Shown here: positions 1 to 64,000 of the stretch, in pieces
Layout: each line of letters begins with the position of its first letter
Numbering within the stretch: the stretch's first letter is position 1
NCBI GenBank assembly: GCA_003252295.1
Contig: QKEV01000017.1
Coordinates: forward strand, 100,488 to 164,487
Origin: a bacterium
Lineage (GTDB): Bacteria > Patescibacteriota > Minisyncoccia > Phycocordibacterales > UBA12088
DNA length: 64,000 nucleotides
Reading direction: 5' to 3'
The notes under the pieces: model-generated
Database searches by the model: none
Told to the model about the DNA's origin: nothing
What the model saw: only the letters and a program-made list of their open reading frames with translations
Position numbers and translations under genes: made by a program

Positions 1-1629
1 GTTTCTGAGTTTGACCTCATTGCTTGCGGTAAGGACGGCAAGATAAACATGATCGAGGTAGGTGGAAAGGAAACCAAGGAAGAGCTCCTCAATGAGGCAC
101 TCAACAAAGCAGTTTTGGTACACAATGAACTCCAGAAATGGCAGGAGGGTATTATTACTGAAATAGGAAAAGAAAAGATTGAACTACCAACACGAGTTGT
201 TGCAGATGATATCAAAAACCTCTTTGAAACTGAGGTACAACCAAAAATGTCTGAATACGTGTTTGGTGAAAAGGGAGCTTATACACTCAAGGAAGAGTGG
301 ATGGCAGTCGTAAAAGAGCAGCTACCGGAAGCATCAGCAGCTGATGCTGGCGATCTCTTTGAGGAGAAGGTAGATGAGTTGGTGCACACTGAGGCACTTG
401 AAAATGACCGACGACAAGATGGACGAAACATGGACGAGATACGAAACCTATATGCACAAGCAGGAGGATTCTCAAAGGTGATACACGGTACAGGTATTTT
501 CTACCGCGGTGGAACACATGTTCTCTCAGCACTCACCCTTGGTGGCCCAGGTGACGCACAGCTCCTCGACACTATAGAGAATCAGGACACGACAAAACAC
601 TACATGCACCACTACAACTTCCCACCATTCTCAGTGGGGGAAACCGGACGAATAGGAGGATTCAATAGACGAGCTACAGGACATGGTGCACTCGCTGAAA
701 AGGCACTTGTACCTGTACTTCCAGAAAAGGATAAGTTTCCATACACCATCAGAGTTGTTTCTGAGGTTATGGCATCCAATGGTTCAAGTTCACAGGCAAG
801 TATCTGTGGTTCAACGCTCGCACTCATGGATGCAGGTGTGCCAATAAAGCGCCCTGTTGCAGGTATTGCTATGGGTCTCATGAGCAACAAAGAGGGTAAG
901 TACAAGATATTGACCGACATTCAAGGTCCAGAGGATCACTTTGGTGACATGGATCTCAAGGTTGCTGGAACTACTGAAGGAATCACCGCAATGCAAATGG
1001 ATGTAAAGATTGAGGGCGCAACTGTTCCAGTACTCATGGAAGCTATTCAACAAGCAAAGAATGCACGTCTCCAGATACTCGAAGTTATCAAAGCTGCAAT
1101 AGCTGAACCACGAACGGACATTCACCCACTCGCACCAAAGATTCTCACCTTAAAAGTGAAGGTTGACCAAATAGGACTCGTTATTGGTAGTGGTGGAAAG
1201 ACCATCAATGGTATCAAGGATGAATCTGGTGTTGATGACATTACCATCGAGGATGATGGCTCTGTCTTCATTACTGGTAAAAATGGTACCGCTGAAAAGG
1301 CGTTTGCTATGATAGAGGAACTCGTACATGAGTACATACCAGGAGAAATGTGCGAAGGTGAGGTAACTCGCATCCTCGACTTTGGTGCATTTGTAAAGAT
1401 TGGTGCAAATGCAGAGGGAATGGTACATATTTCTGAGATAGCACCATTCAGGATCGAGAACATTCGTGACGCACTCAAAGAGGGTGAGCATGTGAAGGTT
1501 GCCGTGAAGGAGGTAGATGAAAAGGGAAGAATCAACCTATCTATCAAAGCAGCTGACCCAGGATGGGCAGAGCGAAAGGGACTCAACGCGAAAGCAGCCC
1601 CACAGCCAAAACCACCAACACAAAAATAG
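1..1629 (+). CDS. pnp: Polynucleotide phosphorylase, C-terminal ~540 aa; 5' end lies outside the window
   Basis: Frame 1 is open from base 1. Translation shows the second RNase PH domain (GTGIFYRGGTHVLSALTLGG), a KH domain (GLVIGSGGKTI) and an S1 domain (GEVTRILDFGAFVKI). Confidence 0.9.
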   Translation, partial: VSEFDLIACGKDGKINMIEVGGKETKEELLNEALNKAVLVHNELQKWQEGIITEIGKEKIELPTRVVADDIKNLFETEVQPKMSEYVFGEKGAYTLKEEWMAVVKEQLPEASAADAGDLFEEKVDELVHTEALENDRRQDGRNMDEIRNLYAQAGGFSKVIHGTGIFYRGGTHVLSALTLGGPGDAQLLDTIENQDTTKHYMHHYNFPPFSVGETGRIGGFNRRATGHGALAEKALVPVLPEKDKFPYTIRVVSEVMASNGSSSQASICGSTLALMDAGVPIKRPVAGIAMGLMSNKEGKYKILTDIQGPEDHFGDMDLKVAGTTEGITAMQMDVKIEGATVPVLMEAIQQAKNARLQILEVIKAAIAEPRTDIHPLAPKILTLKVKVDQIGLVIGSGGKTINGIKDESGVDDITIEDDGSVFITGKNGTAEKAFAMIEELVHEYIPGEMCEGEVTRILDFGAFVKIGANAEGMVHISEIAPFRIENIRDALKEGEHVKVAVKEVDEKGRINLSIKAADPGWAERKGLNAKAAPQPKPPTQK

Positions 1630-1636
1630 CACACTG

Positions 1637-1668
1637 AAACCCACGCCAAAACGTGGGTTTCTTCCACG
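1637..1668 (+). terminator. Rho-independent terminator after pnp
   Basis: gaaacccacg-ccaaaa-cgtgggttt is a perfect 9-10 bp GC stem followed by a T-rich tract (cttccacgtttctt). Confidence 0.5.
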
Positions 1669-1713
1669 TTTCTTATGTGGAACTACTAGGGAGAAACGTA
1701 GTACAATAGTCGT

Positions 1714-2421
1714 ATGCCGAATGACCCGGGTAAGTATCGGGTGCCTATTTTGCACCTGAAAGACGTTGTCGATGAACCTTCACAAAGCACTGCCGCAGGT
1801 GCAGGTTTGCCGCAGCAGCAGCAAGTACAGCCACAAGTGGATGGTGTTATCCCAAACCAGTACCAGCAGCAAATGCAGCAACAGGTTGCACCGCAGTTTG
1901 TACAAGCACAACCTCAGTCACCACAACCTGAACCTGCAAAAAAAGGGTTCAGTATTTTTGGTAGAAAGAAAGGGGTGATAGAAGAGGCAGTCAGTGAAGC
2001 AATCATTACTCCGGCGTACGAGACACATGGACCAACAGAAGTACAAGGTACTGAAATTCCTATCCCACAAAATCAACAGTTTGCACCACAAACACAGCAA
2101 TTTACTCCTCCTACACAACAACCTGTGAACATACCTCAAGATATACAGACACCTACCCCACAAACATCACCAACACTAACAATTCCAGCAGCACAGAACA
2201 TACAACCAACACCCGCTCCAGTTGTCCCACCTGTTCAACCTGTGGTGGAGCAACCTGCACCAGTAGTACCTCCGGTACCACCAGTTATGGAGCAACCACA
2301 AACTCCTGTACCACCAACTCCAGTTGTCCCACCAGCTCCGGTAGCAGAAATACCTGTGACTCCTCCTGCTCTTCATCAACACAACAAGTACAGCAAACTA
2401 TACCTACCCCACAAGAAGTAG
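1714..2421 (+). CDS. Pro/Gln-rich protein, N-terminal part; probably the same gene as 2577..4787, interrupted by an apparent frameshift near 2370-2420
   Basis: Long ORF with a Q/P-rich low-complexity product. It ends 16 codons after the first copy of a 162-bp repeat, while the next reading frame stays open across the junction. Confidence 0.45.
   Translation: MPNDPGKYRVPILHLKDVVDEPSQSTAAGAGLPQQQQVQPQVDGVIPNQYQQQMQQQVAPQFVQAQPQSPQPEPAKKGFSIFGRKKGVIEEAVSEAIITPAYETHGPTEVQGTEIPIPQNQQFAPQTQQFTPPTQQPVNIPQDIQTPTPQTSPTLTIPAAQNIQPTPAPVVPPVQPVVEQPAPVVPPVPPVMEQPQTPVPPTPVVPPAPVAEIPVTPPALHQHNKYSKLYLPHKK
2209..2370 (+). repeat. 162-bp direct repeat, copy 1; encodes PTPAPVVPPVQPVVEQPAPVVPPVPPVMEQPQTPVPPTPVVPPAPVAEIPVTPPA
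   Basis: Nearly identical to 2781..2942, differing by about 1 nt. The offset between copies is 572 bp, not a multiple of 3. Confidence 0.85.
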
Positions 2422-2576
2422 ATTTCCATACACAAGATCAAGATACAGCAACAGGGGTATTTGAAATACCAAAAGAACCTCTCTCACAACAACCTCGTGA
2501 GTTTCTTGAAGCAATTGAGAGAGACTCTCAACGCGAAGAGGCACTTGCTGGAGAAGCAACCCGTGAGCTAGATGAC

Positions 2577-4787
2577 GTGCTTGCAAGTCAGTTTGCAATA
2601 GCCCGTGAACAGCAACTTGAGCAGATGGCAAATACTCAACAGACACCTCCAGTACCTGCTCCTGAAGAACTACAGCAAGTAACACTTCCACCGCGACCTG
2701 TTGAACAAATCGAATCATTACCACCTGTTATACAACCAAAAGAAATTCCACCTCATGTAGTACCTCTCCCTCAGGCACCAACACCCGCTCCAGTTGTTCC
2801 ACCTGTTCAACCTGTGGTGGAGCAACCTGCACCAGTAGTACCTCCGGTACCACCAGTTATGGAGCAACCACAAACTCCTGTACCACCAACTCCAGTTGTC
2901 CCACCAGCTCCGGTAGCAGAAATACCTGTGACTCCTCCTGCTCAGGCACCAGAAGAATCTGTCGATAATCTCATAAGCTCACTCAGTAAAAGAAAAGATG
3001 AGATCAACATGACTATATCTGGCTACCAAGATGGTGAAGAACCAATTGATTCATCTTCTGGATTTGGCACAACAAGTGGTGACGATGGTCCACCTGACAT
3101 ATGGGAACTTGCTGCTATGCGTAAAAGCGGTAAAGCAGTTGCTCCACCACAAACCACACCAAACCTTGCTCAGGTAGCTCCAACAAACCAAACTGCGCAA
3201 GTAGTGACGCAACCAGTAGCAGTACCTGAACAGCAAGAAGTACTCACTGTCAACGATCCAACAATGCGCGTGCAACAAACCCCTCTTCCACGACCAGAGG
3301 AGGAAACTAGTACTGAACCAGCAACATCAGCACTAGATGAAATAACCTACAATGATGGAGAAGATGAAGTGTATGGGGAAGAAATACCTGACGATGTACC
3401 AGAGGAAAATTTAGTGCCAGAAAACGAAAACACCATAACTGTAGCAACACCTGAACAAAAAGCGCCGATTGAAGATGTAGCTATTCACCTTGAAATCGAA
3501 AACGCCAACACTAAGGAATCACCTACTCAAAAGACTCAACAACCTGCAGAGCAAGTTGCCCCAAATGAAAAGCCAACTTCAAACCTCGAGGCACTCAGGA
3601 AGAGAGCACAAGAATCAGCACAAGATGAACAGGAACATCCTCATACTGTAGCTGGGGCAGAGCCACAAAAACGACCTAAACCAACAACACAGCATGCAAA
3701 GGCAATTGCAAATATTGCTGATAAATTGAGCGAAATACAATCAACACCCGCAACTGAACTTCCTTCAATAAAATCTATCATCGAGGGAGACATTGATGCA
3801 GAAACTGCATCTAAAAAAACAAAAGAAATAACAGGAACAGGGAATGAAGAGGGTGCTCTACCAACAACCCAAGGCATACCGCTTGTAAGAACATTTCGCA
3901 ATGACGTTGAACAGGCAGTGGTAAAAAACAAAACCTCTGTTGGTGACATGCTGGAGCGAGAGAAAAATAGAAACTATGGAGAGACCATACGAACCGCAAA
4001 ACACTCGAACTCATCAACCATTTCACTTATTCTAGTGTGGGCAAGTGTGATCCTTGTGCTTGGTGCTGTTGCTTTTGGAGTATTCGTACTATTTAACTTC
4101 CTAACAAAAAACAGAAATACTGATACACCTGAGATTGTTTCTCCTAATGAGATCGTTCTTCACGACATAACCAACCAGACAAAAACTGAAATCCTTGAAG
4201 GTCTCACTAGTATTGGCGCAACACTACAAGCATCACAAAACTCAGTAACTGAACTGCAAATAGTGGAAGGCGAGTCAGGTACAAGGATTGTTGAGACGTA
4301 CAGTTTCTTTGGAAAACTAAACACCAACGCACCGAGCAGTCTCATCCGCTCAACCGATGAGGATATGGCAATCGGTTTTCATAAGCTCGTTAAAGGTGAG
4401 CCGTTCTGGGCATTCAAGGTAACTGACTTTGAGGCTGCCTCCGGCGGTATGTATGAATGGGAAGATACGTTACGTAAAGACCTGTCACCACTCTTCGGAC
4501 GTGTAGTAGAGGTAAACGTTTCAACACCATCGACAACAGTAAGTGCCAGCTCTACCAGTACTACGACCACACAGGTTACTACAGGAACAACACAACGTTC
4601 CCTTGTTGACGTGTACACAGACACCACAGTGGCAAATGTTCCAGCACGCTGTCTCAAAGGCACAGGAGACCAACAAGACACCTGTATACTACTCTGGTCC
4701 ATGCCTGACAAGGAAACAGTGGTCATCACCAGTAATACTGATACACTCAGAACACTCATAGATCGTATGAAGGCACGCACAAACTAA
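2577..4787 (+). CDS. Pro/Gln-rich membrane-anchored protein, C-terminal part; the frame is open from 2055
   Basis: A 736-aa ORF starting at GTG. The upstream in-frame stretch 2373-2576 translates to sensible Q-rich sequence (STQQVQQTIPTPQEVDFHTQDQD...). There is a single TM helix near 4010-4110 (ISLILVWASVILVLGAVAFGVFVLF) followed by a ~220-aa C-terminal domain. Confidence 0.55.
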   Translation: MLASQFAIAREQQLEQMANTQQTPPVPAPEELQQVTLPPRPVEQIESLPPVIQPKEIPPHVVPLPQAPTPAPVVPPVQPVVEQPAPVVPPVPPVMEQPQTPVPPTPVVPPAPVAEIPVTPPAQAPEESVDNLISSLSKRKDEINMTISGYQDGEEPIDSSSGFGTTSGDDGPPDIWELAAMRKSGKAVAPPQTTPNLAQVAPTNQTAQVVTQPVAVPEQQEVLTVNDPTMRVQQTPLPRPEEETSTEPATSALDEITYNDGEDEVYGEEIPDDVPEENLVPENENTITVATPEQKAPIEDVAIHLEIENANTKESPTQKTQQPAEQVAPNEKPTSNLEALRKRAQESAQDEQEHPHTVAGAEPQKRPKPTTQHAKAIANIADKLSEIQSTPATELPSIKSIIEGDIDAETASKKTKEITGTGNEEGALPTTQGIPLVRTFRNDVEQAVVKNKTSVGDMLEREKNRNYGETIRTAKHSNSSTISLILVWASVILVLGAVAFGVFVLFNFLTKNRNTDTPEIVSPNEIVLHDITNQTKTEILEGLTSIGATLQASQNSVTELQIVEGESGTRIVETYSFFGKLNTNAPSSLIRSTDEDMAIGFHKLVKGEPFWAFKVTDFEAASGGMYEWEDTLRKDLSPLFGRVVEVNVSTPSTTVSASSTSTTTTQVTTGTTQRSLVDVYTDTTVANVPARCLKGTGDQQDTCILLWSMPDKETVVITSNTDTLRTLIDRMKARTN
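2781..2942 (+). repeat. 162-bp direct repeat, copy 2
   Basis: Same sequence as 2209..2370. Here it is translated in the frame of the 2577..4787 ORF. Confidence 0.85.
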
Positions 4788-4830
4788 AACTTGCTTGCGC
4801 TAACACAGGTACCCAAGTACACTTTTAGGT

Positions 4831-5199
4831 ATGAACGATTTTACACAATACAAAACCGCTCTTGAACATGAGCAGAAGGAGCTTGAAGAAGAACTTTCAA
4901 AGCTCGGTATTCAAAACCCGCAAGACCCATCAGGATGGTCTCTTAAGAATCCTGACCTCGACATACTGAATGCTGATGAAAATGAGGCTGCAGACAAGAA
5001 CGAAGAGTTACACATAAACTCTATCATACTTGATGAGCTTGCTGTTCGGTACAGCAACGTAAAGCTCGCATTGGAAAAAATTGCAGCAAACACCTTTGGA
5101 ACATGCGAAGAGTGTGAGGAACCTATTGAGACTGAACGTTTAACCGCAAATCCAGCTGCTCGAACATGCAAGAAACACGCGGCTGATTCTGATGCATAG
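4831..5199 (+). CDS. DksA/TraR-family C4-type zinc-finger protein
   Basis: 122 aa. N-terminal coiled-coil-like acidic region and a C-terminal CxxC...(17)...CxxH motif (TCEECEEPIETERLTANPAARTCKKH). Confidence 0.5.
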   Translation: MNDFTQYKTALEHEQKELEEELSKLGIQNPQDPSGWSLKNPDLDILNADENEAADKNEELHINSIILDELAVRYSNVKLALEKIAANTFGTCEECEEPIETERLTANPAARTCKKHAADSDA

Positions 5200-5204
5200 C
5201 ACAC

Positions 5205-6719
5205 ATGAGTTTTGCACGAGTATATAGTGCGCAACCGGTATATCTTGATACAGTATACGTTTCTGTTGAAGCAGACCTTTCCAAAGGTCTGCATTCTTTT
5301 TCTATAGTTGGTTTACCTGATAAGGCTGTCGAGGAATCAAAAGAACGTGTTGCTGTGGCAATAAAAAATTCAGGTTATACTTCACCAAAACACAGCAGCA
5401 AACGAGTACTTATCTCTCTCGCTCCTGCAACAGTCAAAAAAGAGGGTGCTCGATTTGACCTAGCTATTGCACTCGCATACCTCTGTGCAGCTGATGATGT
5501 CTCGTTTGACCCTACTGGTATACTCTTTCTTGGTGAACTGTCACTTGAGGGAAAACTGCGTCCAGTACACGGCGTACTCTCTATAGCGCAGCATGCTAGT
5601 AAAAACGGGTTCCATACACTCATTGTTCCGACTGAAAACGCAGAAGAAGCGGCGCTCGTACATGATATTACTGTCTATCCAGCGGAATCACTTGAACAAG
5701 TTGTGACACATCTACGCGAGGGTGTTGAAGATGCACTTCCAGCACAACCACACACAACACTTCATACTCGCACTAATAAACATGCCAATCAGGTAGATTT
5801 TGGTGATATACGGGGACAAGAAACAGCTAAGCGAGGTCTAGAAATTGCAGCCGCAGGTAGACACAATATCGTACTCTATGGACCACCGGGTACCGGTAAA
5901 ACCATGCTCGCTCGTGCTTTCCAGGGCATACTGCCTAACCTCACATACGAAGAGGCACTTGAGGCAACCTCAGTACATTCAATAGCTGGTGCACTCAAGG
6001 AAACCATTATTGTCACACCACCATTCAGAAGCCCACACCACACCTCGTCACATGTTGCCATTGTTGGTGGTGGCACTATACCAAAACCAGGTGAGGTGAC
6101 ACTCGCACACCGTGGCGTACTCTTCCTCGATGAGTTCCCAGAGTTTGACCGTAGGGTAGTGGACGCACTTCGTGAACCGCTCGAAGACAGAGTCGTGTCC
6201 ATCTCACGAGCACGAGGACAGGTATCATTCCCAGCAGACTTCATTCTTGTCGCAGCACTCAACCCCACAAGAGAGCAGGGTGAGGTGCGTATCAATGATC
6301 TCGATAGGGAACGTTTAAAGAAGAAGATATCAGGACCGGTCATTGATCGTATCGACATGTGGATAGAGGTTACCCACATTGAGCATGAAAAGCTGTACAC
6401 ACGGGAAGAGCGAGTACTTGAGTCAGGGGGTATACAGGAGAATGTACTCAAGGCTCGACAGGTGCAGAACAAGCGCTATAGATCAAGCACGAAGACGAAC
6501 GCTTCCATGAGTGTAGTAGATATAGACGAGCTTGCTCACCTGAGCAACGAAGCAGAGACACTCCTCCGCAGTGCAGCGCAAAACCTCAAACTCTCGCCAC
6601 GGAGCTACCATCGCACCATCAAGCTCGCCCGCACCATCGCAGACCTTGACACCTCAGAGAGGATAGAAGGTGGACACATCCTCGAAGCGCTGACGTACAG
6701 ACCGAAAGATCTCTTTTAG
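5205..6719 (+). CDS. YifB/ComM-family Mg-chelatase-like AAA+ ATPase
   Basis: N-terminal Lon-like domain, a Walker A motif (VLYGPPGTGKTMLARAF), Walker B (VLFLDEFPEF), and the ChlI-type C-terminal region. Confidence 0.85.
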   Translation: MSFARVYSAQPVYLDTVYVSVEADLSKGLHSFSIVGLPDKAVEESKERVAVAIKNSGYTSPKHSSKRVLISLAPATVKKEGARFDLAIALAYLCAADDVSFDPTGILFLGELSLEGKLRPVHGVLSIAQHASKNGFHTLIVPTENAEEAALVHDITVYPAESLEQVVTHLREGVEDALPAQPHTTLHTRTNKHANQVDFGDIRGQETAKRGLEIAAAGRHNIVLYGPPGTGKTMLARAFQGILPNLTYEEALEATSVHSIAGALKETIIVTPPFRSPHHTSSHVAIVGGGTIPKPGEVTLAHRGVLFLDEFPEFDRRVVDALREPLEDRVVSISRARGQVSFPADFILVAALNPTREQGEVRINDLDRERLKKKISGPVIDRIDMWIEVTHIEHEKLYTREERVLESGGIQENVLKARQVQNKRYRSSTKTNASMSVVDIDELAHLSNEAETLLRSAAQNLKLSPRSYHRTIKLARTIADLDTSERIEGGHILEALTYRPKDLF

Positions 6720-6764
6720 GGGTTAGGTTATAGGTTTTGAGTTCAGAGCACACTTATTCATGTA

Positions 6765-6796
6765 AAAAACAAAACCGCGTAAGCGGTTTTTTGTTA
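6765..6796. terminator. Bidirectional Rho-independent terminator between comM-like (+) and the M23 peptidase gene (-)
   Basis: aaaaaacaaaaccgc-gtaa-gcggttttttgtt has an A-run, an 8-bp GC stem and a T-run. Confidence 0.6.
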
Positions 6797-6932
6797 CTAG
6801 ATAGGATTACAAAAGTTTATTTTAGAGTGCGGAACGAGGAAGTAAGGAGGGGTGGTGTGAATGCTATGGCAATAGAGTGAACACTGCACCGACGTAACTG
6901 ACAAAGTTATGTGCCTAAAATAGGCTTTTGGA

Positions 6933-7886
6933 CTAAAAAGGATTTGCAGCGCCACGCACCTCAAAGTGAAGATGGTTACCTGTTGAACGTCCAGTAGAAC
7001 CAACATATCCTACAACCTGTCCTTGTGTCACACTCTGACCCTGCCACACAGTGTTTCGAGAGAAGTGCGCGTATAATGTCTGTGTACCGTTTGCATGCTC
7101 TATCACCACATAGTTTCCATATCCACCATTCCAACCACCAGCCTTTGAAACAATAACCTTTCCTGAGGCAGCAGCGACTACTGGAGTACCGTAGTTTGCA
7201 CCAAAATCTACCGCATTGTAACCATGCAACCCTTGTGTCTTCTGGTACCATCCACCCATTGGGTTAATGAAGTACCCAGAAACACTCGGTGCGCTTGAAA
7301 CTGCTGCAGCATAGCTTGCCGGCATCTTCTCGTCCATTTCACCACCTGGAATGGTGAGTGTATCACCTACAGCAAGTTCTGCATCATCAGCAATGTTGTT
7401 GTACTCTGCTATCTCAGCAATGAAATCACTAAGATTGTCTGAGCCGCCACTGTACTCCTTCGCGATACTCTTCAAAGTATCTCCCTTCTCAACAGTATGC
7501 TGTACGCCGGTAATAGGAAGTATGAGGAGTGTCTGTCCAGGATGAATGTCCATGTTGTTTGAAAGTTCATTTGCCCATACAACAGTGTTCACCGACACAT
7601 TGAACATCTCTGCCACCTGGGAGAGGGTATCTCCCTCCTGTACGAGATAGAGTGATATTTGGTCTGCTGTTGCAGGTGCAACCTGTTCTCTACTCACCTC
7701 CGCACTAAACGGCGTAAGATCTGCCTGAATCGCAGCATCATCAACCACAACAACATCACCACCACCAACCGAAAGTGTAGGGTCAATATTTTTAGCAGCC
7801 TGCAGGAGTCCTAGTGTCTGTGAGTTCTCCGTTGAAGCACTGTACTGTGTACCACGTGACACAAAAACAGTATCACTGTTTAGCAT
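6933..7886 (-). CDS. M23-family metalloendopeptidase with two LysM domains
   Basis: C-terminal M23 signature (GYNAVDFGANYGTPVVAAASGKV...HLHFEV). Two LysM-like segments (YLVQEGDTLSQVAEMFNVSVNTV and HTVEKGDTLKSIAKEY). The in-frame upstream codons encode a signal-anchor but contain no canonical start codon (see findings). Confidence 0.8.
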   Translation of the reverse strand: MLNSDTVFVSRGTQYSASTENSQTLGLLQAAKNIDPTLSVGGGDVVVVDDAAIQADLTPFSAEVSREQVAPATADQISLYLVQEGDTLSQVAEMFNVSVNTVVWANELSNNMDIHPGQTLLILPITGVQHTVEKGDTLKSIAKEYSGGSDNLSDFIAEIAEYNNIADDAELAVGDTLTIPGGEMDEKMPASYAAAVSSAPSVSGYFINPMGGWYQKTQGLHGYNAVDFGANYGTPVVAAASGKVIVSKAGGWNGGYGNYVVIEHANGTQTLYAHFSRNTVWQGQSVTQGQVVGYVGSTGRSTGNHLHFEVRGAANPF

Positions 7887-8280
7887 ATCTAAAAAAGTAG
7901 CTCGTGCTGTGTTCGTTGAAACGAGAGCACAAAATACGGAAACAGAAACAAAAGAAACCCACCCAATATGAGTTCTTTTATTTATATATTTACTCTGATC
8001 CTCGTTCGAATCGGTATCAGAGTCGTTTGAGATTTCTTGTTTAATAGTTCTATGGCGTCATGCGGTATAGCTTCCGGTAGGTACGTGCTCTATTTCCCTA
8101 AAGCAGAGCAACACCCTTACATCCATCCCGAATTTCAATCAACATGAACACTATAGACCTCGCACATATATCGTCAAGCACTTTTTTCAAAACAGTAGTG
8201 GATTACACCATGTAACTAATAAATTAAAAAAATGGCTATATTAAGCCATTTTTCAATATACCCTGATAATGGTATGATGG

Positions 8281-10239
8281 TTGCTTATGGAGCATCTAAA
8301 AACACTAAATGACGCACAAAAAAAGGCTGTTTTGACTACTGAAGGTCCTGTTTTAGTACTTGCGGGGGCAGGAGCAGGAAAAACGAGAACCATTACACAT
8401 AGGATAGTACACTTAGTCAAGGGTGGTGTACCAGCATACAACATCCTTGCTATTACCTTCACTAACAAGGCAGCGCGTGAGATGCGTGAACGTGCACGAA
8501 CACTCCTTGCAACCTACGGCGAGGAGGACGCCGCAAAGAAAGTTACTGTTTCCACCTTCCACGCACTCTGCGTTATCCTTCTACGTCAATACGCAGATAC
8601 ACTCGGCATCAAGAGACACTTTACAATCTACGACAGGAACGATTCACTGCGTGCTATAAAGAAGGCTCTCAAGACCCTTGGAGAAGATGAAAAGCAGTTC
8701 GAGCCACGCACCATACTGGGAGCTATCAGCAGAGCAAAAGGAGACGCCACACCACTTACCACCTACCGAGAAGAAACAGGGAATGAGTACTTCAAAAATA
8801 TTGTGGCACAGGTATGGGAAGAGTATGAGAAGACGTTGCGAAAAGATAGTGCACTCGATTTTGATGACCTTCTCCTCTACACATGGAAAATGCTCAGCAC
8901 AAAACCTGAGGTTCGCTCAGCACTCTCTTCTCGATATCGCTACATACATATAGATGAGTATCAGGACACGAACAAGGTACAGTATGAGATAGTTCGTCTC
9001 ATAGGAAGCGGGCATGGCAACATCTTTTGTGTTGGAGATCTCGACCAGAATATTTACTCTTGGAGAGGGTCAACAACAGAAAACATCCTTGCTTTTGAAA
9101 CCACATTTCCTGACGCCACAACCATTCTCCTTGAAGAAAACTATCGCTCTACACAGAACATTATCGCTGTTTCAAATACTGTTATTGAAAAAAATGTGCG
9201 AAGAAAAAAGAAACGACTCTTCACCAACAACCCTGAAGGGGAGAAATTATCACTCATTTTCGGTTTCGATGAGCACGATGAAGCACAAAAAATCATCACT
9301 ACTATTGATGAACTTCTTGGGTCGGGTATTTCTGCAAAAGATATTGCTGTACTCTATCGAGCCAATTTTCAATCACGAGTACTTGAAGAAGCATGTCTCA
9401 CCTACAACATACCCTACAAAGTACTTGGTACACGCTTCTTTGATAGAAAAGAGGTGAAAGATATGCTTTCGTATGTGCGTGCCGCACTCAACCCTGAGAG
9501 TGAAATTGATATTACACGCACTATTAATACACCACTCCGTGGAATAGGGAAGGTAACCGTAACAAAACTTTTTACTGAGGGTAGGGAAACACTCAATGGA
9601 AAAGCAAAGGACAAGGTGAATGATTACTTCAATATACTACGAGATATCAAAAAACGAGCCGAGGTAGAAAAAGCATCTGAAGTACTCAAATACACCCTTG
9701 AACGCTCCGGTATTGAAAAAAGCCTTATAGGAAGAGGGGGTGAAGAAGAAGAGCGACTGCAGAACATTCAAGAACTCGTCTCCCTTGCAGTAAGCAGGTA
9801 CGACGACCTTGATGCTCCAGATGGTCTTTTGCGACTACTTGAAGATGCGGCACTTGCTACAGACCAGGACGAGCTCGATAACCGAACTGAGAAAAACACT
9901 GATGGTGTCACCCTTATGACCATACACGCAGCAAAAGGACTCGAGTACAAACATGTTTTCATTGCAGGACTGGAAGACAGTCTGTTTCCACATGAACGTG
10001 CACCATCTGCAGCAGGGGAGCATGTGGATGAAGAGGAGGAACGTCGTCTTTTCTACGTTGCCCTCACGAGAGCAAAAGAGAAGATACATCTTTCATATGC
10101 GCAGGTGCGTACCGTATTTGGCCAACGGATGACAAGAATGCCGAGTGAGTTTCTCCTTGATATCGATGAATCATTTGTTGAAACAAGCAGTATTGGCGGA
10201 AGTAGCACACAACCTTCAAAGGTGGTATACCTAGACTAA
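8281..10239 (+). CDS. uvrD: UvrD/PcrA/Rep-family superfamily 1 DNA helicase
   Basis: Walker A (LAGAGAGKTRTITHRIVHL), helicase motifs (TFTNKAAREM; DEYQDTN; VGDLDQNIYSWRG; YRS; TIHAAKGLEY; VALTRAKEK). The ORF starts with TTG. Confidence 0.9.
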   Translation: MLMEHLKTLNDAQKKAVLTTEGPVLVLAGAGAGKTRTITHRIVHLVKGGVPAYNILAITFTNKAAREMRERARTLLATYGEEDAAKKVTVSTFHALCVILLRQYADTLGIKRHFTIYDRNDSLRAIKKALKTLGEDEKQFEPRTILGAISRAKGDATPLTTYREETGNEYFKNIVAQVWEEYEKTLRKDSALDFDDLLLYTWKMLSTKPEVRSALSSRYRYIHIDEYQDTNKVQYEIVRLIGSGHGNIFCVGDLDQNIYSWRGSTTENILAFETTFPDATTILLEENYRSTQNIIAVSNTVIEKNVRRKKKRLFTNNPEGEKLSLIFGFDEHDEAQKIITTIDELLGSGISAKDIAVLYRANFQSRVLEEACLTYNIPYKVLGTRFFDRKEVKDMLSYVRAALNPESEIDITRTINTPLRGIGKVTVTKLFTEGRETLNGKAKDKVNDYFNILRDIKKRAEVEKASEVLKYTLERSGIEKSLIGRGGEEEERLQNIQELVSLAVSRYDDLDAPDGLLRLLEDAALATDQDELDNRTEKNTDGVTLMTIHAAKGLEYKHVFIAGLEDSLFPHERAPSAAGEHVDEEEERRLFYVALTRAKEKIHLSYAQVRTVFGQRMTRMPSEFLLDIDESFVETSSIGGSSTQPSKVVYLD

Positions 10240-10273
10240 GCTACATCATGTAGTTTCTTGCATAAAATTTACA

Positions 10274-11053
10274 ATGAAAACCCCAAAACTTGGTCAACAT
10301 TTTCTCACCCGTCCAACAACAGCGCGCATGATAGCGGAATCTGTTTTACTGCCAGAAAGTAAGACGGTGCTAGAAATAGGTCCTGGTCATGGCATTCTCA
10401 CTCGTGAACTACTCGCCATAGCTGATACTGTTGTTGCTATCGAAAAAGATACCATTTTAAATGATGAGCTCACAAAAACATTTGCAAAAGAAATAGAAAC
10501 AGGCAAACTTATTCTCCTCAACAGAGATATCCGTAACTTCACTCCTTCTGGATGCAGTGAACTACTCAATGGTTACTCTGTTGTTGCAAACATCCCCTAC
10601 TACATCACTGGCCAGATCATACGTCTCTTTCTTACAGCAGAACACCAACCGCACAGCATGGCTCTCCTCATACAAAAAGAGGTTGCACAACGTATTGTAG
10701 CAAAGGATAACAAACACAGCTTACTATCACTTTCCGTACACGTATTTGGAACACCAAAATTGGCAAAAGTAGTAAAAGCTGGAGCTTTTTCACCTCCACC
10801 AAAGGTTGATTCTGCAGTTTTGGTTATAGAAAACATATCTAGAACTAATTTTGACGAAAATATCGACGAAAATATGTTTTTTATGCTGCTCAGAAAAGCA
10901 TTTTCACAGAAAAGGAAGATGATTGGTTCAACCTTAAAGGATATGGTAAAGGATGACACCTTCGTAAACTGTAGTGTTGATAAAACAATGCGACCTGAAG
11001 ATGTACCCTTAGAAACATGGCTCTGTTTAGCAACAAGTAGCACAAACCAGTAG
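10274..11053 (+). CDS. rsmA: 16S rRNA (adenine1518/1519-N6)-dimethyltransferase RsmA/KsgA
   Basis: LGQHFLTRPTTARMIAESV, the SAM-binding EIGPGHGILTRELL, and NIPYYITGQII. Confidence 0.85.
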   Translation: MKTPKLGQHFLTRPTTARMIAESVLLPESKTVLEIGPGHGILTRELLAIADTVVAIEKDTILNDELTKTFAKEIETGKLILLNRDIRNFTPSGCSELLNGYSVVANIPYYITGQIIRLFLTAEHQPHSMALLIQKEVAQRIVAKDNKHSLLSLSVHVFGTPKLAKVVKAGAFSPPPKVDSAVLVIENISRTNFDENIDENMFFMLLRKAFSQKRKMIGSTLKDMVKDDTFVNCSVDKTMRPEDVPLETWLCLATSSTNQ

Positions 11054-11170
11054 AGCACTCATTACACTTACCCGTTACGCTTTACAATGAACACCTCTCA
11101 TGAGGTATTTTGTTTTGTGCACATGTACCTACACAGAAAAATATACAGGTGGTATTGTTGTAGTACACAT

Positions 11171-12397
11171 ATGAAGAAAGCATTAGAAACGTACAAGCAA
11201 CTACTTACACAAAAAACGCTCATATACATTTTGCTTCCAGTACTGTACATAGCAAGTTTTCTACTTGTTAACGCAGCAATTGATACGAGTTCTTCTATTA
11301 CTTCGAATGATAGTACTATTCTTGAAAGCAAAGAAGTGTCTAGTACACCCGTTACACTATCTGAACAGTACCCACCTGTCACAGGTGAACGAACAGTTGC
11401 TGTTATTCTTGTTAACTTTCTTGATGACCAAGATGAACCGGGTACACCAGAAAAAACCTTGGAAATCATGAGTGAAGTGTCTGATTACTTCGAGGAAGTT
11501 TCATATGGTGCAGTACATCTATCAACAGATGTCTATGGATGGTGGACTCTTCCATTTGACACATCACGTTGCACAGAACAGGGTTCACACCTTGTTGGTC
11601 TTGATATTAAAAAGGAAGCAATAAGGCGTGGTGTAAACCTATCACCATACAATCATGTGATATTTGTTTTCAACAAGAGACAGGGTTCTTGGTGTAAGGG
11701 TGGATTAGGAACAGTTATGGGAGGGCAGGGTATGGTTTGGCTAACATGGGAGGACACATATGCCGGTGAAAAGACGAGTTTTGACAGCTTATATGGCATC
11801 AGTAGAATCGTCCATGAAATTGGCCATAATTTAGGACTGAAGCATGCAAACAGACTTGATTGCGGTGAGACAACTTTTGGTGACTCCTGCACAACTATCG
11901 GCTACGGGGATTTCTATGATGCCATGGGAACCCTATCGCAATATCGAGCATCACACTTTAATGCTTTCCAAAAAATGAAGCTGGGTTGGATAAGCGATGC
12001 ACAAGACATCGAAAATAGAATACAGACAATCACTGAGGATGGGGAATACTTTATAGATACCTACGAAACACCTGGTGGCATAAAAGCACTTCGCTTTCCA
12101 CGAGGTCCAGGAATAAAAGGTGGCACCGACTACTACTACATAGAGTATCGGCAACCTATTGGTTGGGATACAGAACTGAAAGAGGGAACACACACTGCCA
12201 CTAATGGTGTGCTCGTTCACCTTGGTAATGACACCATAGACAACTCCAGTCGTTTACTCGACATGCAACCAACAAACACAACAGGACATGAACTTTTACA
12301 AAGAAACACCTTTAAAGATACTGAAACAGGGGTAGAGATACAGCTCCTCGACACGAGCACCAAAGGTGCAACTGTTAGGGTGAGGCTCGCTGAGTAG
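11171..12397 (+). CDS. Secreted or membrane-anchored zinc metalloprotease (metzincin-like HExxHxxGxxH)
   Basis: HEIGHNLGLKH motif. N-terminal TM/signal (LIYILLPVLYIASFLLVNAAI). The start was chosen at the internal Met (MKKALETYK...). The ORF track starts at 11087. Confidence 0.5.
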   Translation: MKKALETYKQLLTQKTLIYILLPVLYIASFLLVNAAIDTSSSITSNDSTILESKEVSSTPVTLSEQYPPVTGERTVAVILVNFLDDQDEPGTPEKTLEIMSEVSDYFEEVSYGAVHLSTDVYGWWTLPFDTSRCTEQGSHLVGLDIKKEAIRRGVNLSPYNHVIFVFNKRQGSWCKGGLGTVMGGQGMVWLTWEDTYAGEKTSFDSLYGISRIVHEIGHNLGLKHANRLDCGETTFGDSCTTIGYGDFYDAMGTLSQYRASHFNAFQKMKLGWISDAQDIENRIQTITEDGEYFIDTYETPGGIKALRFPRGPGIKGGTDYYYIEYRQPIGWDTELKEGTHTATNGVLVHLGNDTIDNSSRLLDMQPTNTTGHELLQRNTFKDTETGVEIQLLDTSTKGATVRVRLAE

Positions 12398-12411
12398 CAT
12401 TATTCCTCAAA

Positions 12412-12442
12412 ACAAAAACCCTGGTAAAACCAGGGTTTTTAT
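12412..12442. terminator. Bidirectional Rho-independent terminator
   Basis: aaaaaccctgg-taaaa-ccagggttttt lies between convergent genes that end at 12397 and 12459. Confidence 0.55.
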
Positions 12443-12458
12443 ATAACTTAGTTATTCT

Positions 12459-12878
12459 CTAGTAGAGTGAGGTACCAAAAAAGTCTACTATTGGACCTGC
12501 CCCAACCACCTCACATGAGCAAACTTCATCGTCATCGTCGTCATCGTCGTCATCGTCACTACTACCACCATCCTGACCACAGATAATGAGATGGCATTCT
12601 TTGTAACCCCATGCTACCCCTAACTGCCAAGCGGTAGGGTAAGGTCTGTAGTGTTCATACATCCTGTACATTGCCGGACAGTACATGAAATCTCCTCCTC
12701 TTGGACCTCCAAGAGTGATCAGGTTGCATGGCTCACATTCACAGTAGATTATATTGAGGGCTCTCCCTCCCATAAGTGCAGCTTGTGCCTCACTTGATGG
12801 TGTTGGAACAAGAACACCAGACAAAGCAACTACTGCAATACACATTGAAAATACAGTGTTTTTTAGTTGATTGATCAT
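12459..12878 (-). CDS. Small secreted Cys-rich protein with a poly-Asp (D10) tract
   Basis: Signal peptide (MINQLKNTVFSMCIAVVALSGVLVPTPSSEAQA), 10 Cys, and SSDDDDDDDDDDEV encoded by a (GAC/GAT)n trinucleotide repeat at ~12535-12570. Confidence 0.5.
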   Translation of the reverse strand: MINQLKNTVFSMCIAVVALSGVLVPTPSSEAQAALMGGRALNIIYCECEPCNLITLGGPRGGDFMYCPAMYRMYEHYRPYPTAWQLGVAWGYKECHLIICGQDGGSSDDDDDDDDDDEVCSCEVVGAGPIVDFFGTSLY

Positions 12879-14005
12879 ATTTCTAAAATAAATGACTTTG
12901 CATTGCTAATACCATTCACATTCACCACAGTAATCCACACCTCCTCTTGTGTCGTCACGATTTTTGCATCGAGGTTTGCCCGCACAAGCTTCTTTTCGAA
13001 TGGTTCATAGTCAAACACGAATGTTTTTTCGTCGTTAGACTTCATGTGATTGAATTCTGTCTGACTTGTTATAATGTCATTCTCTGTACTTGTGAAGTTA
13101 GTTCCAGTAATCGTTATCTCGTCTCCTTGCTCTATCATCTCAGGTGTAATACTTGTGATAGTTGGTGCGCCTGGTCCATTCTTATCTCCTATCCATATCA
13201 CTGTATCGTACTCACTCTCAGTATCTTCATCACGAACATTTACTTGATATTTTCCTGGTGTAAGACCTGGAACAGTAATACTTAGTTCAGTACCATTACT
13301 TGAAACAAGTTCACTCTCCATCAACTCACTGTTCCACAAAACATCAATTTTCTTACCTGTTCCAAACCCTTCTCCAGTGAGTGTTACCTTGTCTCCTGGA
13401 AAAGCATAGTTTGATGAAGCGTAGTGAAGGTCAATTTTTCCATCTATATTTCCCGAAGAGCTTATTTCTCCCATATCACCCCCCTCTAAACTGTACTCTT
13501 GCCGTTGCCATTTTGGTGTACTACACACCTCATCACCACAACCACACTTCCATCTGCCATCGATTTTTTGGCAAATATAGGCTAAAACCTTACCTTTTTC
13601 GCCACTTTTGACACCAACAAGATCAGTTGTTGCTGCACCCACTATCCACGGACCAACGGTTTTTTCTCCAGAAAAGGTGATCTTTTGCCATTTTCCATCT
13701 ACCCTTTCGTATCCATACTTGTATATGTATTGTGTCGAGAGACCGTTTCCAATGTAAGCGGTAGCAGACCCTTCACCTTTACATGTCACAAGCATGAGCA
13801 GTTCATTTGTTGTGCTAAAAAGATCAACAGGACTTCCATAATCACTGGAAGCAAGTGTGTTTTTACTAGTAATAGTATGACAAACAGTGTACATGTCCGT
13901 CTCTGATGCGGCTTTCACCTCACCAGCACCCATCAAACAAAGAGGGCAGGCAAGGAGTAGGAACAACACCTTAAAATATTTACTCATGAAAAAATTGTAC
14001 CACAA
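12875..14005 (-). CDS. Secreted protein with IPT/TIG-like Ig-fold repeats
   Basis: Signal peptide (KVLFLLLACPLCLMGAGEVKA). Two segments resemble IPT/TIG domains (DKVTLTGEGFGTGKKIDVLWNSE...YQVNVRD; PTITSITPEMIEQGDEITITGTNFTS). ATGA start/stop overlap with the downstream gene. Confidence 0.45.
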   Translation of the reverse strand: MWYNFFMSKYFKVLFLLLACPLCLMGAGEVKAASETDMYTVCHTITSKNTLASSDYGSPVDLFSTTNELLMLVTCKGEGSATAYIGNGLSTQYIYKYGYERVDGKWQKITFSGEKTVGPWIVGAATTDLVGVKSGEKGKVLAYICQKIDGRWKCGCGDEVCSTPKWQRQEYSLEGGDMGEISSSGNIDGKIDLHYASSNYAFPGDKVTLTGEGFGTGKKIDVLWNSELMESELVSSNGTELSITVPGLTPGKYQVNVRDEDTESEYDTVIWIGDKNGPGAPTITSITPEMIEQGDEITITGTNFTSTENDIITSQTEFNHMKSNDEKTFVFDYEPFEKKLVRANLDAKIVTTQEEVWITVVNVNGISNAKSFILEI

Positions 14006-14125
14006 GTAAACGTAGCTAAACGATTATTCCACACAGTCAGTATTAGGAGAAATGCAAAAAAATAATCCACAGTTTCTATGTAAATTGTCTTATGTGTATG
14101 AATAAGAGAGCGTATACTGATATGT

Positions 14126-15109
14126 ATGAAGAACCCGAAAACGGTGAGTTCTGCAAACCGTCACATGCTCATATTTACTTCGCTGGTAGTGTGTGCGTTT
14201 GTTGGTATGGTTGCTTTCGTGTTCACACGTGATACTACGCAGGTTATACAGAACGACACACTTGCTGTAAACGAGTTGAATGGTTTCGACATGACATATG
14301 AGGAAGATACTGACGGCGACGGACTTGCAAACTGGGAAGAGACACTCTGGGGTACCGACCCAGAGAATGCTGATACTGACGGTGACGGTATTCGAGATAA
14401 GGAGGACGTGTTTGCAAACAGTGAAACTGCTTTTGCTATTGATGATCAATCATCCTCAGGTAACAACAGCGCAAACCTAGTATCACGAAACAGTGATGGA
14501 ACCGAAACACCAGACAATGCCACAGGGATACTTTCAAAGGAAATGTTCAGTGCATACATGCTTACACTCAAGAACGGGGAAACATTCACACAAGAAGATC
14601 AAGACCTTGCCTTTACTCGTGCTCTTGATGAAGCTGCTCCACAGCTGACCCCACCTAGGTACACCATAAATGATGTACATACGGTACCAGCAACTGATGC
14701 AAATAGGGCTCGCTACGTAAAGTCAGTACTAGAAACATTTCAAAACATGATTGATGGTGTGGTAAGTGAAAAAAAATCACTCTATGATATCGGACAGGGA
14801 AACACCGACCAAGGAGTAAGTGATTTGAAGAAAACTGTTGCAAACTACAAACAGTACACACAAACACTAGAAGACATGTCAGTGCCAAATGACGCTATAG
14901 AGACACACCATACCTTGGTGCAGAAACTGCTCACATACGTGTACATAGTAGAAGGTTTGAGTATGCTCAATGAAGATCCTGTACGTGCAGCTACAGCACT
15001 TCAACTGTTCAGCTACACCTACGGTGAATTGAATGCTTCATATGGGTTATTCACGACCTATGTGAAAAGCAATAGCGAGAGCATTATCAATGGTGGTGGC
15101 TTACGTTAA
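14126..15109 (+). CDS. Membrane-anchored extracellular protein with thrombospondin type-3-like Ca-binding repeats
   Basis: N-terminal TM (LIFTSLVVCAFVGMVAFVF). DTDGDGLANWEE...DTDGDGIRDKED DxDxDG repeats. Confidence 0.45.
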   Translation: MKNPKTVSSANRHMLIFTSLVVCAFVGMVAFVFTRDTTQVIQNDTLAVNELNGFDMTYEEDTDGDGLANWEETLWGTDPENADTDGDGIRDKEDVFANSETAFAIDDQSSSGNNSANLVSRNSDGTETPDNATGILSKEMFSAYMLTLKNGETFTQEDQDLAFTRALDEAAPQLTPPRYTINDVHTVPATDANRARYVKSVLETFQNMIDGVVSEKKSLYDIGQGNTDQGVSDLKKTVANYKQYTQTLEDMSVPNDAIETHHTLVQKLLTYVYIVEGLSMLNEDPVRAATALQLFSYTYGELNASYGLFTTYVKSNSESIINGGGLR

Positions 15110-15120
15110 GCACTTAGTTA

Positions 15121-16617
15121 ATGATCATCATGTTTTCAAAACTTAAAAACTCTTTCACAGCCCTCATCATCGTAACTCTCCTTGCGCCAGGTTTTTACTT
15201 TGGTATGCAACCAGCTCCGAAAGCTGAGGCGGACATGGCAGGTATTATTGGTGACATTGTTGGTGCAGGAGTGTCATATGTTATGTGTGAGTATGGTGAC
15301 GAACTCATGGGTGCACTTGGTGATCTCTTGGGTGGTGCTATTGAAGGACTGTTTGGTGATTTCTTAGGTGACTTCGGCAGTATTTTGGGATTTGGTGATG
15401 ATAAGGATGGTGATGGAACAGGTGATGGGGTTGATTACAAAGTAGCTTTTCAAGATGCAGTACCTACAAATGAACAAAACAAATCTGTTGTTTTGAATAC
15501 GAACTCTATTGCACGTGGTACTGAAACACAGGTGTACAAAGAGTGTGTACTTGACCCGGCTGCCTGGGTGGTGAAAGCCATTCTTGTGAACACTATTACA
15601 CAAGACATTCTCGATTGGGTTAATGGTGGCTTCTATGATGGTCCGGTATTTTTGAGAGATCCTATTGAGTTTATGAAAAACCTTGCTGAGTCAATGCTCT
15701 TTAGCTTCTTGGAAGACTCTGGTCTTGCTGATGCACTCTGTACGCCATTTAGAGACTATACAATAGACTTTGTACGTAATACTGCTACACAACCTACCTT
15801 CAGTAAAACCGGCTTCAGTAGCGCGTCGTGTAACTTTGGCGAACTGGGTGGTGAAAGTAACTACATAGCTATGGTGGAGGATGGGGATATTTTAAGTGCA
15901 GGACTCACAGCCGCTGCAGCAATTACCCTTGAAGGTAACAACCCATACAGTGCGGTCTTCAATGTACAAGATGAAGCGTCACAACGTGTTGATCAAATTG
16001 TGAACCAGCAGATGACCCGTGTACAGTACAGTGATGGCTACTTTTCAATGGATTGTGATTACAATGGAACTGTTGATACCTGTACACCAGGTCAGTTGGT
16101 ATCAAAACAGGTCGACGATTGGCTCGGCGGTTCACTCTCAGAACTTGAAAATGCTGACGAAATAGGTGAGATCATTGATGCAGCAATAAGCTACATGGTA
16201 CATTCCATCTTCTCTGACTCCTCAACCGATGGTTTGCTTGAAGGTGGTCGCTTTGATGAGGAATATAACCCTGTTACTGGTGGTGAGATTTCGGACACAG
16301 CTACAGGTGGCACCCCTGACAACACAAACACTACCTTCCTCTGGAAACCATTCTCAAGTGCTACTGGTAAACTCGAGGTGCTTCTACCATCAACATTTGT
16401 TGACACCTGTAAAGTGACCGTCCAAGGTTCTTTGAAGACAGAAGTACTCGACTTTATAGGTAGGACAAATGGAAATAGACCTACTTATCGTGGTGATTTT
16501 GCAGGAAGTCTCTATGGTTCACCAGTAAAAGTTACTGCATCATGTCCTACTAGTGGCGGCGGTAACACTACCACTGTATGGAACGTCCCTAATGCAGCAG
16601 CAACGTTTACGAAATAA
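15121..16617 (+). CDS. Hypothetical secreted or membrane-anchored Gly/Asp-rich protein
   Basis: N-terminal hydrophobic segment, then a GDxxG-rich region (GDLLGGAIEGLFGDFLGDFGSILGFGDDKDGDGTGDG). 498 aa. Confidence 0.45.
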   Translation: MIIMFSKLKNSFTALIIVTLLAPGFYFGMQPAPKAEADMAGIIGDIVGAGVSYVMCEYGDELMGALGDLLGGAIEGLFGDFLGDFGSILGFGDDKDGDGTGDGVDYKVAFQDAVPTNEQNKSVVLNTNSIARGTETQVYKECVLDPAAWVVKAILVNTITQDILDWVNGGFYDGPVFLRDPIEFMKNLAESMLFSFLEDSGLADALCTPFRDYTIDFVRNTATQPTFSKTGFSSASCNFGELGGESNYIAMVEDGDILSAGLTAAAAITLEGNNPYSAVFNVQDEASQRVDQIVNQQMTRVQYSDGYFSMDCDYNGTVDTCTPGQLVSKQVDDWLGGSLSELENADEIGEIIDAAISYMVHSIFSDSSTDGLLEGGRFDEEYNPVTGGEISDTATGGTPDNTNTTFLWKPFSSATGKLEVLLPSTFVDTCKVTVQGSLKTEVLDFIGRTNGNRPTYRGDFAGSLYGSPVKVTASCPTSGGGNTTTVWNVPNAAATFTK

Positions 16618-16640
16618 CAATTTGATCACATTACAAACCT

Positions 16641-18776
16641 ATGCACTACCTTCTAAAATATAAACGCACTATCGCCACCACTCTCTTACTAGCGTTTGTG
16701 GTTCCTGTGCTATCCTTGGGTTTTGGTGTGTCATCTACTGCCCAAGCGGCAACCGCAGTAGATCCTGTAAGTGACGGTATAGTAGTAAATCAAGATAATA
16801 TAAATGCACTTGAAGCTAAAAACGATTTGGATTTTGGTTGCTCTACAAGTTCACTGATCGGATGTCTTGCGTTTATCTCGTACTGGATCTTTCTCAAGCC
16901 AACCTTTGAGCTTGCAACATGGATGAGTATTCTCTTTAACCTATCATTCACCAAGTTTGTTGTTGGTATGGGACACTTGGTAAACAGTATGACTGGTGTA
17001 GATAAAGCGTGGCAGACCCTGCGTGACATAGGAAACATCTTTCTTGTATTTCTCCTTGTATATGTTGGTATAGCAACCATACTTGGTATTTCGGGATATG
17101 GCTATAAGCAGCTCCTCTGGAGAATAGTACTTGCTGCACTTTTGGTAAACTTTAGCATCACCTTTGCAAAGGTTGTTATTGATGTGTCAAATCTTTTGGC
17201 TATTGAAATGTATCAGGTATTTTTATCAAAAACATACGGCGATGCAACAGCTACAGCTTGTTCAAACTATGCAACCTCAGGTGCGGAACTTAGCAATACT
17301 GATAAAAATGATTGTAACGATAAAGGTATAGCTGCAGTTTTTTGGTCACAGTTACAGTTTACAACCATTTTTAATATTAATAATATACCCGCATCAGCCA
17401 GCAAAAGAGACGAACAATGGAAGATGGTTACTGCAGCACTCATGGGTGGTGTCATGTCACTTGTTATGGCCTTTGTCTTTGGTGCTACTGCCTTTTTCCT
17501 TGTAGCTCGTTTTGTTACCCTAATCTTCCTTATTGTGGTATCACCGATTGCGCTCATAGCATGGATCACTAAGGTCTCGGGTAGTGGTAGCAAATGGTGG
17601 CATTCTCTTTTAAATCAAAGCATGTTTGCACCACTCATCCTCCTCATGTGGTACGTTGCCTATCAGGTTCTTGAGAGCATGAAAGGAAAAGGTCCTTCTA
17701 TTGCTAACGGTGGTTTGGCTTCGGGTTCCATGGTGGATATATCAGGCATCAGTCTTTTTGTTACTTTTGTTTTAGGTACTGGTTTTCTCATTGCAGGACT
17801 TGTTGTCGCAAAACAGTTTGGTGCCTATGGTGCCAGTGCTGTTATGAGTACTGGAAAACAATGGTCACGACGAGGTGTAGGTTTGATCACAGGAACCGCT
17901 GGTGGTATTGCGGGTGGCACCATTGCAGGTACAGCACTTTTGGGTCGCCAAACAGTTGGCCGTGCTGCTAATAGGATAAAGGATAATGAGGCACTCAAAG
18001 AAGGTTCAGTAAGTAGCAATTTTGCAAAACGCTGGGCATCAAGAAGTGTTCGCTCTGCAAGTGGTAAACTAGCAGAAAGCAACTTTGATGCACGAGGACT
18101 TGTTACCAACAAGAAGTTGAGTAGTGCTATTGGCAAAGCTGGTGGTAAGGGTGGATACAACAAGTGGGCTGAAAACAAGCAGAAGAAAGAAGAAGAGCTA
18201 CATAAAGATGTAACAAAGTACACTGGTAATGCGGAAGACAGACAAGAACTAAAGAATAAACTCGACGCTGAAAGAGCTAGGAATGAAGAGTCTAGCAGGA
18301 TAGCTGCAAATGATCGTTCGACACACGAGACCGCTCTCAGACAGGCAAAATACGAACATGAGACCGCACGAACCAATGAAGAAATTGCTGCTGCTGAAGC
18401 CAAAGTTAAGACAGTTCAAGGTGACCTTGATGCAGCGAAAAAACTACAAGAGGAACATGAGTCAAAGAGGGCAGCAGAACGAGAAGCAATTCGAATAGAA
18501 CAGGAGAAGATGTACGAAGAGAAAGGTAAGGAGCGCGCGTCGAGAAATATTGACCGTCTAGCAAGTGAATCAACTCTCTATAACCTACCAACACGAAAGT
18601 GGAAAAAAGATGTTGCTAGTAAGTTGCGAAAAAACCAAGGTAAGTCTGAGAATGAACAAACCGCAGAAAAGATCAAGAAGGTGTTAGATGCAATGGGTGA
18701 GGATAAACCAAAAACTGACACGGATGCAGCACCTGCTGATAGTGGAGCAGACACTTCAGGTCAAAGCAGCAACTAA
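16641..18776 (+). CDS. Polytopic membrane protein, VirB6/TrbL-like, with a long charged coiled-coil C-terminal tail
   Basis: Signal peptide, at least 6 predicted TM helices with loops, and a Gly-rich TM (GLITGTAGGIAGGTIAGTALLG). The C-terminus has ~250 aa of K/E/R-rich coiled coil. It sits at the head of the VirB3/VirB4 cluster. Confidence 0.4.
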   Translation: MHYLLKYKRTIATTLLLAFVVPVLSLGFGVSSTAQAATAVDPVSDGIVVNQDNINALEAKNDLDFGCSTSSLIGCLAFISYWIFLKPTFELATWMSILFNLSFTKFVVGMGHLVNSMTGVDKAWQTLRDIGNIFLVFLLVYVGIATILGISGYGYKQLLWRIVLAALLVNFSITFAKVVIDVSNLLAIEMYQVFLSKTYGDATATACSNYATSGAELSNTDKNDCNDKGIAAVFWSQLQFTTIFNINNIPASASKRDEQWKMVTAALMGGVMSLVMAFVFGATAFFLVARFVTLIFLIVVSPIALIAWITKVSGSGSKWWHSLLNQSMFAPLILLMWYVAYQVLESMKGKGPSIANGGLASGSMVDISGISLFVTFVLGTGFLIAGLVVAKQFGAYGASAVMSTGKQWSRRGVGLITGTAGGIAGGTIAGTALLGRQTVGRAANRIKDNEALKEGSVSSNFAKRWASRSVRSASGKLAESNFDARGLVTNKKLSSAIGKAGGKGGYNKWAENKQKKEEELHKDVTKYTGNAEDRQELKNKLDAERARNEESSRIAANDRSTHETALRQAKYEHETARTNEEIAAAEAKVKTVQGDLDAAKKLQEEHESKRAAEREAIRIEQEKMYEEKGKERASRNIDRLASESTLYNLPTRKWKKDVASKLRKNQGKSENEQTAEKIKKVLDAMGEDKPKTDTDAAPADSGADTSGQSSN

Positions 18777-18778
18777 GT

Positions 18779-19918
18779 ATGGAAAAAGAACTCGATCTTG
18801 AAACGTACATTGCACAGCAATGGAAAGCTCTTCCAAACCTCACCCAACAGGTCATCAAAGAGGGTACCTATCGTGAGGTTACACAGCAGGCCCTCAATAA
18901 AGCAGGCGCGGATAATACTGAGGAATACCTTGAGCAACTCTCTTTTGAGGCACTCATTGTGATACTCAACCTACAAACAGTGGATGATTTCAGAGAAAAC
19001 GTAAAACTTATTTCATCACTCACTGACACGCAAGTAGAAACCATTGTGCGTGAACTGAATGCTCAACTATTTTCTACACTCAACTCTGTGAATGAATCAT
19101 TTGAGGGTACGATACTTGAGCATATCTTCTTTGTGAAAAAGATTAATGACCTGTTTCTCAAACTACCTGCGGAAACGCAAGAGATAATACAGAAGCTCTC
19201 ATTTGACTGCATTGGCACCCTTGCACATAGACATCTGTTTAACAAAAAACAGATCAATGCGCTTCGCACCATGATCGCTGAGGTGATGGTTGGACTTATT
19301 AATACCACCGATTTTGTAAAACATGCACAAAATGACCTTGCTTTGTCCTACACCGATGCTGTTGCTGCTGCAAACGAGGTTGAAAAGGAGGTTTTTACAC
19401 CAGTACGTGAAAGCTTACTCAATGCGCTCACTCCAAAAAATGTAAAAGAGAAGGTGGTGAGTAAGCAGGAACAAAGTTATTCAGATGAGTGGAAAAAGAA
19501 AGTGGTAGAGGAACTCTACAAAGAAAAAGATGTGGTTGCAACAGAAAAGAAACTTCGCGATTACCTTATTGGCCTACATGATGACACCGATGATGGGGGT
19601 GAATGTATCAACAAAGAAGTAGATGCCTACATTAAGAAAAGGTGGCAAACACTACCTCCACTAGCTAAACGTGTACTTATTGAGAACACTTATAAAGAGA
19701 TCCTTCAGTTTGCACTCAATAAAGCTGACGCTGAGGATACCGAACCATACCTGCATGACTTACAGCTCGATATACTACTTGTGGTACTCGGTCTACTCCC
19801 AAAGAAGAGTTTCATTGAAAAAATGGATAGCAATACAGCTATAAAAAATAAAAAAGCTTTCACCAATGAACTCGATGCTCAAATTTTCTCTTCTATCATA
19901 CAGGATGAGACCGAGTAA
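18779..19918 (+). CDS. Hypothetical cytoplasmic protein with an internal ~70-aa duplication
   Basis: ETYIAQQWKALPNLTQQVIKEGTYREVTQQALNKAGADNTEEYLEQLSFEALIVILNL recurs as DAYIKKRWQTLPPLAKRVLIENTYKEILQFALNKADAEDTEPYLHDLQLDILLVVLGL. Confidence 0.45.
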   Translation: MEKELDLETYIAQQWKALPNLTQQVIKEGTYREVTQQALNKAGADNTEEYLEQLSFEALIVILNLQTVDDFRENVKLISSLTDTQVETIVRELNAQLFSTLNSVNESFEGTILEHIFFVKKINDLFLKLPAETQEIIQKLSFDCIGTLAHRHLFNKKQINALRTMIAEVMVGLINTTDFVKHAQNDLALSYTDAVAAANEVEKEVFTPVRESLLNALTPKNVKEKVVSKQEQSYSDEWKKKVVEELYKEKDVVATEKKLRDYLIGLHDDTDDGGECINKEVDAYIKKRWQTLPPLAKRVLIENTYKEILQFALNKADAEDTEPYLHDLQLDILLVVLGLLPKKSFIEKMDSNTAIKNKKAFTNELDAQIFSSIIQDETE

Positions 19919-20004
19919 CACTTTGTATTGTATAAAAAACTCAGTACTGCAGGGCAGTCTGTAGTAAACTATACCTACGGCAGGGTAGAGTACCCAATTA
20001 AAGT

Positions 20005-20439
20005 ATGCGGTTTGCTGTTCCACAATTCATAGATGTTGAGGATAAGATTTTTGGACCTCTTACCTTGAAGCAGGCTATTTATCTTGCAGGAAGTATTGGT
20101 TTTACTGTAGCTGTATATCTTCGTTTTAACCTTTTTATTGCTGCTGTACTTGGCACACCTGTTCTACTGCTCGCCTTCCTTCTTGCTTTTATAAAAGTAC
20201 ATGGCAGACCATTTGTAAACGTACTCACCTCAGCAGTATTCTATGCGGCAAAAACAAAACTCTACTTGTGGAAACAAACACCAAAAAAGAAAGTTATTGT
20301 AAAAAGTGAACCAGTACAAGAAAAAACAACAACAGGACAACCTGCTACTTCAGGACTCACGCAATCTAACTTGAAAAAACTTGCATGGACGCTTGATACA
20401 GGTAACCCATTTGATAAACATAAAAAAACAAAACATTAG
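20005..20439 (+). CDS. Small two-TM membrane protein, PrgI/VirB3-like
   Basis: 144 aa. Two hydrophobic helices (AIYLAGSIGFTVAVYL; IAAVLGTPVLLLAFLLAFI). It sits immediately upstream of the VirB4 region, as VirB3/PrgI does in T4SS operons. Confidence 0.4.
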   Translation: MRFAVPQFIDVEDKIFGPLTLKQAIYLAGSIGFTVAVYLRFNLFIAAVLGTPVLLLAFLLAFIKVHGRPFVNVLTSAVFYAAKTKLYLWKQTPKKKVIVKSEPVQEKTTTGQPATSGLTQSNLKKLAWTLDTGNPFDKHKKTKH

Positions 20440-20446
20440 GAACTAT

Positions 20447-21109
20447 ATGCCTCAAGGAACAAACAAAGGAAAACCAAGTCAAGATTTTGTACCTATCGAA
20501 CAGGTGCGTGATGGTATTTTAGTACTGAAAGATGGTTCTATTCGTGCTGTTCTCATGGCCTCATCAATAAATATTGTTTTAAAAAGTGCAGATGAACAAG
20601 CAGCTATTCTTGGGCAATTTGAAAGTTTTTTAAATTCTCTTGATTTCTCGTTACAGATATTTATCCAATCACGTGAACTTGATATACGACCATACCTTAC
20701 TCTGCTTGAAAATCAGTTAGCTATACAGCAATCAGAACTTATGAAGATACAGGTACGAGAATATATTGAGTTTATCAAAAACTTCATAGAAGGTTCCAGT
20801 ATTATGACAAAGGGTTTCTATGTAGTGATTCCTTATTCAGCTCCTTCACTTGAAGTAAAAGCAACAACTGGTGGTATTTCGGCACTCTTCACCTCAAAAG
20901 AGGCGACAAACGAGCTTTCTCTTGAACTCTTTGAAGAGTACCGCTCACAGGTTGAGCAGAGAATCTCTGTGGTTACTCACGGACTTGCAAGGACTGGTGT
21001 ACATGTTGCCCAGCTTGGCACTGAAGAGGTGATAGAATTATTTTATAGAATGTTTAATATTGGTGAACTTGATAAACCAATGTCACTCACTAATATAACA
21101 ACTAGCTAA
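20447..21109 (+). CDS. Hypothetical protein; resembles a VirB4 N-terminal domain (possible split or paralogous VirB4 N-domain)
   Basis: PIEQVRDGILVLKDGSIRAVLMASSINIVLKSADEQAAILGQFESFLNSL matches the pattern of VirB4/TraC N-termini. The start was chosen at the internal Met with AGGA 9 nt upstream. The ORF track starts at 20381. Confidence 0.4.
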   Translation: MPQGTNKGKPSQDFVPIEQVRDGILVLKDGSIRAVLMASSINIVLKSADEQAAILGQFESFLNSLDFSLQIFIQSRELDIRPYLTLLENQLAIQQSELMKIQVREYIEFIKNFIEGSSIMTKGFYVVIPYSAPSLEVKATTGGISALFTSKEATNELSLELFEEYRSQVEQRISVVTHGLARTGVHVAQLGTEEVIELFYRMFNIGELDKPMSLTNITTS

Positions 21110-21115
21110 TGTAGT

Positions 21116-22942
21116 ATGGGATTGTTTTCATTTCACAAAAAAGACGAACTAGGTGAGGATTTCGATACTGGATCTGTTGTTCCTGAAGACCTATACGATA
21201 TCAGCAACCTTGAACTTAAAGATGTTCTTGCTCCATCAGCATTGCAGATCACTCCTCGTGAACTCAATCTTGGTGAACAGGTTGCACGAATGTTCTTTAT
21301 CATCTCGTTTCCACGGTACCTCACAGAAAACTGGTTTTCTCCTATCATCAATCTTGAAAAGGTTTTTGATGTTTCTATCTTCATACACCCTATTGATACT
21401 GCTCCAGTACTTAAGAAATTCCAAAAAAAGGTTGCTGAAGTGCAAAGCCAGATACATGAACGAGAGTCAAAAGGTATGGTACGTGACCCGAAACTTGATG
21501 CTGCTTACGAGAACCTTGAAGAACTGCGTGACTCATTACAGCAGGCAGAACAGAGACTTTTTGATGTTGGTGTATACATATCAGTATATGCAAAAACAAA
21601 AGAAGAGCTCGATAAAGCAGAAGATCATGTAAAAAGCATGCTCGAGTCACAACTCATTTACCTCAAACCTGCACTCTTTCAACAAGACCAAGGATATCGA
21701 AGTATCCTTCCTCTCTGTACCGACGAACTCTTTGTTCACAGCAAACTAAACAGTTCTCCACTCTCTTCGATCTTTCCTTTTATATCATTCGACCTCACTG
21801 CAGAAAACGGTATATTGTACGGTATAAACATGCACAACAGCTCGCTTGTGCTCTTCGACCGATACTCAATGGAAAACTACAACTCGGTACTCTTTGCAAA
21901 ATCTGGTTCTGGTAAAAGTTACTGTACAAAACTGGAGATACTCCGTTCACTCATGTTTGATACTGAGGTTATTGTTATTGATCCTGAACGTGAGTACGAG
22001 TATATGGCAAGTGCCACAGGTGGTCGGTACTTCAATATTTCACTTTCTTCAGAGCATCACATTAATCCTTTTGATCTTCCTCCAGTTCATGAAGACGAAA
22101 GTCCTGCAGATATACTACGTCAGAACATTATTACTTTGGTAGGACTCTTCCGAATCATCCTTGGAGGACTCACACCGGAAGAGGATTCACTTATTGATAG
22201 GGCTATTACTGAAACCTATGCGCTCAAAGACATAACCGGTCATAGTGATTTTACCAACCACACACCACCACTCCTTTCTGACTTTGAACTCGTACTGAGT
22301 GGTATGGAAGGAAGTGAGTCACTACTCTTACGTCTTGCCAAGTACACACGTGGTACATGGGCAGGGTTCATCAACAAACCAACAAACGTTGATATTAACA
22401 AAAAGTTTGTTGTGTTTTCAGTGCGAGACATGGAAGAAGACCTCAAACCTGCTGCTATGTATATAGTCACCAACTACATATGGACTGCTGTACGTCGTGA
22501 ACTCAAAAAACGACTTTTGGTGGTAGATGAGGCGTGGTTCATGATGAAAACAGATGATACAGCGGGCTTTCTCTATAGTGTTGCAAAACGTGGACGTAAG
22601 TACTTCCTTGGTCTCGCAACCATCACCCAAGACGTTGATGACTTCCTCAAATCACCGTATGGAGTACCTATTCTACAAAACTCATCTATACAGATACTCC
22701 TAAAACAATCACCAACTGCAATGGATAGGGTACAGGAAACATTCCATCTCACTGATGAGGAGAAGTATCTCCTCCTTGAGTCACAAGTAGGGGAAGGTAT
22801 CTTCTTTGCAGGTAGTAAACATGTTGCAATCAAAGTAATCGCATCATATACAGAAGACCAGATTATTACCTCTGACCCATCACAACTTTTAGCCATCAAA
22901 AAAGAACAAGAGAACTTGGGGGGTGGTAGTGCTACAATGTAA
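21116..22942 (+). CDS. VirB4/TrbE/PrgJ-family type IV secretion ATPase
   Basis: Walker A (LFAKSGSGKSYCTKLEI), Walker B (LLVVDEAWFMM), and a conserved C-terminal region (GRKYFLGLATITQDVDDF). 608 aa. Confidence 0.8.
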   Translation: MGLFSFHKKDELGEDFDTGSVVPEDLYDISNLELKDVLAPSALQITPRELNLGEQVARMFFIISFPRYLTENWFSPIINLEKVFDVSIFIHPIDTAPVLKKFQKKVAEVQSQIHERESKGMVRDPKLDAAYENLEELRDSLQQAEQRLFDVGVYISVYAKTKEELDKAEDHVKSMLESQLIYLKPALFQQDQGYRSILPLCTDELFVHSKLNSSPLSSIFPFISFDLTAENGILYGINMHNSSLVLFDRYSMENYNSVLFAKSGSGKSYCTKLEILRSLMFDTEVIVIDPEREYEYMASATGGRYFNISLSSEHHINPFDLPPVHEDESPADILRQNIITLVGLFRIILGGLTPEEDSLIDRAITETYALKDITGHSDFTNHTPPLLSDFELVLSGMEGSESLLLRLAKYTRGTWAGFINKPTNVDINKKFVVFSVRDMEEDLKPAAMYIVTNYIWTAVRRELKKRLLVVDEAWFMMKTDDTAGFLYSVAKRGRKYFLGLATITQDVDDFLKSPYGVPILQNSSIQILLKQSPTAMDRVQETFHLTDEEKYLLLESQVGEGIFFAGSKHVAIKVIASYTEDQIITSDPSQLLAIKKEQENLGGGSATM

Positions 22943-22944
22943 CC

Positions 22945-23565
22945 ATGCCAAGAGAGCAAGGAAAAAAGTATAGGGTATCAAAAAAAGAAGGGCGTTTGAT
23001 GATTTTTGTTGGTGTACTGTTTGACCTTACACCTATACTCCTTGTGGTTTTAGCTGTTGTTGTGATTGTTATGCTTGGAGGTGACATAATTGGCGGCGCT
23101 CAACATTTACAGCAAGCCCAGGATACGAGCGGTTTTTGGAAAAGCACTTGGAATCCTTTCAGTGGTTTTTACAGAGCGTACCACAATATAGTTGGTGACG
23201 CTAAAATCGTTGGTGGTGTTGTTGGCGGTGGACTTGTTGGTATATTTTTGGGTCCTGTTATCTACACACTTGGTTCTTGGGTTAGCACTTTCTTTGCATA
23301 TATATTTTTTACCATTTGGTTTTTATTCCGAGGCGTCTTTATTTGGTCGTTCACTTCGCCAAGTAGATTGGCAATAACGACAACCACTTTAGTTATTGAG
23401 AACATTCCTGTTGTTGACCTGTTACCAGGAACCACATTCATGGTTTGGCGCCATATCAAGAAATCAAGGACAGAAGATGACAAAAAACACAATGAAAATA
23501 TTGCTAGTTTGAATGCCGTAGCAGGCAGAAGTATCCCTCGTTACATGAAGGCACAAACCGTATAG
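22945..23565 (+). CDS. Polytopic membrane protein (hypothetical), translationally coupled to VirB4
   Basis: At least 4 hydrophobic helices. The start is 3 nt after the VirB4 stop. Confidence 0.4.
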   Translation: MPREQGKKYRVSKKEGRLMIFVGVLFDLTPILLVVLAVVVIVMLGGDIIGGAQHLQQAQDTSGFWKSTWNPFSGFYRAYHNIVGDAKIVGGVVGGGLVGIFLGPVIYTLGSWVSTFFAYIFFTIWFLFRGVFIWSFTSPSRLAITTTTLVIENIPVVDLLPGTTFMVWRHIKKSRTEDDKKHNENIASLNAVAGRSIPRYMKAQTV

Positions 23566-23617
23566 GTTATCCTCAACTCAGAAAAACAGAGCTAACCATA
23601 TACGGTATACTTACAGT

Positions 23618-24679
23618 ATGTATATGACATTATCTAAAAAAACATTTGTTTCCGCTCTTGTTTTTTTTACATCAATGCTTGTTGTTTTTTTTGTGTTTCA
23701 ACAAACATCATTCGCGCAAAGCGTTGAGAAAGGTTCTCTTGTTTTTTCTCCTGAGTATCCAAGTCCTGGTGAAAATGTAACAGTAAAACTTGATGCATAT
23801 AGTGTAGATTTTGATACAGCACTGGTAACATGGAAAGTAAATGGTGAAGTTGTTCAGCAGTCTTATTCAGAAAAAACATATATTTTTAAAGCAGGTCCTG
23901 CTGGTACAAAATACACAGTAAGTGTATCTGTTAAAGATGGGGAAGGGAGAACGGTATTTAAGGAAGCCAGTGTTGTGGTCAGTGATATTAACATTGTCTG
24001 GGAGGGAAGGACATACACACCACCGTTCTACAAAGGACGTGCGTTATACTCACCAGGTGCAGAAATTGCTATACAAGTACTACCCACAATAACTAAAAGT
24101 AATGGAACCCTCTACGCCACTGACGAGCTTTCATATGCATGGTTTGTAAATGACTCAAACGTTGCTTCAGAGAGAGGAAAAGGTAAACATTCTGTGGTTC
24201 TTTTAGGCACTAATCCACAACAACCTCTCAAGATATACCTAGAGATCAAAGACCCAGCAGGGAAGGTACGTGCATCAAGAAAATTTGTCATCCCTACTTC
24301 ACAACCTACACTCATGCTCTATGAAAGCAGTCCTTATGTTGGTGTTCGTTATGATGTTGCCATTGGAACAATATTAAGTGTATACAATACAGGCGACGAA
24401 GCCTCAAATATGTCTATTGTTGCAGAACCGTATTTTATGAGTGCAGGAAGGAGAGACGATGCAACACTTGAGTATGATTGGCGTATTGGAGACTCGAAGA
24501 AGGATTCTGCAGGAACACTTACTCTTGGGTCTGAAGGGTCAGGAACTGGTTCTACAAACCTCAGTGTAACTATTGATAGTAGAGACTACTGGTTGCAAAG
24601 TGTACGTAAAGATATAACTGTTCAATATGGAAGTATAAGTAATTGGGCACTCCAAAGTAGTAACACAGAAGCATTATGA
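23618..24679 (+). CDS. Secreted hypothetical protein
   Basis: Signal peptide (FVSALVFFTSMLVVFFVFQQTSFAQS). 353 aa. Confidence 0.45.
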   Translation: MYMTLSKKTFVSALVFFTSMLVVFFVFQQTSFAQSVEKGSLVFSPEYPSPGENVTVKLDAYSVDFDTALVTWKVNGEVVQQSYSEKTYIFKAGPAGTKYTVSVSVKDGEGRTVFKEASVVVSDINIVWEGRTYTPPFYKGRALYSPGAEIAIQVLPTITKSNGTLYATDELSYAWFVNDSNVASERGKGKHSVVLLGTNPQQPLKIYLEIKDPAGKVRASRKFVIPTSQPTLMLYESSPYVGVRYDVAIGTILSVYNTGDEASNMSIVAEPYFMSAGRRDDATLEYDWRIGDSKKDSAGTLTLGSEGSGTGSTNLSVTIDSRDYWLQSVRKDITVQYGSISNWALQSSNTEAL

Positions 24680-25056
24680 TTCAACAAATAGTAAAAAAGG
24701 GTGGTTTGATTGGTATGACACTACTCACACCATTAGTAAGTTTTGCTAATGGTAGTGGTAATGACTATCACACACTCACAGAAGGTGGTATACCGCTTGT
24801 TGATACAGCAACCATGGATATGAGTGGTCTTTTAAATGCACTGTTTGCTATTTCTGTCGTTGTTGCTGCAATTCTTGCAGTTATTATGCTGGCGATAGGT
24901 GGTTTTCGTTACATGACAAGTGAATCTGTATTCAATATGGGTAATGCGCGCGAACAAATCTCGAACGCTATCATTGGCTTACTCATTGTCCTCGTTTCTG
25001 TCCTTATTCTCTACACTATTAATCCTGATATAGTTCAACTCAAATTGTTTAATTAG
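24676..25056 (+). CDS. Small pilin-like membrane protein (VirB2/TrbC-like T4SS pilin candidate)
   Basis: 126 aa. Signal-like N-terminus, two hydrophobic helices (LLNALFAISVVVAAILAVIMLAIGG; AIIGLLIVLVSVLILYTI) separated by a short polar loop. ATGA overlap with the upstream gene. Confidence 0.35.
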   Translation: MIQQIVKKGGLIGMTLLTPLVSFANGSGNDYHTLTEGGIPLVDTATMDMSGLLNALFAISVVVAAILAVIMLAIGGFRYMTSESVFNMGNAREQISNAIIGLLIVLVSVLILYTINPDIVQLKLFN

Positions 25057-26337
25057 TTGCGTATGTTTGATTTTCTAAAAGGTAATAAAACAGTAACAGG
25101 GGCACTCATACTTGGTCTAATTTTTGTTGCTATTATTTTTCTCATAATGCTTACTGCAGGGGGAGACACTACAAACACAGTAATCAATGAAGATGATCCT
25201 ATTTTTGCTAACACAGATGAAGAACGTACTTTTGATCCTGGGGTACAAAACATCTTTGGCCCGGTTGACCCAGAAAAGTGGGTTGAACAGGAAGGTTCAC
25301 AAGAAGCAGCTCCTTTTCTTCGTGCTATTACTGAAGATCCTGTTGTAAGTGCTGTTGCTTTTACAAAAACAAATGGTGTATCGAATCTGCCATATGTTCG
25401 TTTTACTACACTCAATGATGGAAACATACACGAGACACCACTTCAGGTTGTTGGTACCATTGAGAAGATCTCCGATCTTAAAACACTTCGTGTTGGTGAT
25501 GTTGTATGGAGTAGAAATGGAAACTTTTCTCTCACTCGTTACCTAGATAATACAAATACAGAAATTGCTACACAGCTTTTTGATTTACGTAAAGGAACCT
25601 CTACTGAAGATGTGAGTAGAGCTATTAGTGATACTATTATCTCTACCACTTTTTCACCAGACGAAAAAGAATTCTTTTCACTAGTGAAAACGAGTGAAGG
25701 TGTTACAGGTTACCTTGAGTCAGTAGAGAAGGGGACAAGAACTGCTGTATGGTCATCCATTTTTAAGAACGTAACAGTATTATGGGATGCAGAGAATAAG
25801 ATTGTTATATACACCAACCCGTCTTCAGTAACTGAAGGTGTTATATGGGTACTCAACCCATATACAAAGAAGGAAACTGTTGTGCTTACTGGGAAGCGCG
25901 CACTTGCTGCAAAAATGTCCCCAGATGGAAAGAAATTACTCTACTCTATGCAAGAGGAACAAACTGACGCTTTCTCACTTCGCACATTTGATATGGAAAC
26001 TGGTGAAGTATTCACACTACCGCTTATTGGTTTTGTAGATAAGTGTACTTGGGCACAAAGTGATTCTAATAATATTTACTGTGCTATACCAAAAGAAGAG
26101 ATTGAGGGTGAGTTCATGGAAAAATGGTACATGGGTGCTGAATACACAAATGACACCCTTTGGCGAATAGATGCAGAAAGCGGTACAACAAAAGAACTAC
26201 TCGATCCAGAAGAAGAAACGGGAGAAACATTTGATATTACAAATCTTTCTGTAGACCCTGGAGAAAACTATCTTGTATTCACCTCAAGAGTGAATCGTGC
26301 CTTGTGGTCATTCAAACTTTCAGGAACAGCTCAGTAA
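25057..26337 (+). CDS. Membrane-anchored beta-propeller protein with PD40/TolB-like repeats
   Basis: N-terminal TM (GALILGLIFVAIIFLIMLTAGG). An SPDGKKLLYS-type PD40 repeat and WD-like blades. Confidence 0.5.
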   Translation: MRMFDFLKGNKTVTGALILGLIFVAIIFLIMLTAGGDTTNTVINEDDPIFANTDEERTFDPGVQNIFGPVDPEKWVEQEGSQEAAPFLRAITEDPVVSAVAFTKTNGVSNLPYVRFTTLNDGNIHETPLQVVGTIEKISDLKTLRVGDVVWSRNGNFSLTRYLDNTNTEIATQLFDLRKGTSTEDVSRAISDTIISTTFSPDEKEFFSLVKTSEGVTGYLESVEKGTRTAVWSSIFKNVTVLWDAENKIVIYTNPSSVTEGVIWVLNPYTKKETVVLTGKRALAAKMSPDGKKLLYSMQEEQTDAFSLRTFDMETGEVFTLPLIGFVDKCTWAQSDSNNIYCAIPKEEIEGEFMEKWYMGAEYTNDTLWRIDAESGTTKELLDPEEETGETFDITNLSVDPGENYLVFTSRVNRALWSFKLSGTAQ

Positions 26338-26351
26338 AGTGCATCTACACA

Positions 26352-26386
26352 AACAACCACCTGTATACAGGTGGTTGTTGTTTTAT
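26352..26386. terminator. Bidirectional Rho-independent terminator
   Basis: aacaaccacctg-tata-caggtggttgtt is a perfect 12-bp stem followed by gttttatttt. It lies between convergent genes. Confidence 0.55.
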
Positions 26387-26404
26387 TTTGTGAAGTATTA
26401 GTAT

Positions 26405-26857
26405 CTACTGCGCGTATCGTAGAACTATGTGACGTGCTTTTCCAACACCTTCTGATTCAGTTGCTATTTCTGAATCCTCACTAAACAGTGAATGCACTAT
26501 CATTCTTTCATATGCCGACATGGGTGTCATAGCAGCACTTGATTTAAAGGTTCGCACCCTATCAGCAAGGAGTTTTGCTTTTTGTTCAATACTCTGAATA
26601 TGTTTATGTTGGTACCCATTTACATCTATCATGAATTTACTGTCTTTTTCTCCAGTCTTTTTCTCTACACTTCTTCGAATAAGGTAGTTGAGTGATCGCA
26701 AATGGTCTCCATGCGGCCCTATGAGCTGCTTACTGTCAGCAGTACGTATATTGAACATAGTGTGTGCACCAGTTGTAACAATCTCAACAGCATCAATAGA
26801 GATACCTAGTGTCTGTACAAATTCTTGTATGTATTCTTGTAGTGATGTGTCATCCAT
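26405..26857 (-). CDS. jag: Jag/KhpB-family RNA-binding protein (KH + R3H domains)
   Basis: R3H motif (SAYERMIVHSLF) and the conserved oriC-region position downstream of yidC. Confidence 0.8.
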   Translation of the reverse strand: MDDTSLQEYIQEFVQTLGISIDAVEIVTTGAHTMFNIRTADSKQLIGPHGDHLRSLNYLIRRSVEKKTGEKDSKFMIDVNGYQHKHIQSIEQKAKLLADRVRTFKSSAAMTPMSAYERMIVHSLFSEDSEIATESEGVGKARHIVLRYAQ

Positions 26858-26861
26858 AGTT

Positions 26862-27611
26862 CTATTCTTCTGTTACAGGTTTGGTAGCTTTGTTTTCAGC
26901 CTCGAGTGTACGCTTTACATACAACTCCTGACCAATAGCAAAGATATTACTCGTAATCCAGTAAAGTGCAACCGCCGCGCTCGCAACGTACGCTACAAAC
27001 ATGATAACAAACGGTAATACATACTTAACTTGTGTTTGCATGGAACGAGCAAAATCATCCTGAAACGTTGCATTTTCCTCCCGTGGTTGTAGTGGTGGCA
27101 TAGCAAACCGTGCCTGAAAGTGCTGTGTTACCCCGGCAAAGAATGCAAGTAGTTTGCTTTTTCCAGCCATATCAATAAGTCCCAGGAACATCATCGAAAC
27201 ACTTCCTGGTTCTGGAACAAACGAGTAGAGTAAGTCAGTTTGAATTTCTGGAAGTCCACCCTTTGAGAATACGTAAAACAAACCAAGAATGACCGGTATC
27301 TGAATAAAGAGTGTAACAAAACTTGAAAATGGATTAATGTTCTTTTCACGATACAATTCAAGCATCTTTTTACCTTGCTCCTCTCTATCATCCTTATACT
27401 TCTCACGTATCTCTTTCATAGGACCCTCTATCTCCTTCATGAGACGCTGAGTTCGTGCCGCTTTAAGTGAAAGAGGGGAAAGAGCGGTTTTTACCACCAC
27501 AGTTAAAATAACCACTGCTATACCCACATCAACCCAACTCCCAAACTCTAATAAACCAATGAGACCATTGTAGAGTGGTGTCACTATTATTGTGTGAAAA
27601 ATTGCAGACAT
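26862..27611 (-). CDS. yidC: Membrane protein insertase YidC/Oxa1 (short form)
   Basis: YidC core helices (VGIAVVILTVVVKTALSPLSLKAARTQ; NPFSSFVTLFIQIPVILGLFYVF). The synteny is rpmH-rnpA-yidC-jag. Confidence 0.85.
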   Translation of the reverse strand: MSAIFHTIIVTPLYNGLIGLLEFGSWVDVGIAVVILTVVVKTALSPLSLKAARTQRLMKEIEGPMKEIREKYKDDREEQGKKMLELYREKNINPFSSFVTLFIQIPVILGLFYVFSKGGLPEIQTDLLYSFVPEPGSVSMMFLGLIDMAGKSKLLAFFAGVTQHFQARFAMPPLQPREENATFQDDFARSMQTQVKYVLPFVIMFVAYVASAAVALYWITSNIFAIGQELYVKRTLEAENKATKPVTEE

Positions 27612-27637
27612 TATGTTCGTTATTTTACCTTACAAAA

Positions 27638-27967
27638 TTACCTTTTGCTATGTATTTTACGTAAGAGAACTTCTAGTTCTTCTTGTAAATCCTGGTATGA
27701 CAAACTAGTACATGTAGGTTTTGTAAATACTGCAATATGTATATTTTCTATAAGTGTAAGATTCTTACCAAGGATTGAAAATATCCTTCTGCGAAACTTA
27801 TTCCTCAAAACAGCTTTGTTTGCTATTTTCTTGCTGACCACAACACCTAGTTTAGTTTCCTTGGCAGGCAGATATGTCAGTGATAGTGAAGTACTATGAA
27901 TACGTTTACCCTGTTGTAATAGGGAAGTGAAGTCTCTTCTGCTAAGTTTTTGTTTTTTCTTTACCAT
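27638..27967 (-). CDS. rnpA: RNase P protein component
   Basis: RRDFTSL...KLGVVVSKKIANKAVLRNKFRRR basic RnpA signature. Located directly downstream of rpmH. Confidence 0.85.
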   Translation of the reverse strand: MVKKKQKLSRRDFTSLLQQGKRIHSTSLSLTYLPAKETKLGVVVSKKIANKAVLRNKFRRRIFSILGKNLTLIENIHIAVFTKPTCTSLSYQDLQEELEVLLRKIHSKR

Positions 27968-28021
27968 ACGTATTTCACTAGTATATACAAAAAAACGCGC
28001 TCTGCGCGATTTTTTGTTGTT

Positions 28022-28159
28022 TTACACTGCTAGTTTCTTTCGTCCCTTAGCTCGCCTACGCTTCACTACTCGTTTTCCTCCTGGTGTGCGCATACGTACG
28101 AGAAAACCATGTGTTGTCTTCCTCTTTTTCTTTTTTGGTTGGTATGTTCGTTTTGGCAT
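28022..28159 (-). CDS. rpmH: 50S ribosomal protein L34
   Basis: Manual translation of the minus strand gives [45 protein letters not shown] (45 aa), a classic L34. It is not in the ORF track because it is shorter than 60 aa. Confidence 0.85.
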
Positions 28160-28256
28160 AATCTCTACTGTTTATGTGCGGGTCACTATACCACATGAGC
28201 TACAAAAAGCAAAACTGCCGTCTCACATAGAGACGGCAGTCAAAAGAACACTGTTT

Positions 28257-28673
28257 TTACCAGTTGGTTTTATACAACTTAAAAACTAACAGGACAACAA
28301 AAATTACAAGTGCAGCGGAATAGATTGTGTGGTTCACTGTCCACCAGTTATACCTTTTTGTTTCATTACCTATAAGGTTCCAAAACAAGAAAGATAAACA
28401 GAGAAGACCAAAGATGGGAAGAATATTTTTAATTAACTTCCACAGGTCATCCGACTGGAACAGGACACACGCAAGGAAAAGTGCTCCTGCTACAAGCACC
28501 ATCCTCCCAACAGTACCTGTTGGGGTAACAGGCAACTTAAACCAATTTGCTGTTTTCGGCACTGTTTCATTCCCAAAACCGGTTCCACTACTCCTATTGT
28601 TTTGAACATAGAAGATGGAACCGATCGCAACTCCTACTATAACCATAAGTGCAAGGATTGTGAGTTCATTCAT
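28257..28673 (-). CDS. Small polytopic membrane protein, co-transcribed with the SPFH protein (possible NfeD-like partner)
   Basis: 138 aa with 3-4 hydrophobic helices. It overlaps the upstream SPFH gene by 4 nt. Confidence 0.4.
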   Translation of the reverse strand: MNELTILALMVIVGVAIGSIFYVQNNRSSGTGFGNETVPKTANWFKLPVTPTGTVGRMVLVAGALFLACVLFQSDDLWKLIKNILPIFGLLCLSFLFWNLIGNETKRYNWWTVNHTIYSAALVIFVVLLVFKLYKTNW

Positions 28674-30043
28674 TGTCTGTCTCCTGAGGTTGATTCTCCA
28701 GACGGTGCTGTTGCATCACTGGATACTTTTGTTGCAGTTTCTTTCTTCTTAGCAGCGAGCTGTTCGAAAGCTTGCTGCATAGCAGTGAAGTATGCCGATG
28801 TTGTTGCAGGATCCATCGGACTACCTGGTTGTCCAGAACCTGGTAGTATTGCATATGTTGACTTCTCCATTCCTTCACGTATCTGTTGGATACCGAGCAT
28901 CGCAAGTGCTTGTTCTTCGGTAAAACCAAGACCCCCATCCTCTTTACTCTTTTGTGCAAGAATGAGAGCATCAACGAGCCCTTGAGAGCTTGCAGCAGCG
29001 GCAGCTCTTTCACCTACCGCTTGTTCTCTTAACTCCTCACCTTTACTCTTACCTTTAAGACGTCCTGTTTCAACTCCAACATGTGCTGATGTTCTATCAG
29101 CAAGAGCTTCGTTTACTCTTTTGGGTAGATCAAACCCCTTCACCTTCACGCTCATTTTTGAGAAACCACAACCATCCCTGTACCTATCCATTTGCTGTTC
29201 AGCGTTTGTATTAATTCTTTTCCACTTCTTAAACACTTCGGATGGTGTCTTGTTGACAACATCCCTTCGAACAGCAGTGACCACTGAGTCATCAGTGATC
29301 TCAATGAAGTTTCTAATACTGCCAACCTGCTCAATAAACTGCCGAAATGCTCCAGGTTTGCTGTCTAACTTAATCTGAAGTGCGATCGTTCCCTCAAGTG
29401 TGAGACGCCCAGTCTGTAAAGGATCATTTTCATCTGTCTCATCTTTTTTGGGAAACGCAGTTGTCATTCTGAGTGTTTTGTTTTGAACTTTTCCATCACT
29501 GCCTGGTTCCCAGAGCTCTGGGTAGAGCCAAGGTGTATCCTTAGGGATTTCTATATTCATCTCATTTGAAGATACTTTTTGCAATGAGCAAATGAACGGG
29601 GGAACATAGAGTAAGCCAGGTTTCGTTTGAAACAAAAACCTGCCAAACTGAAATATTCCACCAACCTCATTTTGCTGCTGTGTCCGTAGTGAGGCAATGG
29701 TATACACAATTTGTACACACAACAACACCATACCAATTGATATACCCACCTTTTCTTCACCAAACTCAAGTAAGTCAGGTATGGGAAGTAGGAAAGAAAA
29801 AAGTATAAGTATTAAAAATACTGTATTTAATACAGTACATTTCAATATAAAACTCATTCTTTCAACTTCTCCTTGCACTGCATACTCCCGTTGTTGCTTT
29901 TGTTCCTCAGTTTCATTTGGAACAGGTTCACTTATGTTTGCATCAACTGCAACTTCTCCATTTTCTTTCATCTCAATTTTCCAACCAAACAATGCAAAAA
30001 ACTGCTTGAAAAGTTTGAATAATATCTTAGTAATCCATTCCAT
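28670..30043 (-). CDS. SPFH/Band-7 (stomatin/flotillin-like) domain membrane protein
   Basis: N-terminal TM, a central SPFH-like core, and a C-terminal coiled-coil with an Ala-rich segment (REQAVGERAAAAASSQGLVDALILAQ). Confidence 0.55.
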   Translation of the reverse strand: MEWITKILFKLFKQFFALFGWKIEMKENGEVAVDANISEPVPNETEEQKQQREYAVQGEVERMSFILKCTVLNTVFLILILFSFLLPIPDLLEFGEEKVGISIGMVLLCVQIVYTIASLRTQQQNEVGGIFQFGRFLFQTKPGLLYVPPFICSLQKVSSNEMNIEIPKDTPWLYPELWEPGSDGKVQNKTLRMTTAFPKKDETDENDPLQTGRLTLEGTIALQIKLDSKPGAFRQFIEQVGSIRNFIEITDDSVVTAVRRDVVNKTPSEVFKKWKRINTNAEQQMDRYRDGCGFSKMSVKVKGFDLPKRVNEALADRTSAHVGVETGRLKGKSKGEELREQAVGERAAAAASSQGLVDALILAQKSKEDGGLGFTEEQALAMLGIQQIREGMEKSTYAILPGSGQPGSPMDPATTSAYFTAMQQAFEQLAAKKKETATKVSSDATAPSGESTSGDRQ

Positions 30044-30250
30044 ATCACACCTCCTGTGTGCTTGTTTTCTGTCAAAAAACTGTTATTTTTACCTGTTTAT
30101 ATTATACCATATTGTATAAAAAAATCAAGTATTTTATATTACTTTACTGTATTTTTTGTGTAAGTTTTTATACACTTATCATACACACAACCTTAACTAC
30201 TAATGGTAGAAATTTGTGAAAATAACAAGAAAGACTAAGAGTGTATTAAC

Positions 30251-30316
30251 TTTTCCACAAACTATCCACAAAAAACCTCATAAAGTCTTTCTTTTGTGAA
30301 CTGGTATTGTGGAAAA
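30251..30316. promoter_or_regulatory. DnaA-box cluster upstream of dnaA
   Basis: ttttccaca (30251-30259) and ctatccaca (30262-30270) are each 8/9 to TTATCCACA. tgtggaaaa (30308-30316) is the reverse complement of ttttccaca. Confidence 0.5.
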
Positions 30317-30337
30317 CTTCCCTTATAATTACAAACT

Positions 30338-31696
30338 ATGACTCAAGTCTTAGATACGAAAAAGGTATGGGAGGATGCCTTGGTTGATATTGAACTGTCT
30401 GTATCTAGGGCTAACTTCAGTACCTGGTTTAAAGGTACTCATGTAGTAAAGATTGAAGATGGTATTGTTTTCATTGGTGTACCAAGTCAATTCTATAAAG
30501 ACTGGCTTGCTGACAAGCATCATAAGACGATCCTTCGAGCACTCAGGAACGCTGAACCAAATACTCGGGGAGTAGAGTATATTATTGCAAGAGAAGACAA
30601 AAAGAAACCAAAGCATGAGAAAAAAATACTACGTTCTTCTGCAGTAAACGAACTTCCTCTCGACCAGCACTACATCAACAGAGCTGATAACCTCAATCCC
30701 CGCTATACGTTTGAATCATACGTAGTGGGGCCTTTTAATGAGCTTGCGTTTGCCGCTTCTCAGGCAGTAGTAAAAGAGCCAGGAATTACCTACAACCCAC
30801 TTTTTATATACGGGAATACAGGGTGTGGTAAAACACACCTCATCCAAGCAGTAGGTAATCACCTGAAGAAGTTAAATAATACAAGGAAGATCTTCTATAC
30901 CACCTCAGAGCGTTTTGGTACCGATATTGTTACTGCTATCCAACAGAATAATATTCAGAACGTGAAAGAGAAGTACCGTCAGTACGATGTACTCATGATG
31001 GATGATGTACAGTTCCTCTCAGGAAAAGATAAGTTGCAGGAAGAACTCTTCCATATCTTCAACTCACTCTATGAGAACAATAAGCAAATACTCTTCTCAT
31101 CTGATAGACACCCTAGCTACATCAGTGACCTGACCGATAGGCTTCGTTCTCGTTTTGGACAGGGAATGATAATAGATGTGACCATACCAGACCATGAATC
31201 ACGAGTAGCTATCCTTAAAACAAAAGCAGCTCATCACAACTTCCTATTAGGAGATGAATTAGCACAAATAATTGCAAACGAAGTAGAGGGTAATATTCGT
31301 GATCTTGAAGGAATTTTGAACAGGGTAATTTGTCAAACACAACTGAAAGGAAAATCACTTGATATTAATGATGTTAAACAGATCGTAAAGAACAATCTTC
31401 GTCCACAAAAGAATGTTTCTGTAAAAGACCTTGTTGAACGAGTGAGTCGTTACTATGATGTTGAATCTACCGTGATATATGAAAAAACTCGTAAAAAGGA
31501 GGTGGTTAAGCCTCGTCAGATCATCATGTACCTCATGCGCCAAGACTTCAATATCTCATATCCAACCATTGGACAGAAACTTGGTGGAAGAGATCACACC
31601 ACTGTCATCCATTCATGTGAGAAAATAAAACGCGAACTTACTGACGACTCAATACTGCAAAGGGAAGTGGAGGAGATTCGCGCAATGTTGAAATAG
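30338..31696 (+). CDS. dnaA: Chromosomal replication initiator protein DnaA
   Basis: AAA+ Walker A (LFIYGNTGCGKTHLIQAVGN), domain IV HTH (IGQKLGGRDHTTVIHSCEKI). 452 aa. Confidence 0.95.
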   Translation: MTQVLDTKKVWEDALVDIELSVSRANFSTWFKGTHVVKIEDGIVFIGVPSQFYKDWLADKHHKTILRALRNAEPNTRGVEYIIAREDKKKPKHEKKILRSSAVNELPLDQHYINRADNLNPRYTFESYVVGPFNELAFAASQAVVKEPGITYNPLFIYGNTGCGKTHLIQAVGNHLKKLNNTRKIFYTTSERFGTDIVTAIQQNNIQNVKEKYRQYDVLMMDDVQFLSGKDKLQEELFHIFNSLYENNKQILFSSDRHPSYISDLTDRLRSRFGQGMIIDVTIPDHESRVAILKTKAAHHNFLLGDELAQIIANEVEGNIRDLEGILNRVICQTQLKGKSLDINDVKQIVKNNLRPQKNVSVKDLVERVSRYYDVESTVIYEKTRKKEVVKPRQIIMYLMRQDFNISYPTIGQKLGGRDHTTVIHSCEKIKRELTDDSILQREVEEIRAMLK

Positions 31697-31940
31697 TGTG
31701 GAGTAGTCTGCGTTTGTTCTGTGGAAAACATAGGGAAAGAACCAGTGAGTACTTGTGAAAACTTTTGTTTATAAGTGAGAATTGATTATACCGACTCTTC
31801 TTATAAACAAAGTAATCCACATTTTACAGAAGAAGTTCAAGTGAAAAATATAGTGTAAAGTAAAACTTTTTTTCACCTTTCCACATATCTACAGGACTAA
31901 TAATAGTAAAGTAAAAAAAATTAAAAAATAATTAACTACT
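31697..31940. promoter_or_regulatory. Candidate oriC: dnaA-dnaN intergenic region with DnaA boxes and an AT-rich DNA-unwinding-element-like tract
   Basis: tgtggaaaa (31720-31728), taatccaca (31813-31821), ctttccaca (31877-31885). Then aataatagtaaagtaaaaaaaattaaaaaataattaa (31899-31935), which is more than 90% AT. Confidence 0.5.
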
Positions 31941-33041
31941 ATGGAGTGTACAGTAAACCGTGAAGAACTTCTTGAAGCAGTACTACAAACAGAGAAGTTA
32001 ACCGTAAAGAATCACACACTTCCTGTCCTCTCTTGTATTCATGTTGAAGTAAGTGGTGACAAGTTACTCCTCTCAGCAACAAACCTAGAAGTCGGTATAC
32101 GTTTTTCAATAACTATTTCAGATGGTAAGGATGGTGTTGTAGCTGTATCAGGTAGTGTGCTTTCTCATGTTATTTCATCTCTTCCAAGTGGTACGAGTGT
32201 TTCTCTTTCCACACAAGAAGGATATCTTGTTGTTGCTAACAGTGAAGGAAGTTCAAAGATTGCACTTCAGGAAGCTGAAGATTTTCCTGTGCTCCCAGAA
32301 GTTGATGATGGTGATTCCTTTAATCTTCCAGCAAAGGAATTGCATGCAGCTATATCTGCTGTGGTGTACTGTGCAAGCACTTCAACCATCAAACCTGAAT
32401 TATCAAGTGTGTTTATTCACCCAGATGGTGCTGTACTAATTGCAGCAGCAACAGATTCATTTCGTTTAGCGGAGAAGAGGATTCCACTCAAAGAGACAAT
32501 AGAAATAGAACCTTTTCTTATCCCCAGTAAATCAACAGGGAGCTTACTTAAGGTACTAGAACGTGCTGATGGTATGGTAAAAATGGTATCAAATAAACAT
32601 CAGTTATCAGTTACTGTTGATACTGTGTATATAACACTCCGTCTCGTTGCTGGAACCTTTCCAGACTATACTCAAATCATACCAAAAGAGTTTGTTACAG
32701 AGGCAACTATGTTGACTCACGATTTTGAGAGGGTCTTGAGGAAGGCTACAGTCTTCTCTGACCAGTTTAATCAGACAGTGGTAACCATATCACCAAAAGA
32801 AAAAAAATGTTTCGTATACACGAAAAATGAAAGCGTAGGAGAAACAAAAGATAGTATACAAGCAGCACTCACAGGAGAAAGTTTGGAAATAAGTTTTAAT
32901 CAAAAGTACCTGGTTGATGCTCTCCATTCTGTCTCAACAGACAGTATCACTATTCAGTTTGCAGGACAGTCTCAGCCAGCAATAGTATCTCCTGTTGGGG
33001 ATAGTGGTTTTATTTATCTGGTAATGCCTATGAATAGGTAG
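31941..33041 (+). CDS. dnaN: DNA polymerase III beta sliding clamp
   Basis: 366 aa, three-domain beta-clamp pattern. Located immediately after dnaA. Confidence 0.9.
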   Translation: MECTVNREELLEAVLQTEKLTVKNHTLPVLSCIHVEVSGDKLLLSATNLEVGIRFSITISDGKDGVVAVSGSVLSHVISSLPSGTSVSLSTQEGYLVVANSEGSSKIALQEAEDFPVLPEVDDGDSFNLPAKELHAAISAVVYCASTSTIKPELSSVFIHPDGAVLIAAATDSFRLAEKRIPLKETIEIEPFLIPSKSTGSLLKVLERADGMVKMVSNKHQLSVTVDTVYITLRLVAGTFPDYTQIIPKEFVTEATMLTHDFERVLRKATVFSDQFNQTVVTISPKEKKCFVYTKNESVGETKDSIQAALTGESLEISFNQKYLVDALHSVSTDSITIQFAGQSQPAIVSPVGDSGFIYLVMPMNR

Positions 33042-33048
33042 TTAGTGT

Positions 33049-33303
33049 ATGGATAGTGTAGTTACGTTCCTTTCAAAGTACAAAAACCTCAAACCACCAG
33101 AGGAAAGTACAAAAAAAATAATTCTACAAATCATTAAAGATGAGTGTGGTTTGTGTTTAGAGAAAAAAGATGTTTCCTTGAAGCAGGGAGGAGTATTTCT
33201 TACTTGTCACCCTGCAGTGCGTAGCGAACTTATACGTTGCGTTCCGCGTATTTTAAATACACTCCAAAAAGATCATAATATTCGTCTTTCGTATATTCGT
33301 TAA
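33049..33303 (+). CDS. DUF721/DciA-like small protein
   Basis: 84 aa. GVFLTCHPAVRSELIRCVPRIL resembles the DUF721 motif. Its position after dnaN is typical. Confidence 0.4.
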   Translation: MDSVVTFLSKYKNLKPPEESTKKIILQIIKDECGLCLEKKDVSLKQGGVFLTCHPAVRSELIRCVPRILNTLQKDHNIRLSYIR

Positions 33304-35822
33304 CGAATTTTAAAGTCAATTGAATCACCCCCTCGTTCACCTTCGGTGTTGTAAGCAATAACAAGAAGTGTATAGGTCTCACCCTCTGACAACCCTCGTT
33401 CACCCGGCATAAAAAAGAATGAATCATCAGTAGTACTACTGCCTATGAGTTCTCCATCAATGTAGTATTCAATATGTTCAATATCAAGGTCACTTTTGAT
33501 ACGTGTTTTTACTTCAATAATCTCATCAAGAGATACCCTATCCCCATCATCAGGTTCTGTGATGGTTACCTTAGGTTTTGTTGCTGAGGAGGTATCTTCA
33601 TTATTTGTTTCATTAAGTACGTCATAAATAGACACTTCCCCTTGTGACACTGACCAAAGTAGTACACCGTACTCCCAGTAGGCATACTGTGGATCACTTT
33701 CAGGGTGGAGTGGTGTAGCCCCTCGTGGATCATCTTTATCTACATAATAGAGAATAGAGTGACTTGTTGTTTTATTGTTTGTGCTGTTGAGGAAAAAAGA
33801 GGTTGTAGTAGCTTGCTGTGAAGCAGCTCCAGTCTTTCCATTTAAAACAGGTTTTATAGTAGGGTCTATTTCTTCTGGAGATGTAAAGTCAGTTGAATCA
33901 GGATATTTTTCAAAGTATGCATTCATGAACTTGTTCCACATTGGTGCAATAATAAAACCAGCAACCTTTTTTTCCATTGCCATGTTGGTATTATTTCCTG
34001 CCCACGCACCAACAGCTATTTCTGGGGTGTAACCAATGATCCATGCATCTCTATAATCGTTCGTGGTACCTGTTTTAACAGCAACATCATGATCAGGGAA
34101 GTAGAGGTATGAGTTAGCACCAAAAGCAGGTGTCCTTGCTTTATTATCAGCAAGAATATCAGTGATTGATCGGGTCACTTCTGCTTCAATAACTCGTTCA
34201 CCATCATTTTCCAACTCAAAAAGTTTTTTACCATCTGAATCAATTTCAATAATGCTCGTGCTTGGGTTACGTACCCCTTCGTTTGCAAATACACCGTAGG
34301 CACCTGTCATTTCAAGAAGTGAGACCTCACCACCACCAAGCACAAGGGTGAGTCCATATCGCTGGTAATCTTCAAGTGTAGTGAGACCAAATGATTCAGC
34401 AAGTTCAATAGTTTCCTTCATACCAGCTAAATAGAGTGCTTTTACTGCAGGTATGTTCACAGATTGTGCAAGAGCTTCTCGGAATGTCATAGGTCCCCTA
34501 AATTTACTATCATAGTTTCCTGGAACATAGCATTCACCTTCATCACCTGATAAGTCTGTCTTACTACATGCTGTTGAAAATTGTGTTTTTACATCATATA
34601 CAACAGTTTCTGTGGTGTATCCTTTTTGTATTGCAGCTGCGTAGGCAAATGGCTTAAAAGAAGAACCTGGTTGTCGTTTAGCAAGTCCGATGTTGTAGTT
34701 TCCATCAATTTCATCATCAAAATAATCTCTACTTCCGACCATAACAAGTATACCTCCAGTTTTTGGATCAACAGCCATAAGTGAAGCATTTGTAGCATTG
34801 TACTTTTCAGTATTTTCTAGTGCACCATCATATACAATCTGCTCCGCTTCTTTCTGGAGATCCCAATCGAGTGTTGTTATGACACGCAAGTTTGCTGTTG
34901 CCACATCTTCATCAGGGAACATTTCTGATAGTTGATCTATGACATAGAACACAAAGTGAGGTGCTTTGATGGCTCCAGAACTAAATGGTCGAAACTCAAC
35001 TTGTTCGTTCATAGCATCGTTGTATTCCTCTTCTGTTATGTAGTTAAATTTGAGCATTTCTGCGAGCACTTTATCTTTTCTAGCGTTGAGTGCATCTCTA
35101 TTGTTTCCATATGGTGAGTAGTAGGTTGGTGCTTGAGGGAGAGCTGCAAGGTAAGCACTCTCTGCGATAGTGAGATCTTTTGCAGATTTACCAAAGAATC
35201 CCTGACTTGCTTCTTCAATACCATACTTCGTGCCTCCGTAAGGCACTTCATTGAGGTAAAGTTCAAGTATTTCATCTTTGGTTGATATCTGCTCAAGTTT
35301 TACTGCAAGCACCCACTCTTTTAGTTTTCTTGAAATTTTCTTTTCAGAAACAAGTAGCTTATTTTTAACCACTTGCTGTGTAATAGTTGAACCTCCTTGT
35401 CCACCAAATAGGTCACCATTTTGTAGGTTTCGAATTATTGCACGTAGTACAGCAAAAGGCTCAACACCATGATGACTGTAAAAACCAGAATCCTCGATAG
35501 CTATGGTTGCGTACTTAACGTAATCAGATATTTCGTCAAGAGGAACAACTGTTCTTCGAACATCTTGATGCATGTCATAAAGGAGTACTTTTCCTGTTTT
35601 ATCGTAGATTTTTGTTGATTGCCCTGATTGCTGCTGTTCAAGTGTCTCAAGTGTTGGCATGGTGAGCGTAGAAGCCCAAATGAGAAAAATACCAGAGAGT
35701 ATAAAACCACCAGCAAAACCTAAAGCAATGATCGGAAGTAATATTTTTTTAAGCAAACGAAAGCGTTTTTCTCGCTTCTTTTTCTTCCTCCTATTCTCAA
35801 TAATATTTCGAATCCACCTCAT
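33300..35822 (-). CDS. Class A penicillin-binding protein (bifunctional glycosyltransferase/transpeptidase) with a C-terminal beta-rich extension
   Basis: GT51 motifs (ATIAIEDSGFYSHHG; GGSTITQQVVKN), a transpeptidase SxxK (SSFKPF), and an N-terminal signal-anchor. 840 aa. Confidence 0.85.
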   Translation of the reverse strand: MRWIRNIIENRRKKKKREKRFRLLKKILLPIIALGFAGGFILSGIFLIWASTLTMPTLETLEQQQSGQSTKIYDKTGKVLLYDMHQDVRRTVVPLDEISDYVKYATIAIEDSGFYSHHGVEPFAVLRAIIRNLQNGDLFGGQGGSTITQQVVKNKLLVSEKKISRKLKEWVLAVKLEQISTKDEILELYLNEVPYGGTKYGIEEASQGFFGKSAKDLTIAESAYLAALPQAPTYYSPYGNNRDALNARKDKVLAEMLKFNYITEEEYNDAMNEQVEFRPFSSGAIKAPHFVFYVIDQLSEMFPDEDVATANLRVITTLDWDLQKEAEQIVYDGALENTEKYNATNASLMAVDPKTGGILVMVGSRDYFDDEIDGNYNIGLAKRQPGSSFKPFAYAAAIQKGYTTETVVYDVKTQFSTACSKTDLSGDEGECYVPGNYDSKFRGPMTFREALAQSVNIPAVKALYLAGMKETIELAESFGLTTLEDYQRYGLTLVLGGGEVSLLEMTGAYGVFANEGVRNPSTSIIEIDSDGKKLFELENDGERVIEAEVTRSITDILADNKARTPAFGANSYLYFPDHDVAVKTGTTNDYRDAWIIGYTPEIAVGAWAGNNTNMAMEKKVAGFIIAPMWNKFMNAYFEKYPDSTDFTSPEEIDPTIKPVLNGKTGAASQQATTTSFFLNSTNNKTTSHSILYYVDKDDPRGATPLHPESDPQYAYWEYGVLLWSVSQGEVSIYDVLNETNNEDTSSATKPKVTITEPDDGDRVSLDEIIEVKTRIKSDLDIEHIEYYIDGELIGSSTTDDSFFFMPGERGLSEGETYTLLVIAYNTEGERGGDSIDFKIR

Positions 35823-35951
35823 AGAGACAATAGTAGCACAGCAAAAATAACTTGGCTTGTCCTTGTGGTATATATCCTAAACTTACTAGAGGAAGAAGAG
35901 GAAAAGGAGGGTGTGAAGTATTAAAAAACCCACCAGAAGGTGGGAATTTTA

Positions 35952-36119
35952 CTATTCATCGGTATCTTCAAAACTATCGAAGTCCAAGTAGTCGTCTGTT
36001 TCATCATCATCTTCATCTCCATCAAACAGTGGTTCTTCTAACTCATCATCGTCATCAAATTGCTCGTCATCTTCAAATGCTTCTTCAAGCAATCCTTCAT
36101 CTTTTTCATCGGTATCCAT
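35952..36119 (-). CDS. Small highly acidic protein (55 aa)
   Basis: Manual translation gives MDTDEKDEGLLEEAFEDDEQFDDDDELEEPLFDGDEDDDETDDYLDFDSFEDTDE, about 60% Asp/Glu. It is not in the ORF track because it is shorter than 60 aa. It sits between the PBP and ruvC on the same strand. Confidence 0.3.
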   Translation of the reverse strand: MDTDEKDEGLLEEAFEDDEQFDDDDELEEPLFDGDEDDDETDDYLDFDSFEDTDE

Positions 36120-36238
36120 ACGTGTATGAACTAAATGTAATTACGTGCAAATGCACATTTTTAATGATGAACGTGTACGTTCGGTGTTATTTGTAACAAA
36201 GCTTGGGGTTATATGCAATATGTACAGTTTGTGGATAT

Positions 36239-36721
36239 CTAGTACTTTGCTGAAAGGGTGACACTTCCTGTTAAACCAACAGCTATTGCATCGTACTCAT
36301 CATCATATTGTATTGCTTTTTCTATTTTAATAAGTCGTGGGAGCATCAGCATTACCTGTTGCTTTGTAGCAGCGCCATCTCCTGTTACTGCAATCTTTAC
36401 CTGTTTTGGAGTAAATTCATGAAGTGGTACATTGAGTTGCGTTACGGTAAGAATAAGTGCACCACGCGCTTCAGCAACATGCATTGCTGTCTTTTGGTTT
36501 TTTGCAAAAAAGAGTGTTTCGAGTACGCAGGCATCAGGACTGTGTTTCTCTATATATGCACGAAACTCATTCGTGATAGATAGTAACCTTTTTTCAAAAG
36601 CATCTTCCTTGTTTGTGGTAAGGCATGCTGAATCAAGGAGTGTTTCCTTACCAGTGTCGTCACGTTCAATAACAGCTAAACCGCACCTGTCGTATCCTGG
36701 ATCAAGAGCTATTACTTTCAT
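36239..36721 (-). CDS. ruvC: Holliday junction resolvase RuvC
   Basis: MKVIALDPGYDRCGLAV and the downstream catalytic acidic residues. 160 aa. Confidence 0.85.
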   Translation of the reverse strand: MKVIALDPGYDRCGLAVIERDDTGKETLLDSACLTTNKEDAFEKRLLSITNEFRAYIEKHSPDACVLETLFFAKNQKTAMHVAEARGALILTVTQLNVPLHEFTPKQVKIAVTGDGAATKQQVMLMLPRLIKIEKAIQYDDEYDAIAVGLTGSVTLSAKY

Positions 36722-36724
36722 GTT

Positions 36725-37258
36725 TTACTCTGCGTTCGTGTAGACACTTTCAACATCATCATGTTCCTCTAAGGCATCAATGAGTGTTGAAAGTTTCTCT
36801 GCATCTTCATCAGATACGGGAACAGTAGTTGTTGCTTTCCAATCCATCCCTTCCTTTTCAAATGCCCAGGCAGCAGCACCTTGTTCAGCGAGTTGGTAGC
36901 CAAGTTTTGATACAAGATGTTTGATTTCAGGAAATGTCCTATTCTTATTATCAGTAACCGTATCAACAAGGATAGCAACACCACCTGGTCCGTAGAGTTC
37001 ATAGGTAATACACTCTTCTCCACCTCCACCTCCTGCACCCTTTGCCACGGCACGTTCAATGTTTTCCTTCGGCATATTTGCTGCTTTAGCTTTTCCTATC
37101 ACTACCTTGAGGGCAGGGGAATTCATGTCTCCTTTTGCGAGTTTCGACTCTGCAGCAATGAGTCGGGCAAGTTTACTGAACTCTTTACCTCGCTTTGCAT
37201 CAACAAGTGCTTTTTTATGTTTAATGGTTGACCATTTTGAATGTCCTGACATAAGCAA
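36725..37258 (-). CDS. yebC: YebC/PmpR-family probable transcriptional regulator (short form)
   Basis: MSGHSKWSTIKHKKALVDAKRGKEFSKLARLI... is the canonical YebC N-terminus. Confidence 0.8.
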   Translation of the reverse strand: MLMSGHSKWSTIKHKKALVDAKRGKEFSKLARLIAAESKLAKGDMNSPALKVVIGKAKAANMPKENIERAVAKGAGGGGGEECITYELYGPGGVAILVDTVTDNKNRTFPEIKHLVSKLGYQLAEQGAAAWAFEKEGMDWKATTTVPVSDEDAEKLSTLIDALEEHDDVESVYTNAE

Positions 37259-37348
37259 ATATTTTATTAGTGATTACATAATACGTTTCTACAGTATTCC
37301 TGCAAATGGTACTGCGATTGATACCATGTTGTTATACTATACAGGTAT

Positions 37349-37696
37349 ATGAAGCATATATTTATTACACTATTACTACTTTTCGCTCCAGTAGCAGCTC
37401 TTGCTGACGCAACGTACATTGTAAAGTTCTTGTCGGGTGTTGAATCACTTTTTCAAAAACTAATTCCTATAGTGAGTGGATTAGCACTACTAATGTTTAT
37501 ATGGGGTCTGGTTAAGTTTATTACCCAGTCCGGAGATGAAAGAGCTGTTGCTGAAGGAAAACAGTTTATGATTTGGGGAATTGTAGCTCTTTTTTGTGCA
37601 GTGTCGGTGTGGGGTATAGTTACGGTTGCACAAAATATATTTGGTATAGGTGGTGGTACAGCACAAGTAAGTCCAGGGACTACGTATACTCCGTAA
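37349..37696 (+). CDS. Small pilin-like membrane protein (second VirB2/TrbC-like candidate)
   Basis: 115 aa. Signal peptide (LLLLFAPVAALADA) and two hydrophobic helices separated by a polar loop (QSGDERAVAEGKQ). Same architecture as 24676..25056. Confidence 0.35.
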   Translation: MKHIFITLLLLFAPVAALADATYIVKFLSGVESLFQKLIPIVSGLALLMFIWGLVKFITQSGDERAVAEGKQFMIWGIVALFCAVSVWGIVTVAQNIFGIGGGTAQVSPGTTYTP

Positions 37697-37702
37697 TTGA
37701 TC

Positions 37703-38719
37703 TTACAGAAGGTTGTCTTGTTGTGGGTACTCGATGTTAAGGTGAGCATACCCATGTGGTGTGACTACTCTCCCTCTTGGTGTTCGTTCAAGAAGTCCTG
37801 ATCGGATAAGGTACGGTTCGTACACTTCTTCTATGGTAGCTTCTTCTTCTGCTGTTGCCGCAGCCAAGGTGCTCAATCCAACAGGTCCCCCGTTAAATTT
37901 TTCAATAATCGTACTTAAGAGGTGTCTATCGGTGTACTGTAGACCGAGTGCGTCATAGCCAAGGTTGTTGAGAGACTCATGAATAAGTTCTTTTGAAAAA
38001 TCTCTCTTGTGTACCTGTGCATAGTCTCTACATCGTTTAAGGAGATAGTTAGCGGTTCTCGGAGTAAAACGACTTCGTTCAGCTATAGCGTAGGCAGCTT
38101 CTTTCTGTATGGGAACATTGAGAATTCCTGCAGAACGTTCAATAATTTTTGCAATCTCTTCATTGTTATAGAACTCAAGTCGAAATACTCCTCCAGAAAA
38201 ACGACTACGGAGTGGAGCAGAGAGTAGGGCGATACGGGTGGTAGCTGCAACAAGGGTAAATGGTGGAAGTTCAAGTTGTATGGTGCGCGCCGAAGGACCT
38301 TTTCCAATAATAATATCTAATACCCCAGATTCGAGTGCAGGGTAGAGTACCTCCTCTATGGACTTGTTGAGCCGGTGTATCTCATCAACAAACAGTATGT
38401 CATGTTTTCCTAGGTTGGTGAGTATTGCTGCAAGATCTCCGACGCGTTCAATAGCAGGACCTGAGGTTACCTTCATGGCAGAACCCAAGTCTGAAGCAAT
38501 AAGGTGTGCCAACGTTGTCTTTCCGAGACCAGGAGGACCGTAAAGGAGAAGGTGTTCTGGTGAATGACCACGTTCACGTGCAGCGTGGAGTAGTACCTGG
38601 AGGTTGTTCTTCACGTTCTCCTGTCCTATGTATTCGTTCCATTTGTCGGGGCGCAGTGTTTTATCGAGCCACTGATCTGGAGCATCACTTTTTTTATCAC
38701 TATTTGAATGACTTGACAT
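37703..38719 (-). CDS. ruvB: Holliday junction branch-migration ATPase RuvB
   Basis: Walker A (LLYGPPGLGKTTLAHLIA), Walker B (ILFVDEIHRL), winged-helix C-terminus. Confidence 0.9.
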   Translation of the reverse strand: MSSHSNSDKKSDAPDQWLDKTLRPDKWNEYIGQENVKNNLQVLLHAARERGHSPEHLLLYGPPGLGKTTLAHLIASDLGSAMKVTSGPAIERVGDLAAILTNLGKHDILFVDEIHRLNKSIEEVLYPALESGVLDIIIGKGPSARTIQLELPPFTLVAATTRIALLSAPLRSRFSGGVFRLEFYNNEEIAKIIERSAGILNVPIQKEAAYAIAERSRFTPRTANYLLKRCRDYAQVHKRDFSKELIHESLNNLGYDALGLQYTDRHLLSTIIEKFNGGPVGLSTLAAATAEEEATIEEVYEPYLIRSGLLERTPRGRVVTPHGYAHLNIEYPQQDNLL

Positions 38720-39075
38720 ATTATTATGTATGTGCTACACTCTTCTGCGAGTTAGACATACTGTTATTTAAACATATTTATTCGGGATATAAACCCCCGA
38801 CACGACAGAACCATGCTTGCATGGTAACGCGCACCAGGCGAGGACTCTTTGGTGCCACCTATCTTGAGGATATACCCTGTGTATGTGTTCAAGATAGGTG
38901 GTGAGCTGGAGTACTCCTTAGCTAGGAAGCCGCATTTATTTTTTTAAATGTGTCATGTCAGGGGTTTGTGTCCCGAGTTTTTTTGTTTCTGTTCCTACTT
39001 CACTAAAGTTTCGTAGGACACGGTAAAGTTATAGTAGGGCAAAGCAAAAAAATTCACCAAGTAAATAATCCTCAG

Positions 39076-40755
39076 CTAGTCGTCGTAAATAGTTTCGCCT
39101 AATACTCGTCGCACCTCATCAAGTGAGGTGACACCGTTGAGTGCCTTGAGCACAGCATCCTCACGCATTGAAAGAAAACCTTGCTGTTTTCGTGCCTCAT
39201 CTTCAAGTTCTCGTGTGGTGAGGTTGTCTCGTATTGCCTGTTCAATATCTCTTGTTGAGAATACGGTCTCGTATACACCAACACGTCCCTTGTAGCAGAA
39301 ATTTGTTTCCTCTTCTGGAATCCAAACGTAGTCAATGTTTTGAGGTATGAGTGATTTATCATGAACAAGGTTGAGTATTTTTTCAACAAACTCCCTATCT
39401 TTTCCTTCAAGAGGAATCTTCTTACTTTTTTCTGGAACTAGTCGTCGCACAAGACGTTGTGCCATAACAGCGTTCACTGCTGAACCAGCCATACTTGGTT
39501 GGATGTTCATGTCGATGAGGCGGGGGAATGCACCTGCTGCATTATTGGTGTGGAGTGTTGAGAACACAAGGTGACCAGTGAGGGCAGCATGAATAGCAGT
39601 GCTTGCAACTTCTTCATCTCGAATCTCACCAACCATAATGATATCAGGATCTTGTCGGAGTGCACTTCGAAGTCCTGAAGCAAAGGTGTAGTTTTTATGA
39701 TCTACCTGTGTCTGTACGATGCCGTCAAGGTGGTACTCGATAGGGTCCTCAATGGTAAGAATTTTTATCCCTGGTGTCACCACGCGTTTGAGGAAGGCGT
39801 AGAGGGTGGTTGTTTTTCCTGAGCCGGTAGGTCCAGTGTTCAAGATCATACCGTTTGGTTTACGTATCTCTACCATGAGTTTCTCGAGGAGCTCTGGCTT
39901 AATACCGAGTTCTTCAAGCGGAAGACCAATAGAGTATGGGTCAAGGAGACGAAGTACGATAGTTTCTCCATTTCCTTCTGGAAGAACTGAGGTACGAAGT
40001 TCAATCTCTTTTTCACCAATAATGAGGCTGAAACGACCATCTTGAGGTGCGTTTTTTATATTTATCTTAAGTCCTGAGAGGAGTTTGATTCGCGTGAGAG
40101 CAGAATCATATGTTTCTTTATCAAGTGTTGTTATTTCAACAAGTACACCGTCAAGACGGAAGCGTATCATGACATCCTCATCGCGAGGTTCAAAATGTAC
40201 ATCAGAAGCATCGTTTGAGAGTGCACCAGCAATAATAACTTCGAGTACTCGTGAGGTGCGATACTGTCGCTCCATTTCAAGTGCTCCTTTGATGGCACCA
40301 CGAACCCGTTCAACAGTTGTAAGTTTTCCTTGGAGGTTTTGTACTTCTTCATTTGAAATATTTAGAACACCGTAGCTTGATTCAACAGCGAGAGAAAGAT
40401 CTTTGTAGTGTGACCAAGCATGTTCAAGTGAGGCGAGACTTACCATGTGAGGTATGACCTTGTAACCCATTTCTTCTATATTCCTGATAGCTTTCTGTGT
40501 TACCGCTGAGTTTGGTGTACGGAGTGCAAGAGCAATAGTGTTGCCTTGCATTTGGAATGCAGCCACTTCCGCATCGTGGGCATCTTTTTCTGAAACAATA
40601 CGAAGCGCTTTTGTGCTTATCTCTGCAGTCTGTAGGTTGATATATTTTAAACCGTATTTTTTTGAGAGTATGGTAACGAGATCCTCCTCTTCTTTTTTTC
40701 GGAGCTCTTCTAACTTCTCCTTCGATGTTTCGTTTAGTGCTGTCATATGTACCAC
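39076..40755 (-). CDS. pilB: PilB/GspE-family type IV pilus / type II secretion ATPase
   Basis: Walker A (ILNTGPTGSGKTTTLYAFL), Asp box, Walker B, and His box (GHLVFSTLHTNNAAGAFPRLIDM). 559 aa. Confidence 0.85.
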   Translation of the reverse strand: MVHMTALNETSKEKLEELRKKEEEDLVTILSKKYGLKYINLQTAEISTKALRIVSEKDAHDAEVAAFQMQGNTIALALRTPNSAVTQKAIRNIEEMGYKVIPHMVSLASLEHAWSHYKDLSLAVESSYGVLNISNEEVQNLQGKLTTVERVRGAIKGALEMERQYRTSRVLEVIIAGALSNDASDVHFEPRDEDVMIRFRLDGVLVEITTLDKETYDSALTRIKLLSGLKINIKNAPQDGRFSLIIGEKEIELRTSVLPEGNGETIVLRLLDPYSIGLPLEELGIKPELLEKLMVEIRKPNGMILNTGPTGSGKTTTLYAFLKRVVTPGIKILTIEDPIEYHLDGIVQTQVDHKNYTFASGLRSALRQDPDIIMVGEIRDEEVASTAIHAALTGHLVFSTLHTNNAAGAFPRLIDMNIQPSMAGSAVNAVMAQRLVRRLVPEKSKKIPLEGKDREFVEKILNLVHDKSLIPQNIDYVWIPEEETNFCYKGRVGVYETVFSTRDIEQAIRDNLTTRELEDEARKQQGFLSMREDAVLKALNGVTSLDEVRRVLGETIYDD

Positions 40756-40876
40756 CTATTGTATCGTTTTTTGCATGGTAAGCGAAATAAGAAGACAACA
40801 GTATCCGTAAAAACATCACAGTACCCACTGTGTGTCTGTCGGGGTTTTTAGTAAGTGCGTGTATAATAGTGTCACT

Positions 40877-41359
40877 ATGAAGGAGGTACTAACGCGTGCG
40901 CCAAACGAAACTGAAAGACTTGCGGCACATATCGTGTTTCATTTAAAAGGTGACGGTAGGGAAGAGCGAGGCACGAGTACTATTGTTGCACTACAGGGGA
41001 ACTTAGGAGCAGGAAAAACAGTGTTTGTGAAAGGTGCTGCGGAGAGTTTAGGAATAGACGATACTATAACGAGTCCAACATTCGTCATCGTTAAAATGTA
41101 TCCAATCGGTATTGATGTGCCATGGAAGCAGTTAGTACACATTGACGCATATCGTCTTGAGAGTGAAAAAGAACTCAACAGTATAGATTGGAAAACACTT
41201 GCCTCAGATCCTAAAAACCTGATTTTTATAGAATGGCCTGAACAGGTGGGACTCGGTGTACCTGAACGCGCATTGTGGCTCGAGTTTGAAGCGGTTGATG
41301 AGGATACTCGTAAAATTGTCTTACCAGATACCGTGTCTTTACCTGAACACTTCGTATAG
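40877..41359 (+). CDS. tsaE: tRNA threonylcarbamoyladenosine biosynthesis protein TsaE
   Basis: LQGNLGAGKTVFVKGAAESLGI...SPTFVIV. The start was chosen at the internal ATG. The ORF track begins at GTG 40832. Confidence 0.75.
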   Translation: MKEVLTRAPNETERLAAHIVFHLKGDGREERGTSTIVALQGNLGAGKTVFVKGAAESLGIDDTITSPTFVIVKMYPIGIDVPWKQLVHIDAYRLESEKELNSIDWKTLASDPKNLIFIEWPEQVGLGVPERALWLEFEAVDEDTRKIVLPDTVSLPEHFV

Positions 41360-41418
41360 CTCATATTGCACACTTTGTGAAGTTGTAGAGGGGACGTTCA
41401 ACCTGTACCGTAGAAAGT

Positions 41419-43779
41419 ATGAAAAAAGATGCAAAGAAACAGCGTGTTGTCCTTCTCGATACGCACGCAATCTTGTATCGTGCGTACCATGCGCTACCTG
41501 ATTTTACTTCACCAAAGGGAGCTCCAACAGGAGCACTCTATGGACTCACTGCGTTTCTCATAAAGATCTTACATGAACTCGATCCTGATTATGTGGTGGC
41601 AGCGTATGACCTACCCGAACCAACACACAGACATGAAGCTTTCTCTGAGTATAAAGCGACACGTAAGGAGACAGATGATGCACTTATCCAGCAGATCATT
41701 GCATCTCGTAGCATACTTGAAGCGTTCTCTGTTCCATACATTGAGGCTCCTGGATATGAAGCAGATGATGTTATTGGTACGCTCGCAAAAACATTTAAAA
41801 AAGATAAGGATGTTGAGGTACTTATTGCCTCAGGTGATATGGATACCTTGCAGTTGGTGGATGGTGATAAGGTGAAGGTATACACCCTTAAGAAGGGAAT
41901 AAATGACACTATTGTTTACAATGAAGCAGCAGTGAAGGAACGCTATGGTTTCGGTCCTGAGTTCATTACTGACTATAAAGGTCTTCGAGGCGACCCGTCA
42001 GACAATATTCCTGGTATTCGTGGGATAGGAGAAAAAACAGCAACAACACTCATAACGAGTTTTGGTGATCTGGACGGTATCTATACCACACTTGAGAAAC
42101 ATCCTGAAAAATTCAAAGAGGTAAAAATAACACCACGCATCATGAATCTCCTTACTGAAGGTGAGGATGATGCCCGTTTCAGTAAAGAGCTTGCAACTAT
42201 TGATTGTGATGTTGAAGTAAAGAAACCACCTCTTACAAAGCGATGGGAAGAGAGTATGGTGCTTGAAAATATTCTTACACAATTTGAAGAGTTTGGTTTT
42301 AGGACACTTGCTGGACGCTTGAGTAATCGATTAGCTTCTACAGGAACTACGACAATGGAAAAAGAGGAAAAGGTGGATGAACAGACACTTGAGGAGACTG
42401 CACTCATGCTTTGGGTGTTGCGTAGTGATATCACTACGCCAACAAAAGAGGATGTTTTAGGGTACGCAAACACAACCTCGTTTATAAAAGCGAGAGAACT
42501 ACTCTTCAAAGAGCTAGAGGAGAATGGTTTGCGGGAGGTGTATGAAAACATTGAATTACCGCTCATACCTATTGTAAAGAAAATGGAGAAACGAGGCATA
42601 CTACTCGATGTCGCGTACCTCGAGAAACTTTCAAAACAGTACCATAAGGAACTTACTGCACTTGAAAAAGGAATCTTTAAAGACACAGGGACAGAGTTTA
42701 ACATCAACTCTCCAAAGCAGCTCGGAGAGGTGCTCTTCGATACACTTGGTATTGGCGGCGGGAAAGGGAAGAAAACAGCTACCGGTCAACGATCAACCCG
42801 TGAAGATGAGTTGAGGAAGTATGAGCAGGAGCATCCTGTCATCACCAAGATACTCGAATACCGTGAGCTCCAGAAACTGCTCTCTACCTACGTAGACAAT
42901 CTGCCAACTATGACCGATGCCGATAATCGGCTCCATGCTCATTTCTTACAGTCAGGTACCACGACTGGTCGTATGTCGAGCTCTGCACCAAACATGCAAA
43001 ACATTCCTATTCGCACCGAGCGTGGCGCTAAGATGCGAAATGCTATAACTGTGTCAAAAGGGTATACACTCTTGGCTGCTGACTACTCACAGATCGAGCT
43101 GCGTGTCGCAGCATTCATATCAGGTGACGAGAAGCTTATTGCTTACTTCAAAGAGAACCTTGATATTCATACCGCTGTTGCAGCGCAGGTGTTTGGTGTT
43201 GAACATGATGAGGTAACATCACAGATGCGACGTGATGCAAAAGCGATAAACTTCGGCATCCTCTATGGTATGGGTGCAAATGCACTTGCAGCTTCGACAG
43301 GTACGACACCGAAAGAAGCGCGCACGTACCTCAATGAGTACTTCGATCGTTTCTCCGGAATAGCGCAGTTCATTGAAGATACCAAGAACAAGGTGCACCG
43401 TGATGGATATACGGAAACCTGGTTTGGTAGGAGGCGTTACTTTGAGACCATCACCTCACCACTGCCGTATGTGCGTGCACAAGCGGAACGCATGGCACTG
43501 AACGCCCCGATACAGGGAACCTCTGCCGATATTATTAAGATTGCCATGAAGCGCATGGATGATCTCTTGGTGCAGAAGAAGCTCCAGAACAGTGTATTTC
43601 TTGTAGCACAGGTCCACGATGAACTACTCTACGAGGTGCGAGACGATAAGGTGCTCGAGGTACAGGAGCTTCTACGTGAGACAATGGAGTCAGCTATGGA
43701 TTTGAAGGATACGAAAGGAGTACCGCTCAAGGTTGATGTCGAGATTGGTCCAAACTGGGGAGAAATGAAAAAAGTCTAG
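41419..43779 (+). CDS. polA: DNA polymerase I (5'-3' exonuclease + polymerase; no obvious 3'-5' exonuclease motifs)
   Basis: N-terminal 5' nuclease domain, motif A (LLAADYSQIELRV), motif B (RRDAKAINFGILYGMG), motif C (VHDELLYE). Confidence 0.9.
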   Translation: MKKDAKKQRVVLLDTHAILYRAYHALPDFTSPKGAPTGALYGLTAFLIKILHELDPDYVVAAYDLPEPTHRHEAFSEYKATRKETDDALIQQIIASRSILEAFSVPYIEAPGYEADDVIGTLAKTFKKDKDVEVLIASGDMDTLQLVDGDKVKVYTLKKGINDTIVYNEAAVKERYGFGPEFITDYKGLRGDPSDNIPGIRGIGEKTATTLITSFGDLDGIYTTLEKHPEKFKEVKITPRIMNLLTEGEDDARFSKELATIDCDVEVKKPPLTKRWEESMVLENILTQFEEFGFRTLAGRLSNRLASTGTTTMEKEEKVDEQTLEETALMLWVLRSDITTPTKEDVLGYANTTSFIKARELLFKELEENGLREVYENIELPLIPIVKKMEKRGILLDVAYLEKLSKQYHKELTALEKGIFKDTGTEFNINSPKQLGEVLFDTLGIGGGKGKKTATGQRSTREDELRKYEQEHPVITKILEYRELQKLLSTYVDNLPTMTDADNRLHAHFLQSGTTTGRMSSSAPNMQNIPIRTERGAKMRNAITVSKGYTLLAADYSQIELRVAAFISGDEKLIAYFKENLDIHTAVAAQVFGVEHDEVTSQMRRDAKAINFGILYGMGANALAASTGTTPKEARTYLNEYFDRFSGIAQFIEDTKNKVHRDGYTETWFGRRRYFETITSPLPYVRAQAERMALNAPIQGTSADIIKIAMKRMDDLLVQKKLQNSVFLVAQVHDELLYEVRDDKVLEVQELLRETMESAMDLKDTKGVPLKVDVEIGPNWGEMKKV

Positions 43780-43780
43780 T

Positions 43781-44497
43781 ATGCTTTTTGTGATTCATGG
43801 TACTGATAACGTGAAGGTTGCAGACAAGACTGCTAAGTTGGTTGCATCATTGCTTTCAAAAAAACCTGACGCACAGGTATTCTACTTTGATGATGGAGAA
43901 CTGGAGGAAGCAGAGCTCGATGCACTCACTGGTGCACAAGGTTTGTTTGTAGAAAAGCATATTGTTGTTTTGAAGCAACCATTCATAAACGAACAAGCGA
44001 AAGAGGTGGTGCTCAAACGGTTACCTCTTTTCAAAGCGTCGCAAAACATCATTGTGCTTGCAGAAGGGAAACTGCTTGCTGCTGATAAGAAGAAGCTTGA
44101 GAAGCATGCTGAAAAAATTGAAGAGCATGAAGCGGTGAAGGAGAAAGCAGTCGCACCGTTCAATGTGTTTGCTCTTGGGGACGCACTTGGTGTGCGGGAT
44201 AAACGTGGCTTGTGGACGCTCTATGTTCAGGCCCTACGGGCAGGATTAGAAGTGCAGAGTGTACACGGCACCCTGCACTGGGCTGTGCGCTCCTTGCTTG
44301 CAGCACAACATGCCGCTGTGCCGGAGGAAGCAGGTCAGAAACCGTTCATGTACTCGAAGTATAAGCGGTACCTTGCAAACTACAGTACTCATGAGGTGCA
44401 AGAACTCTCGCATGACCTCATACGTCTCTACCATGATGCACGGAGGGGGAAGGGTGACCTCAAGGTTACCCTTGAACGATGGATACTCACACTGTAG
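43781..44497 (+). CDS. Hypothetical protein, possibly DNA polymerase III delta-subunit-like (HolA)
   Basis: MLFVIHGTDNVKVADKTAKLVASLL resembles the HolA N-terminus. Translationally coupled to polA. Confidence 0.3.
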   Translation: MLFVIHGTDNVKVADKTAKLVASLLSKKPDAQVFYFDDGELEEAELDALTGAQGLFVEKHIVVLKQPFINEQAKEVVLKRLPLFKASQNIIVLAEGKLLAADKKKLEKHAEKIEEHEAVKEKAVAPFNVFALGDALGVRDKRGLWTLYVQALRAGLEVQSVHGTLHWAVRSLLAAQHAAVPEEAGQKPFMYSKYKRYLANYSTHEVQELSHDLIRLYHDARRGKGDLKVTLERWILTL

Positions 44498-44875
44498 GTA
44501 TATAATTAATTACATACCTAATTATATACCTGCTCCTGTGTAAAAATCAAATCTTGACCCAGAAGGTGTTTTCGGGTTTTATAGTGTCAGACAGAGGGAT
44601 TTTTAATAACATAACCAGGGAGGAATGACTGTGGAAAAGGGGGATCCAGCAAAACTCATACCTATTGGCGATATCAAAGAATTACCTCATGGGGACAGGA
44701 TATTTCTGCATGAGCAGGGAGTGAGTCTAGGTTACTTTGAATCAGTAACCGATTCATTTGTTGTTCGGGGCGCTTGAAGTGAACAAGCACTTTACCGCGG
44801 TCGCGGTACGATACTGCGCTTATGGGATAAGATTCCTGGAACCGGTCTTGTGACCAATGCATAACACTCTGTGTA

Positions 44876-44908
44876 ACGCACTGCCTCATGGGCAGTGCGT
44901 ACTCTTTT
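44876..44908 (+). terminator. Rho-independent terminator
   Basis: acgcactgcc-tcat-gggcagtgcgt is a 10-bp stem followed by actcttttgcattgactttttg. Confidence 0.5.
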
Positions 44909-44990
44909 GCATTGACTTTTTGATATTTTACTGTTTTATGGTGTCAGGTTGAAACAGTGAAAGTGAATAATAAAAAGGGGAGGAAAAAGG

Positions 44991-45560
44991 ATGATTCAGG
45001 AAAAAGATGTACAGATTGTGCAAGATATTCTGGATACTGCGTCACAGCTGTTTGATACTGATTGGAGGAAGTTTGCTTCCGGGATAGTTTTGAATGATGG
45101 TAATGCGCGAAAGTATCAAGGTTTTTTTGCTTGCTGTGTTGAGGTACCACTCTTTGAAGGTGAAGAGTCAGAGAGGTTTTGCCTCGACCCGGTAGGTATG
45201 TTGCCGGACTTCTATGTGTCTACAAACACGCTCGATACCAAGTTTGATATCTTAACCTACAACCAGCTGTTTCTCTGCAGTATGGAAGGACGTGACCCGT
45301 TAAAAGGCCGTTGGGGTGGGGCAGTACGTTCTTACGTAAATCCCAGAAAAAGGTACGGAGGTACAGGGTTGCCGGAGACGGTAGATAACCTTACTATTGC
45401 TGGCAATATGTTTCGATACAAGGAGTTGACGCAAGCTGTGTATGAGTATGTAGTCGGATGGAAATCCCCTCATGTGCAGGCAGCATGTTTGTACGTTGGT
45501 ATGGAGCAAGAGGGTTACACTGCTCTCAGGAACTACATCGAACGTCTCACAATCAAGTAA
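44991..45560 (+). CDS. Hypothetical protein
   Basis: 189-aa ORF preceded by GGGGAGG. No recognisable motif. Confidence 0.45.
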   Translation: MIQEKDVQIVQDILDTASQLFDTDWRKFASGIVLNDGNARKYQGFFACCVEVPLFEGEESERFCLDPVGMLPDFYVSTNTLDTKFDILTYNQLFLCSMEGRDPLKGRWGGAVRSYVNPRKRYGGTGLPETVDNLTIAGNMFRYKELTQAVYEYVVGWKSPHVQAACLYVGMEQEGYTALRNYIERLTIK

Positions 45561-45581
45561 CTTTGTTGCCAGAGAGGTAAC

Positions 45582-45619
45582 AACACGCACTGTCTTTCGA
45601 TGGTGCGTGTTTTGTTTTT
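45582..45619 (+). terminator. Rho-independent terminator
   Basis: aacacgcac-(12-nt loop)-gtgcgtgtt followed by ttgttttt. Confidence 0.45.
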
Positions 45620-45650
45620 GAGAAGGAGGTGTGGTGATAGTATTTAAAAT

Positions 45651-46454
45651 ATGGAAGAACAAGAAAACAATGTAAACTCTCTGCAAACTGAAAAGCAAAA
45701 CGCTTTCAATACTGTGACACCACTATCAAGAACTTTGGCACTGGTGCTTTTTGTTGCACTGCCGTTTGTCGGGTTCTGGTTGGGGTATAGATTTGCACCA
45801 GAGAAGGTGGTGGAGATAGAAAAACTTACCGAGAAAACTGATGTTGTTCAAAATGAAGAAAATATAGTTACGTATGAAGAATGTGCTGGTATGGGTGGTG
45901 CAATTAATAATCTTACTAATGACTGTTGGGTAAATGGCGAGATAATTAAAACACCTTACAGCCGTAAACTTGATGAGAATTCTGATACACACAAAAATCT
46001 TTTGACGTTAGATGATGTTTTTGCTCTTATAGAGCTCGCACAAGTAACAGGTGATTATTCTTTATGTGAAAAAACCGAAACCCATCGAAAACGCTGTATA
46101 GCAGAAGTCGAGCTTCAACAAACAATACTACATAACTATGGTTGCAATGATAGTACCTCATGTAACAATCCAGAGTGTTACGCATATATGGGCTGTGGAG
46201 GTGGAGGTGGTGATGATGCTGTAGGGTGTTCAGTCCAAGAATACTGTGCTGTTGATCAATCTTGGTTGTGTGGAAAGACGGGTGGAGTGGGAGGAACAAA
46301 AGATGGTTTTAATTGTGTTTGTCCTGAGGGAAGCAATTTTATAAAAGGGTATGGTTGTGCTAAATGTAGTGATTTTGCACATGAAGAAACACGTTCATAT
46401 TGTGAAAATGGTGTTAGTTATTTCCAGTATCTATATGCAGAAGGAGGGGAGTAG
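45651..46454 (+). CDS. Membrane-anchored Cys/Gly-rich extracellular protein (hypothetical)
   Basis: N-terminal TM (LALVLFVALPFVGFWLGY). C-terminal ~110 aa with ~20 Cys and GGGGG. Confidence 0.45.
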   Translation: MEEQENNVNSLQTEKQNAFNTVTPLSRTLALVLFVALPFVGFWLGYRFAPEKVVEIEKLTEKTDVVQNEENIVTYEECAGMGGAINNLTNDCWVNGEIIKTPYSRKLDENSDTHKNLLTLDDVFALIELAQVTGDYSLCEKTETHRKRCIAEVELQQTILHNYGCNDSTSCNNPECYAYMGCGGGGGDDAVGCSVQEYCAVDQSWLCGKTGGVGGTKDGFNCVCPEGSNFIKGYGCAKCSDFAHEETRSYCENGVSYFQYLYAEGGE

Positions 46455-46462
46455 TTTCCAAT

Positions 46463-46513
46463 TCTAACCAATAGGGATTACTTACAACAACTGTCTGAGC
46501 AGATGCCGTTTGT
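46463..46513 (+). repeat. 93-bp intergenic repeat family, copy A (3' portion only)
   Basis: ttctaaccaatagggattacttacaacaactgtctgagcagatgccgtttgta matches the 3' half of copies C and D. Confidence 0.7.
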
Positions 46514-47310
46514 ACAGTTCCTACACAAAACAGAAATTTAATTGTGATATTATTTTATGTATGGTTAATAAATTCGTATTAAAAGCACCCTATTCACTAT
46601 ACTTGTTTTATGCAGTTTTACTTGGAGCACTTGCTGTGTTTCTTTTTTATGTTGGGGCAATGGAGGGGTTTTATGCTGTCGTGACTTTTGTAATATTTCT
46701 GTTTTTTTTTACAAGTAATGTACAAGTGAAGGTTACAGACACTACACTTGTAATACAAAATAAGTACCGCAGACAGAAAATAATACAATTCAATAACATT
46801 TCCTTGATCAGTCAACTTATGGGAGTGTCGTCACCAGACTATATTCCCATACAAGATGTACCTCAGGGTTTAGCTGTAACGTTAAAAAGTGGTGAAATTG
46901 TTACTATATCTCTCACAATGTACGACATAAAGGACATACATACATTTCTCTCATTACTATCTGGTTTATTACCAGAAAACAGTTTTGATGCAAATATTAA
47001 GAAGGATATTGTTTCAAAAACATACATAAAGGCAAGCAAAAGGGCTGTTTTTGGTATACTGGTGTCAGTGGTTGGGATTGTAGGTTTCTTTATAAGTGGT
47101 AATAAATTAGGTTATTTTGGGAGGAAGATTGTATTTAACTCACTAGATGATGTTATTGCCATAGTTGTTCCCTTGTCTTTTTTGGTTCTGTCGTTTTTTG
47201 GGATTGGTTACATGGTGGAAGGTAAAAAAACAGGAGTTAGACTTATAGAATATTTTCTACTCACTTTTGTCATTTTTGGTCTATTAGGGTGGATGTTTAT
47301 TTGGGATTAA
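46510..47310 (+). CDS. Polytopic membrane protein (hypothetical)
   Basis: 266 aa with at least 5 hydrophobic helices. Confidence 0.45.
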   Translation: MYSSYTKQKFNCDIILCMVNKFVLKAPYSLYLFYAVLLGALAVFLFYVGAMEGFYAVVTFVIFLFFFTSNVQVKVTDTTLVIQNKYRRQKIIQFNNISLISQLMGVSSPDYIPIQDVPQGLAVTLKSGEIVTISLTMYDIKDIHTFLSLLSGLLPENSFDANIKKDIVSKTYIKASKRAVFGILVSVVGIVGFFISGNKLGYFGRKIVFNSLDDVIAIVVPLSFLVLSFFGIGYMVEGKKTGVRLIEYFLLTFVIFGLLGWMFIWD

Positions 47311-47424
47311 TTTGTCCCATTTTCGAAGCCCTTTTGGAGTATGAAGCGGTACTTATAAAAAACTCTGAACACTCCAAACGCCAAAAGAACGCGGAGAATG
47401 GTGGGTTCATATTAAGCAATATAA

Positions 47425-47450
47425 TGTCCCCCGAGCAGGGCGTTATTATA
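47425..47450 (+). repeat. 93-bp repeat family, copy B, 5' segment
   Basis: tgtcccccgagcagggcgttattata is identical to the 5' end of copies C and D. Confidence 0.7.
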
Positions 47451-47525
47451 TGTAACCATATAAACTCCTCAACTCGAAAATACTCAAATCAAAAACTTGA
47501 GTATTTCTCTCGTCCTACGTCGTTT

Positions 47526-47594
47526 ATAACCCTTCTAACCAACAGAGATTACCTACAACAACTGAGTGAACAGATGTTGTTTATTAGGTTTTTG
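47526..47594 (+). repeat. 93-bp repeat family, copy B, 3' segment
   Basis: ataacccttctaaccaacagagattacctacaacaactgagtgaacagatgttgtttattaggtttttg. It is separated from the 5' segment by a 75-bp insertion that carries a 9-bp hairpin. Confidence 0.7.
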
Positions 47595-47630
47595 AATAAA
47601 GAAAGTATAAACAGGTGCTAAAATATAGCA

Positions 47631-48143
47631 ATGAAAGATCAAAGTCATTACAAAAATTTACCAAGAAAACGAGTTCATGTAGTAGCGCTTATTTTCAATG
47701 AAGATGGAAAAATTTTATTAGTAAAGCCAAGTTACAAAGATAAATGGTCACTTCCTGGAGGGTCAGTTGATTTAGATGAATCACCTCGTAATGGTTGTAT
47801 AAGAGAAGTTCAAGAGGAAACAGGTTTGGTTGTTACTGATGCAAAGTTTCTTTGTGTACAATATGTAACTGATACTGAAAAAGGAGATGCACTCTTCTTT
47901 ATGTTTGATTGTGGTGTTGTAAATAACAGTCAATTAATAAGTGTTTCAAAAGAAACTAAAGAGATAGAACAGTGTCAGTTTGTTGATATAGATGAAGTTG
48001 GGTCATATGTACCCGAAGGTGTCGCTACACGCATCACAGCAGGGCTTGATGCTAAAAGTGATACAAGTAAGGGGTATGTTGAGAGGAGATTTGTGAAAAG
48101 AATAGATGAAAAAACTTACACATCTGACATCTTTTCGTCATGA
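47631..48143 (+). CDS. NUDIX hydrolase
   Basis: Nudix box GGSVDLDESPRNGCIREVQEETGL. Confidence 0.7.
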   Translation: MKDQSHYKNLPRKRVHVVALIFNEDGKILLVKPSYKDKWSLPGGSVDLDESPRNGCIREVQEETGLVVTDAKFLCVQYVTDTEKGDALFFMFDCGVVNNSQLISVSKETKEIEQCQFVDIDEVGSYVPEGVATRITAGLDAKSDTSKGYVERRFVKRIDEKTYTSDIFSS

Positions 48144-48240
48144 AATGAGAAAATTCTATGAAATGGAAGTATGGTATTCTTATAGAAATACAAGCCTGAT
48201 TGAAATTTGTGTTTAGTGGTTTAATGCATATTTTGTAAAT

Positions 48241-48603
48241 ATGAGATTTTGTAAGAAAAGTATAATTATTTTGCTAGTATCTTCATTTATACTTGGTGTA
48301 ATTCATGAAAGAATACAGAATGAATTTTACATGACTGATGCCATTTTTATATTTTCATTATTTTCCCCTGGTATTATTACTGGTATTATTTTGCTTTTGC
48401 TAAATTATTTACCGATAAAGAAAAGAATGTATGTATTTTTTATATCAGAAATAATATTTGGATTGTCGTATTTTATTATTGGAATGTCTGGCGTTGGTAT
48501 GGACGGATATGGTGGGGAGATTCTTTTTTTAATGATGGCAGTTGCAATGATTGTTTATATTCCCTTTGCACTCTATATTTCAAAATCAATCAGAATAATT
48601 TAA
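48241..48603 (+). CDS. Small polytopic membrane protein (hypothetical)
   Basis: 120 aa with 3-4 hydrophobic helices. AT-rich. Confidence 0.35.
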   Translation: MRFCKKSIIILLVSSFILGVIHERIQNEFYMTDAIFIFSLFSPGIITGIILLLLNYLPIKKRMYVFFISEIIFGLSYFIIGMSGVGMDGYGGEILFLMMAVAMIVYIPFALYISKSIRII

Positions 48604-48643
48604 ATGATAAAAAACACCTTGATGGTATTTTTTATTTTTTCAT

Positions 48644-48736
48644 TGTCCCCCGAGCAGGGCGTTATTATAACCTTGTTAACTAATAGAAATTACCTACAAC
48701 AACTGAATGAACAGATGTTATTTGTGAGGTTTTTGG
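48644..48736 (+). repeat. 93-bp repeat family, copy C (full length)
   Basis: tgtcccccgagcagggcgttattataaccttgttaactaatagaaattacctacaacaactgaatgaacagatgttatttgtgaggtttttgg. It lies between convergent genes. Confidence 0.75.
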
Positions 48737-48757
48737 AAAGAAATATGAGAGTAAAAT

Positions 48758-49675
48758 CTATCTCATGAGTATCTCAAAGAAATCATGAACAAACTCCGCT
48801 TTTGCAATTTTTTTCACGACCTTCACATTGTTTCTTTTTTCACCCCATAGTCTTCTGTCAGCTACGGTCATGCCACGGGTAAGGTCACTGCTTGTTTCAA
48901 TTTGAATATCCATCGGTTGCGTTTTGTATGCTGAAGGGTTTATAAGGTAGTACGCTGCAAGAGGGTCATACATCAGCGCACCTGAAGTTTTTTCAAAAGT
49001 TTGTATACCTTGTATGTACGAACTCATCATACTTTTAATTGGTTTGTACAAGTTGGTTTTCTTAAGCACATCAAAATCTTGAAGTGTAAAAGATATGTCG
49101 TTGCATACATCAAGTGGAACAAGAATTTTTTTAACACTTGATGTAAAGACAATGTCCGCTGCTTCCGGATCGACAAAGATGTTAAATTCAGCAACCCTGT
49201 TTTTATTTCCAGGAACTTCGATTGCTCCACCCATCATCACAACTTGTTTAATGAGAGAAGGCAATTCTGGATCGAGTATGAACGCCTTGGCAACATTTGT
49301 TTGCGGTCCTATGGTAACCAAAGTAACCTCGTGCGGGTTTGTGCGAACAATTTCGATAATTTTCTCTGGTGCGTTATTTGACAGTGCTTCATGCTTTGTG
49401 ATTTTTGCACCATCAAGACCCTTTTCCCCATGCACATCTGCAAGCACAAGCTCTCTTTGAAGAGGTTTGTTTGCACCTGAGAAAATCGGTGTGATACTGT
49501 TGATCAGATCGAGGGTATACCTCGCATTATTGGTTGCGTTCTCAACAGTGCAGTTTCCTGCGACAGTTGTTATTCCTTTGATGTCAAACATGTCGGACTT
49601 TTCCAGTAGTAGTAGCGCGAGCATATCATCGTGTCCCGGGTCGGTGTCAATGATAACCTTAGGTTTATTTTTCAT
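48758..49675 (-). CDS. Inosine-uridine-preferring nucleoside hydrolase family protein
   Basis: N-terminal DTDPGHDD motif (VIIDTDPGHDDMLALLLL). 305 aa. Confidence 0.8.
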   Translation of the reverse strand: MKNKPKVIIDTDPGHDDMLALLLLEKSDMFDIKGITTVAGNCTVENATNNARYTLDLINSITPIFSGANKPLQRELVLADVHGEKGLDGAKITKHEALSNNAPEKIIEIVRTNPHEVTLVTIGPQTNVAKAFILDPELPSLIKQVVMMGGAIEVPGNKNRVAEFNIFVDPEAADIVFTSSVKKILVPLDVCNDISFTLQDFDVLKKTNLYKPIKSMMSSYIQGIQTFEKTSGALMYDPLAAYYLINPSAYKTQPMDIQIETSSDLTRGMTVADRRLWGEKRNNVKVVKKIAKAEFVHDFFEILMR

Positions 49676-50330
49676 GGTTTTTTAGATAGGTTGTTAATGT
49701 TTCTATTGATGGAATGGTTGGATAATTTGTATTACTTGTTGGATGTATATGCAACACATTCATGTTGCAGGCATGGGCAGGAAGTATATCTGTTTCTAAA
49801 GAGTCTCCCACCATTAAAATTTCAGATGGTTGAAGTTTTGTTTGCTCTATTATCTTTTTATACACATCAGACGTGCCACCTTTGGGCATCTTTTTACCTC
49901 TTTCCCAACCGATAAAGATGGAAAACAGTTGTGTTGCTACTTGAGCAGAGGACAGGAGCTTTTTTGCCTGAGATGTTGGACCGTCTGTTATGACCCCAAG
50001 AGAGTACCCTTTGAATTTGAGTGTGTTGAGTAGATTATGAACATGTGACATTTTCTGAATGAATGGATCAGTTTCAAGTGAGCAGAGAGCGTCATGCCAC
50101 ACAGTGTTTCCTTTGCTAAGTGATTCTAGGGCAACTTCACCCCTCCCATTGTATTGCTGTCTATATTCATCTGCGATGTTCTTTGCTTCACCCATAGTGA
50201 CACCGCGTAATGTACTGATAGTTTGCTCTAACAGTTTTGGATACTGCTTGTAGTACAAAGCAGCTTCATTTCCGTATATGAGTGTTTGATCTACATCAAA
50301 CAAGATCAATTTAATTTTTTTCATAGACAT
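49665..50330 (-). CDS. HAD-superfamily hydrolase
   Basis: Motif I DxDxT (LILFDVDQTLI) and a C-terminal motif (MVGDSLETD). Confidence 0.65.
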   Translation of the reverse strand: MSMKKIKLILFDVDQTLIYGNEAALYYKQYPKLLEQTISTLRGVTMGEAKNIADEYRQQYNGRGEVALESLSKGNTVWHDALCSLETDPFIQKMSHVHNLLNTLKFKGYSLGVITDGPTSQAKKLLSSAQVATQLFSIFIGWERGKKMPKGGTSDVYKKIIEQTKLQPSEILMVGDSLETDILPAHACNMNVLHIHPTSNTNYPTIPSIETLTTYLKNHEK

Positions 50331-50525
50331 ATTTTTGTAATAAAAAAACCCTGTGAGGGGTTCTAAGTTTGCTTTGCACTTGAGTGATAATTATTTACAC
50401 AACAAAGTAGCCCCCTCTTTTCTCAGAAGATGGTTGTTGTGCCAACTTGTTGTTACTACTGTTCTGTTGTCCATATTCAAAAAGTACCATCAAGTGGTAT
50501 GTTTGTCAAAATAGGAACTTTGAAT

Positions 50526-50759
50526 TCGAATCCTGTTCAGGTGTACGTCAAAAGCCCCTGTATGTGGGGCTTTCTCAGTGTCGTCACAAGTTGCTAAGTG
50601 TTTTGTTTGTTACAAATTACTAGGAATCTCACTGCTCGCTCCTTTCAGTCACTGCGCTCTGAGAACCCACGGTTCTCAGCGTTCGTTATCACTCACTGCT
50701 CTCCTACACGGGAGGACACCCAGTCCTCACGACCCCACCTCTGGTTCGAATCCTAGTGG
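50526..50759 (+). repeat. Repeat element R1 (~234 bp): structured, tRNA 3'-end-like terminus; paralogue of R2
   Basis: Aligns with 51541..51722. Shared blocks are tcgaatcctgttc, aaaagcccct..ggggcttt, ttactaggaatctcactgctcgct, cactgcgctc, tcctacac and ggttcgaatcctagtgg. It also contains covarying hairpins. Confidence 0.6.
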
Positions 50760-50966
50760 TAATCTATATATTTACTTGTCGTCACCCGTCACTAACTATA
50801 ATTGTTCACTTTGTTCCAATTCTAGTAAGTGCGCTTGACCACGGCTCGACTGTTTTGTGTCACAGTAAGTAGTGACACAAAACATGTCTCCGCCTCGGAC
50901 ACGAGCACGTAAGCAAAACTATTTGCTTACTAAAAAAGCCACACTAGTGTGTGACTTTTTTACTCA

Positions 50967-51059
50967 TGTCCCCCGAGCAGGGCGTTATTATAACCTTGTT
51001 GACTAACAGGGATTACTTACAACAACTGTCTGAGCAGATGCCGTTTGTGAGGTTTTTGG
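50967..51059 (+). repeat. 93-bp repeat family, copy D (full length)
   Basis: tgtcccccgagcagggcgttattataaccttgttgactaacagggattacttacaacaactgtctgagcagatgccgtttgtgaggtttttgg. Confidence 0.75.
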
Positions 51060-51097
51060 GGAGGGAAAAGTAAACCTTTTCATGTTAAAATTTTCGT

Positions 51098-51538
51098 ATG
51101 GATATTTATGAAACAATTGGAATAATAATTGCCCCCATCATCATAATAGTTTCTGTTCTACTTATCACTATGTGGAGCAGATTTTTTGGTAACAATCCCA
51201 AATGGAGTATAAGAGCTAAAAGCATGAAGAAGCTTGCTCAAAAACTTGGGTGTCAGTTTACTTTTGACACAAATACATTGTCTGAAAGGTTGTGGAAGAC
51301 GCCGAGAAAAATAAATGTAATAACTGGTGAATACAATGGTAAACAAATTGAAATTTACGATTACAACACTGTTACAAATTATTCATTTGCATTGGGACAG
51401 GATCCAAAACGATTTACCATCATTAATGGTGCGTACTATAAGCAAATAAAAGCGGAAACTATTGAAGAAATACTGAATGGTACATTGGACAAAGAACGAT
51501 TAAACAAACTAAGGAAAGACAATTCAAACGTTGAATAA
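51098..51538 (+). CDS. Hypothetical protein with an N-terminal TM helix
   Basis: 146 aa. IIAPIIIIVSVLLITMW. Confidence 0.4.
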   Translation: MDIYETIGIIIAPIIIIVSVLLITMWSRFFGNNPKWSIRAKSMKKLAQKLGCQFTFDTNTLSERLWKTPRKINVITGEYNGKQIEIYDYNTVTNYSFALGQDPKRFTIINGAYYKQIKAETIEEILNGTLDKERLNKLRKDNSNVE

Positions 51539-51540
51539 CA

Positions 51541-51722
51541 TCGAAATCCTGTTCGAGTGTATTTCAAAAGCCCCTAAGTATGGGGTTTTGGTGTTTACTA
51601 GGAATCTCACTGCTCGCTCGTTACACTCACTGCGCTCACGAAACCCACGGTTTCGTGTACTTCCTACACAGGGAACCAGCAGGTTCCCTGACACCCTCCG
51701 CTGTTCGAATCCTAGTGGGCGG
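51541..51722 (+). repeat. Repeat element R2 (~182 bp), paralogue of R1; its 3' 20 nt equal the tRNA-Lys T-loop/acceptor sequence in inverted orientation
   Basis: See R1. Hairpins cacgaaacc-cac-ggtttcgtg (51638-51657) and cagggaacc-agca-ggttccctg (51669-51690). Confidence 0.6.
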
Positions 51723-51763
51723 ACAGCCAAACAAAAAACAGCACTAAGTGCTGTTTCTGGCTG

Positions 51764-51836
51764 TCCGCCCACTAGGATTCGAACCTAGGACCCGCGGCTT
51801 AAAAGGCCGTTGCTCTACCAGCTGAGCTATGGGCGG
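51764..51836 (-). tRNA. tRNA-Lys (anticodon UUU)
   Basis: The reverse complement folds as a cloverleaf: acceptor CCGCCCA/TGGGCGG, D-arm GCTC-AGCTGGTA-GAGC, anticodon loop CTTTTAA, T-arm CTAGG-TTCGAAT-CCTAG, discriminator A. No encoded CCA. Confidence 0.85.
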
Positions 51837-52004
51837 ATAATGGTCATTGTACCTCCATCAGCAAAGCTATGGGTAGATGTACAAAAACGTAAAACGTTTG
51901 CTCAAGAATACTACGACAAATGACTGTTTTTGTCTACCAATGTATTGCGTGTAGATATAAGTAACGGCCTGTTCGAACTGAACAGACCGTTAAAAAACAT
52001 GAAC

Positions 52005-52379
52005 CTAGTGCTTCATGTACATGATGTACACTGTCTTTCTGTAGAAATCAAACTCCATATCGACTATCCTGTGCCCCTTATGAAATCTTCCAAGATAGTC
52101 ACTCGAGTTCATAAATCCATACTCATTGCGTGTATGCTTATCCCAAGCTGCAAACCTCACGATTCCATTTAAGGTATCGAATAAGCAAGTGTCAATGTAT
52201 AGGTTGTTTTGCTGTAGGGCAGTAACAACCTTCTCTGTCATGCGTGTTTTTTCCGGGACCATGTTAAGTGTCGCAGCGTGAAGCTCAGCAGCAAAGATTT
52301 TTCCCGGTGCAGAGAAGAGTAGCAGTGTCACAATGATAGTAAAAACAGGCCTATAGATCCCTTTTAAAGAATTTTCCAT
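52005..52379 (-). CDS. Small secreted hypothetical protein
   Basis: Signal peptide (IVTLLLFSAPGKIFAAEL). 124 aa. Confidence 0.4.
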   Translation of the reverse strand: MENSLKGIYRPVFTIIVTLLLFSAPGKIFAAELHAATLNMVPEKTRMTEKVVTALQQNNLYIDTCLFDTLNGIVRFAAWDKHTRNEYGFMNSSDYLGRFHKGHRIVDMEFDFYRKTVYIMYMKH

Positions 52380-52465
52380 GGTTTTCCTCCCCCAGAGTTT
52401 TTGTTGTATTACAGTGCTAAACTGGTGGCATAATACAACTAAAATATTTTATGTCAACAAAATAC

Positions 52466-52493
52466 TTGACAAATATTTTATATATGCTATACT
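52466..52493 (+). promoter_or_regulatory. Sigma70-type promoter candidate for the 52618 gene
   Basis: TTGACA (52466-52471), a 16-nt spacer, TATACT (52488-52493). AGGAGG lies 7 nt before the ATG. Confidence 0.45.
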
Positions 52494-52617
52494 GCCCATC
52501 AGTTTTGCTCAGAGTTAGTAATTCTGTATTTGTTATTTGTAAGAAACAAAACGTAAATTTGTATCAGAAGGGGGAGATAACTCCCACGGTCATCCAAACG
52601 ACTATAGGAGGAATAGG

Positions 52618-53613
52618 ATGAAAAAGGTTATCGTAACTGCACTCGGAATCTTTGCACTTGCAACAACTGCCGTGTCTTCATTTGCCGCTGCACCCAAAAT
52701 TAATTGGGGTGGCGCAAGTGCAACTGGGCAGTACATTGAGTTTGCTAAAGAGGGTTGCAGTGCATTGGGAAAAATCTTTGACTGCGTTCCAGTGGTAACG
52801 GAAGGTTCCGGCGACAACAAAGATCAGCTCATTGCTGGTACTTTGGATATTGCATTGGGTATGGGTGGTCTTGCTCAGAAATGGGCTGCTAATGACCCTG
52901 AATTCCAGGCGAACGTCGAAGTGGTACGCTATATCGCTGGCGAACCTCTCTTTGCTTATGGCAAACCAGAGGTTGTCGCAGCGCTTGTCAACTGGGAAGG
53001 CGTAAAGCAGAATGGTTTCTTGGTCAGCTTCGGCGCGCCGAGTGAGCAATCCGGCGATTACCTGACCCTGAAAGAACTCCAGAAAGGAGAAGGGAACGGT
53101 CTTGCAGAAGCAACGGTAACACCTATGGGTAATCGAGATGCGCAGATCAAAGCGGTACTGAACGATGAAGTTCAACTTGGTTTTGCAGCGCAGTTTGCAA
53201 ATCCCAGTAACGACTTCTTCACCGCTATTGCCGATAATAATCTCGAGATCATGCCGGTCATTGATACCGACCTCGCCCTTACTTCAGACCTCTATGGTGT
53301 GCGTGAAGTTCAGGTGGAGAATGTTTCCCTGAAGCGCCGGTCTTTAGGTAAGAAGGTGGAAACGATGTACGTGCCTATTGCCATCATGGCTCGGAAGGCA
53401 TCTACGTACGACAATCCTCGTGACCAGAAGATCCAGCAGGCAGTTATCGACCGTATTAAAAATATGGACGAAGCAGACCTGTTGCCGAAAGTTGGTTGGC
53501 TGACAGATTTTATGAACAAGTCAGCGAAGTACAGTGCCGACAAACTCGAAACCATGGGTAAAGCCATGAAGGAAGCGGCAAAAGAGGCAAAAGCCGCCGC
53601 GCTCGGCAATTAA
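52618..53613 (+). CDS. Secreted TAXI-family (TRAP-type) solute-binding protein-like, orphan
   Basis: Signal peptide, then WGGASATGQYIEFAKEGCSALGK and VVTEGSGDNKDQLIAGTLDIALGMGG, which resemble TAXI/PBP2 motifs. Locally higher GC than the neighbours. Confidence 0.45.
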   Translation: MKKVIVTALGIFALATTAVSSFAAAPKINWGGASATGQYIEFAKEGCSALGKIFDCVPVVTEGSGDNKDQLIAGTLDIALGMGGLAQKWAANDPEFQANVEVVRYIAGEPLFAYGKPEVVAALVNWEGVKQNGFLVSFGAPSEQSGDYLTLKELQKGEGNGLAEATVTPMGNRDAQIKAVLNDEVQLGFAAQFANPSNDFFTAIADNNLEIMPVIDTDLALTSDLYGVREVQVENVSLKRRSLGKKVETMYVPIAIMARKASTYDNPRDQKIQQAVIDRIKNMDEADLLPKVGWLTDFMNKSAKYSADKLETMGKAMKEAAKEAKAAALGN

Positions 53614-53637
53614 CATGTTTACGTTTGTTTAGTACCT

Positions 53638-53669
53638 TACACCCCCATATAGCAATATATGGGGGTGTA
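53638..53669 (+). terminator. Strong hairpin downstream of the TAXI-like gene (terminator candidate, weak T-tract)
   Basis: tacacccccatata-gcaa-tatatgggggtgta is a perfect 14-bp stem. Confidence 0.4.
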
Positions 53670-53676
53670 TTCGTAC

Positions 53677-53705
53677 TTGACAAAAAAGTATATCTATGAT
53701 ATACT
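53677..53705 (+). promoter_or_regulatory. Sigma70-type promoter candidate for the 53809 gene
   Basis: TTGACA (53677-53682), a 17-nt spacer, TATACT (53700-53705). Near-identical in architecture to the 52466 promoter. Confidence 0.45.
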
Positions 53706-53808
53706 TCCGTGCAGTATTTTGGGGTTGCCTGCTGATGTCAGCAGGTATTCCAAACAGTTGTTTGAAAGATAATCAATCAATGTTGTAAAACTTTCACAGG
53801 AGGGGAAT

Positions 53809-54366
53809 ATGGCACGAACAAACGTAGTGACTGTGGGTCAAGCTAAAGGTAATTTTTTTCTTGGATTGCTGTATACGATTTTCATCGTAAACTGGCGAAT
53901 CACAGCTGGATTGCTTTTTGCACCACTTTTGGCGAACCCGTCCGGGATTTCCTACTACCACTTCACGATCGCAAATGGCTTCTTGACCTGGGACAAGCTC
54001 CTGAGTCTGGATGTGCCGGCAATTCTTGTGCTGATTCTTGGAATCGGAATGGTGTTCTTCTCAGCACGACTTACCGTGAAGGCATGGAAAGTACTGAATG
54101 GTTTTTTTGATAAACTGTTCGCTTTCGTCTGGGTGGCTGCCACTATCGTACTCATCGTTGCACTCTTCAAAGAGCAATTGCTTACGATGACCAACTTGTG
54201 GAACTGGTCATACGTTGCCTTCATGGGGCTTGCAGTCTTTAATATTTATGCCGTCGCTACCAAGCGGGCGGACTTCAAAGACTTCAAGTACCGCGGTATG
54301 GAGAATGTTCATGATGATATGAACGAACCTCATGCTGACGATGACGATGATCACGGTCATCATTGA
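53809..54366 (+). CDS. Polytopic membrane protein with an Asp/His-rich C-terminus (possible metal-binding tail)
   Basis: 4 hydrophobic helices. C-terminal HDDMNEPHADDDDDHGHH. Confidence 0.45.
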   Translation: MARTNVVTVGQAKGNFFLGLLYTIFIVNWRITAGLLFAPLLANPSGISYYHFTIANGFLTWDKLLSLDVPAILVLILGIGMVFFSARLTVKAWKVLNGFFDKLFAFVWVAATIVLIVALFKEQLLTMTNLWNWSYVAFMGLAVFNIYAVATKRADFKDFKYRGMENVHDDMNEPHADDDDDHGHH

Positions 54367-54806
54367 TGTAGTCTAATGAGTAGGGCTGCTGCAACTGCAG
54401 TAGCCCTATGCTTCTTTATAGGAGATTGCGATGAGTATCAAAAGAAAATGGTATCTGTTTAAAAAATGGCAGGTTGGCCGTCTTTTGGTTCACCTCGAGT
54501 ATCCTTTTGAAAAGGGTGTGCTGGTTGGGTTGCTGAGTGGTTCTTACAGACTGCTCTTGCGTCCGGTTAGAACAGTGCGTCATGCTTTCAGGGTGTACTA
54601 TGTGTTTTTCAAAATCCTTATGAGGAGGTTGGTATGGGATCGAAAAAATCTTTGTCTGTAAAGACAATTCTTGTTCGTACTTTTGTCTACCCGCTCTGTG
54701 GCTTGCTTGTAATGCTTGCCATTCTTGTGCTGGTAGCAGTACAGACCGGTTGGCAAACATCAGTAGATGGTGCGCATACCTCTGAACATATGTTCATTAA
54801 ACGTTA

Positions 54807-56072
54807 ATGTCGGAGGTGGTGATGGAAGAACTACTTGCTTTTTCAAGGCTTGAAGTGTACTCCATTGCGATAGTCATCCTTTTGTTGGGACCAGGTGTTT
54901 TTACGGCAACGCTCAACGCAATCACCTCAATGAAGTGGTTGTGCAAACTAGGTCTTTTGTGCTCAGAGTACCTCATTGTTTTCAATGTAGTGTATCTCAT
55001 GTTCGAAGACCTTAGTGTACTCGAGGGTGAGCCGGTAGTGTACGCGTATACTGTAGCATCAAGTTGCCTGGCTTCGCTTGCTTGGGATCGTCTAAGTATT
55101 AAGCAGAAGCGCTGGTGGAAAGGTGCATCAATACTGCTCGCTGTTGTAATTGGCACTATTATTGCTGTGCAGCTCTACTACGACATCAACTTTTTCATGG
55201 CAGCTGGACTGCTCTGGAGAAGGGTGTTTGTGAGGTTGTTTGCAAGAATGAGGATGCGCGCCTTGTCTATGTTGAAAGGTGTTCTGGAACTACTGAGGTT
55301 TTTCTGGAAGATTGCCCTTGAATTCTTTGCAACAATGTCGTGGGTGACGTTTCGTCGAATACTCGGACGTTCGAGTTTGCAGGTTGGTATCCGATGGACC
55401 AAGAAGATACTCATACTATCGGTGATCTACGTGTTTGTTGCACGTAAAGCCCGTAAGCTGTTCATGAATCAAAAAATTCAGCAGCTCAAAGAGGTGATAG
55501 GTCGCAACAAGGAACGCGCGCAAAATTTGTACAAGAACTTAAAGTTCAGGTACAAGTTAGCGTTCTGTATCGGAGCCACAATAGCTACGCTGTTTGTTGG
55601 CGACGCGTATGAGTTTTTCTACCCATTCTTGCCGAAGGCGTTCATGGTAAAGTTGATCGGTCTTGTGAAGGTTATTGGTGCAGGTATCACGTTTCTTCTT
55701 AAGAAACTTGGTATTCATGGGCTGATCGACCAGACAACAAAAAAAGTATCGCAAAAAATCCTTGGACGTATGTCTGAGGACGCAAGGCAAAAGTGGGAGA
55801 GGTACAAGAAGTGGAGACTTGGTCGTATGGTCATACATATTGATCGTTGGATTATGATTCTCGACAGACCTGCCAGAAAGAAAGCTCGAGACATGCGTAT
55901 TGCTGCCGCCGAGAAGATATTCTGTGCGAAAAAAACAGTACAGGACGTCACTGAAGCAGTCGGGAGTACGGTACGTAAGGTTATTCCAATAGTTATACCG
56001 ACACCGAAGGTTGCACTCGATGGTCTCATGAAAACACAACGGATGATTATCAAAAAGATAAAAAATAGGTAA
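54807..56072 (+). CDS. Highly basic polytopic membrane protein (hypothetical)
   Basis: 421 aa, K/R-rich with several hydrophobic helices. The C-terminal segment shares a KKWxxGRxxxH motif with the small ORF 54431..54661. Confidence 0.4.
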   Translation: MSEVVMEELLAFSRLEVYSIAIVILLLGPGVFTATLNAITSMKWLCKLGLLCSEYLIVFNVVYLMFEDLSVLEGEPVVYAYTVASSCLASLAWDRLSIKQKRWWKGASILLAVVIGTIIAVQLYYDINFFMAAGLLWRRVFVRLFARMRMRALSMLKGVLELLRFFWKIALEFFATMSWVTFRRILGRSSLQVGIRWTKKILILSVIYVFVARKARKLFMNQKIQQLKEVIGRNKERAQNLYKNLKFRYKLAFCIGATIATLFVGDAYEFFYPFLPKAFMVKLIGLVKVIGAGITFLLKKLGIHGLIDQTTKKVSQKILGRMSEDARQKWERYKKWRLGRMVIHIDRWIMILDRPARKKARDMRIAAAEKIFCAKKTVQDVTEAVGSTVRKVIPIVIPTPKVALDGLMKTQRMIIKKIKNR

Positions 56073-56199
56073 GCGCTCCTGCCCAATAAGCAGGGCGCTT
56101 TTACTTTGACAAAAGGTTAAATTTATGCTAAAATATTAACAGCAGAATTTAGGTTTTTTTCAGATGAATAACTAAAAACAAATAAGGAGGTGATGCGTT

Positions 56200-57411
56200 T
56201 TGTTTCGACAAAACTTGCAACAGCTACTAAGGAGGTATGTGAAGGAGTTGAGGGACAAGATGTTCCTTATTATCAAAGCGTTTTTCTACAAGACGCCAGG
56301 GCGACTCATATTTATGTGTGTTATGCGAGACTTCCTCGATGAGCTTAAAGAGCGCCCATCATGGAAAATCGAACTATACATAACCATGGGACACTTTTTT
56401 GTGAGCTGGTTTTTTATGTGGGTGTTTGAACCCGCAACAAACCCAATCAAAAACGTGGATACGTTCTGGTGGTTCTACCTTGTGACAGCATCTACGCTTG
56501 GGTATGGAGATGTCTTCCCGGTAACACTGGGTGGTCGCATCGACACGATAGGTATCCTTGTCTTTGGTGCCGTTCTCTTGATCGCTTTCATGATCCAACT
56601 TGGAAGCATTGGTTTTAAGATCGTCAAAAAGATATGGAGTGGGGAAATGGGTTCAAATTTCACGAACCACCTCCTCTTGATCGGAGAGAGAGGTGAGAGG
56701 ACAAAAACGATCACAACAGGACTCTTGAACGACAAGAACATGGCACACCATGGAATCGTGTTGTGTTTCGATGGAACAAAAACTGAACGAAACCCGATAC
56801 CAACCATTGGACTCAATTTGATTCATGGTGTAAAAGCCAAGAATGGGTTCGATGAGGAGTCGTGGATAGCAAGGGCATGCATCGACAAAGCATGGAGAGT
56901 TGGTATTGATGTCAAAGATGACAACAGTGCACTCACCCTATGCTTACTGGTTAAAAAACTAAACCCGCAAGCGCATATCGTTGTTGCGCTTCAGTCCATG
57001 GATAAGTTTGCCTCAAAAATATCCGAACTTGTTGGGGAGGACATTGAATGTGTCCCTGACGGTCTCTCAGACTGGTTTGTGAGAGCATTGCTCAACAAAT
57101 GGTCAACGGATGTGCTGCAAAGCTTGAGTAAACCGATTGGACAACGGCTACACAACATACACATCCCCGACAACTTCGGCACGTGTATGTTCAATGTGGT
57201 TGAAGATTGCTTTGAAGAGCAGGGTGCACAAATACTCTCTGTATCGGATGGCAAAAGGCGTGGAATCATGCAGGTAAACCCTGGAGATGACTTTGTGGTG
57301 AGTGGTGGCATGGTAATCAGCTACCTTCACGAAGAGCGCTTAGATGACGTTGTGTACTGGGACGAGCTTGTCCAAGGAGATAAACACGTAAATATGGAGG
57401 GGGTAGAATGA
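56200..57411 (+). CDS. Potassium channel family protein (pore-loop channel with a C-terminal cytoplasmic domain)
   Basis: Selectivity filter TLGYGD (VTASTLGYGDVFPVTLGG) flanked by TM helices. The TTG start sits 9 nt after AAGGAGG. Confidence 0.65.
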   Translation: MFRQNLQQLLRRYVKELRDKMFLIIKAFFYKTPGRLIFMCVMRDFLDELKERPSWKIELYITMGHFFVSWFFMWVFEPATNPIKNVDTFWWFYLVTASTLGYGDVFPVTLGGRIDTIGILVFGAVLLIAFMIQLGSIGFKIVKKIWSGEMGSNFTNHLLLIGERGERTKTITTGLLNDKNMAHHGIVLCFDGTKTERNPIPTIGLNLIHGVKAKNGFDEESWIARACIDKAWRVGIDVKDDNSALTLCLLVKKLNPQAHIVVALQSMDKFASKISELVGEDIECVPDGLSDWFVRALLNKWSTDVLQSLSKPIGQRLHNIHIPDNFGTCMFNVVEDCFEEQGAQILSVSDGKRRGIMQVNPGDDFVVSGGMVISYLHEERLDDVVYWDELVQGDKHVNMEGVE

Positions 57412-58616
57412 ATCCGGAAAGGTTTGAAATTCAAGGAAAACATATCGCATGGTGGTTGCTGGGATTGGTGTTTGTAGGTGTCACGCTCTTGTGTTACAAG
57501 GCGTGGACATACGTAGAACCATTCTCTCTCCCCGTTTTCACTGCCGCACTATTTGCTTGTTTTTTGAATAAATGGTGCACGGTACTTACCGTTAAACTGA
57601 AATGTTCAAGAGTGCTCGCTTCGGCGACCGTAACTCTCGGTCTTCTGTTCACATTCGTGCTGCCGTTTTCAATCTCTTCTTTCTCTATAAGCTCTCAGGC
57701 AATAGAGGGGGTTCATGTGATTATGGACGAGGAACGACGAGCCGAAGGGAAGGATATGCTGGTTGAGAAGATGCATAGCTTTGTGGAGGAATATCCATGG
57801 AGCAAGACCGTGATGAACAAGGTCATTGATACTGTTGACGCGGTGGATACCGATCAGTCAGTACTGGTCGGCTACCTGAGCTTCAATGGGATTGTTAAGG
57901 GAGTTGGCGGAAAAGTGACCTCGATGCTTACGTCATTGTTATCGAGAGGTCTCGGCTTTTTTGGGCAGATGTTCATTACGCATGTGGCACTGTTTATTTT
58001 TCTGTTGAAGGGTGAAGAGTACATGCTGCGTATTGTTGGCGCACTCCCTTTTGACAAGGAAAGAAAACGTGGAGCACTTAGCGATGTCTCTCGTGGTATA
58101 ACAGCATTGTTTAACAGCATGTTGGTTACCGGACTGGTGCAAGGTGGAGTAGGGGCGCTCGTTATTGGTGTGTACTGCATTATGTATGCTCACATCAGCA
58201 TCCTACTTTTTGTTTTTATTGCGTTTTTGATGGTGTTCTTTTCCGCAATACCGCTCGCAGGTGCGTCGATAGGTGTTATTACCTATGCAGTGATAGCGCT
58301 AATCCATAAGCACTACGTTTTTGCAGGACTAATGGTAGTCACAGCCGCATTTATTGCCATATCGGACAACTACATCAAACCAAAAATCATGGGGAGTGCA
58401 GTAGAGGTAAAGCCAGTACTACTTCTACTCTTCATGCTTGGTGGGGTTGCTGTCGATGGACCCATCGGAGTGCTTTCCGGACCGTTCCTCATCATCTTGC
58501 TTACCATTATTTGGCGAGAGTTTGGTGATAAGTTTGATGAATTCAAACAGGATCTAAAGAACAGGATGAAGACTCCTGAGGTTGTTGTGGGAATGCCGGA
58601 GAAACGTATCAACTGA
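57408..58616 (+). CDS. Polytopic membrane transporter, AI-2E/PerM-family-like
   Basis: 402 aa with ~8 hydrophobic helices. 4-nt overlap with the channel gene. Confidence 0.4.
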   Translation: MNPERFEIQGKHIAWWLLGLVFVGVTLLCYKAWTYVEPFSLPVFTAALFACFLNKWCTVLTVKLKCSRVLASATVTLGLLFTFVLPFSISSFSISSQAIEGVHVIMDEERRAEGKDMLVEKMHSFVEEYPWSKTVMNKVIDTVDAVDTDQSVLVGYLSFNGIVKGVGGKVTSMLTSLLSRGLGFFGQMFITHVALFIFLLKGEEYMLRIVGALPFDKERKRGALSDVSRGITALFNSMLVTGLVQGGVGALVIGVYCIMYAHISILLFVFIAFLMVFFSAIPLAGASIGVITYAVIALIHKHYVFAGLMVVTAAFIAISDNYIKPKIMGSAVEVKPVLLLLFMLGGVAVDGPIGVLSGPFLIILLTIIWREFGDKFDEFKQDLKNRMKTPEVVVGMPEKRIN

Positions 58617-58633
58617 AAACATATCGATCTTTT

Positions 58634-58672
58634 TAACAGGGTGTCCTTACGAGGACACCCTGTTTATGTTTT
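58634..58672. terminator. Bidirectional Rho-independent terminator
   Basis: aacagggtgtcc-ttacga-ggacaccctgtt is a perfect 12-bp stem followed by tatgttttt. Confidence 0.6.
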
Positions 58673-59055
58673 TACAGAGGTAAGTCTATCGAAAGGTAGC
58701 CGGGACCGATAAAGAGAAGGGAAAGACAGATAATAAGGAGTAGTATTTGCACCTGTTTATCACTTCTGGAAAACTGGGTTGGTTTGTCTTGAAGGATGGT
58801 GAGGAGGCAGAGTACTGCTCCGAGTAGTGCTGCAACTTGTGTGTATACACCCAAGAGTAACATAACCCCAACCGCAAACTTTAATGCGCCATAGAGTATA
58901 CCAATTGCTCGCATTGCAGGAGTTGCTCCTTTGACGCTCCATGCAACCTGTATGAGCCGTGAGCCGAACATAAAGAAGAAGATACCAGCGGTGCCACGAA
59001 GAAGCAGTGCTCCAATAACTGAGAAATCGAGTAGTTCTGGAAATATTGATAGCAT
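58672..59055 (-). CDS. DoxX-family membrane protein
   Basis: 127 aa with 4 hydrophobic helices, including a DoxX-like LGVYTQVAALLGAVL. Confidence 0.45.
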   Translation of the reverse strand: MLSIFPELLDFSVIGALLLRGTAGIFFFMFGSRLIQVAWSVKGATPAMRAIGILYGALKFAVGVMLLLGVYTQVAALLGAVLCLLTILQDKPTQFSRSDKQVQILLLIICLSLLFIGPGYLSIDLPL

Positions 59056-59075
59056 ACCTGTAGTATACCAACATT

Positions 59076-59543
59076 ATGAAGACTGTTTACTTGATACTAC
59101 AGGATATTCGAAGTGTACATAATGTTGGTTCTATTTTCCGCAGTGCAGATGGTGTGGGGGTAAGCAAGGTGTACCTGTGTGGTTGCACTCCGACACCCAA
59201 GGATCGTTTCGGTAGAAAACGAAAAGATATGGCAAAGGTAGCACTCGGTGCCGAGGATGCTGTGACTTGGGAGTATGTTGAGACTGTGGAGGAAGCAATA
59301 GTACTCTGCAAGAAGGATGGTATGGATGTGGTTGCTGTGGAGCAAGATGCTCGTTCTATACCGTACACTAAGTACCATGTTGAGAAACCTGCAGCATTTG
59401 TACTGGGGGAGGAGACAAAAGGACTTCCTCAAGAAGTGTTAGACATGTGTGATACGGTGGTTGAAATACCGCTACGGGGAACGAAAGAATCACTCAATGT
59501 TTCCGTTGCTGCTGGCATCGTCCTCTTTCGTTGTACCGAGTAG
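59076..59543 (+). CDS. SpoU/TrmH-family RNA 2'-O-methyltransferase
   Basis: [23 protein letters not shown] and the C-terminal [13 protein letters not shown] (SPOUT knot motifs). Confidence 0.7.
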
Positions 59544-60797
59544 TTTTTGTAGTTCCTCACGAGCAACCCCCTCATCGCTCCATGGAGTTCTCTTACCTCT
59601 TGCTTCCATAATGTAAGGGTCGGTACCTTTGCCAGTAATGAGTACAAGGTCGTTCGCTTGTGCATGTTCAAATGCATGACGGATAGCAAGACGTCTGTCC
59701 ATAATAACTTTTGGTTCTTTACTCTCAAAAGCATCTTTCATTTGCTGTACTATTGCATCGGGATCTTCGTCGTATGGATCCTCGTTAGTGAGTATTACCT
59801 CGTGACAATGTTTTTCAGCGATACGTGCCATCTCTGGACGTTTCCAGGTATCACGTCCACCACCGCAGTTACCGAGTACACATATTTTTCTTGCATTTGG
59901 AAATGAGGAATAAAGTTTCTCAAGAGAATCAGCGGTATGTGCATAGTCGACAATAACATCGAATTTTTGTCCCTCATCAACTCGCTCAACACGTCCTTTC
60001 ACCACCTCTTTTTTTTCAATTGCTTTCTTTATTACCTCAACTGGTATGCCGAGTGAACGAGCAAAGGTGGCTGCTGCAAGCATGTTGTATATGTTAAAGC
60101 GTCCAGGAAGAGGGGAGTGTATAGAAGTTTTTTCAAAGGTGACAAGAGTGCCTCTCCCGTTTGTTGCATATGGTTCGGCTTGTTTTATTGAGTAGGTGAG
60201 TTTTTCTACAGTATCTGGTACTTCAAGAAAGAGATTACTATATTCATCATCACTATTCACAATTATCTTTCGGTCTTTCTTTGATGAGGTGGTGAGTGCG
60301 TCACGTAGGAGGAGTTTTGCATCTCGGTAGTTTTCGAATGATCCGTGGCTCTCGATGTGTTCTGGAGATAGGTTTGTGAAAATGAGAGTATCGAGCTCGA
60401 TGAAGCGGTGCCTATTTTGTGCAGCTCCTTCACTTGTCATTTCAATGATAGCAAAACCGCAATCTTCTTTAACAGCAGTAGAGAGGAAATGTTGCATGAA
60501 GAAGCGTCCCGGCATACTCATCTTGTGCTTGTTTGGTACATCTGAGTCCGCAATCTTGTGATGTATGGTGCTTGAAAGGGCAACCGTGTGGCCTGCCTCT
60601 TCTAGAATAGCGGCAACGAGTTCAGAGGTGGTGCTTTTCCCTTTGGTTCCGGTTATGCCAATGACGTAGAGCTTTCTTGAAGGGTTCCCGTACCAGAGAG
60701 AGCCGATGCGAGCAAACATGAGATGGTAGTACGGTTGGAAGAACCGAAACACTTTCTTCGGGATAAACAGTTTAAGTATTCTGAGTAGTGTCTCCAT
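59490..60797 (-). CDS. Mur ligase family protein
   Basis: P-loop [18 protein letters not shown]. The central and C-terminal Mur ligase domains include GKGTDPY. Confidence 0.6.
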
Positions 60798-60798
60798 A

Positions 60799-61368
60799 CT
60801 ATGAAAGTAGTTTCAATGCTTCTTTAATAAGCTCACCTTGTTCGGTTATATCACTTGGTATCTTGCGTAGTGCTTCACGGGCTTCATCACTGCGGTAGCC
60901 AAGGGTGCGTAGTGCTTCAAGTACATCCTCTTCTTCACGCCGTGATGAGGTGAATGTTGCTGTGTCAAAATTTTTAACTTTATCCTTGAGCTCAAGTACG
61001 ATCTTTTCTGCACTCTTCTTTCCGACACCACTCACCTTAGTGAGGTAGCCAACATCACCGTGAGCTATAGCCCCGAGAAGTTTCTCGATAGATTCGAGGT
61101 TGAGTATACCGAGAGCAGAGCGGGGACCAATACCGTTTACACCAATGAGAAGAATGAATACATCGTACTCATCTTCAGTAAAAAAACCGTACAGATCAAG
61201 TGCATCTTCACGTATCACATGGTGGGTAAACAGCCCTAGTTCTTCACCCAGATCAGTGGTATCAAGTACGGTCTGTGTGCAGTACACCTTGTAGCCAACA
61301 CCACCTACCGAGAGGATGATGGAGTGGTCACGTTTTGCAAAAACGGTTCCTGTGAGATGAGCGATCAT
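60799..61368 (-). CDS. ruvA: Holliday junction DNA helicase subunit RuvA
   Basis: MIAHLTGTVFAKRDHSIILSVGGVGYKV and HhH motifs (GIGPRSALGIL; GVGKKSAEKIV). The start was chosen at the internal Met. The ORF track begins at 61413. Confidence 0.8.
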   Translation of the reverse strand: MIAHLTGTVFAKRDHSIILSVGGVGYKVYCTQTVLDTTDLGEELGLFTHHVIREDALDLYGFFTEDEYDVFILLIGVNGIGPRSALGILNLESIEKLLGAIAHGDVGYLTKVSGVGKKSAEKIVLELKDKVKNFDTATFTSSRREEEDVLEALRTLGYRSDEAREALRKIPSDITEQGELIKEALKLLS

Positions 61369-61480
61369 AATCTCATAATATAGCAAAGGGCTTTGTGGAG
61401 CGATACTATTCACGCACCCAGGTATGTTGTAATGATGTAGACTTGCGAAATAAACTTACTGTGGTATTCTCTCTGTCACT

Positions 61481-61753
61481 ATGCCAATAACAAGTTCAGC
61501 AAAAAAGGCAAACGAAGCAAGCTTACGAAAGCATGTTTTTAATTTGCGCCGTAATCGCGACATGAAAGCAGCGGTAAAGGAGGTACGGGCTTTGGCTTCT
61601 GAAGGTAAGACTAAGGAGGCGGAGGAAAAACTTCCAGTAGCGTACAAAGCAATAGATAAAGCTGCAAAGCGGGGAGTGATCAAGAGCAACACAGCAGACA
61701 GGAAGAAATCACGACTCACAAAATTCATCGCGTCTAAAAAGGAAACAAAGTAA
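61481..61753 (+). CDS. rpsT: 30S ribosomal protein S20
   Basis: MPITSSAKKANEASLRKHVFNLRRNRDMKAAVK. Confidence 0.85.
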   Translation: MPITSSAKKANEASLRKHVFNLRRNRDMKAAVKEVRALASEGKTKEAEEKLPVAYKAIDKAAKRGVIKSNTADRKKSRLTKFIASKKETK

Positions 61754-61773
61754 AAACCCCGAGAGGGGTTTTT
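61752..61773. terminator. Bidirectional terminator between rpsT (+) and the HD-domain gene (-)
   Basis: aaaaacccc-gaga-ggggttttt. Confidence 0.5.
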
Positions 61774-62368
61774 ACTTTGCGTAAAACAGTTGTGCTTCCT
61801 GTTCTTTCAGTTGTTCGACGAGAGTGTCGAAGTACTCTTGCACTGTAGGATTGAGCTTTACCTTGTTTACTTTCTTTTCGATAAGCATGGGGAGTGTTAT
61901 CTTTTTTTCATGCCACAATTTTCCACCCTCAAGATAAATGTTTAGTGGGTCAATGATCTTGTCTAGTGCATACACAAAACGACTCTCAGAGTCATTCTTT
62001 TTCTCATACTCACTAATGGTTTCGTGCAACTCTTTAAACTCAGGAATCGTTTTCTTGAGTGTTCTTAGTGCTTCCTGCTCCCGCTTTTCTTTCGTTTTTG
62101 CTGCTTCACTGTCGTAGAAGTAGGTGTCACCAGCATACACCTCCACAAGATCGTGTACGAGTGCATACCTCAGAACAAGATCTTTGTTGAGTGCAAGACC
62201 TTCTTTTTCGACAAGGTACCAAGCTATGAGAGCAAGCTGATAGCTGTGCTCCACCATGTTTGCGTAGCGGTCCATACCATTGATGCGGGCGACACGTTCC
62301 ACTTTGTGTGCAAGGTGGGTGAACTCAACGAATGAGAGTAGTTGCTGTAAGTCTGCTTCGGACTTCAT
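61772..62368 (-). CDS. HD-domain phosphohydrolase
   Basis: H...HD...E...D pattern (RYALVHDLVEVYAGD). Confidence 0.6.
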   Translation of the reverse strand: MKSEADLQQLLSFVEFTHLAHKVERVARINGMDRYANMVEHSYQLALIAWYLVEKEGLALNKDLVLRYALVHDLVEVYAGDTYFYDSEAAKTKEKREQEALRTLKKTIPEFKELHETISEYEKKNDSESRFVYALDKIIDPLNIYLEGGKLWHEKKITLPMLIEKKVNKVKLNPTVQEYFDTLVEQLKEQEAQLFYAK

Positions 62369-62422
62369 TGTTGCATACTACTGCTCAAAAAAGTAATCTG
62401 CAAGATACTGTATACTAGCTGT

Positions 62423-62827
62423 ATGAATGAAATACCAAATTGTTTCTATCGAGTGAGTGTGAAGGCACTCGTTTTGAATGAGACGAGAGACAAGTTTCTC
62501 GTAGTACAGGAGGAAAATGGAAGATGGGAACTTCCAGGAGGAGGACTTGATTGGGGAAGTGTACCTAAAGAGGATGTGCAGCGTGAGATACAGGAAGAGA
62601 TGGGGCTAGAGGTGATACGTGTTGCGGACCATCCATCGTATTTTGTGACGAGTCAGAACGAACGAGGTGTCTGGATAGCAAACGTGCTCTATGAGGTTGA
62701 ATTGAAAAACTTAGATTTTACTCCGTCAGATGAGTGTGTAGCAGTGAAGTTTATAGATGCTGAAGATGTAAAGGGTATGGAACTGTTCTCAAATGTTGAG
62801 GAGTTGTTGAAGGTGTTTGGTGTGTAA
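62423..62827 (+). CDS. NUDIX hydrolase
   Basis: Nudix box ELPGGGLDWGSVPKEDVQREIQEEMGLEV. Confidence 0.65.
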   Translation: MNEIPNCFYRVSVKALVLNETRDKFLVVQEENGRWELPGGGLDWGSVPKEDVQREIQEEMGLEVIRVADHPSYFVTSQNERGVWIANVLYEVELKNLDFTPSDECVAVKFIDAEDVKGMELFSNVEELLKVFGV

Positions 62828-63025
62828 AAGAGCGTGCTCTCGGCAGGAACGCCTCTCCCTTTAGGTCGAGATCAACGTTTACATACCCACAGGGCACAAG
62901 AACCTGACGAGTCAGGTTGTCGCTCCGCTCTGTGTAAACGTTAGTCCTACGGTTCGATTCCTGCCTGAGAACCTGTGTATAGCAAAAGACATCCACAGTA
63001 AAACCGGGATGTCTTTTGCTATATG

Positions 63026-63097
63026 TGCTCTCGGCAGGAATCGAACCTGCATTACGACTTCCGCAAAGTCGCGTCCTATCCGTTGAACGACGAGAGC
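63026..63097 (-). tRNA. tRNA-Arg with apparent anticodon GCG (as read from sequence; unusual for bacteria)
   Basis: Reverse complement: acceptor GCTCTCG/CGAGAGC, D-arm GTTC-AACGGATA-GGAC, anticodon stem CGACT/AGTCG with loop TTGCGGA, T-arm GCAGG-TTCGATT-CCTGC, discriminator A. Confidence 0.75.
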
Positions 63098-63270
63098 ATG
63101 GTGATTAAAATACACCATTATTATTTATACGTCTACTGTAGTGTACCAGTGGGTGGATGCTTGTTTAAAGTTCAAGGCACCAAGGAGGTATATCCATGAG
63201 TTGTATGAAAATACTACGAATGAATCAGTGACGCAGGTAACGCAGAAATTTACCAAGCAGACCTCACTGG

Positions 63271-63819
63271 CTAGAAGCCGAGCCACTCCATCACTTTGTG
63301 TATAGTCGGTTCCTCGTGATTTTCTTCAGGGAGGTAGTCATACAAGAAATCATGCACAACCTCAATGTTAATACCTTCTACTGGTATAACAATGTCTAAA
63401 GTAAAGATCTTTTTTGATTCAAAAATGATCTTTGGAATATGGTTCTCTGAAATATCTTCAATACTGAATGACTTGAGTGATTGGAATGGATAGAGTTCTT
63501 TGTTGATACGTAAGCCTCTCTGGCTGAGGGTGAACGTGTACTCTTCTGGTTTTCGTGCAGCGTAGAGTGCGAGTACAAAAGTAGCTACGAGAATAACGAT
63601 AGAGAAGAGTATGTTGCCATATATGAGTGCTGTTACAGCACCAGCAACTCCTATGAGCCCAAGAGCCCAAAACCACTCACTGTTTTTTTCCTGATGTTGG
63701 TATTCGTGTGCAGTCCAAGAAATAGGCTGTTTCTGTACAGTTGGCTGCTTTTCAATATCGCTTTCCTCCATATCTACATCATAGATGGAGTGTGTATAAA
63801 AAGCTAGTAATGGTTCCAC
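63271..63819 (-). CDS. Hypothetical membrane protein
   Basis: 182 aa. Two adjacent hydrophobic helices (WFWALGLIGVAGAVTALIYGNILFSIVILVATFVLALYAA). Confidence 0.4.
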   Translation of the reverse strand: MEPLLAFYTHSIYDVDMEESDIEKQPTVQKQPISWTAHEYQHQEKNSEWFWALGLIGVAGAVTALIYGNILFSIVILVATFVLALYAARKPEEYTFTLSQRGLRINKELYPFQSLKSFSIEDISENHIPKIIFESKKIFTLDIVIPVEGINIEVVHDFLYDYLPEENHEEPTIHKVMEWLGF

Positions 63820-63829
63820 AAAACTGTGG

Positions 63830-64000
63830 TTATCCTTTGATCTGTTTCTCTGCTTCTTTTAGTTGTTCGATACTGTTTATAGGTTGCCAGAACGAAAGTA
63901 TTTCGATGTGCACTGGATTGTCTTGAGCAAACTTATTGAGTACATGTGGAATGTGTTTTTCTTCACCTTCCGGCCAGTCACTATAGTAATCAAAAAGATC
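63830..64000 (-). CDS. 3' end of an unidentified gene running off the window edge
   Basis: The minus-strand frame is open to the window end and translates to DLFDYYSDWPEGEEKHIPHVLNKFAQDNPVHIEILSFWQPINSIEQLKEAEKQIKG* (stop at 63830-63832). Confidence 0.3.
   Translation of the reverse strand, partial: DLFDYYSDWPEGEEKHIPHVLNKFAQDNPVHIEILSFWQPINSIEQLKEAEKQIKG

Follow-up and report, generated by a model that had tools for sequence, protein, structure and literature searches.

Chromosomal type IV secretion systems (T4SS) of the ultra-small Patescibacteria (CPR) have been described by Wang (2023, Cell; PMC10633639) and by Quinonero-Coronel (2025, Microb Genom; PMC12102498). The latter study describes the system across 2,407 assemblies and reports TrsD, PrgI, VirB6 and VirB2 beside virB4, no relaxase and, in Paceibacteria, a location near dnaA/ksgA/rnpA; in its Fig. 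6 the genes without a family match were left unannotated, in grey (PMC12102498). The cluster analyzed here lies in a 64-kb window (the whole stretch of DNA under study, 64,000 nucleotides) taken from a contig no shorter than 174 kb, and is the Paceibacteria form of this already described relaxase-free T4SS; it is real and not new. It resembles the system of Quinonero-Coronel in its MPF_FATA VirB4, adjacent separate TrsD, PrgI/VirB3, VirB6 and VirB2-like pilin, in having no relaxase or coupling protein (T4CP) nearby (here, in the 64-kb window), and in adjoining ksgA (rsmA), rnpA, rpmH, dnaA and dnaN, and we found no essential difference between the two (PMC12102498). The first-pass annotation had judged the composition of the system unusual; it is not so for this lineage, since it matches the standard published Patescibacteria T4SS (PMC12102498, PMC10633639). 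What goes beyond the literature consulted is that g3, g4, g6, g11 and g13 (the 13 genes are numbered g1 to g13) appear as syntenic accessory genes of the clade, and that DUF4141 provides a lead for g4.

The T4SS of Southlakia epibionticum (Saccharibacteria; SEML1_0006-0019; PMC10633639) shares the VirB6, PrgI, TrsD-like and VirB4 core and VirB2-type pilins, likewise contains no relaxase or T4CP, and is also found near the chromosome start, beside recF. In contrast to the present operon, the Southlakia cluster has six pilins in an array and also encodes an NTF2-like (VirB8-like) protein, a triple lysozyme-like protein and a pair of very large proteins of VirB6-like or T4SS type; here there is one pilin, no lysozyme or NTF2-like match, and the g3/g4/g11/g13 set instead.

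Among conjugative Gram-positive MPF_FATA systems, such as Clostridium botulinum plasmid pCDC3875 (CD1110/CD1112/CD1115 families) and pCF10 Prg, the order VirB6, PrgI, VirB4 is the same. The VirB4 of pCDC3875 is 31% identical to g9 over 88% of its length. That plasmid lacks a pilin and possesses VirD4 (CD1115), a MOBP relaxase, an SLT transglycosylase and a 797-aa full-length VirB4, whereas our window has a split VirB4 and a pilin, and lacks VirD4, SLT and relaxase. The system descends from this monoderm MPF_FATA type. With the archaeal Ced/Ted DNA importers it has in common a minimal parts list (VirB4-like ATPase, VirB6-like membrane protein and VirB2-like pilins) and the absence of T4CP and relaxase. 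This is a functional analogy; PrgI and TrsD are here bacterial MPF_FATA features.

Operon structure and chromosomal setting

All 13 ORFs of the first-pass annotation (12459-26337) are present at the coordinates it gave. Genes g3 to g13 make up a single operon of 11 genes (14126-26337, +; 12.2 kb), which codes for a VirB6-like protein, PrgI/VirB3, a two-piece VirB4 and a VirB2-type pilin, together with six lineage-specific envelope or cytoplasmic proteins, four of them exported or anchored outside the membrane. We read it as one operon because its intergenic gaps measure -4 to 86 nt, no plus-strand terminator-like site was found inside 14126-26337, and a strong one follows g13. The latter is an intrinsic-terminator-like hairpin (26352..26379, +) beginning 15 nt past the g13 stop, with a 12-bp stem containing 6 GC pairs and then a T-run. 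The secreted-protein gene pair g1-g2 (12459-14005, -) is divergent from the operon, and a gene for an M11-like metalloprotease (11087-12397) sits between rsmA and g1. Both points correct the first-pass annotation, which had an uninterrupted run of lineage-specific genes between rsmA and jag. Among the genes of the operon we found neither a VirB1-type hydrolase nor a VirB8-like protein nor VirB11. A second, unlinked T4SS_pilin paralogue (37349..37696, +; PF18895, 4.8e-10) is located between yebC and ruvB and is the only other ORF of the window matched by the pilin HMM (7.5e-13).

The operon ends approximately 4 kb from dnaA (30338..31696, +; Bac_DnaA 1.9e-64), which belongs to the replication-origin region and is context, not a component. 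Also here are rnpA (27638-27967, -), rpmH (28022-28159, -), dnaN (31941-33041) and a group of DnaA-box-like sites at 30251-30316, and the cumulative GC skew bottoms out within the region from ~12 to ~38 kb of the window. The order uvrD-rsmA-operon-jag-yidC-rnpA-rpmH-dnaA-dnaN is common to at least 46 Parcubacteria/Paceibacteria species genomes: it was seen in 46/46 loci with full flanks, no two of them from the same Parcubacteria-type species, and again in two contigs of more distant origin, in a comparison biased by the choice of loci by VirB4 similarity. VirB4 has a median identity of 74% and ranks first in conservation among 15 genes in 39/40 loci, while the exported parts of the operon show 25-28% identity across loci. 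Five unannotated accessory families, those of g3, g4, g6, g11 and g13, keep their synteny throughout the clade. All 80 genome loci carrying VirB4 relatives are from Parcubacteria-type MAGs, and the source organism is a Parcubacteria-type bacterium. A Saccharibacterium was considered as host and rejected, the VirB4 homologs and loci indicating Parcubacteria/Paceibacteria.

Motor and core membrane components

The assignment of g9 (21116..22942, +; 608 aa) to the VirB4/TraC family was confirmed by NF045971 (3.8e-111), where it scores 372.6 bits against a curated cut-off of 325 over profile positions 182-734, which makes it a CD1110/MPF_FATA-type VirB4 ATPase without the N-domain. It also matches PF19044 (1.7e-24) and has a Walker A motif (AKSGSGKS) and a Walker B motif (LLVVDE) at residue 467. 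Its 120 best database matches are 74-91% identical, the minority with a named source being CPR taxa (Paceibacterota, Kaiserbacteria, Patescibacteria group); in MAGs of Paceibacterota/Parcubacteria its homologs show 75-91% identity, and its best plasmid relatives, in Firmicutes and Actinobacteria, reach only 28-35%. By these matches g9 is a VirB4 of MPF_FATA lineage with Patescibacteria as nearest relatives, and is the predicted motor of the secretion system. CedB, the ATPase of the archaeal Ced importer, was tried as an identity for g9 and rejected, since the NF041017 score is only 34.7 bits where the cut-off is 700.

Next to virB4 a separate TrsD (VirB4 N-domain-like) gene, as in the published Patescibacteria T4SS, is present as g8 (20447..21109, +). 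The product is TrsD/TraC-like and corresponds to the VirB4 N-terminal domain as an ORF of its own; this earlier proposal is borne out by NF041427 (TrsD, 8e-7), by a precomputed PF26593 (TraC-like) match and by an alignment colinear with residues 22-197 of the full-length plasmid VirB4 of pCDC3875 (E 9e-8). It further matches NF045975 at positions 100-253 (3e-9) and NF045971 at positions 2-125. The gene is kept in 46/46 loci with 57% identity.

The two-TM protein g7 (20005..20439, +), described initially as PrgI/VirB3-like, indeed matches PF12666 above the Pfam gathering score (1.6e-8; 35.4 bits, cut-off 27). Its TM segments fall at 31-63, it is kept in 46/46 loci with a median identity of 44%, and it would serve as the membrane anchor of VirB4. 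The pilin-like protein of the first reading, g12 (24676..25056, +), lies 1.7 kb downstream of virB4 and is a VirB2-type T4SS pilin by PF18895 (1.3e-7; 32 bits, gathering score 26.6), with a further match to NF045849 (Mbov_0395 pilin-like, 5.5e-6), a signal peptide and two TM helices (56-74 and 97-115). It is present in 42/46 loci.

The polytopic membrane protein g5 (16641..18776, +) has a membrane part (residues 1-470) of six to seven hydrophobic segments followed by a charged tail of 241 aa (50 K/R and 46 D/E), on account of which we term it an "extended VirB6". The description of a VirB6-like protein with a charged tail stands as to the tail and as to the orthologs, 4/42 of which match TrbL/VirB6 (1.1e-6), and homologs carry precomputed PF04610/PF19590. 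However, the window protein itself has no direct Pfam or NCBIfam match, and Foldseek comparison of its predicted fold with VirB6 is weak (E ~0.1, TM 0.2-0.34). Membership of g5 in the VirB6/TrbL family is supported through the Pfam matches of orthologs and the modelled fold.

Between the genes for the VirB6-like g5 and PrgI/VirB3 (g7), g6 (18779..19918, +) encodes a cytoplasmic protein of a repeated helical domain of ~100 aa. That it is duplicated and cytoplasmic, as first noted, was verified by self-alignment (residues 1-110 with 280-373, E 3.6e-18) and the lack of a TM segment. It has no Pfam or NCBIfam match. Across loci, the ORFs lying between g5 and g7, g6 among them, are joined by BLAST links into a single component of 63 nodes. 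The g6 gene evolves fast but keeps its place between those for VirB6 and VirB3.

Exported and accessory proteins

The divergent pair consists of g1 (12459..12878, -), a small Cys-rich protein, secreted, with 9 Cys, 10 consecutive Asp and an N-terminal hydrophobic segment, with no Pfam or NCBIfam match, and g2 (12875..14005, -), which overlaps it by 4 nt. The former is poorly conserved, being BLAST-detectable in 2/46 full loci; the latter is semi-conserved, on the minus strand at the identical position in 10/46. A secreted surface protein with an IPT/TIG domain, as first described, g2 matches PF01833 (TIG, 1.5e-12), and the TSP3-repeat protein proposed beside it was likewise recovered as g3 (14126..15109, +), the first gene of the operon, its TSP3_bac match (1.5e-5) barely reaching the curated cut-off. 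This membrane protein has a single N-terminal TM segment (15-33), Ca-binding DxDxDG (TSP3) repeats, to which the matches of its ortholog profile in the PDB are confined, and an unassigned C-terminal domain. It was found by BLAST in 25/46 loci, invariably immediately upstream of g4.

The product of g4 (15121..16617, +) is a secreted protein with a signal-peptide-like N-terminus. The gene is directly upstream of that for the VirB6-like g5, as virB5 is in virB operons.

The g4 family comprises at least 5,588 representative clusters (E<=1e-3) and has no Pfam model of its own. What is conserved is a helical core with Cys (residues ~130-375); the C-terminus varies, and in relatives bears Ig-like or F5/8-type-C (lectin) modules. 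DUF4141 was matched by 15/85 diverse family representatives (best 3.8e-8) and 2/54 closer orthologs; the window protein itself has no Pfam match, its AF2 model is of low confidence (pLDDT 41), and comparison with a Pontibacter MPF_B operon gave a negative result. Being encoded upstream of VirB6 is in keeping with the VirB5/TraI (DUF4141) minor-pilin family. DUF4141 marks the TraI position of Bacteroidetes, reported as VirB5-like; both equations, of DUF4141 with TraI and of TraI with VirB5, derive from gene order in B. thetaiotaomicron (PMC10434189) and from Guglielmini (2014; PMC4027160). As a lead and not as proof, these matches make g4 a candidate VirB5-like tip or adhesin subunit. We put forward tentatively, as a rather doubtful proposal, that in the Patescibacteria T4SS this family fills the vacant place of a minor pilin or tip adhesin of VirB5 type and is a remote homolog of TraI (DUF4141) from Bacteroidetes. 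Were g4 a VirB5, the apparatus would be a chimera, with a complete diderm-style VirB2/VirB5/VirB6 pilus and stalk module upon a Gram-positive-type PrgI/TrsD/VirB4 motor, and the swappable Ig or lectin C-termini could be host-range determinants.

Downstream of virB4, g10 (22945..23565, +) encodes a small membrane protein with ~3 predicted TM segments and no family match (Pfam, NCBIfam). The g9-to-g11 gap contains up to two ORFs per locus; BLAST links unite these, g10 included, in a single component of 37 nodes. In 16/67 loci the gap measures 81 nt or less, too short for a g10-type gene, and g10 is an optional accessory gene. It is followed by g11 (23618..24679, +; start at 23624 in the gene calls on the identical contig), a secreted or anchored Ig-like beta-sandwich protein with an N-terminal hydrophobic segment, whose orthologs have weak Ig-type matches (BiPBP_C in 6/42, Ig_3 in 3/42). 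It is kept in 46/46 loci at 28% identity. The last gene of the operon, g13 (25057..26337, +), specifies an N-terminally anchored protein (TM at 16-34) also kept in 46/46 loci, at 26% identity. Its TolB-like beta-propeller, noted at first sight, was upheld by the ortholog profile, which matches TolB in the PDB (1.5e-5); weak matches to PD40, S9_N and DPPIV_N were also obtained. The start is probably the ATG at 25063, as in the gene calls on the identical contig.

Function of the apparatus

Most likely the operon specifies an apparatus that forms a pilus and serves in contact with a host and in transport, not in conjugation. The first-pass annotation had suggested a chromosomal T4SS or a similar pilus-like structure, not conjugative, in an episymbiont with a reduced genome, and the family matches and the absence of adjacent mobility genes agree with this. 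We consider it very probable that this is a chromosomal MPF_FATA-derived T4SS serving contact-dependent host interaction. In such a machine, PrgI would dock a VirB4 hexamer at the membrane, with the separate TrsD domain making the hexamer complete; VirB4 would pull pilin out of the membrane and polymerize it on the VirB6 platform, producing a filament or conduit of VirB2 type across the cell wall. The exported proteins g3, g4, g11 (Ig-like) and g13 (propeller), which evolve fast, may be the wall-spanning and host-binding parts, and the role may be attachment to host cells plus protein export or the uptake of host molecules. The T4SS is essential for epibiotic growth in Southlakia, as determined by Tn-seq (PMC10633639), and VirD4 is needed in model T4SSs only for substrate transfer, its deletion resulting in hyperpiliation (PMC13463995). 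Patescibacteria are credited with the "potential to elaborate conjugative pili" (PMC12857230), and the literature consulted reports no observed pilus in any of them.

Less probably, the machine might import DNA or nutrients, the T4SS being reversed or used as an uptake conduit like archaeal Ced/Ted or H. pylori ComB, and so feed a host-dependent cell unable to make nucleotides. The parts do resemble Ced (VirB4-like ATPase, VirB6-like polytopic protein, small pilins, no T4CP or relaxase), the window encodes nucleoside-salvage enzymes (IU_nuc_hydro, 48758-49675, and an HD 5'-deoxynucleotidase, 61772-62368), and uptake of host molecules has been speculated upon in a review (PMC12857230). The weak match of g9 to CedB (NF041017, 7.8e-9) falls far below its cut-off, whereas the CD1110 conjugative family is well matched, and the sequence gives no indication of transport direction. 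In Southlakia, deletion of comEC abolishes competence and leaves the cells viable (PMC12857230), so it is not DNA uptake in itself that makes the system essential.

Still less probable is a VirB4/VirB6/VirB3/VirB2 pilus used purely for host attachment, without substrate transport. The lack of a coupling protein is in keeping with it, T4SSs without VirD4 defaulting to pilus production (PMC13463995), as are the variable lectin or Ig C-termini of the g4 family and the fast evolution of the exported parts. The window, however, already has type IV pilus machinery for adhesion (PilB-like T2SSE ATPase, 39076-40755, 3.1e-107), type IV pili are implicated in host adhesion by Saccharibacteria (PMC10633639), and a second adhesion organelle with its VirB4 held at 74% identity would be redundant.

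As had been stated at first, no relaxase, VirD4 or integrase domain occurs in the scanned window ORFs of at least 180 aa; nor do window ORFs without a family match have Walker motifs typical of T4CPs. No tRNA or att-like repeat is present in the 64-kb window, and no GC or other compositional anomaly at the locus. An ordinary integrated conjugative element, or its decaying remnant, is largely refuted and very improbable: g9 falls in the CD1110 conjugative family and the VirB6, PrgI, VirB4 order is that of pCDC3875, but the window is devoid of relaxase, T4CP, integrase, tRNA target, att repeats and compositional anomaly, every ORF is intact with VirB4 strongly constrained, the best plasmid relatives of VirB4 are at most 35% identical, and at least 46 species have the cluster at one and the same place in the chromosome. 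Since relaxase, VirD4, integrase, tRNA and att are lacking in 64 kb and the gene order is kept across those species, the cluster is a vertically inherited chromosomal machine beside the replication origin, not a mobile element.

Gene content of the operon

The first-pass annotation had described an uninterrupted run of thirteen genes (here g1 to g13, numbered by position) containing a type IV secretion system (T4SS)-like gene set. All thirteen ORFs were recovered at the same positions, and their coordinates and family matches confirm the T4SS-like set, but g1 (12459-12878), which encodes a secreted, Cys-rich product containing 10 consecutive Asp, and g2 (12875-14005), with a TIG domain (1.5e-12), lie divergently on the minus strand. 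Between the eleven plus-strand genes g3-g13 (14126-26337) the gaps range from -4 to 86 nt, and the block contains no terminator-like site on the plus strand; a terminator-like hairpin with a 12-bp GC-rich stem and a T-run (26352-26379, plus strand) lies 15 nt past the g13 stop. From this layout we read g3-g13 as a single operon of 12.2 kb, and the window provides a clean, complete Paceibacteria reference operon.

Gene g7 (20005-20439) codes for PrgI/VirB3 (PF12666, 35.4 bits against a gathering score of 27), and g9 (21116-22942) for a VirB4 ATPase of the CD1110 family (NF045971 3.8e-111, 372.6 bits against 325) with the Walker A motif AKSGSGKS and the Walker B motif LLVVDE; g9 covers only positions 182-734 of the NF045971 profile. 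The product of g8 (20447-21109) is TrsD/TraC-like and resembles a VirB4 N-domain (NF041427 (TrsD) 8e-7; PF26593 TraC-like as precomputed annotation). It aligns to positions 2-125 of the CD1110 profile and 100-253 of the Mycoplasma VirB4 model, and colinearly, over residues 22-197, to a full-length plasmid VirB4 of 797 aa (E 9e-8). Since g8 is the N-domain absent from g9, VirB4 is encoded in two pieces, and it is split in all 46 related loci with full flanks.

The VirB2-type pilin is g12 (24676-25056; PF18895 above gathering score), which also matches a Mycoplasma ICE pilin-like family. Its orthologues (among them 13861-15285 in locus L034 and 13517-16363 in locus L045) are 116-474 aa long, the 126-aa form of the window being minimal. 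In some, at least two pilin domains are fused or the N-terminus is greatly extended; two pilin ORFs occur in 5 of 61 loci. A second T4SS_pilin paralogue (37349-37696, plus strand; PF18895 4.8e-10), 11 kb from the operon, stands alone between yebC (36725-37258, minus) and ruvB (37703-38719, minus). The 10-kb flanks of the 80 related loci, which are too short to extend to this site, contained no homologue of it.

Gene g5 (16641-18776) has no Pfam or NCBIfam match of its own; TrbL/VirB6 is matched by 4 of 42 orthologues (best 1.1e-6), and PF04610 and PF19590 are precomputed on g5 homologues in a large protein collection. When an AF2 model of residues 1-470 (pLDDT 74.9, pTM 0.69) was submitted to Foldseek against 350,542 PDB chains, ranks 1-4 went to four TrwI/VirB6 chains of the R388 T4SS (probability 0.80-0.92, E about 0.1, TM 0.2-0.34). 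Alignment of the g5 family to one CD1112 VirB6 with hhalign was not significant, and the orthologue profile retrieved coiled-coil noise only from the PDB sequences. Based upon the orthologue matches and the modelled fold, g5 is accepted as a predicted VirB6. Its last 241 residues form a K/R/E/D-rich tail (50 basic, 46 acidic), which makes it an "extended VirB6".

Two further first-pass descriptions hold. The duplicated-domain cytoplasmic protein is g6 (18779-19918), in which residues 1-110 match 280-373 (E 3.6e-18); the ORFs at its position, g6 among them, are joined by BLAST links into a single component (63 nodes). The beta-propeller is g13 (25057-26337), an N-terminally anchored protein whose orthologue profile matches TolB in the PDB (1.5e-5) and which is a predicted TolB-like propeller. 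The small membrane protein g10 (22945-23565) has about 3 TM segments and belongs to a BLAST-linked component of 37 nodes, itself included, from ORFs at its position. Weak Ig-like signals were seen in g11 (23618-24679), whose orthologue profile gave a single weak match (E 0.031) among PDB sequences. The product of g3 (14126-15109) possesses one TM segment, Ca-binding TSP3 repeats and a C-terminal domain without assignment, and its profile matched PDB sequences only at the Ca-binding repeats. Together with g4, genes g3, g6, g11 and g13 represent five conserved unannotated accessory families which structural models of the apparatus must accommodate.

The secreted g4 product (15121-16617) is encoded directly upstream of VirB6. 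By exhaustive HMM search its family comprises 5,588 cluster representatives at E<=1e-3 and 1,999 at E<=1e-30; when the g4 profile was run in a word-prefiltered search, which scores only the 8,000 candidates with the most words in common with the query, 10 proteins were returned, far below the exhaustive search, perhaps because low-complexity words had filled the candidate list. Neither g4 of the window nor most of its relatives matched a Pfam family. Among 85 diverse representatives the commonest family was DUF4141 (PF13605; 15 of 85, best E 3.8e-8), followed by C-terminal domains of the Ig-like (7) and F5/8-type-C lectin (5) kinds; DUF4141 was found in 2 of 54 closer orthologues. The DUF4141 gene presumably occupies the TraI position in the CTnDOT gene order. 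In Bacteroides conjugative transposons it adjoins traJ, between traJ and traG (PMC10434189), and TraI_CTnDOT is homologous to VirB5 according to Guglielmini et al. 2014 (PMC4027160). No VirB5, TraI or adhesin was reported beside virB4 in the 2025 Patescibacteria survey. Taken together, the DUF4141 matches, the TraI/VirB5 homology and a survey without VirB5 suggest that g4 may be a VirB5-like tip subunit, and it is a testable candidate for a pilus-tip or host-recognition subunit. That g4 is a VirB5-like subunit, in which case the pilus module carried by the Gram-positive-type motor would be chimeric, is a tentative and somewhat unlikely proposition. The AF2 model of g4 (10-sequence alignment) was unusable (pLDDT 41.5), its orthologue profile had no informative match among PDB sequences, and its core found no match by tblastn in 72,556 plasmids even at E 10. 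In the Pontibacter Paks1 MPF_B operon, chosen to check g4 against TraI and the pilin against TraE, the g4 and pilin HMMs matched no Tra ORF; the homologues of its TraI-position ORF are all annotated "hypothetical", so that the comparison weighs neither for nor against the proposition.

Conservation and chromosomal setting

The VirB4 genome scan identified 80 loci, all in Parcubacteria/Paceibacteria-type MAGs, the nearest being GW2011_GWD2_42_14 (VirB4 identity 88%). Many records titled "uncultured Candidatus Saccharibacteria" are bulk TPA assemblies with Parcubacteria gene order; a Saccharibacteria origin is rejected, since the informatively named neighbours are Parcubacteria lineages. Conservation was counted in the 46 loci whose 10-kb flanks are complete: detectable homologues of g5, g7, g8, g9, g11, g13 and yidC were found in all 46, of dnaA in 45, of g12 and rsmA in 42, of g4 in 34 and of g3 in 25, and the detected homologues all have the order and orientation seen in the window. 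Two more distant contigs (g4 identity 23-25%) keep the gene order, namely ComM, M23/LysM peptidase, UvrD, RsmA, operon, Jag, YidC and RnpA.

The dnaA gene starts 4 kb past the operon, with rpmH and rnpA between. Small clusters of 9-mers that resemble DnaA boxes, with one mismatch to TTATCCACA, are located just upstream of dnaA (30251-30316) and between dnaA and dnaN (31720-31821); window-wide there are 26 such sites versus 20.7 expected, which is not above chance. Pfam analysis of ORFs of at least 180 aa revealed no relaxase, VirD4/TcpA, integrase or VirB11 in the 64-kb window, and the large ORFs without a match are not P-loop proteins. Within the window tRNAs occur only at 51.8 kb and 63.0 kb, the block is not bordered by att-like repeats, and GC content is unremarkable.

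Among the 40 loci sharing all core genes, median identity to the window protein was 74% for VirB4, 57% for TrsD, 56% for DnaA, 50% for UvrD, 45% for RsmA and YidC, 44% for PrgI, 37% for the pilin and 25-28% for g3, g4, g5, g11 and g13. In 39 of the 40 loci VirB4 ranked first in conservation among 15 genes, a rank inflated by the choice of loci on VirB4 similarity. Despite this selection bias, the identities point to a clear contrast between a tightly constrained motor and fast-diverging exported parts.

Relation to known systems and proposed mechanism

The T4SS of the window matches every sequence-level defining feature of an already known system and is therefore an instance of it. In Southlakia, a Saccharibacterium, an essential T4SS cluster contains pilins and lacks a coupling protein and relaxase (Wang et al. 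2023; PMC10633639). In 2,407 assemblies, Quinonero-Coronel et al. 2025 recognised a Patescibacteria clade of VirB4 that is monophyletic and falls inside MPF_FATA, the monoderm T4SS class, with TrsD, PrgI/VirB3, VirB6 and VirB2-like pilins near virB4 and relaxases almost absent, the Paceibacteria locus lying near dnaA, dnaN, ksgA, rnpA and rpmH (PMC12102498). A 2025 review regards the Patescibacteria T4SS as a newcomer that is by now established (PMC12857230). The system occurs almost universally across a vast radiation, most of it uncultivated, and is essential for epibiotic growth in the one tested species; as to the kind of system, the window adds nothing new. Compared with the Southlakia cluster, the window operon has neither the lysozyme nor the NTF2-like VirB8 nor the array of six pilins; g3, g4, g11 and g13 are present instead. 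The order VirB6, PrgI, VirB4 of Clostridium botulinum pCDC3875 is kept, whereas VirD4, the SLT hydrolase and the relaxase are missing and a split VirB4 and a pilin are present.

The mechanism that we propose builds on the components identified, the organisation of the operon, its fixed place adjacent to oriC, and the lack of DNA-processing and coupling functions in the window. By analogy, VirB4 hexamers anchored by VirB3 would provide the energy to extract VirB2 pilin and polymerise it on a VirB6 platform. Only substrate transfer requires VirD4, and T4SSs that have lost it continue to produce pili (PMC13463995); from this and from T4SS biology a VirB2-type filament or conduit is expected, which would by the same analogy cross the wall of the monoderm cell. 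The fast-evolving exported proteins on the filament would serve in wall passage and host binding, and the apparatus would be used for contact-dependent interaction with the host. An import machine in the manner of Ced or ComB appears improbable. A filament for adhesion only is quite improbable. An ICE or ICE remnant is scarcely credible, since a conjugative island is rejected with no relaxase, coupling protein (T4CP), integrase or att in the window and a fixed locus, in support of the first-pass reading of a non-conjugative chromosomal T4SS, and a degenerate remnant is rejected with intact ORFs and a VirB4 identity of 74%.

Other genes in the neighbourhood

An M23 peptidase with LysM lies upstream of uvrD (6933-7886, minus strand, in the window; in two distant relatives, 2614-3525 of locus L085 and 552-1577 of L086). 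M23/LysM proteins have been counted as VirB1-like candidates (PMC12102498), and this peptidase may be the cell-wall hydrolase that the T4SS otherwise lacks, but two housekeeping genes stand between it and the operon. Between rsmA and g1 we found an M11 (gametolysin)-like zinc metalloprotease (11087-12397, plus strand; PF05548 1.1e-6), which is absent from all 80 related loci and is thus a window-specific addition to the secreted-protein neighbourhood.

The minus-strand segment 28257-30043 between rpmH and dnaA codes for an SPFH/Band-7 protein (28670-30043, 457 aa) and a 138-aa membrane protein (28257-28673), neither of which was found in the 80 related loci. Different ORF pairs occupy this spot in loci L001 and L003, so that what is inserted at this site beside oriC seems to vary between loci.

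The ORF at 2577-4787 (plus strand, 736 aa) is very rich in Pro, Gln and Val over its N-terminal half, has a single TM segment followed by no Pfam match in its C-terminal domain or elsewhere, and coincides with a strong local composition skew (GC skew -0.20, AT skew +0.32 at 2001-4000). It was rejected as a hidden VirD4, being Pro/Gln-rich and single-TM with no P-loop.

A PilB-like type II/IV secretion ATPase (39076-40755, minus strand; T2SSE 3.1e-107, MshEN domain) shows that the genome has type IV pilus machinery as well, no more than 13 kb from the T4SS operon. Also on the minus strand are genes for an inosine-uridine nucleoside hydrolase (48758-49675), a HAD phosphatase (49665-50330) and an HD-domain 5'-deoxynucleotidase-like protein (61772-62368), which represent nucleoside-salvage functions and would fit a host-dependent lifestyle.

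Follow-up and report, generated by a model that had tools for sequence, protein, structure and literature searches.

Introduction

The attC site of integrons is an imperfect palindrome (R''-L''...L'-R') in which structure is conserved and sequence is variable, and in the orphan modules of CdiA-CT and Rhs systems a short conserved coding stub before each variable module acts as a recombination handle. In tycheposons, successive integrations at a tRNA drive the older elements into the island (10.1101/2020.12.28.424599). Here we describe a bacterial locus, within a 64-kb stretch of DNA analysed as a whole (the window), in which copies of a short repeat, R, are arrayed on the 3' side of a tRNA-Lys gene.

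Like the Prochlorococcus tycheposons (10.1101/2020.12.28.424599), this locus is a variable island that lies 3' of a tRNA gene in a streamlined genome; it has tandem blocks of unrelated cargo, each bounded by a short repeat that may be kin to the tRNA end, together with scattered partial tRNA copies and degenerate remnants. Unlike in tycheposons, no integrase or fragment of one is seen in the window, the modules are very small (0.8-2.3 kb), the other copies of the tRNA-Lys end are inverted rather than direct, and R is a small, probably translated ORF that resembles the tRNA end at 11-12 of 15 nt instead of being a partial tRNA. With integron cassette arrays the locus shares short, mostly same-strand genes and a recurring element of ~60-140 bp between them; however, R comes without IntI, conserves its sequence and not its hairpin (the reverse of attC), is found on the 5' side of the genes that follow it and codes for a peptide. 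CdiA-CT and Rhs orphan modules likewise repeat a conserved coding stub of ~30 codons, with stub mosaicism, ahead of variable content, but here there is no full-length parent gene, either in this genome or among 5.8e9 proteins, and the stub is followed by a stop codon and separate genes rather than by a toxin domain. REP/BIME elements and MITEs are also short, multi-copy and intergenic; R, in contrast, lacks terminal inverted repeats and does not fold stably, and only the 78-bp insertion in copy R2 (a hairpin plus a 3-nt duplication) is MITE-like.

Results

R is the start of a small protein-coding gene

An earlier note on this DNA described four copies of a 93-bp repeat, and all four were recovered, at 46467-46513 (partial), 47424-47450 plus 47526-47594, 48643-48736 and 50966-51059 (Table 1). 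The repeat core TACAACAACTGNNTGARCAGATG occurs four times in the window and in none of 100 shuffles, and no fifth copy exists in the 64 kb. The repeat opens a tiny protein-coding gene that had gone unannotated, orfR, which belongs to an 'MSPE...' peptide family: each copy, a module of ~94 bp, makes up codons 1-31 of an ORF 35-41 codons long (MSPEQGVIITLLTNRDYLQQLSEQM.FVRFL), in the one frame of six that is open in all copies. Codons 10-31 evolve as a protein does, under selection at the amino-acid level. Substitutions there are synonymous or conservative and spare second codon positions; across R1-R5 (R5 being a copy in a related genome, L013) the variable columns number 14, 5 and 14 at the three codon positions, and a Leu-Leu pair is written CTT CTA, TTG TTA, TTG TTG or CTT CTC in different copies. 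Among R2, R3 and R4, dN/dS is 0.15-0.19 at pS of 0.28-0.9. The mean BLOSUM62 score of R1-R5 is 3.66, against nulls of 1.9 and 2.7, and none of 5000 column shuffles attained the observed amino-acid similarity in either of the two controls.

Table 1. Features of the R array and its surroundings, in window coordinates
Feature	Position	Strand	Description
Flexible region	45612..58671		Left: holA, g189; right: 127-aa gene, SpoU (backbone common to relatives)
267-aa protein	45651..46454	+	N-terminal TM segment, Cys-rich; no family match
R1	46455..46541	+	Partial, codons ~9-31, then 5-codon tail and stop; HMM E 1.4e-19
Cargo after R1	46561..47310	+	249-aa multi-pass membrane protein; no family match
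R2	47424..47621	+	ATG start; codons 1-9, 78 extra bases, codons 10-31, 8-codon tail
Cargo after R2	47631..48603	+	Nudix hydrolase (47631-48143); 120-aa membrane protein (48241-48603)
R3	48643..48768	+	TTG start, 41-codon ORF
Cargo after R3, inverted	48758..50330	-	RihC-like nucleoside hydrolase (48758-49675); HAD phosphatase (49665-50330)
X box and GC hairpin terminator	50525..50575	+	X box TCGAATCCTGTTCAGGTGTA resembles tRNA 3' end
Element A	50617..50759	+	Structured; ends repeat the tRNA-Lys 3' T-stem/T-loop end as an inverted repeat
Element S and terminator 1	50760..50965	+	Conserved in L010, L012; 9 compensatory pairs
R4	50966..51073	+	ATG start, 35-codon ORF
Invariant 26-nt block	50968..50993	+	GTCCCCCGAGCAGGGCGTTATTATAA; same at 48645-48670
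Cargo after R4	51098..51538	+	146-aa protein, N-terminal TM segment; no family match
Element B	51595..51729	+	Paralogue of A; last 27 nt reproduce the tRNA-Lys 3' end perfectly, inverted
Bidirectional terminator hairpin	51730..51757		Between B and tRNA-Lys
tRNA-Lys (UUU)	51763..51836	-	R array on its 3' side

A start codon (ATG or TTG) is kept in five of the seven family members, namely R2, R3, R4, P0061 and P0063; R5 has TAG at that site and R1 has no start. In R3, R4, R5 and L016 the ORF begins 2-10 nt past a hairpin and T-tract. No Shine-Dalgarno sequence precedes any copy, so translation of orfR today is unproven. AlphaFold (AF2) confidently predicts that the peptide folds as a two-helix hairpin (pLDDT 88), and a function for it is something we can at most infer. 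Past codon 31 the C-terminal tails are unrelated and unequal in size, and no full-length parent gene was found in this genome or among 5.8e9 proteins.

The repeat also extends beyond this locus, with members in L013, L016 and P0061. The three further members comprise R5 (HMM E 3.9e-14), which lies in the holA-to-SpoU interval of its genome, and two proteins called in a search among 1.84e9 representatives, P0063 (41 aa) and P0061 (58 aa); the latter is on an 11,646-bp contig, equal in length to the contig of the holA homologue P0023. In a different genus, the R5 unit keeps to these same limits of 94 bp. The L016 ORF is solitary, with 230 nt separating it from a downstream gene that has its own promoter; viral, phage and plasmid sequences yielded no R.

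A nucleic-acid constraint at the 5' end of R

The first 12-26 nt of R (ATGTCCCCCGAG..RTTATTATAA) show no change among copies, not even a synonymous one, and are therefore constrained at the DNA or RNA level on top of the coding constraint; judged from this conservation, they would also act as a nucleic-acid site. The 26-nt block recurs at 47426-47450 minus its final A and is identical at 12275-12300 of L013, whereas the following 66 nt of R5 are 36% diverged from the window, and ATGTCCCCCGAG is kept unchanged in L016 despite divergence elsewhere.

R1 lacks this 5' block together with the start codon (about the first nine codons are absent) and directly abuts the TAG stop of the 267-aa gene. 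At the codon level its homology extends to 46523, FVQFL there being written GTA CAG TTC CTA where other copies have GTG AGG TTT TTG. R1 is a mosaic, with R2-like 5' codons and a middle 96% identical to R4. R2 had been described as split by a 75-bp insertion; a 75-nt insert with its own 10-bp hairpin is indeed present, but the extra bases total 78, in frame (47451-47528), owing to a 3-nt ATA duplication. Both the truncation of R1 and the insertion of R2 have their breakpoints at the block's 3' edge, the palindrome GTTATTATAAC. R itself shows neither terminal inverted repeats nor a target-site duplication. The placement that had been described, immediately behind one ORF and ahead of the next start codon, is true of R1 and R2 and in part of R3, which lies 40 nt past the 120-aa gene's stop and has the nucleoside hydrolase gene converging on it; R4 instead is preceded by a non-coding element and terminator, and starts 4 nt past the T-tract of terminator 1. 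From codon 31 to the next plus-strand ATG there are 36-39 nt in R1, R2 and R4.

The array lies in a flexible region

Each R in the window heads a different low-GC accessory block, and the blocks are unrelated to one another; their GC content (33-36% against about 44%) bears out the reading of the segment as accessory. That segment had been taken to end at tRNA-Lys, but synteny places the variable region at ~45.6-58.67 kb, with the tRNA inside it, and the 267-aa gene is the first beyond the stretch common to L007. Comparison of gene order shows that the island next to tRNA-Lys is a flexible hotspot: the holA-SpoU interval spans about 14 kb here versus 0.5-7 kb with other cargo in relatives (0.5 kb in L010, 1.6 kb in L007, 7 kb with bla2/MazG/MmeI in L012, and other cargo again in L013 and L015), and the cargo is quite different in each locus examined. 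The relatives compared, wholly different in this interval, stand at 50-69% holA identity, with no close strains among them; neither an empty site nor an excised circle was seen, nor any single R unit polymorphic for its presence. No integrase or transposase occurs among the scanned ORFs of at least 90 aa (Pfam, 64-kb window of a 174-kb contig), in agreement with the earlier note, nor does any tyrosine or serine recombinase or integrase remnant in the window.

Structured elements beside tRNA-Lys

Two families of elements beside tRNA-Lys, A/B and S, which the earlier note overlooked, show genuine structural covariation. In L010 and L012, S and terminator 1 are directly followed by a minus-strand tRNA-Lys, and B, its terminator and tRNA-Lys are colinear with L007 (82.5% over 257 nt). 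The X box with its terminator has a second copy at 51541-51590 and is conserved at 14259-14312 of L013 (z 9.5). The order R, cargo, X box and terminator, structured element, terminator, tRNA-Lys is found in L013 with other cargo, and twice in tandem in the window. Exact copies of the tRNA-Lys end, at 50744 and 51703, are inverted relative to the tRNA. Degenerate tRNA-Lys half-copies also lie nearby.

The start of R4 coincides exactly with the site at which L010 and L012 carry the 3' end of tRNA-Lys: after S and terminator 1, the sequence reads ...ACTC-GTGTCCGCCCACTAGG (tRNA-Lys) in those genomes and ...ACTC-ATGTCCCCCGAGCAGG (R4) in the window. Aligned in fixed register with tRNA-Lys ends, the start of R, TGTCCCCCGAGCAGG, matches TGTCCGCCCACTAGG at 11/15 and TGTCCGCCCAGAAGG at 12/15 positions, a short likeness that is not significant in a free local alignment.

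Discussion

We tentatively propose, giving it somewhat less than an even chance, that modules headed by R built up in series beside the tRNA-Lys 3' end. Modules would have been added singly and in succession, adjoining that end, through recombination within a short box common to the tRNA end (GGACA; TGTCC on the plus strand) and the start of R, and every new module would displace older ones away from the tRNA. On the element side, R would then form one half of the junction, with the module's first gene overlapping it; the enzyme would be a recombinase working in trans or one since lost, and later homologous exchange among R copies would reshuffle or delete blocks. The site specificity of insertion, its order and the trans-acting enzyme are what we infer; the coding constraint, the wider family, the boundaries of R1 and R2, the drop in GC, the variability of the interval, the R4 junction, the shared architecture and the precedent of tycheposons all speak for serial addition. 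The earlier suggestion of a cassette array with recombination sites stands in that the repeat parts unrelated gene blocks, while a role as recombination site is plausible and falls short of demonstration. Serial addition is weakened by the lack of a recombinase in the window, of R on viral, phage or plasmid sequences, and of any observed empty site, excised circle or single-unit polymorphism, as well as by the shortness of the likeness between R and the tRNA-Lys end. Further against it, a single junction (R4) can be compared with relatives, the X/A-type right end is missing from the R1 and R2 units, R5 carries TAG for a start, R1 is startless and no copy has a Shine-Dalgarno sequence. Both A-S-terminator 1 and B-terminator 2-tRNA-Lys represent the ancestral state in relatives, and 'module 3' may therefore not be one unit.

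Unlikely, if quite credible, is that R is simply a multi-copy gene for a helical peptide of ~40 aa, locally duplicated and carried along with its neighbours, the invariant 5' nucleotides helping to start translation or to regulate its own mRNA (as in initiation without a Shine-Dalgarno directly after a U-tract) rather than acting in recombination. Strong purifying selection on the peptide, the five retained start codons, the two members called as genes, the confident helical model, the solitary ORF of L016 and the missing recombinase would all suit such a gene. It accounts poorly for 26 of 26 identical nucleotides at 57% holA protein identity beside codons 36% diverged, which exceeds the usual needs of initiation, for the absence of both a Shine-Dalgarno sequence and promoter space between the upstream terminator and the start codon, for breakpoints clustered at the block edge, and for tails that diverge as though the unit ended at codon 31. 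Rather improbable, in our judgement, is that the copies are conserved anchors at which cargo is replaced by homologous rather than site-specific recombination, or segmental-duplication relics of a small gene once beside tRNA-Lys, the array growing by duplication followed by gene insertion and decay. Homologous exchange is indicated by the mosaic R1 and by identical stretches of 27-47 nt among copies; X-A and X-B are duplicates of local origin, R1 and R5 resemble pseudogenes, and the degenerate tRNA-Lys half-copies record local duplication. Against this, copies within one genome keep peptide and block at pS of 0.3-0.9, the unit retains its 94-bp limits in a different genus, and the intervening cargo is unrelated and foreign in composition.

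Readings of R as a folded element fare worse. That it works as a cis-regulatory RNA, a small RNA or a module for intrinsic termination, as had been suggested, is very improbable and largely refuted: R2 and R3 do have an imperfect hairpin and T-run, and the spacing to the next gene is constant in R1, R2 and R4, but R folds no better than shuffled sequence (z -1.6 to +0.2), Rfam gives no match, and substitutions track codons, not helices. The inverted repeat acaacaactg/cagatgttgt, reported for every copy, holds at 9/10 positions in R2, but it is degenerate in R1 and R4 (CAGATGCCGT), broken there without compensation, and absent from the homologues in other genomes (R5, L016), and no compensatory changes were found. 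R is not a canonical integron site, as the earlier note had remarked, and the reading as an integron-type attC in a cassette array is refuted, structure and integrase both being absent. The repeats share an orientation and lie between short genes, but the window lacks intI, attI and Pc, and R''/R' core sites are missing; the ends of R are not complementary, the bulged hairpin does not form, two cargo genes are inverted and R is probably translated sequence. We also give a small chance to a more speculative reading, in which R and the tRNA-Lys-mimicking hairpins A/B/C would be the two attachment-site arms of integrase-less mini-cassettes in small-genome (CPR-like) bacteria, mobilized by a trans recombinase, perhaps in folded single-stranded form. 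A duplex copy of the tRNA-Lys 3' end would be rebuilt by the A/B/C terminal stem, in parallel with the mimicry of dif by CTX-phage attP, or with integron attC. The crossover box would overlap the orfR start, which, if true, would couple integration state to orfR expression.

How accessory genes are gained and shuffled in ultra-small, host-dependent bacteria with few classical mobile elements is poorly understood. The locus reveals an unannotated small-protein family, of a kind almost always overlooked by gene callers, and brings to light two conserved structured elements tied to tRNA-Lys; the 26-nt invariant block and the peptide profile together give a searchable marker of module boundaries in such a genome. 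If R is a junction as proposed, the locus would represent a tRNA-anchored cassette system with no resident integrase; if not, R is still a clear case of an 'intergenic repeat' that is a selected micro-gene.

Coding signal in the repeat

The earlier note reported a conserved 93-bp repeat between the small genes beside tRNA-Lys; a repeat finder recovers its four copies at the positions reported there (R1–R4; see the table), and a 23-nt core of R occurs four times in the window and not once in 100 shuffles. GC content drops at 46–49 kb (33–36% vs ~44% around it). On translation, the homology starts exactly at an ATG (R2, R4) or a TTG (R3), and the copies share the peptide consensus (M/L)SPEQGVIITLLTNR(D/N)YLQQL(S/N)EQM(P/L)F(V/I)(R/Q)FL, with stops in all five other frames of the full-length copies R2–R4. 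The great majority of differences between copies leave the amino acid unchanged or replace it conservatively: the Leu-Leu codons vary (CTT CTA, TTG TTA, TTG TTG), as do those for Phe-Leu (TTC CTA, TTT TTG), and dN/dS among R2, R3 and R4 is 0.15–0.19 at a pS of 0.28–0.41, with pS against R1 reaching 0.7–0.9. Since most differences are of this kind, R1 is longer than its DNA similarity suggests. With R5, a fifth copy from another genome, included, there are 14, 5 and 14 variable columns at first, second and third codon positions, and the observed amino-acid similarity is above that of all 5000 column shuffles in both controls used. The small gene begun by R, orfR, stops 4–10 codons past codon 31, and its tails are unrelated. 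A start codon is absent from R1 and R5, and no ribosome-binding site was found ahead of any R copy.

AlphaFold2, given a six-sequence alignment, models the peptide as two helices (residues 3–13 and 15–40, mean pLDDT 88), leaving unsupported a ribbon-helix-helix fold judged by eye from the sequence; a Foldseek search with this very small model returned no match. R was also considered and rejected as an extension of its neighbours, C-terminal to the gene before it (R1, R3 in frame) or N-terminal to the gene after it (R2, R4 in frame); these coincidences are within chance, and stop codons intervene. The template and variable repeats of a diversity-generating retroelement (DGR) were also rejected, as bases other than adenine also differ and a reverse transcriptase is absent.

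R1 lacks codons 1–9 and is a mosaic of R2-like and R4-like segments. R2 carries 78 extra in-frame bases after codon 9, comprising a 75-nt insert with its own hairpin and an ATA duplication. Both the R1 truncation and the R2 insertion lie at a small palindrome, GTTATTATAAC, at the 3′ edge of the invariant block (26 nt in the 5′ part of R), and the 78 bp may be a miniature insertion at this palindrome. The insertion (47451–47528) contains a perfect 10-bp hairpin, AAATACTCAA/TTGAGTATTT, and is found nowhere else in the window.

Positions and contents of the repeat copies, neighbouring elements and holA–SpoU intervals (window coordinates unless a locus, L007–L015, is named)
Feature	Position or length	Strand	Basis or content
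R1	46467–46513 by DNA similarity; to 46523 at codon level	+	repeat finder, translation
R2	47424–47450 plus 47526–47594	+	repeat finder
R3	48643–48736	+	repeat finder
R4	50966–51059	+	repeat finder
tRNA-Lys (UUU)	51763–51836	minus	
Element A	50617–50759		
Element B	51595–51729		paralogue of A
Element C	L007 8265–8400	minus	relative of A/B
Element D	L008 11683–11791		relative of A/B
Element S	50760–50965; L010 10760–10950; L012 15025–15190		between A and R4 in the window
X box	50525–50575, 51541–51590; L013 14259–14312		precedes each A/B-type element
L010 interval	0.5 kb		tRNA-Lys only
L007 interval	1.6 kb		two small genes and tRNA-Lys; one gene a homologue of window gene g189 (44991–45560)
L012 interval	7 kb		beta-lactamase-like, MazG-like and MmeI-type genes
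L013 interval	>6 kb		PKD protein and beta-lactamase-like gene
L015 interval			Na/Ca exchanger
Window interval	about 13–14 kb		

The structural readings of the repeat did not survive. That R is a terminator or small-RNA module was rejected for lack of any RNA-structure signal: the predicted folds of six R copies are no more stable than those of shuffles (z −1.6 to +0.2), and Rfam returned nothing for R even at E up to 1. An inverted repeat of 10 bp had been described in each copy; it is broken in R1 and R4, and without compensation. The integron cassette/attC reading was likewise rejected, and integrase and transposase domains, already reported as missing, are absent from every scanned window ORF of at least 90 aa. 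Taken as a whole, the earlier observation is confirmed and its interpretation partly supported. We also rejected R as a decayed tRNA-Lys pseudogene, the alignment not being significant and no tRNA match being found.

R family members outside the window

A profile of the four R peptides was run on six-frame translations of the loci fetched for synteny, and it identified R5 (L013 12273–12365; profile E 3.9e-14, DNA E 2.6e-15) in a genome whose holA protein is 57% identical to that of the window. The 26 nt of its invariant block, GTCCCCCGAGCAGGGCGTTATTATAA, are identical to the window copies, and the next 66 nt differ at 24 positions, still encoding NLLSSREYVQQVAQQVDFIKFL with almost exclusively conservative replacements. 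The invariant 5′ block can be written as GTCCCCCGAG-N7-TTATTATAA. Two further members came from an exhaustive HMMER search covering 1.84 billion protein representatives: P0063, a called 41-aa protein (MSPEYNIIISLFSNRSYMEKLAHQLSFINMLRRADEVAIAH), and P0061, of 58 aa, containing MSPEHNVIITLLSNREYVQQIAQQVAFIKFLREGEKVDLV. The DNA of the P0063 contig (L016) retains ATGTCCCCCGAG......ATTATTATAA, and its ORF begins two bases past a hairpin and T-tract. P0061 lies on a JGI contig of 11,646 bp, the very length of the contig carrying the holA homologue P0023, and therefore probably belongs to the same holA neighbourhood.

Beyond these members, a search of 5.8 billion proteins gave no R match, and neither did a protein word-index search with the 40-aa R4 ORF; the peptide could be assigned to no family by Pfam, PHROGs or PDB sequence searches. 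Six viral contig scans, tblastn against phage and plasmid records, strict R peptide patterns on JGI metagenome contigs and a metagenome scan with holA all returned nothing. A genome contig scan with a DNA motif from the second half of R yielded four single matches in unrelated phyla; one (L002), judged by its flanks, has nothing to do with R, and the remaining three appear to be chance matches too. R is therefore a lineage-restricted micro-gene family with two layers of constraint, selection on the peptide and a nucleotide-level constraint on the first 12–26 nt.

The tRNA-Lys interval and its structured elements

Homologues of the holA-like gene (43781–44497) served as synteny anchors, and their contigs were fetched. 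The common backbone runs RuvB, PilB, TsaE, PolA, HolA, a variable interval, a 127-aa gene (minus strand), SpoU, Mur ligase and RuvA, resuming in the window at 58672. The segment had been described as ending at tRNA-Lys; this gene is not an island border, because it lies inside the variable interval, on either strand, in every genome where the interval was recovered. The R array lies on its 3′ side. In the Rfam alignment, the tRNA-Lys of this lineage begins with C (a C1-G72 pair) and not the usual G1.

Relatives have a second small variable slot between polA and holA (L011 9592–9984, L008 9720–9995, L014 1825–1941), holding an Avd/23S-IVP-like gene (L011), an HTH gene (L008, L009) or a 38-aa ORF (L014), and no cargo in the window. 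Directly after the holA stop, three genomes carry a perfect AT-rich palindrome, GGTATATAATTA...TAATTATATACC (window 44498–44533 and the ends of L011 and L014), and the short-read contigs L006, L011 and L014 all terminate inside it; contig ends within 25 nt of the holA stop in three genomes are thus explained by the palindrome and not by strain heterogeneity. Elsewhere in the window, a low-GC block (20005–26337, 36–42%) with PrgI-like and VirB4/TraG-type P-loop ATPase genes is type IV secretion-like and lies a few kb upstream of dnaA and dnaN (30338–33041).

The earlier note had missed the A/B family, element S and the X box. The A/B/C/D elements span 105–145 nt and carry the tRNA-Lys 3′ end (an acceptor and T-stem 'minihelix') as an inverted repeat at their termini: they start with its complement (CCGCCCA-CTAGG-AAT in C) and finish with the 3′ end itself (TTCGAAT-CCTAG-TGGGCGG). 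Internal hairpins covary, CTGAGAACC/GGTTCTCAG in A corresponding to CACGAAACC/GGTTTCGTG in B; of the 35 pairs predicted, 8 have compensatory changes when A, B and C are compared; and A and B fold better than shuffles (z −3.4 and −4.75). Rfam has no match for these elements. B, terminator and tRNA-Lys are colinear with L007 (82.5% over 257 nt), and in the two cases that could be checked (B and C), element and tRNA-Lys converge on a terminator that they share. B ends in 27 nt (51703–51729) that are a perfect inverted copy of 51758–51784, across the bidirectional terminator; this repeat is the tRNA-Lys 3′ end plus five trailing bases, and L007 has the same layout with 22/23 nt matching.

Element S, flanked by an A-type element and the terminator of tRNA-Lys, is non-coding. 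It has ~140 nt conserved across genomes of 58–60% holA identity and compensatory changes in 9 of 36 predicted pairs, and is a candidate for a novel structured element, RNA or DNA. The X box, TCGAA(T/C)CCT..AGGTGT followed by a CCCC/GGGG terminator, is kept in L013 (z 9.5), between genera, and resembles part of a different tRNA, its T-loop and acceptor 3′ end.

Degenerate extra tRNA-Lys halves adjoin the intact gene (window 51853–51878, L010 10951–11045, L012 15330–15440), the 95-nt pseudo-tRNA-Lys of L010 having its 3′ half intact up to the anticodon loop; they look like scars of earlier recombination at tRNA-Lys. Homology of R to A/B/C was rejected, being indicated by tblastn only (E 0.023) and confirmed neither by a seven-sequence HMM (E 0.095) nor by DNA alignment, with B frameshifted relative to C. 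One frame of C (L007 8312–8380, minus strand) translates to LTARSYLSTPTKPLGFVYFLHRE, sharing L-T-x-R-x-Y-L-x8-F-V-x-F-L-x-R-E with the R peptide, which would be either chance or a very old link.

The R4 junction and module order

After S and its terminator, L010 and L012 read ...ACTC-GTGTCCGCCCACTAGG or ...AACGT-TGTCCGCCCAGAAGG, which is the 3′ end of the minus-strand tRNA-Lys; after its own copy of S and the terminator, the window instead reads ...ACTC-ATGTCCCCCGAGCAGG, the start of R4. Comparison of these junctions places R4, its cargo gene g146, X, B and a second terminator between the old tRNA terminator and the present tRNA-Lys. In fixed register after the terminator, R matches one tRNA-Lys variant at 11/15 bases and the other at 12/15; when R and tRNA-Lys are aligned locally without a fixed register, the alignment is not significant. 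The order R, cargo, X with terminator, structured element, terminator and tRNA-Lys recurs in L013 with other cargo, and is found twice in tandem in the window (R3...A-S and R4...B).

Discussion

The best-supported account is that R-headed modules accumulate at the tRNA-Lys 3′ end. We infer that R would head small accessory-gene modules gathered there, its invariant 5′ nucleotides acting as the element-side half of the junction and orfR as the module's first gene. Such a pattern has been described for tRNA-linked islands built by serial integration in other streamlined bacteria (10.1101/2020.12.28.424599).

Several observations weigh against module accumulation. No recombinase is encoded among the scanned window ORFs, no R was found on known mobile elements in the viral contigs and the phage and plasmid records searched, and no empty site or circular junction was seen. 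A single junction is comparable with relatives, and A-S and B are ancestral partners of tRNA-Lys, not clearly element-borne. R1 and R5 have no start codon, and all copies lack an upstream ribosome-binding site. The main rival is that R is merely a small gene duplicated locally, its 5′ invariance serving its own expression; it is also possible that exchange at R is homologous and not site-specific.

The locus is a tRNA-linked flexible island with repeated junction modules, and its unusual point is that the repeat is a selected micro-gene with frozen first nucleotides. With mobility still putative, R is a marker sharp enough for an immediate test of the module model on larger data.

Follow-up and report, generated by a model that had tools for sequence, protein, structure and literature searches.

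What are R1 and R2, two similar, hairpin-rich stretches of DNA that lie beside a tRNA-Lys gene in a Patescibacteria genome and carry sequence resembling the 3' end of that tRNA? A first-pass annotation of the 64-kb stretch of DNA analysed here (the window) had left three options: a structured non-coding RNA, MITE-like elements that target tRNA T loops, or att scars. Our analysis retained the structure and the tie to the tRNA T loop, whereas the tRNA-like termini proved not to be intrinsic to the element, being copied from the adjoining tRNA (Lys, Ile, Ile, Val or Ala), and conservation and covariation of the core across genomes made inert scars unlikely. R1 and R2 are members of what seems to be an undescribed family of small DNA elements, non-coding and rich in hairpins, behind tRNA genes of the ultra-small Patescibacteria/CPR bacteria. 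The answer we favour, at about even odds (a probability of roughly 0.5), is that they are small insertion elements, neither coding nor autonomous, which occupy the 3' ends of tRNA genes in Patescibacteria.

R1 and R2 are structured, non-coding paralogues

The window contains two R copies, 68% alike. They are real paralogues, as their shared blocks had indicated to the first-pass annotation: the 25-nt block TTACTAGGAATCTCACTGCTCGCTC occurs exactly twice in the window (50617-50641 and 51595-51619), against a shuffle expectation of 0. The sequence GTTCGAATCCTAGTGG occurs three times, at 50744, at 51703 and on the minus strand within tRNA-Lys (51769-51784), and three matches were reached in 0/100 shuffles. 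The copies have a common tRNA-like 3' terminus, with a length of 16 rather than 17 nt because R2 reads TGTTCG where R1 reads GGTTCG. The two 9-bp hairpins together differ between the copies at nine compensatory pairs. In H1, CTGAGAACC/GGTTCTCAG of R1 corresponds to CACGAAACC/GGTTTCGTG of R2, with both sides changed at four pairs, and in H2 both sides are changed at five; the compensatory changes described earlier thus stand, but pairing is not perfect throughout, as H2 of R1 contains one G.A mismatch. The complementary ends that had been noticed, ACTAGGAATC and GAATCCTAGT, also exist, but bound an inner core (R1 50616-50763; R2 51590-51729) and not the intervals as originally drawn.

Ahead of each copy stands a 5' module, a TTCGAATCCTGTTC-like sequence with a AAAAGCCCC/GGGG hairpin, that is 80% identical between R1 and R2 over 45 nt (Table 1). 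At the opposite end, R2 closes with the inverted copy of the tRNA-Lys 3' part that had been proposed, and the inverted repeat is perfect: its 27-nt arms (51703-51729 and 51758-51784) are 100% complementary around the tRNA-Lys terminator hairpin, and R2 arm, hairpin and tRNA-Lys 3' end together form a near-palindrome of 82 bp, close to the ~90 bp first estimated. G+C content is low in the region at 46-50 kb beside the locus.

No conserved reading frame was found in the R copies, and no ORF lies inside any unit. A small protein was considered and rejected, since the one frame open in four copies is shifted from copy to copy and the hairpin changes would mean radical amino-acid replacements. No sigma-70-like promoter was found upstream of R1 or R2, and good terminators set the pair apart from both neighbouring genes, the flanking terminators being bidirectional. 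The R2 5' module probably terminates the 146-aa ORF that lies between R1 and R2 (51098-51538).

Table 1. Features of the R1/R2 locus and of the tRNA-Arg element, in window coordinates.
Feature	Position	Strand	Remarks
R1 5' module, a_x: T-loop-like pseudo tRNA 3'-end fragment TTCGAATCCTGTTCAGGTGTA	50525..50545	+	No match to tRNA-Lys; paralogous to 51541-51561
R1 5' module, T_x: terminator-like hairpin (AAAAGCCCC-loop-GGGGCTTT)	50550..50573	.	
R1 5' (distal) arm ATTACTAGGA	50616..50625	+	Antisense tRNA-Lys 3'-end copy, decayed; pairs with 3' arm
R1 core, 5' part	50629..50703	+	Three TCACTGC(K)C(K)CTC repeats (50629, 50649, 50693) around H1 (50659-50679)
R1 hairpin H2, CGGGAGGAC-ACCCA-GTCCTCACG, then C-rich tail GACCCCACCTCT	50709..50731	+	One G.A mismatch
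R1 3' (proximal-type) arm GGTTCGAATCCTAGTGG	50743..50763	+	Sense copy of tRNA-Lys T loop/3' end, 17 nt; orphan, no adjoining tRNA
R2 5' module	51541..51589	+	a_x fragment 51541-51561, T_x hairpin 51566-51589; overlaps stop codon of 146-aa ORF
R2 5' (distal) arm GGTGTTTACTAGGA	51590..51603	+	Decayed direct repeat of antisense tRNA-Lys 3' end GTCCGCCCACTAGGA; four C-to-T changes, giving T.G pairs with 3' arm
R2 core	51607..51690	+	TCACTGC repeats at 51607 and 51627; H1 51637-51657; TCCTACAC; H2 51669-51690
R2 3' (proximal) arm	51703..51729	+	Perfect inverted tRNA-Lys copy, 27 nt: G53 to 3' end plus 6 nt of trailer
Terminator hairpin between R2 and tRNA-Lys	51736..51756	.	T-run TTTTTTGTTT on minus strand, hence terminates tRNA-Lys
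tRNA-Lys(UUU)	51763..51836	-	Source gene of the 3' part copied in the arms
Element of the same layout with unrelated core, behind tRNA-Arg(GCG) (63025-63097, -)	62834..62975	+	16-nt direct repeat GTGCTCTCGGCAGGAA at 62834-62849 and again at 63025-63040; structured core; inverted arm GGTTCGATTCCTGCC from 62951, then 17-bp hairpin 62978-63023

Relatives lie behind other Patescibacteria tRNA genes

A metagenome scan and a search with a spurious ORF yielded four further members (L081, L082, L083 and L085), each on a separate Patescibacteria contig and immediately behind the 3' end of its own tRNA gene (Ile, Ile, Val or Ala), to which it runs convergent. A covariance model, the check that the first-pass annotation had suggested, scores them at 92-168 bits and found no other match in ~0.56 Mb searched, mostly Patescibacteria and DPANN loci. 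The family is known from six copies only; the exact 25-mer has no occurrence across 185,579 species genomes, and a six-frame concatenated peptide query for further spurious ORFs returned none. Covariation persisted once these copies were added, in keeping with the selected secondary structure originally claimed: of 32 core pairs, 96.9% are paired and 16 are doubly changed, a result reached in 0/500 shuffles, while slid controls gave 33-41% pairing. R therefore has the covariation-supported secondary structure that marks a structured non-coding RNA, and its unpaired blocks are invariant in sequence across genomes of differing G+C content.

Core identity is 83% between R1 and L083 and 78% between R2 and L081, above the 68% between R1 and R2, so R1 and R2 are not mutual nearest relatives, and separate insertions fit better than duplication in situ. 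The a_x-T_x module and the decayed TTACTAGGA arm are common to R1 and R2, yet their cores come from different sublineages; we count this sharing against the insertion-element reading.

The arms copy the adjoining tRNA

Read on the strand opposite the tRNA, a unit consists, in order, of distal arm, core, proximal arm, hairpin or terminator, and intact tRNA. In the distal arm the tRNA gene is repeated directly, T loop through 3' end, with 1-8 nt of trailer; the core (~125-150 nt) holds two to four TCACTGC repeats, two 9-bp hairpins and a C-rich tail; and in the proximal arm that tRNA segment recurs inverted, starting exactly at G53 of the T loop. Arm sequence follows the identity of the adjoining tRNA while the core stays conserved, which bears out the suspected specific tie to the T loop and 3' end. 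The direct repeats span 16-22 nt and always start inside the T loop (tRNA positions 54-60). The repeat of L083, whose T stem is distinct (CAAGA), matches at 22/22 positions including 8 nt of trailer, that of L082 covers 19 nt, and L081 has a tandem repeat of 69 nt; tandem units occur. As in att-flanked elements that target tRNA genes, a direct repeat bounds the insert and the tRNA is regenerated, with an empty site at tRNA-Arg(GCG). The closing stems of 6-20 bp, like the arms of CTX-type IMEX, have the sequence of their target, here the T-stem/acceptor segment of the tRNA gene. Read in the tRNA-sense direction, a terminator-like hairpin or T-run closes most units.

Under a strict criterion (≤1 mismatch in 17 nt), 8 of the 35 tRNAs from Patescibacteria loci not selected for an element were followed, 100-190 nt downstream, by a direct repeat of their 3' end, against 0/13 in other taxa. 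Sister cores with the same layout comprise the tRNA-Arg type, a Ser/Arg 'S' type and the L003-2, L008 and L015 types. Homology of R to these was rejected: both covariance models miss the sister cores, which are therefore treated as separate families that share the layout only.

Could the arms have arisen without any insertion? Template switching at the terminator quasi-palindrome could copy the tRNA 3' end into the inverted arm, with gene conversion or closing-stem selection making the other arm resemble a direct repeat and the core being an old resident. The perfect R2 inverted repeat, which includes trailer and is centred on the terminator hairpin, fits such local DNA dynamics, as do L082 and the tRNA-Arg of the window, where arm, terminator and tRNA form one long imperfect palindrome. 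However, L083, L082, the tRNA-Arg element of the window and the elements of the relatives combine a perfect direct repeat with an inverted arm that has diverged or extends over just ~10 nt, which excludes the inverted arm as the source of the direct repeat; moreover, filled and empty sites show gain and loss of whole units. We regard this explanation as very unlikely.

A second possibility is that R1 and R2 are inert scars, CIME-like attL/attR remnants of larger tRNA-borne islands or prophages that have mostly been deleted since, in which case the two copies would mark successive integrations at tRNA-Lys and the 146-aa ORF would be leftover cargo. Such scars would leave direct repeats that extend from the T loop to the end of the tRNA, as are seen here; arrays of tRNA 3'-end copies in L081 and at the L008 tRNA-Thr, cargo-like genes next to R (the 146-aa ORF and, in L085, an NYN gene) and the low G+C beside the locus also agree with them. 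Random deletion, however, would not yield the same 125-150-nt core end to end at five tRNAs in five genomes, hairpins would not persist through 16 compensatory pairs, and the 25-nt block is identical between copies just 68% alike; an integrase remnant was found nowhere nearby. Scars thus appear improbable.

Filled and empty sites point to insertion of whole units

Orthologous tRNA genes differ in whether they bear a unit. At tRNA-Arg(GCG), L087 is filled with a 147-bp insert and L093 is empty, and the terminator found immediately behind the tRNA in L093 lies, in L087, behind the distal repeat. L003 has a unit at tRNA-Ser(CGA) where L087 has none, and tRNA-Ala(GGC) has an R member in L085 and none in L087. 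In this last pair the extra DNA also includes the NYN gene, and the tRNA-proximal terminator is orthologous to the empty-site terminator, which together are a misfit with simple T-loop insertion. The R family itself yielded neither an excised form nor an empty site at strain level among its six copies. L087 also carries an identical 77-nt core at both tRNA-Ser(GCT) and tRNA-Arg(GCG), with arms re-matched to each tRNA, including the lone T-loop difference ATTCGAAC versus AATCGAAC.

The main rival to the insertion-element reading is a non-coding RNA with a host function. R and the sister families would then be functional structured RNAs on tRNA transcription units, either trailer/spacer co-transcripts or antisense-strand RNAs, whose closing stem mimics the acceptor/T-stem minihelix of the adjoining tRNA; they might act as a processing signal, as a decoy for tRNA-3'-end enzymes or toxins, or as an insulator that sequesters the inverted arm from tRNA folding. 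The tRNA-Ser(GCT) element speaks for such a role: three species (L003, L087 and L093) retain it at the orthologous site, where it shows compensatory changes next to a spacer that has diverged, and, as the 6-20 nt before tRNA-Glu downstream leave no space for a promoter, its co-transcription with tRNA-Glu in the tRNA-sense direction is almost certain. This looks like selection in place, for a function at the host or RNA level. The strong covariation of the two hairpins, the invariant unpaired blocks and the terminator-like ends in the tRNA-sense direction agree with it. Wobble pairs in R helices on the plus strand (6 G.T versus 2 A.C) also lean towards RNA, although the S family shows no difference and the count is not decisive for strand. 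Presence and absence at orthologous tRNAs and one core at different tRNAs nevertheless require a DNA insertion process, whatever the later use, and an RNA fold needs no perfect 17-22-nt direct repeats with trailer bases. In addition, R1 and R2 have terminators on both gene sides and no promoter-like site upstream, Rfam 15 gives no match, and the evidence for the active strand is weak and contradictory. We consider a host-function RNA a serious but somewhat unlikely account.

No enzyme or known family accounts for the elements

Pfam searches found no integrase, transposase or reverse transcriptase (RT) in the 64-kb window, nor did gene tables list one beside the relatives' elements. No tyrosine or serine integrase is encoded within an element, as it would be in an integrative element; the flanks of 0/6 copies hold an RT or a DEDD/serine recombinase gene, which would mark a retron msr/msd or an IS110 bridge RNA; and an autonomous relative with the same ends was not found. 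Rfam 15 cmscan, at the gathering score and at E ≤ 10, returned only two tRNAs and chance hairpin matches on the palindrome, and the sister elements likewise had no match (tmRNA, tRNA, Y RNA, group I intron, OMEGA and bridge-type RNAs). As cmscan matched no known family, the reservation that the elements might be permuted tmRNA pieces does not apply.

Several specific candidates were also rejected. For tmRNA, standard or permuted, ARAGORN reported none, there is no T-stem partner upstream of GTTCGAATC, and reading frames differ between copies. A phage origin was dismissed after blastn against phages matched the tRNA only and two pattern scans of viral contigs came back empty. A retron would need an RT nearby, IS200/IS605 PATEs leave no flanking repeat, and a tRNA primer-binding site is at odds with arms that hold trailer bases and lack CCA. 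Restriction-site (TCGA) joining fits just one of two junctions. An integron attC was rejected as no sequence fits the RYYYAAC/GTTRRRY core consensus and Pfam found no IntI in the window, and a MITE with element-specific terminal inverted repeats and a target duplication of fixed length was rejected as the arms vary with the adjoining tRNA and repeat length ranges from 16 to 22 nt. A group I intron has neither an Rfam match nor room in so small a core; anticodon-loop introns have been reported in the phylum (PMC13011429).

Discussion

Under the insertion-element reading, units would insert site-specifically into the T-loop/3'-end segment of a tRNA gene and regenerate the tRNA 3' end as tRNA-targeting integrases do, so that the distal repeat would be an att-type duplication. 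Mobilisation would occur in trans through an enzyme encoded elsewhere; as no recombinase lies nearby, we infer both this enzyme and the active form (ssDNA, dsDNA or RNA). The two arms may pair in a single-stranded form, ssDNA being likelier than RNA, and, by analogy with CTX-phage attP or integron attC, would recreate the target duplex exactly, while the hairpins and repeats would be recognised by proteins. R2 would be the unit now at tRNA-Lys, and R1 a second unit, of a different sublineage, that is no longer beside a tRNA. This reading demands that arms be re-aimed at a new tRNA without destroying that tRNA, which we count against it.

A more speculative extension, rather unlikely in our estimate, casts the arms as a re-programmable target mimic or guide through which one structured core (ssDNA or RNA) is re-aimed at any tRNA gene. 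The sense and antisense copies of the T-loop-to-3'-end segment would let an enzyme acting in trans insert the unit without harming the tRNA. The elements would then be a new class of miniature, target-templated mobile element, widespread in Patescibacteria, and some copies, such as the element in a tRNA-operon spacer, may have been domesticated as RNAs that mimic tRNA 3' ends.

Integrases that target tRNA genes classically leave direct repeats spanning the T loop to the tRNA end, and integration sites in the tRNA T loop and 3' end were reportedly classified by Williams in 2002. R-type units share tandem accretion at the tRNA, and filled and empty sites among relatives, with tRNA-targeting integrative elements and their integrase-less derivatives (genomic islands, CIMEs and tycheposon satellites). 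In contrast to these, they measure just 125-190 bp without any gene, have a conserved covarying hairpin structure as their core and an extra inverted copy of the target, and let one core family serve many tRNAs with arms re-matched each time. With the attP of CTX-phage-type IMEX and with integron attC they have in common inverted arms ~100 nt apart that pair within one strand and rebuild a target-like duplex, a stem structure conserved above sequence, a target left intact, so that arrays can grow, and integration that relies (for R, putatively) on an enzyme in trans. They differ in having no dif-like or R''/R' (RYYYAAC/GTTRRRY) sites, in targeting a tRNA gene, in long unpaired blocks of conserved sequence, and in that their single-stranded form is presumed and any link to XerCD or IntI hypothetical.

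MITEs and IS200/IS605-derived PATEs are likewise small and non-coding, with terminal inverted repeats or subterminal hairpins, families of several sublineages and presumed mobilisation in trans. In R, however, the inverted repeats reproduce the target instead of being specific to the element, the flanking repeat is tied to the T loop and varies in length (16-22 nt), and the 64 kb contain only two copies; we know of no parent IS for R. The tRNA-like domain of tmRNA, the Y RNA YrlA and mascRNA also resemble R, in that their ends pair in an acceptor-plus-T-stem-like helix beside GTTCGAATC T-loop sequence and the remainder of the molecule sits inside that helix. R differs from them in forming no T arm, because no 5' T-stem strand stands beside the loop, in lacking an ARAGORN or Rfam match, a CCA, a tag ORF and an rsr or smpB neighbour, and in a helix that copies the neighbouring gene, trailer bases included.

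Patescibacteria genomes are tiny and contain very little non-coding DNA; even so, about one in four of their sampled tRNA genes bears a structured insert of 100-190 bp bracketed by copies of the tRNA's own end. If mobile, these inserts would be among the smallest site-specific elements known, with one core re-aimed at many targets; they would bear on how integrases and other enzymes recognise tRNA genes, and could interest builders of programmable insertion tools. If they are functional RNAs, they would add a new class of RNA linked to tRNAs, in a phylum whose RNA-based regulation is, to our knowledge, almost unexplored. On either reading, they explain the stray tRNA 3' fragments and palindromes that confuse the annotation of Patescibacteria genomes.

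R1 and R2 are paralogous structured elements

The first-pass annotation had proposed that R1 and R2, two hairpin-rich elements near tRNA-Lys, are paralogues with compensatory hairpin changes, and our analysis bore this out with minor corrections. They share an identical 25-nt block absent from the rest of the window, and each carries two 9-bp hairpins (H1 and H2) in which nine stem pairs differ, changed on both sides. A 16-nt block common to both also lies, inverted, inside tRNA-Lys. The proposed inverted tRNA-Lys end of R2 held as well: its final 27 nt reproduce tRNA-Lys perfectly in inverted orientation, from G53 to the 3' end plus six trailer bases, and copy and tRNA end are arranged about the tRNA terminator hairpin. 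The inner cores are closed by a stem pairing ACTAGGA(ATC) with (GAA)TCCTAGT (+ strand folding z-scores −2.8 and −4.3). R1 and R2 have in common a module of T-loop-like fragment and terminator-like hairpin (a_x-T_x) preceding the core, and the same decayed arm, although the cores differ.

An imperfect 19-nt direct repeat (TGTCGTCACAAGTTGCTAA / TGTCGTCACCCGTCACTAA, 15/19) flanks the R1 core; it was equalled in only 2 of 500 shuffles and may have arisen by target duplication at a site other than a tRNA. A decayed copy of the tRNA-Lys 5' part (acceptor and D arm; 77% identity over 26 nt) lies 40 nt upstream of the true gene.

The elements did prove to fall outside known RNA families, as Rfam 15 gave no match to R1 or R2 at gathering score or at E ≤ 10; tmRNA was absent according to ARAGORN. 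We also considered a protein-coding R, for which one reading frame stays open across several copies, yet frames shift between copies and hairpin substitutions are radical, and this reading was rejected.

Features of the window discussed in the text
Feature	Position	Strand	Remark
ORFs without family match	15121–25000		run of large ORFs
TraG/VirB4-like P-loop ATPase	21116–22942
dnaA and dnaN	30338–33041
Low-G+C stretch	46000–50000		G+C 0.35–0.36
~90-nt repeat	46473–46513, 47424–47594, 48644–48736, 50967–51059		TGTCCCCCGAGCAGGGCGTTATTATAACC..GATTACTTACAACAACTG..TTTGTGAGGTTTTTGG
R1	50526–50759
19-nt repeat around R1 core	50579–50597 / 50777–50795
R2	51541–51722
tRNA-Lys(UUU)	51763–51836	−	one of only two tRNAs in the window
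Decayed tRNA-Lys 5' part	51853–51878
Second element, same layout	62834–63023		behind tRNA-Arg(GCG); core unrelated to R
tRNA-Arg(GCG)	63025–63097	−	the other of the two tRNAs

R arms are copied from the adjacent tRNA

A 20-mer from the conserved block matched two metagenome contigs (L081 and L082), searches with translations of a spurious ORF found a third relative (L083), and a covariance model recovered a fourth, more distant member (L085, GCA_021791395.1). In all four the element lies directly 3' of a tRNA gene, on the opposite strand; the host tRNAs are Ile(UAU-type), Ile(GAU), Val(GAC) and Ala(GGC). The conserved core comprises TCACTGC repeats, H1, TCCTCCAC, H2 and GACCCCCTTCCC. Modelled over six R copies, the structure comprises 32 pairs, of which 16 are changed on both sides; 96.9% of cells pair. 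This level was reached in 0 of 500 shuffles, and slid controls paired at 33–41%. Because R1 is closer to L083 (83% core identity) and R2 to L081 (78%) than R1 is to R2 (68%), two R sublineages coexist in the window's genome.

The arms are unconserved between members, each pair copying its adjacent tRNA. As distal arm, members carry the 3' segment of the tRNA gene as a direct repeat, which spans 19 nt in L082 and 22 nt in L083 (8 of them trailer bases) and belongs to a 69-nt tandem repeat in L081; the proximal arm is an inverted tRNA copy always starting at G53 of the T loop. The L083 tRNA has a different T stem, which its arms match; thus, the T-arm-like ends are target-derived rather than intrinsic to the element.

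The layout recurs at other Patescibacteria tRNAs

In the second element of the window, a 16-nt direct repeat is followed by a structured core, then by an inverted arm (from G52/G53) and a long 17-bp hairpin (TATAGCAAAAGACATCC/GGATGTCTTTTGCTATA) that precedes tRNA-Arg; the element has no Rfam match. We scanned every tRNA in the loci examined for a direct repeat of its own 3' end, under a strict criterion that accepted no more than 1 mismatch in 17 nt. Such a repeat occurred 100–190 nt downstream of 8 of 35 tRNAs in those Patescibacteria loci that had been selected on grounds other than an element, and of 0 of 13 tRNAs in other taxa, against a chance expectation of about 1e-6 per tRNA. The repeat starts within the T loop (positions 54–60) in all cases, and an inverted T-loop copy ((N)ATTCGAAC) lies at the opposite core end in nearly all, being weakly recognisable at one locus (L015). 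The layout is general in the phylum.

At another locus (L008, 14652–14790), tRNA-Thr(UGU) is followed by two more copies of its final 13 nt including CCA (ACAGGCGGCTCCA), at +25 and +115, forming a 3'-end repeat array with short inserts.

Filled and empty sites show insertion of sister families

Gene order around these tRNAs is common to four related genomes (L003, L085, L087 and L093), and insertion is shown for the sister families, which share the layout with cores unrelated to R. At tRNA-Arg(GCG), L087 carries a 147-bp insert and the orthologous L093 site none; the terminator after the insert's distal repeat is that directly following the L093 tRNA. Likewise, tRNA-Ser(CGA) has an element in L003 and an empty site in L087, and at tRNA-Ala(GGC) L085 carries an R member where L087 has 35 nt; the terminator nearest the tRNA in L085 is the orthologue of the one at the empty L087 site. 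The Arg insert of L087 has a 77-nt core almost identical to the one at tRNA-Ser(GCT) in that genome, and the arms of the insert match tRNA-Arg, including the single T-loop base distinguishing it from tRNA-Ser(GCT). Whole units therefore come and go at tRNA 3' ends, and one core can serve different tRNAs.

Relative to L087, L085 (11497–12300) has an extra NYN-domain gene and the R member between His_Phos_1 and tRNA-Ala; the far end of this DNA bears a remnant resembling a terminator and possibly a decayed copy of the tRNA-Ala end. The stretch may represent a mini-island whose tRNA-proximal end is formed by R. Two near-identical assemblies (L084 10327–11017 versus L085 10324) differ by a ~690-bp AT-rich insertion exactly at the tRNA-Ser(UGA) 3' end, with a repeat of only 4 nt (GCGG), a different type of tRNA-end insertion.

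Genomic setting

Besides dnaA and dnaN, the window, part of a bacterial chromosome, encodes polA, ruvABC and a Mur ligase, together with numerous ORFs that lack a family match. The nucleoside hydrolase adjoining the locus has its top relatives (52–66% identity) in Patescibacteria/CPR MAGs, and HAD-hydrolase homologues likewise indicate Patescibacteria/CPR. Judged from dnaA, dnaN and the turn in GC skew, the replication origin lies near 30 kb, so that the tRNA genes at 51.8 and 63.0 kb, right of the origin, are transcribed head-on to replication, an unusual orientation among tRNA genes.

The low-G+C stretch (0.42–0.45 on both sides), rich in ORFs without family match, adjoins the R1/R2/tRNA-Lys locus and may have accreted at tRNA-Lys as an island. 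The ~90-nt repeat lies directly upstream of three ORF starts (46510, 47631 and 51098), with a further copy at 48644–48736, and could be a common promoter or 5'-UTR cassette. The ORF run around the P-loop ATPase possibly forms a cluster for type IV secretion or DNA uptake.

Proposed mechanism and role

We propose that the elements would insert site-specifically into the T-loop/3'-end segment of a tRNA gene, regenerating the tRNA, with the enzyme supplied in trans. Such insertion accords with the direct repeats, with units in tandem and with the occurrence of both filled and empty sites; domain searches and the relatives' gene tables revealed no integrase, transposase or reverse transcriptase in the 64-kb window or beside any copy. 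The element would act single-stranded and folded, its closing stem rebuilding the target duplex, which best accounts for the inverted arm and covarying hairpins; CTX-phage attP and integron attC offer parallels for such a folded form. In the window, folds with T·G pairs form on the + strand (three cases, one genome), which dnaA at 30 kb and the GC skew mark as the lagging-strand template. Among the initial readings, a MITE-like, tRNA-targeting element came closest, the interpretation being right only in part and the mechanism partly resolved.

Group I introns have been reported in anticodon loops of Patescibacteria tRNAs (PMC13011429). Our full-text literature search, of incomplete coverage, turned up the usual tRNA-linked islands and no description of R-type elements. 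R apparently represents a family not described before, one of a wider class of mini-insertions at the 3' ends of Patescibacteria tRNAs; its novelty is probable, not proven.

The tRNA-Ser(GCT) element is kept at its orthologous site in three species, with compensatory hairpin changes, and the adjoining spacer has diverged beyond alignment. As tRNA-Glu starts 6–20 nt past it, the element must be transcribed within a tRNA operon. Together, this conservation and transcription keep an RNA-level role alive for at least some copies.
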